This document shows positions 1-38,987 of a DNA stretch of 38,987 nt, one piece after another (the stretch's first letter is position 1; each line of letters starts with the position of its first letter). The position numbers were made by a program, and so were the translations under genes. The notes under the pieces are model-generated. The model was not told the DNA's origin. It saw nothing but the letters and a program-made list of their open reading frames with translations, and searched no databases. The DNA lies in assembly GCA_028694075.1 (NCBI GenBank), contig JAQUUD010000002.1, forward strand, positions 1-38,987, in the 5' to 3' direction. This DNA comes from Clostridia bacterium (GTDB taxonomy: Bacteria; Bacillota; Clostridia; Christensenellales; UBA1242).

Positions 1-1
1 C

Positions 2-736
2 AAGGGAGATTTAATTTACAAGCAAAAACTTTCTGAAAGCAACTTAAGGCTTGTTGTCAGCATTGCAAAAAAATATTCAATAAGACCAAATATGCAATTT
101 TTGGATTTAATTCAAGAGGGCAATATGGGGCTTTTAAAAGCGGTTGAAAAATTTGATTATACGAAAGGCTTCCGCTTTTCAACATATGCAACTTGGTGGA
201 TTAGGCAGTCAATTACAAGAGCAATAGCAGATCAAGCAAGAACAATTAGAATACCGGTGCATATGGTTGAAACCATTCATAAATTATCGCGTGCAACAGA
301 GCAGTTATGTCAACAGTTTGGAAGAGATCCGTCAGTTTCCGAACTTGCAGAAGTTTTGAATTTGAGTGAAGATAAAATTGCTGAAATTCAAAAAATTTCA
401 CAAGTGCCAATATCTCTTGATTGCCCTGTGGGCGAAGAAGAAGATAGCAAAATTGCAGATTTTGTGGAAGATGAAACAATAAAATCGCCTGTTGAATTCA
501 CAAGCGAAAAGATGCTTAGAGAACAACTTTGCACAATTATTGAAACATTAACTCCAAGAGAGCAAAAAGTTATCAAATTGAGATATGGTCTTGATGATGG
601 GCATGTTCGTACTTTGGAAGAAGTAGGAAGAGAATTTAATGTTACAAGAGAAAGAATTCGTCAAATTGAAGCAAAAGCCCTTAGAAAACTTCGTCACCCA
701 ACCCGTGCAAAAAAATTGGCAGATTATATTGAATAA
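2..736 (+). CDS. rpoD: Primary RNA polymerase sigma factor (sigma-70/SigA family), 5' end cut by window edge
   Basis: The frame is open from nt 2 ([25 protein letters not shown]...), upstream of the Met at 92. It contains region 2 ([52 protein letters not shown]), region 3 and region 4.2 ([30 protein letters not shown]). Confidence 0.95.
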
Positions 737-933
737 TTTTTAAATTAAAAAAAATATATTTTACAATATTGTTGAATAAATAATAAAAATGTAATAATTT
801 TTAGAAATTAGTATATTAAAAATTATGTAGTGATATTTTATAATCTTAAAATAATTAATTTTTAAATAATTAAAATTCTTGAAATAAATTTTTAAATTAG
901 GAATCATTAATAAAGCCTGTCATCTTTATTTTA

Positions 934-962
934 TTGACAAAAATTGCTTTTTGCTTTAATAT
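934..962 (+). promoter_or_regulatory. Sigma-A type promoter for the zinc-ribbon gene
   Basis: TTGACA (934-939), a 17-nt spacer, then TAATAT (957-962). It lies inside the 944-start ORF of the track, which argues for the downstream start at 1007. Confidence 0.55.
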
Positions 963-1006
963 ATATTCACAAAAGAAAAAACCAACAATTTAAAAGGAAA
1001 AATTAT

Positions 1007-1705
1007 ATGGATATAAATAAAATATTGGATTATCAGAAAAAAGATTTTGAAATAATCAAATTGGAATTTTCATTAAATGAAAGCCCTAATAAAAAAGCAA
1101 TAAATCAGATTTTAAGCGTTGTTAAAGAAACTCAAGATTCTTCTGCTGAACTGGAAAAAAATGCTGAGGAAATTTTGGCTCAGTTTAACAATCTTAAAAA
1201 AACATACGCTGATAATATAAGCACATTTTTGACTCTTAGCAAAAAAAACTCAGAAAAATTAAATGAAATGGAAGTTGATGGAATGTCTAATTTAATGCAT
1301 ACAATGTCATCTAATTTAAGTATTCTTGAAAAAAAATTATTAAGTTTAGCAGAAAAAGTGAGCGGTGTTTTGTCAGGTTATGAAATGGCTAAGAAAAAAT
1401 ATCAAAAAGCACGGGAAAAACATAAGGAATTTAAAGATAAATTTGATAAGGAACAAAGTGTTTTTAAACCTCAAGTGGACAAACTGCTTGCAGAATTAAA
1501 ATCAATGGAAAAGGGCATTGAAGCAAAATATCTCGCAAAATATAAAGAAAAAAGGCAAGATAACATATTTCCTGTTTTTGTTAAGTTCACGTCAAATGCG
1601 TGTGGCGGTTGTATGATGGAACTTCCGTCAGCACAAATTGAAAAATTAAAAAAAGAAAGCATTTTGGAATGTGAAAACTGTCACAGGTTAATGTTTTTAG
1701 AATAA
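1007..1705 (+). CDS. Coiled-coil protein with C-terminal C4 zinc ribbon (COG1579/DUF164-like)
   Basis: ATG at 1007 is preceded by AAGGAAAA. The protein has a long K/E-rich helical body and ends ACGGCMMELPSAQIEKLKKESILECENCHRLMFLE (CxxC-N21-CxxC), as in COG1579 zinc-ribbon proteins. Confidence 0.75.
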   Translation: MDINKILDYQKKDFEIIKLEFSLNESPNKKAINQILSVVKETQDSSAELEKNAEEILAQFNNLKKTYADNISTFLTLSKKNSEKLNEMEVDGMSNLMHTMSSNLSILEKKLLSLAEKVSGVLSGYEMAKKKYQKAREKHKEFKDKFDKEQSVFKPQVDKLLAELKSMEKGIEAKYLAKYKEKRQDNIFPVFVKFTSNACGGCMMELPSAQIEKLKKESILECENCHRLMFLE

Positions 1706-1780
1706 TTTTAATTAAAAGGGCTTGAAAAAGAAGTTCATGTGTGTTATAATAATTTTTAAGAAAGGGGATAAATTATGACA
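1650..1780 (+). repeat. 131-bp direct repeat, copy 1 (3' end of zinc-ribbon gene + promoter + SD + ATGACA)
   Basis: Identical base for base to 2266-2396 (offset 616 nt). Confidence 0.95.
1722..1750 (+). promoter_or_regulatory. Promoter inside repeat copy 1
   Basis: TTGAAA (1722-1727), a 17-nt spacer, then TATAAT (1745-1750) preceded by TGT (extended -10). An AAAGGGG SD precedes the ATG at 1775. Confidence 0.6.
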
Positions 1781-2140
1781 AAAAAACAAAAGGGTAAAGA
1801 TGCGATAACTGAATTCATAGCGGAGGAAGTTAATGAAAAGCCAAGTAATGTTTCAAAATTACACTTGTTTTCTGCTTTGGAACAGACATTGGAAAATGAA
1901 AAATTGCTCGCTGCTTTAAAATTTGTATCAACATCATTGAAAAAAAATCCAGTGCTTGTTAAATCAGCAATTAAATCTGACCAAGGAAAATTTGAAGCAT
2001 TTTTTACAACTATTGATGAACTTTTAGAAGAAGTAGGTGCTATGTTAGCCGAAGAAAGACTTCAATATGTGCCAAACAACTTAAAACAAGACCCTGAACT
2101 TGTAAAAAAAGCTGGTAAATTAGACGATAAACAACAATAA
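1775..2140 (+). CDS. Hypothetical 121-aa acidic protein, possibly with DUF4116-type repeats
   Basis: Good SD and promoter. Two short segments (LKKNPVLVKSAIKSD and LKQDPELVKKAGKLD) resemble the DUF4116 repeat. This comes from memory only and is unverified. Confidence 0.6.
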   Translation: MTKKQKGKDAITEFIAEEVNEKPSNVSKLHLFSALEQTLENEKLLAALKFVSTSLKKNPVLVKSAIKSDQGKFEAFFTTIDELLEEVGAMLAEERLQYVPNNLKQDPELVKKAGKLDDKQQ

Positions 2141-2265
2141 GTTTATGCATTATCTGATGCTTTTATTTGATTTGGAAGCCATTAAGTTTTTTTAGTGGCT
2201 TTTGTTATTCAAAGTAAACAACTTAATTTAAGAAAATATAATGGTTTTTAAAAAAATAAATTCCT

Positions 2266-2396
2266 AAAAAGAAAGCATTTTGGAATGTGAAAACTGTCAC
2301 AGGTTAATGTTTTTAGAATAATTTTAATTAAAAGGGCTTGAAAAAGAAGTTCATGTGTGTTATAATAATTTTTAAGAAAGGGGATAAATTATGACA
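2266..2396 (+). repeat. 131-bp direct repeat, copy 2 (orphan 3' fragment of zinc-ribbon gene + promoter + SD + ATGACA)
   Basis: Identical to 1650-1780. The zinc-ribbon coding fragment here has no upstream gene body. Confidence 0.95.
2338..2366 (+). promoter_or_regulatory. Promoter inside repeat copy 2
   Basis: Same TTGAAA-17-TATAAT element as 1722-1750, shifted by 616 nt. Confidence 0.55.
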
Positions 2397-2531
2397 TTGT
2401 TAACAGGAAAGAATGTCAGAGATATTGTTCGTGATTGCCAGACATATGATTTTAATAAATCTGATGATTGCTTATTTGTAAAATCACTTTTTGATATTCC
2501 ATATAACGTTATAAAGAAGAAAAAGTTATGA
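2391..2531 (+). CDS. Hypothetical 46-aa ORF (below the ORF-track cut-off)
   Basis: It starts with the ATGACA supplied by repeat copy 2 and translates to MTLLTGKNVRDIVRDCQTYDFNKSDDCLFVKSLFDIPYNVIKKKKL. Its TGA overlaps the next ATG (ATGA at 2528-2531). Confidence 0.3.
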   Translation: MTLLTGKNVRDIVRDCQTYDFNKSDDCLFVKSLFDIPYNVIKKKKL

Positions 2532-2971
2532 TAGAATTAACAGCTTTAAATGTTTTCAGTGTTAAAAAAGAATGCCAATATAATTTTGGTAAAAAAAACT
2601 CTTCACCCACTGATAAAGATTTTAAAATGGTCATATCTGAATCAAATATTTATTATTTTAGTGCTAATGAATTAGAAGGCAATCGAGAAATAATAGAAGG
2701 TTTTTTCAGACAACTGATATGGACAGAAGAAAATTTATCAAGTGCAAGTATTATGCAAACCAATCAAAATGGCAAAAAGTGGGGCGATTTTTATGCGGTT
2801 GCGGATTTGATAGCACTAGGAATAGGGTTAAAGTTAGTGCAAATTAAAACTCCAGATATTAAGAACCCTTTTAATTATTCGCCAATTATTAAACTCAATC
2901 AAGAACACTTTAAATCTCATAGTCAAAAAATAGAAAAAGATAAAAGGCGAAATATTGAATTAACAAAATAA
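2528..2971 (+). CDS. Hypothetical 147-aa protein
   Basis: An ORF with an ATGA overlap to the preceding small ORF, followed by a clean terminator. I recognise no family. Confidence 0.55.
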   Translation: MIELTALNVFSVKKECQYNFGKKNSSPTDKDFKMVISESNIYYFSANELEGNREIIEGFFRQLIWTEENLSSASIMQTNQNGKKWGDFYAVADLIALGIGLKLVQIKTPDIKNPFNYSPIIKLNQEHFKSHSQKIEKDKRRNIELTK

Positions 2972-3031
2972 TTCAACAAATAAGCAATGAACATAGACTT
3001 AGTTAAAGATAAATGATTATTATAATATTAT

Positions 3032-3057
3032 AAGACAGTTATAGAACTGTCTTTTTT
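3032..3057 (+). terminator. Rho-independent terminator
   Basis: AAGACAGTT / ATAG loop / AACTGTCTT, followed by a T-run. Confidence 0.8.
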
Positions 3058-3205
3058 ATTTTTAAGAAACTGTTGCGTCAAGATGTAATAGTTAACCTGC
3101 AAGTCAGAAAATGAAGATATACAAGTCGTAATTCGTCATTTTTCATTTTGTTTACGCATTTTTTAAAAATTTTTTGATATTTTGTAAATTTCTTTAAAAA
3201 AAGTG

Positions 3206-3234
3206 TTGACATTGGTTTTCGAGTGTGGTATTAT
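3206..3234 (+). promoter_or_regulatory. rRNA promoter (23S-5S unit)
   Basis: TTGACA (3206-3211), a 17-nt spacer, then TATTAT (3229-3234) preceded by TGG (extended -10). A long A/T-rich UP-like tract lies upstream. Confidence 0.65.
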
Positions 3235-3395
3235 AACACCGTTGCCCTATAAGAAGCTGATGCTTTTATAGAGTAACGCTTAAAAAAATAGTACATTGAC
3301 AATTGCATATTTTAGATATCAAATATCAGTAATATAGAGTAATGTAATTCTTTATATTCAATTTTATTCTGAAAGTCTTTTTTTTAAAAATAAGC

Positions 3396-3409
3396 GAAAA
3401 TGCTAAGAA
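3396..3409 (+). other. 5' half of 23S processing stem
   Basis: GAAAATGCTAAGAA pairs 13/14 with 6368-6381 (TTCTTAGAATTTTC), bracketing the mature 23S. Confidence 0.7.
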
Positions 3410-3412
3410 TCC

Positions 3413-6345
<2,933 letters not shown>

Positions 6346-6367
6346 AAATGAACGTTTAAATACGTTC

Positions 6368-6381
6368 TTCTTAGAATTTTC
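6368..6381 (+). other. 3' half of 23S processing stem
   Basis: Complement of 3396-3409 with one mismatch. Confidence 0.7.
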
Positions 6382-6577
6382 CAACTTATATAATAAAATA
6401 AAAAAGATTTACTCTAAAAATATGCAATTAAAAGAACTATTTTTTAAATTTGAAAATAACATTAATTAATTTGAAATTTGAAGTGCAAACTAAAAATTGA
6501 AGATTAATTAAGGCTAAAAATACAAATAATTTATATTGAATTGATTGCAAAATTAAAACAATATTGATTAAACTTAT

Positions 6578-6692
6578 TTAGTGACGATAGAGAGAAGGTC
6601 CCACCTGTTCCCATTTCGAACACAGAAGTTAAGCTTCTTTTCGCCGACAATACTTGACTGGTAACGGTCCGGGAAAATAGGGCATTGCTGAG
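6578..6692 (+). rRNA. rrf: 5S ribosomal RNA
   Basis: Contains CCCACCTGTTCCCATTTCGAACACAGAAGTTAAGC. The terminal helix TTAGTGA / TTGCTGA closes the molecule. Ends are accurate to a few nt. Confidence 0.9.
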
Positions 6693-6702
6693 TAAACAAA
6701 TT

Positions 6703-6726
6703 AAAAGCACCGCAAGGTGCTTTTTT
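6703..6726 (+). terminator. Rho-independent terminator of the rRNA unit
   Basis: AAAAGCACC / GCAA tetraloop / GGTGC followed by TTTTTT. Confidence 0.8.
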
Positions 6727-6873
6727 CATATATTTTGAAAAATCGGACCGTTACCAGTCAACATAAAGGGGTCCCAAAAGATTTCAGAATTGAAATCTTT
6801 TGAAGTTCACTATTATGGATAGCATATTTCTTTTGTATAAATTATTATTCATATTTATTTTTTATAAAATAAA

Positions 6874-6882
6874 TGTTATAAT
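6874..6882 (+). promoter_or_regulatory. Extended -10 element immediately upstream of the hydrolase start codon
   Basis: TGTTATAAT ends 6 nt before the A of ATG 6889. There is no SD in between. Confidence 0.4.
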
Positions 6883-6888
6883 AAAAAT

Positions 6889-7764
6889 ATGAGAATAATA
6901 AATGTGGATACAATAACTGGAACAACGCTTTATGGTTGTTTTTATGGCGAAACTTATAGAGATGTTTGTGTTATATTAACTCCTGGCACTTGTGGAAATA
7001 TTTTTGAGAATAAATTTTTGCAGGTGATTGGCGATAAATTGGAAGAACAAAGAATTTCGTATATTTGTGCACATAACAGTGGTTCCTTTCACATTATAGA
7101 TTTACCTCATAAAATTAATGGAACTAAAAGATGTGGATTTTCATTTGAACTATTTGAAGATTGGTTTGATGATATTGATGCTTGGATAAATTATGCTAAA
7201 AGTTTAGGTTATAAAAAAATAGTATTGGGAGGACATAGTTTAGGTGCTAGTAAAGTGATTAATTATTTAAGCAATAAAAATAATTCGGTGGTTGATAATT
7301 ATATCCTGCTTTCGCCAGTTGATTTAAGTATGCAAAGCGATAAAGAAAAAGAACAAATACCAAGATTATTGATTGAAGCAAAAAAACATATAGAAAACAA
7401 TCAACCTGAAAAAATACTTTCAGTAATGTTTGATGATTATAATGTTTTTTGTGCAAGAAGTTTTATTGATTTTATGAATTTACCAAATCATTTTCCAATA
7501 TATCAAAAAAATGGAAAATGTTTTGATTTAAAAAAAATCAATATAAAAGGATTATTTGTCATTGGTGAAAAAGATTGGTTTGCCAACCAAGATGCCAAAA
7601 AACATTTATTGTTAATAAACGAAAACACCAAAAATAAAAATAATAAAATGGAAGTAATAAACAATACGGGACATACTTACCAAGAAAAAGAAATTGAATT
7701 ATCAAATATTATAATTGATTTTATAAAAAATTGTAATAAAAAGGTAAGATTAATGCCAAAATAA
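6889..7764 (+). CDS. Alpha/beta-fold hydrolase (serine esterase/lipase-like)
   Basis: Nucleophile elbow GGHSLGASK (GxSxG), and late GEKDWF and NTGHTY segments compatible with the Asp and His of a catalytic triad. Confidence 0.7.
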   Translation: MRIINVDTITGTTLYGCFYGETYRDVCVILTPGTCGNIFENKFLQVIGDKLEEQRISYICAHNSGSFHIIDLPHKINGTKRCGFSFELFEDWFDDIDAWINYAKSLGYKKIVLGGHSLGASKVINYLSNKNNSVVDNYILLSPVDLSMQSDKEKEQIPRLLIEAKKHIENNQPEKILSVMFDDYNVFCARSFIDFMNLPNHFPIYQKNGKCFDLKKINIKGLFVIGEKDWFANQDAKKHLLLINENTKNKNNKMEVINNTGHTYQEKEIELSNIIIDFIKNCNKKVRLMPK

Positions 7765-7835
7765 AGAATTTGCGAGTATAAAAAAATTAACGAAAAGATT
7801 CGCTAATTTTTTTCTAAAATGCGTTTTAATATCTG

Positions 7836-9395
7836 TTATACTTTTAAAACTCCGGCTTTGTCTATGAAAGTGTTTTCATCAACTAAATCAAAAATACGGT
7901 TTGCAACTGTTTCAACAAGTTCCAAATCGTGACTGGAAAATATTAAAGGTCCTTTAAAGTTTATCATTCCTTTATTTAATGAAGAAATGCTTTCCAAATC
8001 TAAGTGATTAGTCGGCTCGTCCAACATTAAAAAATTTCCGTTTTCAAGCATTAATTTTGCAAGCATACATCTCACGCGCTCTCCGCCAGAAAGAACATCT
8101 ACAGGCTTCAATGCCTCGTCACCAGAAAATAACATTTTCCCAAGCCACCCACGAATATACATTTCTGTTTGGTCTTTTGAGAAGTGTCTTAACCAGTCTG
8201 CAATTGAATTCTTGTTGTTTTCAAAATATTCACGGTTGTCCTGTGGCAAATAACTGAATTTAATTGTTTTACCCCAGTGAATATTGCCACTATCCGCTGT
8301 TTCTCTGCCTGAAAGAATATCAAAAAACATCGTAACCGCCAAGGCATTGCTTGAAATAATTGCAATTTTATCTTCAGGATTTATTGAAAAGGAAATATTA
8401 TTAAAATATCCGTGTTTGGTTAAGTTCTTAACAATCAAAATTTCCTTGCCGATGCCTTGTTCGAATTTAAAGTCAATATAAGGATATTTTCTGTTTGATG
8501 GTTTAAAATCTTCGATTGTTAGTTTTTCAAGTTCCTTCTTGCGTGAAGTTGCTTGACGAGATTTTGATGCGTTCGCTGAAAATCTTGCTATAAAATCTTT
8601 TAGTTCTTTTGCTCGTTGCTCAGATTTCTTGTTTTGTTCGGCTGTTTGTCTTAAAAGCAGTTGACTTGTTTCGTACCAAAAATCATAATTGCCAAGAAAC
8701 ATATTAATTTCACTATAATCAACATCGCATATATGCGTACAAACTTTGTTTAGAAAATGGCGGTTGTGGCTGACAACAATCACAGTGTTTTCAAAATCTA
8801 ATAAAAAATTTTCCAGCCAGCGAACTGCTTTGAAGTCAAGATTGTTGGTTGGTTCATCTAAAACCAAAATATCAGGATTTCCGAAAAGTGCTTGAGATAA
8901 TAAAACCTTGACTTTATGTTTTGGGTCGATGTCAGCCATTAATTTATCAAAATACTTTTCATCTATGCCAATTTCTTTGAGTAATGTTTTGGCTTCGCTT
9001 TCTGCTTCCCAGCCCCCAAGCAAGGCATATTCTTCTTCCAGTTCGGAAACCTTTATTCCATCTGCATCTGAAAAGTCTGATTTGCTGTAAAGTTCGTTTT
9101 TCAATTTCTCAATCTCGGATAATTTTTTATGCCCTAACATCACTGTTTCTAAAACTGTGTTTGAGTCGTATGCATTTTGGTTTTGTACGAGTACGCTAAG
9201 ACGCTCATTTGGAGAAATGAAAATTTCGCCCTTGTTTGGTTCTATCTCGCCAGATAAAACTTTTAAGAAGGTTGATTTTCCAGAGCCGTTAGCCCCAATT
9301 ATTCCATAACAATTGCCTTTTGTAAACTTTAAGTTTACTTCTTTAAACAGCACTCTGTCGCCATATCTTAATGATATATTAATAGCCTGCATCAT
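7836..9395 (-). CDS. ABC-F family ATPase (two fused ABC domains, no membrane domain; YbiT/YkpA-like)
   Basis: Two Walker A motifs (GANGSGKST and a degenerate second), two LSGGE signatures, Walker B LVLDEPTNNLD and LMLDEPTNHLD, and a basic inter-domain linker (QNKKSEQRAKELKDFIARFSANASKSRQATSRKKELEKL). An AGGAG SD is present. Confidence 0.9.
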   Translation of the reverse strand: MMQAINISLRYGDRVLFKEVNLKFTKGNCYGIIGANGSGKSTFLKVLSGEIEPNKGEIFISPNERLSVLVQNQNAYDSNTVLETVMLGHKKLSEIEKLKNELYSKSDFSDADGIKVSELEEEYALLGGWEAESEAKTLLKEIGIDEKYFDKLMADIDPKHKVKVLLSQALFGNPDILVLDEPTNNLDFKAVRWLENFLLDFENTVIVVSHNRHFLNKVCTHICDVDYSEINMFLGNYDFWYETSQLLLRQTAEQNKKSEQRAKELKDFIARFSANASKSRQATSRKKELEKLTIEDFKPSNRKYPYIDFKFEQGIGKEILIVKNLTKHGYFNNISFSINPEDKIAIISSNALAVTMFFDILSGRETADSGNIHWGKTIKFSYLPQDNREYFENNKNSIADWLRHFSKDQTEMYIRGWLGKMLFSGDEALKPVDVLSGGERVRCMLAKLMLENGNFLMLDEPTNHLDLESISSLNKGMINFKGPLIFSSHDLELVETVANRIFDLVDENTFIDKAGVLKV

Positions 9396-9749
9396 TTTTA
9401 ATAACTCCTGAATTTTTATAATTGAAATTTGCTTTATTTGTGAAGTTCCCTAAATTATGGACTAAAAAAACCCGCTTTTAGAAACTTTGAATTGATTTGA
9501 GTTTCTCAAATTCGGAAATGCCAAAAACGGCATTCCATACAAAATAACAAATTTATTTAACTAATTATTATTATAACACAAATCTATTAAATTTACCAGC
9601 ATTATCGATCATACACTTAATTAATTTTAATGCTCATATGATATTTATGTGTTCAAAAAAAATAAAAGTATCAATTATATAAACTGTTCCGCTATACTTT
9701 TTATAATTTATATGATATAATATTTTAATTAATAAAACAAGGTGAAGTT

Positions 9750-11393
9750 ATGAAATTAGATGACATAAAACCTGCTAATTTTATTGAAGATATTATTTTA
9801 AAAGACTTAAAAGCAGGTATTGTTAAAAAAGTGCAATTAAGACACCCGCCAGAACCAAGCGGTTATTTGCATATCGGGCATGTAAGGAATATTATGCTTA
9901 ATTATGGCATTGCTGAAAAATTTAACGGTATTTGCAATTTAAGATTTGATGATACAAATCCAACCAAAGAAAAACAAGAATTTGTTGATTCAATAAAAGA
10001 TGATGTGCATTGGCTGGGTTTCGATTATAAAAATATTTTTTATGCAACCGATTATTTTCAAGGAAATTATGAGATTGCAGTAAAACTTATAAAAGATGGC
10101 AAAGCATTTGTTTGTGATTTATCTCCTGATGAACTTTCAAAATATCGTGGAACACTAAGTGAGCCGGGTGTTAACAGTCCATATCGCAACCGAAGCATAG
10201 AAGAAAATTTAGAACTTTTTGAAAAAATGAAAAACGGCGGGTTTGAAGCGGGGGCTTGTTGTTTAAGAGCAAAAATTGATATGTCAAGCCCGAATATTAA
10301 TATGCGGGACCCTGTTATTTATAGAATTCAATATAATACTCATCAAAGAATTGGGAAATCTTGGAATATTTATCCAAGTTATGATTTTTCACACCCCTTA
10401 GATGATGCACTTGAAGGCGTTACACATTCAATTTGCGGGCTGGAATTTGAAGATCATCGACCGCTTTATAATTGGGTTGTGGAAAACAGCGGGCTTTCAA
10501 CAAGACCAAAGCAAATTGAATATTCAAATTTGACAATAAAAGGCGTTGTTATTGGCAAGCGTAATATTAAGCGATTTGTAAGCGAAGGCAAAATTAGCGG
10601 ATTTGATGACCCAAGAATTTATACTTTGCGTGGGCTTAAAAGGCGAGGTGTTCTTCCGCAAAGTTTGTTGGAATTTTCAAGAGAAGCGGGTGTAAGTAAA
10701 ACAACAACAGTTTGTGAAATGAGTTTTTTTGACCATTTTGTTCGAGATGGCTTAAATAAAATTTCAAAGAGAATTATGGCGGTTGTTAGGCCCTTGAAAT
10801 TAATAATCACAAATTATCCGGAAAATCAAGAGGAAGATATTATTTTGCAAGATTATCCGCAAAATGAACAAACCACAAACAGAAATTATAAGTTCGGCAA
10901 AGAATTATTTATTGAGAGGGAAGATTTTATGGAAAATCCTGAAAAAGGTTTCCACAGGCTTTTCGTAGGGAATAAAGTTCGGCTTAAAAGTGCTTATATA
11001 ATTGAATGTACTAGTTTTGATAAAGATGAAAATGGGAATGTTTCTTGTATATATGCAACATATGATAAAAACACCAAATCTGGCGAAAATGGAAGCAATA
11101 TAAAAGTTAAATCAACAATTCATTGGTTGAGTGGCAAATATGCTCAAAAAGTTGAAGTCAGATTGTTTGAAAACTTAACACTGGAAGATAAAAATGAATT
11201 AGGCGATTTTGAATTTAATCCGAGTTCTTTACAAATAATTAAAGACGCATATGTTGAAAGCGGAATAAAATTTGATTTTAAAGAAAGATATCAGTTTATT
11301 AGAAATGGTTATTACTGTTTAGACAGTGACAGCACAGAGCAAAACATAGTTTTTAACAGAACAGCAACATTAAAAGATACTAAAAAAATATAA
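9750..11393 (+). CDS. glnS: Glutaminyl-tRNA synthetase
   Basis: PPEPSGYLHIGHVRNIMLNYGIAEKFNGICNLRFDDTNPTKE and FDDPRIYTLRGLKRRGVLPQSLLEF align closely with my memory of E. coli GlnRS. Length is 547 aa, with an AAGGTGA SD. Confidence 0.9.
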   Translation: MKLDDIKPANFIEDIILKDLKAGIVKKVQLRHPPEPSGYLHIGHVRNIMLNYGIAEKFNGICNLRFDDTNPTKEKQEFVDSIKDDVHWLGFDYKNIFYATDYFQGNYEIAVKLIKDGKAFVCDLSPDELSKYRGTLSEPGVNSPYRNRSIEENLELFEKMKNGGFEAGACCLRAKIDMSSPNINMRDPVIYRIQYNTHQRIGKSWNIYPSYDFSHPLDDALEGVTHSICGLEFEDHRPLYNWVVENSGLSTRPKQIEYSNLTIKGVVIGKRNIKRFVSEGKISGFDDPRIYTLRGLKRRGVLPQSLLEFSREAGVSKTTTVCEMSFFDHFVRDGLNKISKRIMAVVRPLKLIITNYPENQEEDIILQDYPQNEQTTNRNYKFGKELFIEREDFMENPEKGFHRLFVGNKVRLKSAYIIECTSFDKDENGNVSCIYATYDKNTKSGENGSNIKVKSTIHWLSGKYAQKVEVRLFENLTLEDKNELGDFEFNPSSLQIIKDAYVESGIKFDFKERYQFIRNGYYCLDSDSTEQNIVFNRTATLKDTKKI

Positions 11394-11571
11394 AATGTGC
11401 ATATTTCCATATGTTATTTTTTGAAATAGTGAATAATATAACTTGTTAATGTTATTCTAATAAATATGATTAAAAAGTATTTGTTAAAAAATTTTTGATA
11501 ATAAAAAAATAAAACAAAAGCATTAATAAAAAAGTACTAAATCTAGAAAAATAATTTTTAAAGGAGCAATT

Positions 11572-12261
11572 ATGACGCCACTTTTGTATATTATAATTCT
11601 CGCAATTATTGGAATTTTTTCCGCAACCATAACGGTTTTATGGAGAAATGATAAAAATCCTTTAAGCGGTTTAATTTCAAAAAGCATAATAAATTTTGTT
11701 ATTATATACTTGGCGATAATGTCTTTCGCTTTGAATGAAGGCTCATCGGCTTTGTTTGAAGGGTTGATTTTGCTCGGGCTGGTTGCCGGTTTGCTGGGTG
11801 ACATTTTTTTTTGCTACATTGGAACGGATAAAGCCAAACAAATTGAAAAAGTTGTATTTTCTGCTAAAATTGTAAGTTATTTTATGTTCTTGATTGCTAT
11901 TGTTCACATCACAACGGTAACTTGGTTATATGGTTTTATTTTAGGCATAATTTTTACAATACTTGCGGTCTTTTCAGATAAAATATTTAAAATTGAAACC
12001 ATAAAATATAAATGGGTTTTTCCTGTTTATGCAATAATTCTTGGCACAATTTTCGGTCAGTGCATTTTTCAAATAATACTTGAAAGTTTCAGCCTTGTAA
12101 ATTTGCTTGCATTAATCGGGTTTGCTGTTTTATTAACGGCCGATATTTTGTGGCTTTATAATTTGTTCGGCGGGAAAAAGTTCAAGAATTTGCAGATTGT
12201 AAGTTCCATACTTCATTATTTATCTCAAATAATTATTGCAAGTTTAATCTTTTTTGTTTAA
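11572..12261 (+). CDS. Polytopic membrane protein, YhhN-like (tentative)
   Basis: About 7-8 hydrophobic spans. LLGDIFF and LLTADILW resemble the two YhhN family motifs. An AAAGGAG SD is present. Confidence 0.45.
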   Translation: MTPLLYIIILAIIGIFSATITVLWRNDKNPLSGLISKSIINFVIIYLAIMSFALNEGSSALFEGLILLGLVAGLLGDIFFCYIGTDKAKQIEKVVFSAKIVSYFMFLIAIVHITTVTWLYGFILGIIFTILAVFSDKIFKIETIKYKWVFPVYAIILGTIFGQCIFQIILESFSLVNLLALIGFAVLLTADILWLYNLFGGKKFKNLQIVSSILHYLSQIIIASLIFFV

Positions 12262-12277
12262 ATTTTGAATTATTTTT

Positions 12278-12321
12278 AAATCAGATGTTATAAGTTAATT
12301 TTTTAAATATCTGATTTTTTT
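12278..12321 (+). terminator. Possible terminator after the YhhN-like gene
   Basis: AAATCAGAT ... ATCTGATTT (9-bp stem, large 22-nt loop) followed by a T-run. Confidence 0.4.
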
Positions 12322-12675
12322 AACTTAAAAATAGTTTATATATTTAAATGATATAAAATAATTAAAAAAATCAAAATAAATGATTTTTCATATTTGTTTT
12401 TATTGCTTAATATATGAAAAGTGGCGTATTTTCTACACAATTTAAGAATTTTCAATATTTTTGTAAAAAATTGAGAATATTTATTGAAATTATTTGATTA
12501 TTTGTACAATATTATGTTATAATTTAACAAAGATTAAAATTTAGTAAAATAAATGCTTGAAATTTATTGTATTTTTTATTTAATCTTTCAAATTTTTAAC
12601 TTATTTTTTCTTGTGAAAAATTTGTATAAAATTATTTTTTGACTTGCAATTAAAAAAAATTTAGAAGGAGGTAAG

Positions 12676-13044
12676 ATGGTCACGCAAGCTAAGTCGTTGG
12701 ATGAAATAATTTCAGATATAACAATTAGTATTGGAATTCCAGCAAATATTATTGGGTCTGCCTATATCAGTGAAGCAGTTAAACTGGTTATTGAAAAACC
12801 AAGTGTGTTATCCTGCATAACAAAAGAATTATATCCAACAATCGCAAATAAGTATGACACAAAAGTTGCTAATGTTGAACGCGGTATCAGACACGCGATC
12901 GAAGTTGCTTGGAGTAAAAATCGAATTATTGGTCTTAATAAAATTTTTAATTTGAACATCTACCAAGAAACTGAAAAGCCTTGTAACAGCGAATTTATTG
13001 CATTATTAGCCGAACGCATTCCTCATATAATGAAAAGAATGTAA
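12676..13044 (+). CDS. Stand-alone Spo0A C-terminal (DNA-binding effector) domain protein, no receiver domain
   Basis: IGIPANIIGSAYISEAV...ITKELYPTIANKYDTKVANVERGIRHAIEVAWSKN...EKPCNSEFIALLAERI parallels B. subtilis Spo0A-C (IGVPAHIKGYLYLREAI...VERAIRHAIEVAWSRGN...KPTNSEFIAMVADKL). It has a strong GAAGGAGG SD and an in-frame TGA 12 codons upstream. Confidence 0.85.
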   Translation: MVTQAKSLDEIISDITISIGIPANIIGSAYISEAVKLVIEKPSVLSCITKELYPTIANKYDTKVANVERGIRHAIEVAWSKNRIIGLNKIFNLNIYQETEKPCNSEFIALLAERIPHIMKRM

Positions 13045-13282
13045 CCGCGAGACAATTTTTTTCAGTTATTAAAATAATTTCAAAAATTAATTCAAATCTT
13101 CTAATTTTTGTTTGTGTTGCAAGGAAATTTAATTTTTGGATTATTTTAATTATTATCCGAATAAGAAAATAAAAAATTATTTAAAATAATTTCTTTATTT
13201 TTTTGTTTGCGATTTTCTAATAATTTTCTTCTTAATTTAATAATAAATTAGATGGTTTTTTATGCCTAATTACATAAAAAAA

Positions 13283-14068
13283 TTATAAATTTGTTAGTTG
13301 CAATGAAAGCGTTTTATGTAATAATAAAATTTCCATATAATTATATTTCATTTTGGAACCAAACGGTTGAGTAGTGGTTTCAACATAATCAATTAACTGT
13401 TGAATTAGCGTGCTTAATGAATTCATTGAAAGTTTTATTTGAAGTAAATTAGGAGTTAATTTAGAATTAAACAGGGCTTCAAAGTCTGATTTTTTTTTGC
13501 TAACATCACTTTGAATGTTTGCGATTTCCAGCCTGCACTGTGTTTCAGTTAAAATTAATGTATCCAAACTTATTGATATGTCATAAAGATTTTTATAAGT
13601 GTTTTTAAATAAATTTAATGCACTGCTTAGTGCCGATAATTCTTCTGCCGAGTAATTTCTCCCGATTGAAATTTCACAAAAATCAATTTTTAAAATTTCG
13701 GCAGTGTATCCGCTTTCAATCAAATTTTCCTTGACTTTTGTTGCATCATTTTCTTCAATATAGGCACTTGCAATAACATAAAACACGCCTTCGCTTTCCC
13801 AAACATATCCAGCCCCGCCTATTTTTTTTACAACAGTAGCCTGCTCTAATGCCGAAGATTTTATGGAACTTTGATGAAGTTCAACAGCATATATAGAATA
13901 AGCATTTATTTTTCCGCCGTTAACACCTGCAAATGAACCAACAGTAATAAAAGTGGAAAATAAATCTGCTAGAGCAACACATAAAGCAATACTAATAAAA
14001 CAGGAAAAAATCACAAAAAATTTTCCGCCTTTTGCTTTGCTTAATTTTTCTTTATTCTTTCTTGACAT
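13283..14068 (-). CDS. Membrane-anchored protein with SPOR-like domain (tentative)
   Basis: A basic N-terminus plus one TM segment (FFVIFSCFISIALCVALADLF). This is followed by YSIYAVELHQSS...ATVVKKIGGAGYVWESEGVFYVIASAYIEENDATKVKENLIESGYTAEI, which fits the SPOR beta-alpha-beta-beta-alpha-beta pattern. Confidence 0.5.
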   Translation of the reverse strand: MSRKNKEKLSKAKGGKFFVIFSCFISIALCVALADLFSTFITVGSFAGVNGGKINAYSIYAVELHQSSIKSSALEQATVVKKIGGAGYVWESEGVFYVIASAYIEENDATKVKENLIESGYTAEILKIDFCEISIGRNYSAEELSALSSALNLFKNTYKNLYDISISLDTLILTETQCRLEIANIQSDVSKKKSDFEALFNSKLTPNLLQIKLSMNSLSTLIQQLIDYVETTTQPFGSKMKYNYMEILLLHKTLSLQLTNL

Positions 14069-14160
14069 TTTTGAGTTAAACTCCGCCTCCCGAATTATGC
14101 TTTTTTATGTATGTTTATGTAGAAAGCGTGCAAAGTATGAAAAAAGTTTAGCCGGATTGC

Positions 14161-14189
14161 TTTACAATTTAAAAAGTTAAATATATAAT
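14161..14189 (+). promoter_or_regulatory. Sigma-A type promoter of groES-groEL
   Basis: TTTACA (14161-14166), a 17-nt spacer, then TATAAT (14184-14189). Confidence 0.6.
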
Positions 14190-14221
14190 TATGCTTATCA
14201 AAATATAGGAGGTATTGGAAT

Positions 14222-14506
14222 ATGAAAATAAAACCACTTTATGATAGAGTCGTTTTAAGCCCTGATAAGGCTCAAGAAAAAACTGCTAGCGGAATTATGC
14301 TTCCGGAAGTGGCACAAGAGAAATCGCAAATGGCAAAAGTTGTCAGTATTGGCGAGGGTGGCAGTATAGATGGAAAGGAAAGCAAAATACAAGTGAAAAG
14401 TGGAGATAAAGTCTTATATACTAAGTTTGCCGGAACTGAAATTAAAATTGATGGCAAGGATTATATTATTGTAAGACAAACCGACATTTTAGCAGTTATT
14501 GAATAG
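14222..14506 (+). CDS. groES: Co-chaperonin GroES
   Basis: MKIKPLYDRVVL...ASGIMLPEVAQEK...GDKVLYTKFAGTEIKIDGKDYIIVRQTDILAVIE, with an AGGAGG SD. Confidence 0.97.
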   Translation: MKIKPLYDRVVLSPDKAQEKTASGIMLPEVAQEKSQMAKVVSIGEGGSIDGKESKIQVKSGDKVLYTKFAGTEIKIDGKDYIIVRQTDILAVIE

Positions 14507-14635
14507 TATTAAAACTAATCGGCAAATTGAAATTTCGCTGATTAAATTTTTATTGAAAATAACAACAGAATTTAATAGAATATAAAAAGTAAAATTAATA
14601 TAAAAAATAATATTTATGCAAAACAAGGAGATTAA

Positions 14636-16270
<1,635 letters not shown>

Positions 16271-16336
16271 TAATCAGCGTTTCGCGTTAAATAATGAAAT
16301 AAATTTTCAAAATTTCTAAAAGTCAGATAAATCAAA

Positions 16337-16363
16337 AAGGCAAAGTTAATCAGACTTTGCCTT
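16337..16363 (+). terminator. Rho-independent terminator after groEL
   Basis: AAGGCAAAGT / TAATCAG loop / ACTTTGCCTT, followed by T-rich sequence. Confidence 0.8.
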
Positions 16364-16520
16364 TATATTTTCCACTAAATTATTTTAACAATATTTTACA
16401 ATTAACAGATTATTATATTTATCGATTTTTTGAATATTAAATTACAATTAGTTATAGTATTCAGTAAATTTGTTTAAAACTTACAAAATTCATACAAATT
16501 TATTAAATTTCACAATTAAG

Positions 16521-16549
16521 TTGATTAGTTCAATTTTTTGTGTTAATAT
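16521..16549 (+). promoter_or_regulatory. Candidate sepF promoter
   Basis: TTGATT (16521-16526), a 17-nt spacer, then TAATAT (16544-16549). Confidence 0.4.
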
Positions 16550-16601
16550 TGTGTTAACAAAGTGTCACAATTTATCAGAAAAATTTGGGGTTAACTTACA
16601 T

Positions 16602-17033
16602 ATGAAAATATTTGATAAAATTTTAGGTTTTTTGGGCTTTGATGTTGAAGAAGATGAAACAGTTAATAATAAGTCAAAGATAATAAAAAATGCTGAGAAT
16701 TCATTTAATCCAATTGCGAAGAAACCGACAAGAAGTGTAAAAAAAGATTTTTTCATTTTGTCAAGCGAAACATCAGAAATTGAATATTTCAATTTAAAAC
16801 CAAAAAATCAAACAGAAATTCAAAGTGCAATGAATGTTTTAAAAAACGGGAACAATGTTATAATAAATCTTGCTGAATTAAAAGAAACAGATTTTTTAAG
16901 GGGCTTAGATTTTATATTTGGTTATTGTTATTGCTTAGATGCCAGCGTTGAAAAAATAGAAAAAACAACATTCAAATTAACTGTTAAAAATGACGGGTTG
17001 AAAAAAAATAATATTGAGAACCATTATTGTTAA
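16602..17033 (+). CDS. sepF: Cell division protein SepF-like
   Basis: I chose the internal Met (MKIFDKILGFLGFDVEEDE) because the track's 16470 start covers promoter-like DNA. The C-terminal core IEYFNLKPKNQTEIQSAMNVLKNGNNVIINLAELKETDFLRGLDFIFGYCYCLDASVEKI fits the SepF domain pattern. Confidence 0.7.
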   Translation: MKIFDKILGFLGFDVEEDETVNNKSKIIKNAENSFNPIAKKPTRSVKKDFFILSSETSEIEYFNLKPKNQTEIQSAMNVLKNGNNVIINLAELKETDFLRGLDFIFGYCYCLDASVEKIEKTTFKLTVKNDGLKKNNIENHYC

Positions 17034-17146
17034 CCAATATAAAAATTTTAAATGTGATACTATTTAAGTAGTAAAAAAGTAAAATTTAAATAAAGTAATT
17101 TAAGAAATAAAAGCCAATAAATAAAATTAAAAGTGAAGTATAATAA

Positions 17147-17800
17147 ATGATAAAAAAATTTGACGAAACATTTATAAGAAAAAGAGTATATGATTATAAT
17201 AAATGCAAACATCTTATAATTTATATTTCGCTAGTGATTTTTTCGTTAACTTTTGATATAGTTACAAAAAATATTTTCACAAATCAATATTTTACTTTAA
17301 TAGAAGATATATTAAGTATTAGTTCTGCAAGGAATTATGGCGGAGTTATGGGCTCTTTGCATGGATATAATGCCTTTTTAACGAATGCTTCATTTCTTGT
17401 ACTTTGTTTTTTGATATATGTTTATTTTTGGCGTTATAATAAAACTTATTCGTTTACAATTGGTATGGGTATTGCTTTAGGGGCAGGCATGGGGAATCTT
17501 GCTGACAGGATATTTTTGGGATATGTTAGAGACTTTGTAAGAATTGACTGTTTGCCTTCTTTAGGTTCTCCAATTTTTAATATGGCAGATCTTTTGTTGA
17601 CCATTGGAGTCATTATTATGCTATATTATTTTATGTTTGTGGCTATCAGAATTCCATATCAAGAAGTTCGAAATGCTAAAATTGAAGATGAACAAAAAAA
17701 TCTTGGAAAATCAGAAAACAAAACTGAAAAATCAGAGAATAATATTGGGAAATCAGAAAATAAAACTGAAAAATCAGAAAATAAGACAAAAATTGAATGA
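17147..17800 (+). CDS. lspA: Lipoprotein signal peptidase (signal peptidase II) with repetitive C-terminal tail
   Basis: Contains GNLADRIFLGYVRDFV and IFNMADLLLTIG (the conserved Asp-containing motifs) and four TM spans. The tail reads KSENKTE-KSENNIG-KSENKTE-KSENKTK. Confidence 0.85.
   Translation: MIKKFDETFIRKRVYDYNKCKHLIIYISLVIFSLTFDIVTKNIFTNQYFTLIEDILSISSARNYGGVMGSLHGYNAFLTNASFLVLCFLIYVYFWRYNKTYSFTIGMGIALGAGMGNLADRIFLGYVRDFVRIDCLPSLGSPIFNMADLLLTIGVIIMLYYFMFVAIRIPYQEVRNAKIEDEQKNLGKSENKTEKSENNIGKSENKTEKSENKTKIE
17708..17791 (+). repeat. 4 x 21-bp tandem repeat inside the lspA 3' end
   Basis: AAATCAGAAAACAAAACTGAA / AAATCAGAGAATAATATTGGG / AAATCAGAAAATAAAACTGAA / AAATCAGAAAATAAGACAAAA. Confidence 0.9.
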
Positions 17801-17843
17801 GTGCCATAAATAAAATTTTAATTAAAATGAGTGTGGAATTAAT

Positions 17844-18794
17844 TTGAAAAATAAAAAACTTTTCTCAAGCGAACAGGATAAAGGTAAAAGACTAGATTTG
17901 TTTATGCTTGAAAAAAATCCTGAATTTTCTCGATCATACATTAAAAATTTAATTGTAAGCGGAAATATCTTGCATAATGGCGAAATCAAAAAAAGTGGCA
18001 CTGTTTTAAAGCAAAATGATATTATTGAAATTGTAGTGCCAGAAAATTCAAAGCCTAATTCCAAACTTGAAAATTTGCCTTTGGAAATAGTTTATCAAGA
18101 CAGTGATTTGGCAGTTATAAACAAGCAACAAGGCATTGTTGTTCACGCTGGAAACGGAAATCACAGCGGAACGCTGGTTAATGCCTTGCTTTATCATATC
18201 AAGGATTTAAGCGGAATAAACGGTGTTCTTCGTCCGGGAATTGTTCATCGGCTTGATAAGAACACTTCGGGGTTGATGCTGGTTGCAAAAAATGACAAGT
18301 CGCATAGAATTTTAGCCGAACAAATCAGTAATAAAACTTGCATTAGAAAATATCTTGCAATTTTGGAAGGCAACATAAAGCAAGATGTTGGAAGAATTGA
18401 AATAAATATAACTAGAAATTCTAAAAAAAGAACTTTAATGACAACAAGTGCGGATTTAAATGTTGGGCGAAAAGCAATAACAGAGTTTAAGGTGCTTGAA
18501 AGATTTGAGCATAATTGTTTGGTTGAATTTAATTTAAAAACGGGCAGAACTCATCAAATCCGAGTGCATTGCAAAGAGTTTTTACATCATTCAATTCTTG
18601 GAGATGTTGATTATGGCGGAAGTATTTGCAAATTGATTTCAAAAACATCGCCAAAATCATTGGGACAATATCTTCACGCTTATCATATAGAATTTATGCA
18701 CCCGATTACAAAAAAACAGTTAACTTTTGAAACCCCTGTTCCACCTTATTTCAAATATCTTCTCGACAAATTGAGGACTATGCAAAAAAATTAA
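17844..18794 (+). CDS. rluD: RluA/RluD-family 23S rRNA pseudouridine synthase
   Basis: An S4-like N-terminus (KRLDLFM), the catalytic HRLDKNTSGLMLVAK, and GRTHQIRVH. The apparent start is TTG. lspA-rluD adjacency is conserved in Bacillota. Confidence 0.9.
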   Translation: MKNKKLFSSEQDKGKRLDLFMLEKNPEFSRSYIKNLIVSGNILHNGEIKKSGTVLKQNDIIEIVVPENSKPNSKLENLPLEIVYQDSDLAVINKQQGIVVHAGNGNHSGTLVNALLYHIKDLSGINGVLRPGIVHRLDKNTSGLMLVAKNDKSHRILAEQISNKTCIRKYLAILEGNIKQDVGRIEINITRNSKKRTLMTTSADLNVGRKAITEFKVLERFEHNCLVEFNLKTGRTHQIRVHCKEFLHHSILGDVDYGGSICKLISKTSPKSLGQYLHAYHIEFMHPITKKQLTFETPVPPYFKYLLDKLRTMQKN

Positions 18795-19013
18795 GAATTA
18801 AAACTTATAATCAAAGTTTATTAATAAAATATATTTTTAAAGCAGGAGTTTTTCGAATAGAATATAAAAAACTTAAAAATCTAAATCTAGACACTCACTA
18901 AAGATATATACTTTGAAATCAAAATCCTAATTAAGTTTAATAAAAAAAGACTAGACAAATTTATGTTTTGATTGTATAATTAACAGATTCTAATTATTTA
19001 AAGGAGATTTATT

Positions 19014-19289
19014 ATGGCTGATACTCAAAAATTTAAAAAATTTGTTAATATGCTTGCATTCATAGGCATCGTTGCAATTGCAGTGGTTTTGCTTTTGCGT
19101 CTTGTGTTTGAACAAGTGTTCAGTGGTAGCCCGGAATTTGTAAATGCATTGGGATTAATTGCTGAATGCATTGCTTATGTAGTAACTGCAATTTATGCTT
19201 TTTATTTTATTAATGCAAAGCATAGTTTAATCTATACAATTATGTATGTCATATCATTGATATTAATAGTTGTACTTATGATTGTATAA
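19014..19289 (+). CDS. Small membrane protein (91 aa, about 3 TM), unknown function
   Basis: AAAGGAG SD and three hydrophobic spans. Confidence 0.55.
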   Translation: MADTQKFKKFVNMLAFIGIVAIAVVLLLRLVFEQVFSGSPEFVNALGLIAECIAYVVTAIYAFYFINAKHSLIYTIMYVISLILIVVLMIV

Positions 19290-19314
19290 AAAAATTAACG
19301 GGCAGGATTAAAAT

Positions 19315-19704
19315 ATGATTAGTTTAGAAAGAAGTTTGAAATTTATAAGAATTGTTTTATATTTTATAACAGCAATGTTTTTATTATTGCAATTTGCTTG
19401 GCACCCGTTTGTATATTTTGCAATGGCAAGTTTATTGTTCATATTCGTTAATCTGGCAGTGCTGGAAATTTTCAAATATAATGAAATAAAAAAAGAAATA
19501 AAGAACGAATACGAAGTTTTTCTTGTGAAGTGTTATAATGAAGGCAAAGTAACCAAAAACCAATTGGATTCTCAGGATAAAATATTTTATCCTGAATATG
19601 TTAAAAGTTTTAGAACTGATAAGATGAAAAAAATTTTGTTTTTCATACTTTGGTTCGGTCTGGCAGTTTCATTGCTTATAATAATTCTTAATGAAATATT
19701 TTAA
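19315..19704 (+). CDS. Small membrane protein (129 aa), unknown function
   Basis: Two N-terminal TM segments, a charged middle segment and one C-terminal TM. It lies 25 nt after the previous ORF. Confidence 0.5.
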   Translation: MISLERSLKFIRIVLYFITAMFLLLQFAWHPFVYFAMASLLFIFVNLAVLEIFKYNEIKKEIKNEYEVFLVKCYNEGKVTKNQLDSQDKIFYPEYVKSFRTDKMKKILFFILWFGLAVSLLIIILNEIF

Positions 19705-19760
19705 AAAAGCCAAAAGTTTTGTGCTTAAGTAATGCTTATACGAGATGATCAGTTATTAAA

Positions 19761-19793
19761 AATTGCCGAACAAAATTATTTGGTTTGGCAATT
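19761..19793 (+). terminator. Possible terminator
   Basis: AATTGCCGAAC ... GTTTGGCAATT (11-bp stem, one mismatch) followed by A/T-rich sequence. Confidence 0.4.
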
Positions 19794-19902
19794 ATTTAAT
19801 TTTAAGTGGCAAGAAATGTTTAATACTTGAATATATTATTTTATAATTTAAAATTTACTGGTTCTTTAGCATAGGGTGCTAAAGAATAAATTGGGAGGAA
19901 AA

Positions 19903-21183
19903 ATGTATACAATAGAAAAAGGAAATAACAATTTATATAATATTGTTATTACAATTAATAAAAATGAATGGAACGATTATGTTGATATGGCTTATGAAAG
20001 AACAAAAGGTAAGTTCAATGTAAGCGGTTTCAGAAAAGGTAAAGTCCCGAGAAAAGTGATTGAACAGAATTATGGGACAAGCATTTTTTATGATGACGCA
20101 CTTGATGTTGCGTTCGGCGAACAATATGAAAAATTACTTGCAAAAGAAACTCAAATTGAGCCGGTTAGTTCGCCCGAAATCAAACTTGGCAAATTCGATG
20201 AAAGCGGGGTTGTTATTAATGTTAAAGTGCAAGGCACTCCTGAAATAAATTTAGGGACTTATAAGGGGCTTGAAATTGAAAGTGCCAAAGGCGAAGTCAC
20301 CGAAGAAAAGATTGATGCAGAAATTAATCAGCAAAGAGAAAAAATTTCAAGATTTGAAATTGTTCAAAGAAAAGCGAAAATGGGCGATTTTGTTACCATT
20401 GATTTCATTGGAAGCACGGATGGAGTTGAATTTGAAGGCGGACAGGCTGAAAATTATCGTTTGGAACTTGGCTCAAAAAGTTTTATAGATAATTTTGAAA
20501 ACCAGATTGTTGGAATGGAAGCAGAAGAAACTAAAATCGTTAAAGTTGCTTTTCCAGAAAATTATTTCTCAGCCGAGTTGAAAGGCAAAAATGCTGAATT
20601 TAAAGTTACGCTGAAAAAGGTTGAAGAAAAGCAGTTGCCTGAGTTGAATGATGAATTCGCTTCAAATGTAAGTGAATTTGACAAACTTGCTGATTATAAA
20701 AATGATATCAAAAAGCATTTGGAAGAAAGTTTAGAAGTTCAATTAAATAGAGAAACAGATAATAGGATAATCGATGCAGTTGTGGCTGAAACAGAAATAC
20801 AAGTGCCTGAAAGTATGGTTTCTTTGCAGATTGAAGATTTTGTTAAAGATTTTGAAACAAGGCTTTCTTATCAAAGTCTTACTTTGCAGGATTATTTAAA
20901 TCAAACAGGGCTTACTATTGAAAAATTAAGAGAAGAGCAAAGAGAGCACGCAATCAAGTCTGTTAAGACAAGATTACTTCTTGAAAAAATTATAAAAACT
21001 GAAAATTTAGAGGTGAAAGAAACTGAATTAGATGAGAAAATCAGTGAAATCGCTTCAAAATATAAAAAATCGCCGGAAGATTACAAAAAAAGCCTTAATG
21101 AAAGAGAGTTAATATACTTTGAAAATGGCATACTTATGGATAAACTTATTAAATTTTTAAGAAAAGAAAATAATATTATTTAA
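19903..21183 (+). CDS. tig: Trigger factor
   Basis: ATG at 19903 lies behind a GGGAGG SD. The GTG at 19876 sits inside a 5' UTR hairpin. Contains GFRKGKVPRKVIEQ (ribosome-binding signature GFRxGxxP) and a central FKBP-type segment (GDFVTIDFIGSTDGVEFEGG). Confidence 0.95.
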   Translation: MYTIEKGNNNLYNIVITINKNEWNDYVDMAYERTKGKFNVSGFRKGKVPRKVIEQNYGTSIFYDDALDVAFGEQYEKLLAKETQIEPVSSPEIKLGKFDESGVVINVKVQGTPEINLGTYKGLEIESAKGEVTEEKIDAEINQQREKISRFEIVQRKAKMGDFVTIDFIGSTDGVEFEGGQAENYRLELGSKSFIDNFENQIVGMEAEETKIVKVAFPENYFSAELKGKNAEFKVTLKKVEEKQLPELNDEFASNVSEFDKLADYKNDIKKHLEESLEVQLNRETDNRIIDAVVAETEIQVPESMVSLQIEDFVKDFETRLSYQSLTLQDYLNQTGLTIEKLREEQREHAIKSVKTRLLLEKIIKTENLEVKETELDEKISEIASKYKKSPEDYKKSLNERELIYFENGILMDKLIKFLRKENNII

Positions 21184-21375
21184 ATTATTGCAGTTGATTA
21201 AATTTATTATTTTAATTTCTAAAAATACATAAGTGATTTTAATATGTATAAAAAATTATAAGAAATTTTTAAAATGTTTAATTTTTTATAAAGATTAAAT
21301 TAGTGATTAATTTGAATTTTAAAAATAATTTAAATAGAGAAAGCATAATAAAAATATAATTATTTGGAGGTTTAA

Positions 21376-21987
21376 ATGCTTGTACCTTATGTTATTGACC
21401 AAACATCAACAGGAGAAAGGTCTTACGATATTTATTCCAGACTTTTGGAAGATAGAATTATCTTCTTAACCGGAGAAATTAATGATAGTGTTGCCAACAC
21501 AATAATTGCCCAACTTATTTATTTGGAAGGAAAAAATCCGGACAAGGATATTTATTTTTATATCAACAGCCCGGGAGGGGTTGTGTCAGACGGTCTTGCA
21601 ATTTATGACACAATGAACTATATTAAATGTGATGTTTCAACAATTTGTATTGGACTTGCTGCGTCTGCCGCGGCGCTTCTTTTGACAAGCGGAACAAAGG
21701 GCAAAAGATATGCTCTTCCGAACAGCCAAATTATGATACACCAACCGCACGCACAAGGAATTGGCGGGCAGGCAAGCGATATTGTTATTCGTGCAAAAGA
21801 AATTGAAAAAAACAAAGAAAAATTGAATCAAATTTTAAGCGAAAGAAGCGGTCAACCACTTAAAAAAGTTAAAGTTGACACGGATAGAGATTATTTTATG
21901 AGTGCAAATGAAGCGAAAGAATATGGACTCATAGATAAAATTTTTATTACAAGGGATAAAGAAATTAACGCTAAGAAAAAAGAATAA
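21376..21987 (+). CDS. clpP: ATP-dependent Clp protease proteolytic subunit
   Basis: Contains [29 protein letters not shown] (active-site Ser context) and IMIHQP. Confidence 0.97.
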
Positions 21988-22121
21988 ATAATTTTTTCTT
22001 GCAAAAGATATGTGTGATTAGATTAATTAAAAATAAATAATCCAAATATATTTAAATAATTAAAATACGAAAATAAAACAAATTAAATGATTTTCATATT
22101 ATATAATTAAAAAGGAAATTA

Positions 22122-23411
22122 ATGTTGAAAAGCGAGAACAATAACAATTTATCCTGCTCATTTTGTGGAAAACCGCAAGGTTTATCAAAAAGGCTTATTG
22201 CAAGCCCTGACGGCAGTTGCTATATTTGCGATGAGTGCGTGGAAATCTGCAAGGAAATAATAAAGGAAGATAAGATAACAGTGCTTGAGTCGATTTTAGA
22301 TTTGCCAACTCCAAGGCAAATTATGAACGAACTCAATGAGTATATTATTGGACAAGATGAGGCAAAACGTGTGCTTTCCGTTGCTGTTTATAATCATTAT
22401 AAAAGAATTAATTATAATCTTACAGCAAAAAAGGATAAAAACTCGATTGACGGAGAATTGGAACTTGAAAAAAGCAATATTTTAATGGTTGGTCCAACGG
22501 GCTCTGGAAAAACTTTGCTTGCAAAAACTCTAGCGAAAATTTTAAAAGTACCTTTTGCAACCGCTGATGCCACAACTTTAACAGAAGCGGGATATGTGGG
22601 CGATGATGTTGAAAATATTTTATTAAAACTAATTCAAAATGCTGAGTTTGACATTGCAAAAGCACAACGCGGAATTATCTATATTGATGAAATAGATAAA
22701 ATTGCACGAAAAACGCAAAATGTTTCAATTGCAAGAGATGTTTCCGGCGAAGGAGTTCAGCAGGCACTTTTGAAAATTATTGAAAGCACAATGGCAAGCG
22801 TTCCGCCACAAGGCGGAAGAAAACATCCGCATCAGGAAATGATTCAAATTGACACAACAAACATTTTATTTATTTGCGGTGGTGCATTTGTTGGGCTGGA
22901 TAAAATTGTTGAAAAAAGAATAAATGAAAGCAGTATTGGATTTAATGCGAAATTGAAATCAAACGACCAAGATGTAAATGAAACTGATTTAATAAAACAG
23001 TTACAGCCACAAGATTTAATTAAATTTGGTTTAATACCGGAGTTTGTGGGCAGACTTCCCGTTGTTGTCGGGCTTAATCCGCTCACCGAAAGTGCACTTA
23101 TTAAAATTTTAACAGAACCTAAAAACGCAATTATAAAGCAGTATAAAAAGATGTTCAAGATTGACAAAGTGGAACTTGTTTTTGAATCAGAAGCAATAAA
23201 CGCGGTTGCAAAAAATGCTTTAGAATTAAAAACGGGCGCTCGTGGACTTCGCACAATTCTTGAAGAATCAATGCTGGACTTAATGTTCAACACGCCAAGC
23301 GATTCAGACATTGAAAAAATTATAATAAGTAAGTCATATATAACAGAAAAATCTCAGCCAATTATAGAGCGTAAAGAAAAAATTGATGAGGCAAAAGAAA
23401 ATATTCTTTGA
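22122..23411 (+). CDS. clpX: ATP-dependent Clp protease ATP-binding subunit ClpX
   Basis: N-terminal zinc binding CSFCGK...CYICDECV, Walker A GPTGSGKT, Walker [10 protein letters not shown], and GARGLR. The gene ends with TGA. Confidence 0.97.
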
Positions 23412-23504
23412 AATTAAATTATTAAAGAAAAAACAATTTTATTAGATTGAAAAGTAACTTATTAAAAAAAATCATAATAATTAAATAAATAATAAATGAA
23501 AAAT

Positions 23505-23531
23505 AAAAATAACGAATTATTCGTTATTTTT
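23505..23531 (+). terminator. A/T-rich hairpin after clpX (probable terminator)
   Basis: AAAAATAACGAA / TTA / TTCGTTATTTTT, a perfect 12-bp stem running into a T-tract. Confidence 0.5.
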
Positions 23532-23793
23532 TTATTTATTTTATAATAAAATTATAATTTATTTCATTTTTTTTCAATTATTTAATATTTTTTATTAATT
23601 ATTTTAAGTTTTATATTATTTTAATTTACTTTCATATTAAGTTTGTAAAATTTATATTAATATAGAGTAAAAAAACTTTATATAAGATACTTAAAATAAT
23701 AGTAAAAATTTATTTGAAATGATAATAATGTTATTAAAAAATATTTAATTTTCTTGATTATATAAAAAAAATTTTGACCAAAAGGATTTTTAT

Positions 23794-23822
23794 TTGACTT
23801 AATTTGTAAAAAAATATATAAT
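23794..23822 (+). promoter_or_regulatory. Sigma-A type promoter of the giant ORF
   Basis: TTGACT (23794-23799), a 17-nt spacer, then TATAAT (23817-23822). The AGGAG SD at 23853-23857 lies 6 nt before the ATG. Confidence 0.6.
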
Positions 23823-23863
23823 TAATTAACTTATTTTGCAAATAATATAAGCAGGAGAAATTT

Positions 23864-26800
23864 ATGAGGTTTGTTAAGATTTTTTTGACTAGTTTTTTCT
23901 CACTTATTGGTGTGATTGGTATTATCATGGGCACTATGTGGTTATTTGGAACTTTTAACAAGCCCACTGTCAAACCAGAAGAAATCCATTTTGAATTAAA
24001 TGAATATTATGTGGATAATAATTTTATGATGGTAATTACATCTTCAACCGAAGATGTTGATGTAAATAGCATTACACTGTCGCTTAGTAATCAAGATGGC
24101 GAAGCAAATGATGAGGGATATATAACCGATGGAGTAATAATTATTCCAGAAAATGTAACGCTTGACACTCCATTTGCAGTTGAACTTGTTAAAAAGTATA
24201 ATGGTGAACTTTTAAAAGATTGGATAACGGGCGGAGTTTCAGAAATAACAGCAGAATCTGAGTCAATACTTACAATTGATACTTCCTGTAATGTTTTTGT
24301 TGACGTGCCGGTTGAAAGTGTTGGAATAAAAACTTATAAAAGCGATACCGCACAAGATGAAACGGATTCTTTTGCTTTAGGTGATAGTTTTTATGCTGAG
24401 GCAGTATTTCTTCCGGAATCAAGCAAATTTAAATTCAGCACAGATGAAACAAAAAAGATAATTTTTGACATAACGACAAATTTAGGCGCTTATATTGCAC
24501 AAAATGAAACAATGACGAATGAAAAGATAAGTGCAGGAACACCTTATATTCAAGGTTTTGATGTTTTAAAAACTTCTGACAACATTGTAATAAATGCATA
24601 TTGTTTTTATTCTGCAAAAATTGAAAATTATTATGTTGAGATGGGGAGTTCTGAAGATGATTTAATAAGGTATATGAATCAAACCTCAGCAGGAAGATCG
24701 TTTGCAGATAATTTGGTCTTCACAAAACGAACCGTAAATGGTTTTCAAATTTCTCAGTCAGATATAAAGAATTCTCTTAAATTTAATGACATTTCTTATA
24801 TTTATGCAAATAATCCTGCAGGCACATTGCCGAATTTGGGCATTAATATTTCTTCAAGTGACAACTCTTCAATTCAAAGTAAAATAAGTGATGTTGGAAT
24901 AAGGGCATTGATTAAAGATAATGGTATTTATCGTGAAGCCACAGAAAATGAAATTTTATTTACTGAGAGCAACAGAGTTGATTATGCTGAGAACTCAGCC
25001 GGCGAAGGTTTATATTTCAAAAACACAGAGCAACAATATGTTCTTCTAACCACAGAAATTGCTGTGCGATATAGTTTCAACGGAACAATATATGCTCAAA
25101 GCAACAAAGGTGCATATTATAAAGTTGGTGACAATTATGTTCTGATTACGGAAACTTATGGCACAACATATGATAAATATTATTTGCCAACACTTGTGCC
25201 AGTAAACGTAGATAATAGTTATTGGACTGTTATTGCTGTAAGTGAAAGCATAGAATATGTATTTGAAGTTAAGTTGTTCGAAAAAAATGATGTTATTCAG
25301 GAACTTGTAGAAACAACTTTACGCACTGTTGAAGAAGCATGGGTGGCTGATAGTGTTGTGCAAACCAATTTATCATGGATAAATGGCGAAGATGTTCAGT
25401 TGATTTTTGTTGATTCAGCAAACAATGGTGATAAGGATTATCAAGAATATAATTTGTCAGACAATATAGAAATTAAAAATTCTGATTCTACATATACGGC
25501 AGTTAGGTATTTGGCTTTTACAACCGACGACACTGGAGTTGACAGCATTATTCAAAATGTTCAACCAGCATCTAATTATGATTTAACAGGTTATAACATA
25601 CCTTATGCTTTGTATGAAATTAATGGGGATATTTTAAAATCATTTGGCGCGGGGACAGTTTGTGTTATTGCAGTTATTATTAAAACTGATTATTTGGGCA
25701 GACCAATGCTTGATGAAAATGACAAATATATTATTTTTGCAATTACAAAACCAAGTTCTGCAATTAAATCATATCAAGAATTGGTTGTAAATATTAATAA
25801 AACAATTCAAAACTTGAACGCGGAAATAACAATTAATGATGAGGCATATTTAAAAAACCAACCTGAAGAGGGCTTAACTGATATTAATAAGCTTGCATTT
25901 GTTCAGAATGAAAATGGTATCGTTTTCACAGTTGATATTACAATTACCGCAGATGAACATACGAACATACAAGATGAAATAAACTTGTTCGTAAATGCTT
26001 GGAATCAGGAAAGGATTTATTTGCAAGCTTATACTTTAAGTGGCATTTTGGTAAGTAATATATTATATTTTGAGCAAAATATTGATCAAAGTATGATAAT
26101 ATCATCATCAGACGGTGTGCTTGTGGGCTCAGCGTGGACTTTGCCGATTAATGTATACACGCTTGAATGTGACACTGACACTGAATTATATATCAAATTG
26201 ATATATGAAAAAACAAATGAAAAAATTTCAAGCACTTTCTTAACTGAAGTGAATTTGCCGTCTGAATTAAGCGATATTAATATTGTGGGCAATTCAACTT
26301 ATATCAAAGTTGAAGTGTATGACGGAAAGGCTTACGAAGCCGGATTTGCGGTTATAACCAGTAGTGATAATGCCATAGAAAAAAGTGTTGATATTATTCA
26401 AGGCGATTTGATTGAAGCAAACAAATATTATGCTTCTGAAATAAATTCAGCATATATGCTTGGTGGGGAAGATATAACTAATACAATTTTAGATGAAAAT
26501 GGTGCTTTTATTATAAAATTTTATGATAAATACGGGAATGAAATTCAAATTCCGGCAACCGATTATTCTGTGGCATCAAGCGGAACGAACAAGATTTTAA
26601 CTGTAACAAACTACTCGTCATCATTGCTTCCTGCTCAATTACCTTTAACGTCAACTCTTTATATTAATGAAACCGATACGGGTGAAATTCGTAATGTTGA
26701 ATTTAATGATGGAAATGTGCGAGAAGGTGCATTTGAATCAAAATATGTGGATATAACTTCAGAATATTTAGTTAATAACAATTATATTGCAAAAATAACC

Positions 26801-29800
26801 CGTTATGGTGCGGGTGGTTCTGTTATTCAAATTCTTGGAGCGGGCGGGCTTTTGAAATTTGAATACTTAGCAAACGACGGCACAATATATCAACTTCAAA
26901 ATGTTATAAAATATAACTTCACAACGCTTAATTGGGAGACCTCTTACAGCGGTTATTTAAGTTTAAGCGGGGATAATACCAGTATTTCAGTTTTAAAAAC
27001 AACTGGAACTGATATTATTTTAAACATTATTGCAGACACCGGTCTTGGCACAGTAATTTATATTGAACTTACAATTAAACCTAACATTTCTTCAACATAT
27101 AGGGTGCTAACCGACCAAACGGGAGCAAGTGATTTTGTATATCAAAATACTTATTATGGAATTTTTTCAGATAATGATGTTGCTGTTGAAATTACTCTGA
27201 ATATGATGCTTTATGAAACCTTTATATTGAGTTATTTAAGTGATGTAACAACCAACTTTTTATTTGATAACAACTCGACTTCATATACAATAAACAACAT
27301 ACTTGAAATTAAAATTACTTTGACGGTTCATTATAATTATAGCGAACTCGGAATGAAGACAATTATATTAAGAACAGACACAGGTCCGTACGATTATTCA
27401 AGAAATATTAATTTAAATATAAATCCAAATTTGGAACTCGTTGACTCTGAGGAAAATCTTTTAGAGAAAGACCTTGAATTTTCAGTGCCTGACACGGTTG
27501 TTCCGGTTTTGACAAGTGAAGATTATCAAAGAATTGTCAGCAATGAGATTATAAATATTGCAGGCATTACAATGAACATTGCAACTGTTTCCGATGGACC
27601 AGTTGAACATAGTCAAGTCTTCTTGATAAATAACAGCGGAAACTTGGAAACGATTGAAAATATTTTCACTGTGCAAGGCTTTGGAATAAGTTTAAATTCA
27701 GGCGCAACACTTGCCGGAACTTATCTTGTGATTTTAAATGTTGAATATGGAAATGTGGTTGTTGGTCAGATTAATCTTTATATTTCAACCGATATGAAAG
27801 CAAACTCATCAAGCCAGAATTATGAAAATTATTTTGCTGATTATAATGGAAAAACTCACTTGGTGCTTGTTTCTTTAAATCAATATGATTTGGTTTTTAT
27901 TTCTTTCCTTTTTGAGAATGTTAACACCGTTTACTTCAGCCCAACAGCAATGCAAAATGTTTATCAAATTTCAGATTTGAAATTAATTGTTGATAATTTA
28001 TATTCTTATACAAGCGGATACTATTTGCATTTATCAAATTCAGTTGGAACAATAACATATCCGGTTTTATTCTCGCCTTTAAACATAGGATTTTTAAAGT
28101 ATGACGAAGGCTCTGCGACAAATCCTGAGGCAACGGCTTCCGCTAACTCGGATATTGGTTATTTGTTAGACAGTGATTATTTAATAGAAAATCAAATTGC
28201 TGACGTTTATAACAGCGGAACAGAATCCTCTTTATTAAATGTGAATTTCTCACTGGATTTAAATGAAGATGATTATTCATTTAAAAACTTTGGCATTGAC
28301 AGTGTTTATTTGCTTGCTCATATCATTGGCGAGGGCGCAGGATATTATTATTATAGAGTTGATGGAATAGGAGTGCTTAACACAACTTATGATTTCTCGC
28401 TTGACTCGCTTTCATCAACTTGGACTTTGATTGAAAATGATAATATAATTTCAGCGGTATTTAGGTCGCCTAATCAGGAATTTATCGGTGTGTTTAGTGA
28501 AAACTCAGCCTTTTCGGAAGAAAATCAAATTAATCAAAACAAATCAAACGGGATTTCACTTGATATGTATAATAATTCAAGTACTTATTCGTATAGAATT
28601 ATTGATGAAAATGCAAATGGCACAGTGGATTTCAGTTCTTTAACCACATCAAATTATGCAAGTTATACACATAATAAAGCAATTCTAAAAACAGAATCTT
28701 TAACTGAAAATCATTTTGTTTGGCTTTTAGCATTAAAAAGTGACCAGATAGTTATGGCATATCGAATTTACATAATTGCTAATTCAGGACTTAATATATA
28801 TTATCCACACGGAAACGGCATTGGAACTTCTGCCGGTGATGGCATTGCAACTGATGAGGCAGAGTATATTTACTTTAAAACAACGGACGGTAATAATGTT
28901 ATTGATTTCAATCAAAATATTGCATCATATTTGCCAAACAGCATTGCCGGAACTGATATAAAAAGAGTTATGTTCCAGTACGGAAATGAAAATATTGGCT
29001 GGACAAATGCAACAAATTATACATTGTTCTATTCAATACACAAAATTTCAGTTAATGGTGTTGAAATAAAATCAACAGATTCGGGAGCAGGCACACTTTT
29101 TGCAACTTATTTGACTTTAAATGCACAAAATCAATTAACTTTTAAAAATACACCTGACACTTTGGTTATTTATATAAAAGTTACTGCTCAAATAGATGGG
29201 CAAGCATTGAATGCAACCGTTTATTATAAAGTGTTTGTAAATTATTCAGCAATTAATTATGCTTTATATTATTTAGACGAAAACGATAATTTAACCGGCA
29301 ATAAATTTACTCAAACATCAGCCCAAATTGATTATGGCGATACATATGATTTTTCTAATGTGGCACTTGTAAATGAGATTGACTCAACGTTAATTATAAT
29401 GAATGGAAATAATTATTATTTTTATTCAGCAGAGGGTAAAGATTTAACTGATTATGTGAATTTGGACATTGACAGCAAAACAATTTCAATAAATAATAAT
29501 ATTGAACTTGTAAGCGATTTGAAAGTGCACCTGATTATGTACACAATGTTTGGCACACTGATTGATATTGAACTAACTTTTAAATCCAGCATTGATTTTG
29601 TTTACAATTCGGCTCAAACCACAGTTGTATATAATTCAGAAACAAGTCAATATGAAGTATATTCAGACACAGAGTTTGATTTGACAAGTATTTTTAATGT
29701 AGAAACGCAAGGAACCGGCATTCCGGCTGATGTTTCTTATTGGCAATATTCGCTTGATAATGGGCTGACATATCTTAGCGGAAATGATATAATTTTTGAC

Positions 29801-32800
29801 CAAGCACAAGAAGGCGAATATCAAGTTATAATAAAAGTGCTTTTATCAGATTATGATAGCATTACATATAAAGATGATTATATAACAACAATTATATTGA
29901 AAATAAAACCAAGCATAATTTCAAATTATTCAGAATTAAATTTGCCTATGCAGTTAGCAGGCGGAATAATTGAATATCCGACCATTGGGGCAGGGCAACA
30001 AGAATTTTCAGATTTAATTTATGTTGAAAGTTCAGTGCTAATTGAAAACATTCTATTCAGCATTCAAAACTTAAATATTTTGGAAAGATATTCGCTTGGT
30101 GTGCAAGTTAAAGATGGAAATGAATATGTCAGCATTTTCTCTTTGGATTTGGCAAACAATAATTTTGTGCTAAGTTTTAGTTCTCCTGCTGACATAGTTA
30201 ATATTCGTCTGGCATTCACTTTAACACACGGCGATTATTCAATCACTTCATATTTAGCATTTCAATTAAAGCCTGATGTGTATTTACAAATCAATTATCC
30301 TAGCCCTGATGATGTTACAACTTATGATTCCGAAGCAGCATATTTAAGCGGAGAATATATCAACAATAGCAATTTGAATGACGCTTATAGTTATAGTAGT
30401 GATAACTTTACAGTGAGATTTAATCAGACAATGTCAGCATATTTTAAAACAACCAGAATTGTATTTAAAAACAACAGTGATGAGTCTGTAGATTATGCTG
30501 CATTATTAGATAGAGTTGTCATAACTGTTTCAGACATTTCAAACAACTTGGTTGCATCTTGCAGTAAAGATTCAATAGTTTTTTTAAACACGAACATTGA
30601 TTTAAGCGCTGGGGCATTGCTTAGCAGTAGTATTAACTTCCAGTGGGTTGGGACAACGCCAATTGCAACAAGCACAACTGGTTCAGTTACATTCTCTATT
30701 TATATTGATGGAGTGCATCGTGGTTTTTATACTATAATTTTCCATTCTGATATGCGTAATATATTTAGCATTGACATTAATCCACATAATCAGGTCATAA
30801 ATTATGGCGAAGGCGTTAATGCCGAAGTGTTCTTTGTTGAAAATGAAAATACCGGCGGTCTTTTCTCGACTAATGATGCCTTGTTAAGTTTCACTTTAAG
30901 GCAATCTTATGCAACTTCATTAGCAGGAAATACGGCAACTTGGGCGTTTTATCAAGGTTTCGTAAATGAAAACACTTTGCTTGAAACCATTACACTTAAT
31001 AGCACATCTTCTTTAATCCAAGTTGCATTAAGCGGACAAACTGAAATAACTCTTGAGAATATAATTATATTAATTAACGGCAATGAATATGTATTTAATT
31101 CATCTGCTCAAAACAGTATTTTTATAAGTTATGTGAACATTAGTGCTGGTTATAATTTAACATATCGTGCAACTGCATATTATTTAGGCACGCAAATTTC
31201 ATATAGCAAGTATGCCGAAACAATTACTTTTGACGATTTAATTGCAAGTGAATTCGTTATTAGCAAGAGTAATGTAGATGCAATCAACTCAGCAAGATTG
31301 GTTAATGTTGCAGTTGGCGGAGTTAGTTTTGCAAGTTATTATTACACACTTATATATGATTTCAAAATAAATCAAAATTCTGATTCTGAGCATTTCACTT
31401 TGGAAGTTTCTGCAGGCACTGAAATTGCAAGTTTAACAGACACATTTTCAGTAACTCGTTATAACGGAAGCAAGTTCACGGGGGATTATTTTTCAATAAA
31501 TCAAAATACTCTTGATGCCGAAGTGATTATGATAACAGATAGTGAATATGAAACAACAGGAAGTTCGGACAATATTAAATATCTAAATTCAACATATATT
31601 GAACATTATAAGCCTGAATATCTTTCAATTTCTTCGCTTCCTGAATTTTCTAATTATATTGATTATTTAAACATAAGTCCTTTGCAACAAAGCAATAAAA
31701 CTTATAACTTTGCAATAATGGCAAATGGCGCTGAAAATAATGGCAATTATGTTTATATAATAATCACTTTCAAAGCAAATGAAATAACAACGCATTTGGC
31801 ATATGCTGTTATTAAAATTTTTATTCAGCCAGTTTGGACTGCAGAATTTTATAATGAAGACCAAAATGCAAATGATGAAGAAAATCAATTTATAATTTAT
31901 TATGACGGACTAAGTTCAAACCAAATAACACCAATTATTCTTTCCGCTACAACTTCTGAAGAAAATCATATCAATATTTATCGTGGCAGTGATTTCAATT
32001 CGAATTTTGCAATGACCGGTTACTTTAAATATTTGATTCAAGGCGAATTAATTAGTTATTTAAAATTCGACGAACAATATAAAACAGGTGATTATTATTT
32101 CAATACGCTTAAAATTATGAATTCAACCAACACTGCAATATATGGCGATAAATCAGGTTATATAGAAATTTCTGATGCGTATGGCTTTGTGATGTATTAT
32201 TATATAACTTTAAGAGCACAATCCAATGAATCACTAAGTTACGCAAATCAAATCATAAATGCAACAGGATCTGATTTGTTTGAAGGTTCAACGATAAGCA
32301 TTGTTGATGTTGGATATAATCAAGATATTGATAATCCAATCAGCACAAACTATGCTCTTAAAATCAACCATTTGCAAGAATTGATTGATGAAGGCTATGC
32401 TTATGAAATAACTTATTTAATTGATGGCGTTACTGTGGAAAGTTATAACTCCGACCCAGATGCGACCAATTATAATACGGGAAAAATAACGGTTCAAAGT
32501 GCTTCGTTCTATACCACAACAACAGGCAGACAACCAGTGAATTTGCAAATTCAATTAGACATATCAAAAGGTGCTTATAGCGAAACCGTAATCATAAATG
32601 CAGGTATAAACATTGTAAAAAGATATACAGTTAACGGTTCGGGCAATTCTTATGTAAGAGATAATGTGCCGTTTAATATTTCAGATTATATTTATGTGCA
32701 TGATGCAAATATAAGTGAAGACATTGGTGAAATTTCATTATCAGAAAAACAATTTACTCTTGTTGTGCCTAGTGCTTATGTAGGCGCTGTGATTAGAGTT

Positions 32801-35800
32801 TCGGCTAGTCTTGACGAAACAAGAATAAACAGCAATATAACAGTGGGCAAAGATACACTAGGCAATGAAAAAGTTGCGTCATATGATAATTATTATTATC
32901 CTTTAAAAGAAATTAGTGTATTTAAAGATTTAAATTTCGATTTATATAAATTTGCTGTGATTGCAGTGACACTTCCAAATGAACAAGGCATTTATTTCTC
33001 TAACAAAGCCGATAATTCTTTCAATGCTTCTGGTGAGCAAGTGACAGAACTCAGTTCTTCGGAATATTTCTTCTATAATTCATTTAGTGAAAGCATGGCG
33101 CTTGTGTATACAACCGGACTTAATTATTATTATAAAACATTTGTTTACGGCAGAAATGAAACAATATCAACCTCAGCAATTGCTTCATCTTGGACAACTA
33201 CAACAGCATTTAGCGGAGCAAGTGAACCGGGCTTTGTGGGCATTTATTCGGCGGATTTATCTGTGCAATATACAGGTGAGATTTATGATTATACCGATTA
33301 TAATATGATAGCAGATAAACTTTTGAGCGTAGTAACATTAGATTTGCAATCTGATGTAGTCGAAACTGTAACTGTTGTTTTGAATAATCAAGAGTATCAA
33401 GCAAATATTCCATTTGAACTTAACTTTGATGGAATGCAAAATGTTTCAGTTTATGAAGCAATTTTGAATTGGAAAAACGGCGTAACCTCAGCCCCAGAAC
33501 TTGATAATATAACAAATTACGAGAAAGACAGTGAAGTTATGTCAGTTGAAGATTTGCAGAAATTAAAAGGCATTGTTTTATATAATGATACAATTTCCCT
33601 TGAAATTGTTAGCGGAATGGCTAGCAAAATAATGAATGTGCGAGTTTATTATAATGACACACAATATAAATCAAAAATTTATACAATCTCTAATAACAAC
33701 CCGCATTATTACTATATTTCAATTAACAGTATATTGGGGGACGAGATAGGACTTAATGTAGATGTTGATTATAAAGTTGAAATAACTTATACTTTAACAA
33801 ACATTGAAAGTGGGCAAGAAAATGATTTCGCAAACAACATTACTCTTGTAGATAATTTTGACAATGATGTCACCTATGTTTATAACTCAGATAATTCTTA
33901 CTGCACTTATACAATAACAGTCGGTTCGTTTGAAATTTCAGCATTTACTCCTAATCTGGTTAGCGGTTTGTATGAAGATTGCATTGATGTTATGCACGCC
34001 AGCGATTTTGTTAACAAAGTAAAAGCAAATATTAAAAAATATTATTTGGTTCAATATGCAAAAGATAATGTGATTTATTCAGTTACAGTGAATTATAATG
34101 TAACACCGCAATATTATGCAGTTGATACTTCCGGAAATACATCAGGAAATAATTATAAAGTTATTTATGTTGGTCAATATTTCCACGATGAAACAGATGA
34201 TTCATATGCTATTGAATATGACAAATGGACAGCAGGATTTAATCTTTTGGATTATAGCAATAATAAAATTAAATCTGTAAATTCTGCCGACGAAGATTTG
34301 TATTTTGAAATCCAGACAACAGACACCACAGACGGGCAAGGTACATCAACAGGTGCGGCATATTTAGATGAAACAAATAAAATAATAACAACAGAGGGCT
34401 TTAATGCCGAGCAACATTATATAAAAGTTTCAGTTTATACATATGTTGATAAAATTGCAAATCAAAAAGTGTTAATTGGTAACATTTATATAAAAATTGA
34501 CAGCACATCTTTGTTTGTATCAGTTCCGGGAAATTATAATGTAACAATTAATTCTCCGGAAATAGGAGGCTCAATATATAAAATCAACACTCCCTATACT
34601 TTTACAGCTAACACCGCAAAAATAGTCGATATTTTAAGTAATGAAAATATGGAAACAGTTGTAAATGATGATGGTGAAATCGGGTTTTTTACAGGAAATT
34701 CATATTATTATAAAGAACCAACAGATTGCGACTTTTCAGTTGTTTCCGTTATTTCAAGCATAGATGAATCTGTGTTTGAAGACGGTCGGCTAAGTATTAA
34801 AATAAACTTAAACGAAACCCAGAATTCAATTAATCAAAAAATTGAAATGCAAGCAACTGCTTTGCCAAAATCTCCATTGCTTGAATCCAAAACATCTAAC
34901 TCTTTTTTTCTATTAGTAAGTTATATTGGCGGGGTTTATTATTTAAATTATCAAATTGAAGAAGAAGGTGTAATACTTGATTCTTTCACAGTAGGATTTG
35001 ACGGTTATTATAATGTAACGATAAGAATTGAAGATATTTTTAATGAAATTTTCGTAGGCAGTGATTATACTTATAAAATTAATGTTATTGAAATAACAAG
35101 TGGAACGCAAACAGATTCATTATCCGTAATATATGCGGATAATTCTCTTATTTCTGAAACAAATATCGATGATACCGTTTTTTTTCTGCTTTCATACTAT
35201 GATGAAGCCACTCATCTAACTGAATGTAAGTTTGTGGGTCTAAAATATACCGAAGAAAATCAGAGACTTGCCGGCCCACTTGGTTATGCTATTGACTTGG
35301 AAAAATTGGGTGCTGAATCCTTGCTTTTAAAAAATTGCACAATTTCATTTTTAGGCAGTTTTGATTTGGATTGTCAAGATGAGGAAGAAAACATTAATTT
35401 ATTATTGTCTTATGGCTCTCTTGCTGTTGATATGACTTATAGCATCGCATTTATTGATAAATACAGTGATACAAATCCGTTTTGGGTTGATGACTATGCA
35501 AAATCTATGCTTAGTTTTGCAAGTGCTTCACAAAGTTTTGTTACAAGTTATCAATTTGAAGTTTCAGAAGAATTCCCAGAATCCCTAACTTATTTATTGC
35601 TTGAATCGTATGCAGGAAATGATAATTATTATTATGGCGTTTATGTTGGAAATAGCATTGATTTATATGGCATAAGCCCGGTTGTAAGTGGCGATGGGAA
35701 AGTAATAATTTTGAATGTACAAAATTATACAGTAGACAACGACAAAGTACGCATAAAAAATTATAATTCATATATCTCCACAAATGTTTCAGAATTGTTC

Positions 35801-36730
35801 GCGGGTGATGAAACTGTGGCAACATTTTGGCAATCACTACTTAATTCAAGTTCAATACTTTATACAGCAACTAATATCACAAAACAAACAAATTCGGTTG
35901 TGTATGACTCTCAAAATTTGAATTTAACGCAATATAAATTTGATTATGCTCCGGGTTTTTGGCAAGGTGGAGCAAGCAATGCTCAATTAATTGAAAATAA
36001 CATAAACTTAACGGCAGTAGTTTCAAGCATAATTAATGAAGATTCATATTATTTTAGTTTAAATAATCAGGCTGTAGAAATCGCATTTGCAGTTATCCAA
36101 GGCATTGAGTTGAATAATGTTAATATTTCGGCAATTTTAAATTATTACATAGGCGAATTTAATGGCACTGTCAAAATCAAACATTTAAACATTTCTGGAT
36201 TAATTGACGAAGAAGGTTTGCAAAAATTTGCAGTTTTTAATGTAAACAATTTGCTTGTATCAATAAAAACGGCAGTATTTGAAAATTTGGACGGAACAAA
36301 TTATTATTTAACAACAAATAATATATTAACCATATATTCAAGTGCGATAATGACCGGTGATGTTTTCAATTATAATGTGCCGTCGGCACTGCAAATGACA
36401 TATTATAAACTTACCGATGAAATCGGAAATATAGCATATTATGCCGTTGATGCCAACCAAACAACAACCATTCAAATCAACTGCGAAAATTTGGAGCAAG
36501 GCGAAATAATTACATTTAACAAATATGATATTTCAATTAATATTACCTCCTTAGATTTCCCACTGAATTTAATTGTTCCTTCGTCGATTTATTCACAGTC
36601 TTATATTCTAAGCAGTCAAAGTGAAAACTATTTGATTTATGTTCCGGCGAACACAACCACTTATGAAATTAATTTGAATGATTACTTTGGTTTAGCCCCG
36701 ATTGAGTTAACTATAACTCCTGAGAATTAA
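23864..36730 (+). CDS. Giant (4,288 aa) N-terminally membrane-anchored or secreted protein of unknown family; probable surface fibre or adhesin
   Basis: A 12,867-nt stop-free frame in very AT-rich DNA, with its own promoter, SD and a downstream terminator. The N-terminus MRFVK + FLTSFFSLIGVIGIIMGTMWLFGTF is a signal or anchor with no lipobox Cys. The remainder is acidic, rich in N/Y/S/T/I and poor in Cys. Confidence 0.9.
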   Translation: MRFVKIFLTSFFSLIGVIGIIMGTMWLFGTFNKPTVKPEEIHFELNEYYVDNNFMMVITSSTEDVDVNSITLSLSNQDGEANDEGYITDGVIIIPENVTLDTPFAVELVKKYNGELLKDWITGGVSEITAESESILTIDTSCNVFVDVPVESVGIKTYKSDTAQDETDSFALGDSFYAEAVFLPESSKFKFSTDETKKIIFDITTNLGAYIAQNETMTNEKISAGTPYIQGFDVLKTSDNIVINAYCFYSAKIENYYVEMGSSEDDLIRYMNQTSAGRSFADNLVFTKRTVNGFQISQSDIKNSLKFNDISYIYANNPAGTLPNLGINISSSDNSSIQSKISDVGIRALIKDNGIYREATENEILFTESNRVDYAENSAGEGLYFKNTEQQYVLLTTEIAVRYSFNGTIYAQSNKGAYYKVGDNYVLITETYGTTYDKYYLPTLVPVNVDNSYWTVIAVSESIEYVFEVKLFEKNDVIQELVETTLRTVEEAWVADSVVQTNLSWINGEDVQLIFVDSANNGDKDYQEYNLSDNIEIKNSDSTYTAVRYLAFTTDDTGVDSIIQNVQPASNYDLTGYNIPYALYEINGDILKSFGAGTVCVIAVIIKTDYLGRPMLDENDKYIIFAITKPSSAIKSYQELVVNINKTIQNLNAEITINDEAYLKNQPEEGLTDINKLAFVQNENGIVFTVDITITADEHTNIQDEINLFVNAWNQERIYLQAYTLSGILVSNILYFEQNIDQSMIISSSDGVLVGSAWTLPINVYTLECDTDTELYIKLIYEKTNEKISSTFLTEVNLPSELSDINIVGNSTYIKVEVYDGKAYEAGFAVITSSDNAIEKSVDIIQGDLIEANKYYASEINSAYMLGGEDITNTILDENGAFIIKFYDKYGNEIQIPATDYSVASSGTNKILTVTNYSSSLLPAQLPLTSTLYINETDTGEIRNVEFNDGNVREGAFESKYVDITSEYLVNNNYIAKITRYGAGGSVIQILGAGGLLKFEYLANDGTIYQLQNVIKYNFTTLNWETSYSGYLSLSGDNTSISVLKTTGTDIILNIIADTGLGTVIYIELTIKPNISSTYRVLTDQTGASDFVYQNTYYGIFSDNDVAVEITLNMMLYETFILSYLSDVTTNFLFDNNSTSYTINNILEIKITLTVHYNYSELGMKTIILRTDTGPYDYSRNINLNINPNLELVDSEENLLEKDLEFSVPDTVVPVLTSEDYQRIVSNEIINIAGITMNIATVSDGPVEHSQVFLINNSGNLETIENIFTVQGFGISLNSGATLAGTYLVILNVEYGNVVVGQINLYISTDMKANSSSQNYENYFADYNGKTHLVLVSLNQYDLVFISFLFENVNTVYFSPTAMQNVYQISDLKLIVDNLYSYTSGYYLHLSNSVGTITYPVLFSPLNIGFLKYDEGSATNPEATASANSDIGYLLDSDYLIENQIADVYNSGTESSLLNVNFSLDLNEDDYSFKNFGIDSVYLLAHIIGEGAGYYYYRVDGIGVLNTTYDFSLDSLSSTWTLIENDNIISAVFRSPNQEFIGVFSENSAFSEENQINQNKSNGISLDMYNNSSTYSYRIIDENANGTVDFSSLTTSNYASYTHNKAILKTESLTENHFVWLLALKSDQIVMAYRIYIIANSGLNIYYPHGNGIGTSAGDGIATDEAEYIYFKTTDGNNVIDFNQNIASYLPNSIAGTDIKRVMFQYGNENIGWTNATNYTLFYSIHKISVNGVEIKSTDSGAGTLFATYLTLNAQNQLTFKNTPDTLVIYIKVTAQIDGQALNATVYYKVFVNYSAINYALYYLDENDNLTGNKFTQTSAQIDYGDTYDFSNVALVNEIDSTLIIMNGNNYYFYSAEGKDLTDYVNLDIDSKTISINNNIELVSDLKVHLIMYTMFGTLIDIELTFKSSIDFVYNSAQTTVVYNSETSQYEVYSDTEFDLTSIFNVETQGTGIPADVSYWQYSLDNGLTYLSGNDIIFDQAQEGEYQVIIKVLLSDYDSITYKDDYITTIILKIKPSIISNYSELNLPMQLAGGIIEYPTIGAGQQEFSDLIYVESSVLIENILFSIQNLNILERYSLGVQVKDGNEYVSIFSLDLANNNFVLSFSSPADIVNIRLAFTLTHGDYSITSYLAFQLKPDVYLQINYPSPDDVTTYDSEAAYLSGEYINNSNLNDAYSYSSDNFTVRFNQTMSAYFKTTRIVFKNNSDESVDYAALLDRVVITVSDISNNLVASCSKDSIVFLNTNIDLSAGALLSSSINFQWVGTTPIATSTTGSVTFSIYIDGVHRGFYTIIFHSDMRNIFSIDINPHNQVINYGEGVNAEVFFVENENTGGLFSTNDALLSFTLRQSYATSLAGNTATWAFYQGFVNENTLLETITLNSTSSLIQVALSGQTEITLENIIILINGNEYVFNSSAQNSIFISYVNISAGYNLTYRATAYYLGTQISYSKYAETITFDDLIASEFVISKSNVDAINSARLVNVAVGGVSFASYYYTLIYDFKINQNSDSEHFTLEVSAGTEIASLTDTFSVTRYNGSKFTGDYFSINQNTLDAEVIMITDSEYETTGSSDNIKYLNSTYIEHYKPEYLSISSLPEFSNYIDYLNISPLQQSNKTYNFAIMANGAENNGNYVYIIITFKANEITTHLAYAVIKIFIQPVWTAEFYNEDQNANDEENQFIIYYDGLSSNQITPIILSATTSEENHINIYRGSDFNSNFAMTGYFKYLIQGELISYLKFDEQYKTGDYYFNTLKIMNSTNTAIYGDKSGYIEISDAYGFVMYYYITLRAQSNESLSYANQIINATGSDLFEGSTISIVDVGYNQDIDNPISTNYALKINHLQELIDEGYAYEITYLIDGVTVESYNSDPDATNYNTGKITVQSASFYTTTTGRQPVNLQIQLDISKGAYSETVIINAGINIVKRYTVNGSGNSYVRDNVPFNISDYIYVHDANISEDIGEISLSEKQFTLVVPSAYVGAVIRVSASLDETRINSNITVGKDTLGNEKVASYDNYYYPLKEISVFKDLNFDLYKFAVIAVTLPNEQGIYFSNKADNSFNASGEQVTELSSSEYFFYNSFSESMALVYTTGLNYYYKTFVYGRNETISTSAIASSWTTTTAFSGASEPGFVGIYSADLSVQYTGEIYDYTDYNMIADKLLSVVTLDLQSDVVETVTVVLNNQEYQANIPFELNFDGMQNVSVYEAILNWKNGVTSAPELDNITNYEKDSEVMSVEDLQKLKGIVLYNDTISLEIVSGMASKIMNVRVYYNDTQYKSKIYTISNNNPHYYYISINSILGDEIGLNVDVDYKVEITYTLTNIESGQENDFANNITLVDNFDNDVTYVYNSDNSYCTYTITVGSFEISAFTPNLVSGLYEDCIDVMHASDFVNKVKANIKKYYLVQYAKDNVIYSVTVNYNVTPQYYAVDTSGNTSGNNYKVIYVGQYFHDETDDSYAIEYDKWTAGFNLLDYSNNKIKSVNSADEDLYFEIQTTDTTDGQGTSTGAAYLDETNKIITTEGFNAEQHYIKVSVYTYVDKIANQKVLIGNIYIKIDSTSLFVSVPGNYNVTINSPEIGGSIYKINTPYTFTANTAKIVDILSNENMETVVNDDGEIGFFTGNSYYYKEPTDCDFSVVSVISSIDESVFEDGRLSIKINLNETQNSINQKIEMQATALPKSPLLESKTSNSFFLLVSYIGGVYYLNYQIEEEGVILDSFTVGFDGYYNVTIRIEDIFNEIFVGSDYTYKINVIEITSGTQTDSLSVIYADNSLISETNIDDTVFFLLSYYDEATHLTECKFVGLKYTEENQRLAGPLGYAIDLEKLGAESLLLKNCTISFLGSFDLDCQDEEENINLLLSYGSLAVDMTYSIAFIDKYSDTNPFWVDDYAKSMLSFASASQSFVTSYQFEVSEEFPESLTYLLLESYAGNDNYYYGVYVGNSIDLYGISPVVSGDGKVIILNVQNYTVDNDKVRIKNYNSYISTNVSELFAGDETVATFWQSLLNSSSILYTATNITKQTNSVVYDSQNLNLTQYKFDYAPGFWQGGASNAQLIENNINLTAVVSSIINEDSYYFSLNNQAVEIAFAVIQGIELNNVNISAILNYYIGEFNGTVKIKHLNISGLIDEEGLQKFAVFNVNNLLVSIKTAVFENLDGTNYYLTTNNILTIYSSAIMTGDVFNYNVPSALQMTYYKLTDEIGNIAYYAVDANQTTTIQINCENLEQGEIITFNKYDISINITSLDFPLNLIVPSSIYSQSYILSSQSENYLIYVPANTTTYEINLNDYFGLAPIELTITPEN

Positions 36731-36807
36731 TAAATTTAATAATTGATGGTTTAATAATTGACTAATTTAGAAAAATACAAAATTAATAATTGATGTAATA
36801 AAAATAC

Positions 36808-36836
36808 AAAAAATCCGATAATTTATCGGATTTTTT
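36808..36836. terminator. Bidirectional rho-independent terminator between the convergent giant ORF and the ATPase
   Basis: AAAAAATCCGATAA / TTATCGGATTTTTT, with an A-tract on one side and a T-tract on the other. Confidence 0.8.
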
Positions 36837-36977
36837 GTTTAACGCTTGTTTTACACTCAGTTAACACTCAGTTTATTAATAACTTAATATTTTGCTGTTT
36901 TTAAATAAGTTTTCCTTTTGAAATATGTATATATAAACAAGTATAAATCTTAATAATTGATTGCTTGCATAAAAATT

Positions 36978-38987
36978 TTATTCAGGGTGCTTGCGGTGAA
37001 CAATGTTTTTTACAAATTCGCTTATGAAAAATACTAATATTGATAAACCAACAATAATTATCCATTGCACAAAACTAAGGCTTATAAGCCTTAAATATGT
37101 GTGAAGCGGAGTTAAGGCGATGACTAAAATAATTGTCAATCCCGTGAGCAATGAAAATACTGCCCATTTGTTTTTAAATAAGTGATTTTTAAACGGATTT
37201 CTTTTTGTACGAATTGATAAAAAGTAAAAGAACTGCACAATATTTAATGAATAGAACGCCATAGACATTGCAATAGCATCACTGTTGAAAGTAAATTTGC
37301 CTATTAAAAAGCATACTAAAACAATGATACTTTGCACCAATCCCATTATAACAATCATTTTGCCAACGCCATTTGAAAATAAGTTTGATTTTGCTTTTCT
37401 CGGCTTTGTATTCATCATATTTTGCTCAGCAGGTTCTAAGCCTAATGCAATCGCTGGGAAAGTGTCAGTTATTAAATTTACGAATAAAAGTTGCACAGGA
37501 AGCAAAAATATTGTTTCTGGAAAGAATAGTGTTGCAACAAATATTGCTGTGATTTCTGCCAAATTTGCTGAAAATAAAAAGTGTACTGTTTTTTGAATGT
37601 TGGTATAAATTTTTCTGCCTTCTTCAACAGCAATAACAATGGTTGCAAAATTGTCATCTGTTATAATAAGGTCAGCAACTTCTTTGGTTACATCAGTGCC
37701 GGTTATGCCCATTCCCACACCAATATCGGCTTTTTTAATGCTTGGGGCATCGTTTACGCCATCGCCAGTCATCGCAACAATTTTTCCCTTACGCTTAAAG
37801 CCATCAACAATTCTCACTTTGTTTTCTGGGCTTACGCGAGCATAAACTGAAACCGTATCAATTATTTTATCAAAATCTGTATCATTCAATTTATCAATTT
37901 CAGCGCCAGTGATAACTTCTTTTTCGTTATCTATTATTCCGATTTGTTTTGCAATGGCAACGGCAGTATGCTTGTGGTCGCCTGTTATCATAATCGTTCT
38001 TATGCCGGCAGTTTTACATTTTGAAACTGCAAGGAACGCCTCTTTTCTTGGTGGGTCAATCATTCCTGCCATTCCAATAAAGACAAGATTGTCTTCCAGT
38101 GTCATTTCAGGTTTATATTCCACTATTTTTTTATAAGCGAAGCCAAGCACACGCAGAGCATCACTGCCCATTGTTTTATTTGCCTTAATGATTTTATTTT
38201 TTTGAATTTCAGTAAGTTCAAGTTCATCACCATTAATTCTCACATGTGTGCATTTTTTTAAAACTTCATCAACCGCACCTTTTGTAAAAACAATAAAATC
38301 ATTTTTATCGTTAAAATGCACGGTTGTCATAAGTTTGCGGACAGAATCAAATGGTATCTCGCCAATTCTTTCAAATTGCTGGTCTAAGGCTTGTTTTTCA
38401 AGTTGATGCTTGCTTGAATATTCGCAAAGAGCGGTTTCTGTTGGGTCGCCCACATAAACGCCGTGGCTTTTTTTGCTGTCATTGCAAAGGCACATTGCTT
38501 TGTTAAGCAAGACAAATTCTTCAATTACGAGATTGTTCTTTGCTTTTAAATCTAATTCATTATTATAATAAAGTGCTTGTAAAGTCATTATATTTTGAGT
38601 TATTGTTCCTGTTTTATCAGAACATATAATTTCGCAACTGCCTAATGTTTCAACTGCGTGAAGTCGTTTCACGATTGCTTTGCGTTTTGCAAGTCGTGCA
38701 ATTCCAAGACTCATTATAATGGTAATAACTGCCGGCAAACTTTCTGGAATCGCAGCCACGGCAATTGCAACTGCTGTTAAAAAGGCTTCTAACGGACTGT
38801 TTGGGCTAGCAAGCAATTCAATAACAAATGTAATTGCGCAAATAATTAGCACAATAAATGTTATAACTTTGCCAACTTGTTTTATTCCTTTCTGCAAAGG
38901 AGTTTCATCTTTTTTTGTTGTTTCCAAAAGTTTTGCAATTTTCCCAATTTCGGTGTTTTTGCCGGTTGCGATCACAACCGCAATGCC
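36978..38987 (-). CDS. P-type cation-transporting ATPase, P2 (Ca2+-ATPase-like); 5' end lies beyond the window
   Basis: Contains IPESLPAVITI (TM4 PEGLP-like), CSDKTGTITQN (phosphorylation site), MITGDH and TGDGVNDAPSIKKADIGVGMG. The frame is open to the last base of the window (GIAVVIATGKNTEIGKIA), so the GTG at 38975 is not the start. Confidence 0.92.
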   Translation of the reverse strand, partial: GIAVVIATGKNTEIGKIAKLLETTKKDETPLQKGIKQVGKVITFIVLIICAITFVIELLASPNSPLEAFLTAVAIAVAAIPESLPAVITIIMSLGIARLAKRKAIVKRLHAVETLGSCEIICSDKTGTITQNIMTLQALYYNNELDLKAKNNLVIEEFVLLNKAMCLCNDSKKSHGVYVGDPTETALCEYSSKHQLEKQALDQQFERIGEIPFDSVRKLMTTVHFNDKNDFIVFTKGAVDEVLKKCTHVRINGDELELTEIQKNKIIKANKTMGSDALRVLGFAYKKIVEYKPEMTLEDNLVFIGMAGMIDPPRKEAFLAVSKCKTAGIRTIMITGDHKHTAVAIAKQIGIIDNEKEVITGAEIDKLNDTDFDKIIDTVSVYARVSPENKVRIVDGFKRKGKIVAMTGDGVNDAPSIKKADIGVGMGITGTDVTKEVADLIITDDNFATIVIAVEEGRKIYTNIQKTVHFLFSANLAEITAIFVATLFFPETIFLLPVQLLFVNLITDTFPAIALGLEPAEQNMMNTKPRKAKSNLFSNGVGKMIVIMGLVQSIIVLVCFLIGKFTFNSDAIAMSMAFYSLNIVQFFYFLSIRTKRNPFKNHLFKNKWAVFSLLTGLTIILVIALTPLHTYLRLISLSFVQWIIIVGLSILVFFISEFVKNIVHRKHPE

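Follow-up and report, generated by a model that had tools for sequence, protein, structure and literature searches.

A single 12.9-kb gene takes up 33% of the window, the whole stretch of 38,987 nucleotides analyzed here, and encodes a giant protein that we predict, at about an even chance, to be a single-chain membrane-tethered extracellular fibre or adhesin. This reading is carried by an N-terminal hydrophobic helix with a positively charged end, followed in the structural models by strings of Ig-like beta-sandwich domains, and it supports the surface fibre, adhesin or coat proposed in a preliminary description of this DNA. The coordinates of all the features are presented in Table 1.

Table 1. 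Features of the giant gene and its surroundings, in positions of the window.
Feature	Position	Strand	Basis or remark
tig-clpP-clpX block	19876..23411	+	upstream of the giant gene
Intergenic leader between clpX and the giant gene	23412..23863	+	452 nt, 10.2% GC
Sigma-70-type promoter TTGACT-17-TATAAT	23794..23822	+	promoter scan, 11/12 positions match
Shine-Dalgarno AGGAG	23853..23857	+	6 nt before ATG
Giant ORF	23864..36730	+	4,288 aa (4,288 codons), 480 kDa, pI 4.1; range includes the stop codon
Putative N-terminal signal-anchor, aa 1-29	23864..23950	+	hydropathy, AlphaFold2 helix, family conservation
Modelled tile 1, aa 1-1150	23864..27313	+	predicted TM helix and roughly ten beta-sandwich modules
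Most conserved module, aa 30-200	23951..24463	+	invariant columns; predicted all-beta
Family-wide collinear core, aa 1 to ~3550	23864..34513	+	column occupancy in family alignment
Modelled tile 2, aa 1850-3000	29411..32863	+	more predicted beta-sandwich modules in a string
Lineage-specific C-terminal region, aa ~3600-4288	34661..36727	+	fastest-evolving; occupancy 0.35-0.55, identity 0.08-0.13
Terminator hairpin	36806..36838	.	15 pairs, A-run and T-run flanks

The giant gene, its family and its surroundings

The open frame starts with ATG and its product ends in ...TPEN; over the same interval, the two other forward frames hold 343 and 557 stops, and the chance of 4,288 stop-free codons, calculated from the base composition, is ~1e-159. 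Intact collinear orthologues of 4,357, 4,272 and 4,019 aa were found in three Clostridia MAGs at 29-52% identity. Together with the frame count, they bear out the earlier claim of a single intact stop-free frame filling a third of the window. Since such orthologues exist in addition to 182 representative clusters of relatives, the sequence comparisons indicate that the gene is real and under selection. Its GC content and codon usage are like those of the adjoining genes, which points to a native gene; its CAI (0.66, against 0.59-0.72 for the neighbours) is uninformative as a proxy for expression. The product is rich in I, S, N, T and Y, with 12 Cys and 3.7% K, in line with the acidic composition, the dozen Cys and the few Lys described previously, and its low pI and few Cys would fit an extracellular character.

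Two ORFs take the place of the homologue in some metagenome contigs, with the split at ~aa 1075 (locus L001), ~aa 835 (L002) and ~aa 3135 (L012), and such splits would be expected if the frame were chimeric or misassembled, or if two genes had been wrongly fused. However, the splits lie at differing positions and the homology goes on across the breaks in another frame, so we attribute them to sporadic frameshifts or assembly errors. In addition, three MAGs and ~40 representative proteins are intact and collinear end to end, and an accidental frame of this length has the vanishing chance given above; an artefact is thus extremely improbable. We also rejected a fusion of two genes in the source genome, since homology crosses the L001 and L002 breaks in another frame and orthologues are as a rule intact. 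The idea of a break near aa 1,100 that is recurrent or programmed was likewise rejected, since the break points differ. The fragments P0156 and P0162 (1,127 and 1,113 aa) are C-terminal pieces.

The homologue and profile searches suggested in the preliminary description were run, and an exhaustive HMMER search recovered at least 182 representative clusters (at 50% identity), 113 of them at E<1e-30. These proteins are mostly 3,200-4,700 aa long and aligned from residue 1, with profile E-values down to 3e-253. The family has so far been found only in metagenome assemblies, from uncultured gut and anaerobic-digester Clostridia; the presence of Spo0A_C and SepF in the window indicates that the present host is a Firmicute. 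Pfam, NCBIfam and PHROGs gave no match above cut-off for the whole protein (only a sub-threshold Glucodextran_B at 16 bits), and a PDB sequence search, with the single protein or a 4-sequence profile, returned 0 matches even at E<=10. A word-index homology search yielded two matches from the N-terminal tile and none at E<=1e-3 with aa 1201-2700 and 2701-4288, and a scan of metagenome contigs found only one 70-aa fragment. No relative appeared in a scan of viral contigs, and a phage origin was rejected on this basis. Every named public relative is a 'hypothetical protein' and full-text searching of the literature found no description of the family, so the protein does belong to an undescribed family, as first proposed. 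The wider statement that it has no recognisable family holds for the sequence, with empty curated searches, and fails for the fold, for which Ig-like domains were modelled (see below).

As stated initially, the gene follows tig-clpP-clpX. Three orthologues (L003, L005 and L004) also sit directly after clpX and align end to end with the window protein. The tig-clpP-clpX block is syntenic in full in L003 and L005; only clpP and clpX were detected in L004, at a contig end, and only clpX in L012. Distant family members adjoin other genes, without tig-clpP-clpX, so the position after clpX is a lineage-specific synteny and not a functional clue; on the same ground we rejected a functional tie to clpX and the idea that the gene replaces lon. 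No sortase, secretion or glycosylation partner gene was adjacent in any locus examined, and a cardiolipin-synthase-like gene adjoins the giant gene in three distant lineages.

The promoter, the Shine-Dalgarno sequence, the very A/T-rich leader of about 450 bp and the strong bidirectional terminator reported from a first reading were all recovered (Table 1). The same promoter arrangement was present 5' of the orthologues in L003, L005, L007, L004 and L001. The terminator hairpin (dG -16.9 kcal/mol, z = -5.45) is common to the giant gene and a convergent P-type ATPase gene. The gene would be transcribed autonomously, between a near-consensus sigma-A-type promoter and a terminator that are both its own.

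N-terminal helix, sequence motifs and conservation

Hydropathy analysis of the whole protein revealed a sole strongly hydrophobic 19-mer, beginning at aa 3 (KD 2.25; runner-up 1.75). The N-terminus reads MRFVK, with R2 and K5 preceding a hydrophobic helix of ~23 residues, and AlphaFold2 predicted one continuous helix at aa 2-27. A motif scan found no lipobox at the N-terminus, the only lipobox-like match being internal (aa 2230), and no AXA site there. These results agree with the initial view of a single hydrophobic anchor, N-terminal and without lipobox. Among 45 aligned full-length members, residues in or just past the helix are strongly conserved (F7, G19 and G23 in 82-89%, G29 in 91%), and G19xxxG23 forms a family-conserved GxxxG-like motif. 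Such conservation would be unusual for a disposable signal peptide.

The same segment could alternatively be a 29-aa cleavable Sec signal peptide, in which case the product would be a secreted, non-anchored matrix protein, released from the membrane and either sticking non-covalently to the wall via its conserved first domains or building an extracellular or biofilm matrix. A length of 29 aa is within the range of Gram-positive signal peptides, the n-h-c layout is present (MRFVK, ~21 hydrophobic residues, LFG), G29 with L at -3 is a permissible signal-peptidase I site, and the protein carries no other anchor motif. The absence of an AXA site argues against this, as do the length of the hydrophobic stretch with its conserved F7, G19 and G23, atypical for signal peptides, and the continuous helix of the model. 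We consider such a non-anchored product unlikely overall, even if signal peptidase might still cleave after the conserved G29 (L27-x-G29), which would speak against a retained anchor.

No LPXTG (LP.TG) motif was found anywhere in the protein, and the C-terminus (...IELTITPEN) is without a hydrophobic segment. Scanning of the whole protein gave zero GG.G.D motifs of the RTX type and neither YSIRK nor collagen motifs. Neither the window protein nor any of 12 family members had a Pfam or NCBIfam match to SLH or CWB2, and the window protein had none in Pfam to FIVAR/GA. An enzymatic signature was likewise absent from the Pfam, NCBIfam and motif searches. All of this upholds the initial observation that no known anchoring, RTX, collagen or enzymatic motif is recognisable. 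Most giant proteins of bacteria belong either to NRPS/PKS or to surface-protein groups (PMC11573180), and the lack of an enzymatic signature here supports the surface-protein reading.

Internal repeats were absent at three levels: self-BLASTP gave a best E of 0.027, hhalign comparison of 52 tiles gave a best probability of 41%, and TRF and direct-repeat scans were empty inside the ORF at the DNA level. The family alignment (45 full-length sequences for the conservation figures; the window protein aligns with 41 full-length representatives) revealed a conservation gradient with its maximum at the anchor end and its minimum at the C-terminal end. Over aa 30-200, the mean identity to the family is 37-43%, vs ~20% elsewhere, and this module holds invariant residues at G123-G124 (in WIxGG), D147 and P149 (in VDVPV), P184 and S187; W505, Y1788, Y2145, Y2289, G2622 and W3455 are also invariant. 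The window protein carries the full family signature, i.e. an N-terminal M(R/K)F-x-K with TM helix, the invariant residues and a collinear core of ~3,200-3,500 aa. This core is present in nearly all full-length members, with an occupancy mostly of 0.7-0.98 (0.38-0.61 around aa 1401-1600 and 3001-3200), and ~3,500 residues stay in register, position by position, even where identity falls to ~19%. In the shortest members (3,150-3,400 aa), the core makes up nearly the whole chain, and close orthologues have their lowest identity at aa 3901-4200. One family member, P0068, carries BspA-type LRR_5 (5e-91) and Big_3 domains, both typical modules of surface proteins; LRR_5 is absent from the window protein and was an add-on in P0068 only.

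Predicted fold and models of a proposed surface structure

Structure prediction and Foldseek searching, also proposed at the outset, were run on two AlphaFold2 tiles covering 54% of the chain (Table 1). Both tiles were modelled as almost all beta, with pLDDT 84.1 and pTM 0.53 for tile 1 (aa 395-434 at low confidence) and pLDDT 82.6 and pTM 0.52 for tile 2, which has a helix-richer stretch at ~aa 2445-2600. In the tile 2 model, 'hxhxhxP' strand motifs at aa 2010, 2131, 2301 and 2650 coincide with strand-to-strand junctions. At E<=1e-3, Foldseek returned 142 PDB matches for tile 1 and 348 for tile 2, all multi-Ig-domain extracellular or scaffold proteins: Nup210, hydin-like, A2M/C3, SbsB, PrgB, GhpA and cadherins for tile 1, and hydin, protocadherins, titin I65-70, GhpA, Sap/SbsC and A2M for tile 2. 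SbsB, SbsC, Sap, PrgB and GhpA among these are surface proteins of bacteria. The TM-scores were only ~0.1 (0.10-0.14 for SbsB, SbsC and Sap), so no specific scaffold architecture was matched. According to these models, the covered 54% would be a chain of Ig-like domains that are mutually dissimilar in sequence, and a pTM of ~0.5 for tiles of 1,150 residues speaks for inter-domain packing that is in part fixed, and not for a loose string. The C-terminal 1,290 aa or aa 1150-1850 could contain a functional domain of a fold other than Ig.

Bacterial and eukaryotic alpha2-macroglobulins and complement C3/C4/C5 were among the Foldseek matches, as would be expected of an alpha2-macroglobulin-like protease trap or another non-structural function of an MG/Ig-domain array. 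However, the giant protein is about three times the length of A2M, it has no thioester motif (C.EQ), no N-terminal lipobox and no A2M Pfam domains, and the matches, with TM-scores of ~0.1, reflect generic MG/Ig-like domains. We rejected an alpha2-macroglobulin identity for want of thioester motif and lipobox, and hold a function of this kind to be very improbable.

Taken together, these data are best explained by a membrane-tethered extracellular fibre. The positively charged MRFVK end and the hydrophobic helix would direct Sec-dependent export, after which the helix would remain membrane-embedded as a type-II signal anchor. The remaining ~4,260 residues would lie outside the cell as a chain of Ig-like beta-sandwich domains, presumably extended, and perhaps ~40 in number if the other 46% of the protein has the domain density of the two tiles. 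No two domains would be alike in sequence, and each would have its counterpart at the same position in the orthologues. Nearest the membrane, the strongly conserved modules would span the cell wall and may also bind to it; the core, itself conserved, would serve as a long spacer with a set architecture. The fast-evolving, lineage-specific C-terminal region of ~700 residues would form the distal tip, most likely for binding to a partner surface, e.g. glycans of host or dietary origin, or other microbes.

Adhesin stalks are typically repetitive and length-variable (PMC9704523), and a repeat-free, family-collinear protein would fit a scaffold of fixed architecture better than a generic spacer. 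We therefore weighed an ordered coat or envelope scaffold, either an S-layer-like lattice or a Nup210/hydin-style assembly, TM-tethered and not an adhesin, in which each unique Ig-like domain would have a defined position and contacts. The strictly non-repetitive sequence, the collinearity of the core at low identity and the pTM values are consistent with this, and so are the top Foldseek matches, which are non-repetitive Ig-array scaffolds (Nup210, 7r5k_10, 2.5e-18; hydin-like 9ijj_4H, 1.2e-14), and the presence of the Firmicute S-layer proteins SbsB, SbsC and Sap among the matches. The near-consensus promoter kept across relatives fits high expression, the GxxxG-like motif could mediate oligomerisation, and the recurrent cardiolipin-synthase-like neighbour also counts in its favour. 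By contrast, SLH, CWB2 or any other S-layer anchoring domain is lacking, the TM-scores match no specific scaffold, the CAI is not raised relative to the neighbours, and the freely varying C-terminal 700 aa and the BspA LRRs on one member resemble a displayed tip. Moreover, a mass of 480 kDa, several times that of known S-layer subunits, would make an abundant coat costly. Such a coat or scaffold is the main, though tentative, alternative to the fibre, and a distinctly less probable one.

A further-reaching version, which we regard as rather doubtful, is a lineage-defining, non-adhesin envelope machine or scaffold: a single chain of 0.35-0.5 MDa with perhaps ~40 non-interchangeable Ig-like domains, whose helix would oligomerise through the GxxxG-like motif in a cardiolipin-rich membrane and build a fixed supramolecular ring, lattice or exoskeleton on the cell surface in a clade of uncultured, low-GC gut Clostridia. 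Oligomerisation in such a membrane would fit the recurrent adjacency to the cardiolipin-synthase-like gene. On this version, the protein would be a counterpart in bacteria, by analogy, of Nup210/hydin-type scaffolds.

Comparison with known giant surface proteins

With Periscope and other Gram-positive single-chain stalk adhesins (SasG/Aap, Rib, SHIRT, SpaA-repeat), the giant protein would share a functional end thought to be projected tens of nm or more from the surface (PMC9704523). In Periscope proteins, the tandem repeats are highly identical, the LPXTG anchor is C-terminal and the adhesin domain N-terminal, whereas the giant protein has neither repeats nor LPXTG and its polarity is reversed, with the helix N-terminal and the variable end C-terminal. 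SiiE, LapA, MpIBP and Bap-like proteins are also extracellular Ig-like chains of several thousand residues, a fold class that fits the Foldseek matches, but they are Gram-negative proteins with type I secretion, C-terminal signals, RTX GGxGxD and near-identical, Pfam-recognised Big domains, none of which occurs in the giant protein of this Firmicute host. Ebh/Embp-type staphylococcal giants carry YSIRK, helical FIVAR/GA repeats and a C-terminal TM segment, unlike the beta-rich giant protein with its N-terminal TM helix, and BspA-like surface proteins are defined by the LRR_5 repeats that it does not have.

SbsB, SbsC and Sap (4aq1_C, 9e-11; 5ftx, 1.2e-9; 9g93_A, 8.5e-11) are Firmicute surface proteins, each a string of Ig-like domains that differ from one another; the giant protein is 5-8 times their size, and they are anchored to wall polymers by N-terminal SLH domains in place of a TM helix, so the likeness is at the fold level only. 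GhpA, the grappling-hook protein of Aureispira (9fly_A, 1.8e-10 and 1.6e-12), also belongs to the giant surface proteins of bacteria and has a base that was solved as an Ig-like array, but it forms an oligomeric hook in a Bacteroidota predator with another export system, and the match is a generic fold match with no sequence relationship. Nup210 and hydin are likewise very long chains of sequence-dissimilar Ig-like domains in conserved order, with a single TM anchor in Nup210. They are eukaryotic nuclear-pore and ciliary scaffolds with 7-9% identity in the alignments and no sequence similarity, and the likeness is one of architecture by analogy, from which neither homology nor a common function follows.

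Giant surface proteins shape the attachment and competition of gut bacteria and their recognition by hosts and phages, and those characterised are almost all repetitive and from cultured pathogens. The present family is large, nameless and without a Pfam model, its hosts devote a large coding share to one non-repetitive Ig-like chain, and its polarity is opposite to that of sortase-anchored stalks. It lends itself well to the building of a new Pfam/NCBIfam model, and to asking what a bacterium gains by maintaining dozens of unique domains in a set order when it could amplify a single repeat. If the ordered scaffold rather than the adhesin were true, the family would represent an envelope structure of a type new to bacteria.

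Integrity of the giant gene and its orthologues

The preliminary description had proposed a single uninterrupted ORF of 4,288 aa. This was confirmed, as an accidental open frame of 4,288 stop-free codons has a probability of about 1e-159 from base composition alone, and intact orthologues were found in three MAGs. Over the same stretch, stops number 343 and 557 in the remaining two forward frames. The GC content of the window is about 30%, and both GC content and codon usage of the giant gene are as in its neighbours. Since TGA ends two of the 14 ORFs in the window, genetic code 11 applies. As presented in the table, the promoter, Shine-Dalgarno sequence, A/T-rich leader and terminator noted earlier were each recovered, and a near-consensus promoter is also kept 5' of the orthologues. 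Within the leader, about 90 nt past the clpX stop, we observed an A/T-flanked hairpin, absent from the terminator-scan output because its stem is too poor in G-C pairs. This hairpin probably terminates clpX transcription and separates transcription of the giant gene from that of the upstream operon.

Features of the giant gene, its surroundings and homologous loci (L numbers denote other genomic or metagenomic loci carrying homologues)
Feature	Location	Strand	Details
Giant ORF	window 23864-36730	+	4,288 codons, ATG start, C-terminal end ...GLAPIELTITPEN then stop
Promoter TTGACT-17-TATAAT	window 23794-23822	+	11/12 positions match
Ribosome-binding site	6 nt 5' of ATG of giant ORF		AGGAG
Leader of giant gene			452 nt, 10.2% GC
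Terminator hairpin	window 36806-36838		15 bp, A-/T-run flanks, dG -16.9 kcal/mol, z -5.45
Hairpin 3' of clpX	window 23490-23520		AAAAATAACGAATTATTCGTTATTTTT
ORF between rluD and tig	window 19315-19704		129 aa, no Pfam family
23S rRNA gene	window 3413-6347		full
5S rRNA gene	window 6577-6693
ORF 5' of Spo0A_C ORF	window 11572-12261		229 aa, no family
Spo0A_C ORF	window 12676-13044		122 aa
Cardiolipin-synthase-like gene	L007 15113-16546
Cardiolipin-synthase-like gene	L009/L010 17516-18973
Cardiolipin-synthase-like gene	L006 18827-19519
Cardiolipin-synthase-like gene	L011 13743-15149
Cardiolipin-synthase-like gene	L013 7624-9057
Frame change in homologue	L001 ~10730		~aa 1075
Frame change in homologue	L002 ~2846		~aa 835
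Frame change in homologue	L012 ~9984		~aa 3135

Scanning an N-terminal alignment against one genome per GTDB species returned three loci, all in Clostridia bacterium MAGs: BRZ_R bin122 (4,357 aa, 45% identity to the window protein), sheep-colon RGIG5369 (4,272 aa, 52%) and STF2_140 (4,019 aa, 29%). All three ORFs are intact, and their products can be aligned with the window protein over the full length with few gaps. Given that ClpX is 77-82% identical in the same genomes, the giant protein is fast-evolving, with its frame and length kept. The wider search for homologues suggested in the preliminary description was run with HMMER, using an N-terminal profile exhaustively against 1.84 billion representative proteins, and gave 182 clusters at E<=1e-3 (113 at E<1e-30), mostly of 3,200-4,700 aa with the alignment starting at residue 1. 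Every relative that has a name in public sources is a 'hypothetical protein' of a Clostridia or Clostridiales MAG; the scan of viral contigs turned up no relative.

In three metagenome contigs (L001, L002 and L012), the homologue is broken into two ORFs. Across each break the homology resumes in another frame, and the break positions differ. The splits are sporadic frameshifts or pseudogenisation, or assembly errors, and give no evidence for two separate genes or for a programmed, shared break site. That the giant ORF is itself an artefact has a negligible probability. The JGI call for the L002 homologue (P0002) reads through a TGA at L002 2844-2867 (…IVWEKCILF) and was therefore made with TGA as Trp; this contig has a GC content of 25.5%. 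In the window, code 11 applies.

Genomic neighbourhood

The 5' neighbours of the giant gene are groEL, sepF, lspA, rluD, a small unknown ORF, tig, clpP and clpX, and a convergent P-type ATPase gene lies on its 3' side. The location after tig-clpP-clpX described earlier thus stands in the annotation, and the placement is common to the closest clade: the three orthologues sit immediately 3' of clpX, with tig and clpP also 5' in BRZ_R bin122 and STF2_140 and clpP only, at a contig end, in RGIG5369. By locus, the block is complete in L003 and L005, clpP and clpX are present in L004, and L012 has clpX together with the same convergent P-type ATPase. Since the context is absent in distant family members, the position, which according to the preliminary description lon takes in E. 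coli and many other bacteria, is uninformative on function and on lon. The 129-aa ORF between rluD and tig has a conserved counterpart in the same place in both L003 and L005 (50-54% identity).

Genes for a sortase, a dedicated secretion system or a glycosyltransferase adjoin the giant gene in none of the loci. In three distant lineages (those of the homologues P0028, P0077/P0100 and P0017), a PLD-type cardiolipin-synthase-like gene (PLDc_N and two PLDc_2 domains, about 470-485 aa) directly adjoins it; in the window's own clade the two genes are not neighbours. The adjacency may go back to ancestral synteny or point to a functional membrane-domain link.

Elsewhere in the window, the 3.4 kb preceding the 23S gene is protein-coding (a sigma-70 fragment, a zinc-ribbon protein and small ORFs). 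Because no 16S gene is linked upstream of the 23S gene and the whole window holds no tRNA gene, the sequence suggests an unlinked rRNA operon. The 122-aa Spo0A_C ORF carries the Spo0A C-terminal DNA-binding domain alone (1.6e-35), the receiver domain being absent from the ORF, and is preceded by about 415 nt of non-coding DNA and the 229-aa ORF; this may represent spo0A in truncated or split form.

Sequence, architecture and predicted fold

The giant protein (480 kDa) is acidic (pI 4.1) and rich in I, S, N, T and Y, with 12 Cys and 3.7% Lys, matching the composition first described. Its sole strongly hydrophobic segment spans aa 3-27, which agrees with the claim that the N-terminus is the only hydrophobic anchor. 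A motif search also bore out the reported absence of LPXTG, RTX and collagen motifs and of an N-terminal lipobox; YSIRK and thioester motifs were absent as well. At the sequence level the proposal of an undescribed family was upheld: the window protein had no match above cut-off in Pfam, NCBIfam or PHROGs, none in the PDB even at E<=10 with the single sequence or a four-sequence profile, and a full-text literature search found no description of the family. Among twelve diverse members scanned with Pfam, 11 had no match; the other, P0068 (4,711 aa, from outside the window), has BspA-type LRR_5 (5e-91), LRR_8 and Big_3 domains added in its C-terminal half. These additions show that the distal part of the family can take up surface-interaction modules.

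The giant protein has no detectable internal repeats: the best self-BLASTP E was 0.027, profile-profile comparison of 52 overlapping tiles from four orthologues reached a probability of 41% at best, and neither Tandem Repeats Finder nor a direct-repeat search found anything within the ORF. Aligning 45 full-length members delimited a core that is collinear from aa 1 up to about 3550, with column occupancy mostly of 0.7-0.98 and falling to 0.38-0.61 near aa 1401-1600 and 3001-3200. Past it, the final ~700 aa are lineage-specific (occupancy 0.35-0.55, identity 8-13%). Conservation peaks in the first 200 residues (mean identity 37-43% vs about 20% elsewhere), which include the invariant G123 and G124 (WIxGG), D147 and P149 (VDVPV), P184 and S187; invariant W505, Y1788, Y2145, Y2289, G2622 and W3455 are dispersed over the rest of the core. 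Within or just past the N-terminal helix, F7, G19, G23 and G29 are conserved, G19 and G23 forming a G19xxxG23 motif.

Tile structure prediction followed by Foldseek, as advised in the preliminary description, returned chains of Ig-like beta-sandwiches. Used with family alignments, AlphaFold2 yielded confident models of aa 1-1150 (pLDDT 84.1, pTM 0.53) and aa 1850-3000 (pLDDT 82.6, pTM 0.52), two tiles that cover 54% of the chain. In the first model, a helix at aa 2-27 precedes consecutive modules made almost wholly of beta-strands, and an insertion at aa 395-434 is of low confidence; the second has consecutive beta modules and a helix-richer portion at about aa 2445-2600. Motifs of the form 'hxhxhxP' (e.g. 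IELTIKPNI, ILKIKPSI, AFQLKPDV) mark the joins between the last strand of one module and the first of the next. Scaling up from roughly ten modules in 1,150 residues would give about 40 domains for the full chain. Against the PDB (E<=1e-3), Foldseek gave 142 and 348 matches, respectively, the top ones all multi-Ig-domain proteins: eukaryotic scaffolds (Nup210, 2.5e-18; hydin-like central-apparatus chains, 1.2e-14), eukaryotic adhesion and muscle proteins (protocadherins, cadherins, DSCAM, contactins, titin I65-70), protease traps and complement (alpha2-macroglobulins, C3/C4/C5) and bacterial surface proteins (S-layer SbsB, SbsC and Sap, PrgB Ig-like domains, the GhpA grappling-hook base). As TM-scores were only about 0.1 and identities 6-12%, these matches show a fold class, the Ig-like beta-sandwich chain, and not a homologous family. 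An alpha2-macroglobulin-like function, to which some of these matches would point, is very improbable for a protein with neither thioester motif nor lipobox.

Proposed function and relation to known systems

In the best-supported reading, for which we see an even chance, we infer a membrane-tethered extracellular fibre. R2 and K5 before the ~23-residue hydrophobic helix would direct N-in, C-out insertion via Sec, and the helix would be retained as a signal anchor. Retention is favoured by the lack of an AXA site and by the length and unusual conservation of the helix; on the same grounds a secreted form, cleaved possibly after G29, is improbable. The conserved membrane-proximal modules would traverse the cell wall; a PASTA-domain PBP encoded in genomes of distant relatives, and SepF and Spo0A_C in the window, indicate that the hosts are walled Firmicutes. 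The conserved core would serve as a spacer of defined architecture, and the variable C-terminal region would be exposed distally as the probable binding end, which is consistent with the P0068 LRR/Big_3 additions and the conservation gradient. The main rival, an ordered coat or envelope scaffold, is a distinctly weaker prospect than the tethered fibre. In its favour, the complete lack of repeats and the dozens of unique domains conserved position for position are unlike generic adhesin stalks, and the nearest structural analogues (Nup210, hydin, S-layer proteins) are scaffolds.

Giant bacterial proteins fall mostly into NRPS/PKS and surface-protein groups (PMC11573180), and by predicted fold and topology the giant protein belongs with the latter. 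The hallmarks of Periscope proteins are tandem repeats of very high identity, an adhesin domain at the N-terminus and a sortase anchor at the C-terminus (PMC9704523); compared with these and other LPXTG proteins, the giant protein lacks both sorting signal and repeats. It likewise differs from RTX and type I-secreted adhesins (no GGxGxD repeats or Pfam Big domains), S-layer proteins (no SLH or CWB2 domain), alpha2-macroglobulins (no thioester motif) and Ebh/Embp (no YSIRK signal or FIVAR repeats; beta-rich, not helical). As each named family considered has defining traits that it lacks, it represents a new, unnamed family.

Giant hypothetical surface proteins are no rarity in MAGs. Within Ig-array surface proteins, the novelty lies in the N-terminal transmembrane tether, the reversed polarity and the complete lack of repeats. 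Overall, the family is large, uncharacterised and architecturally unusual.
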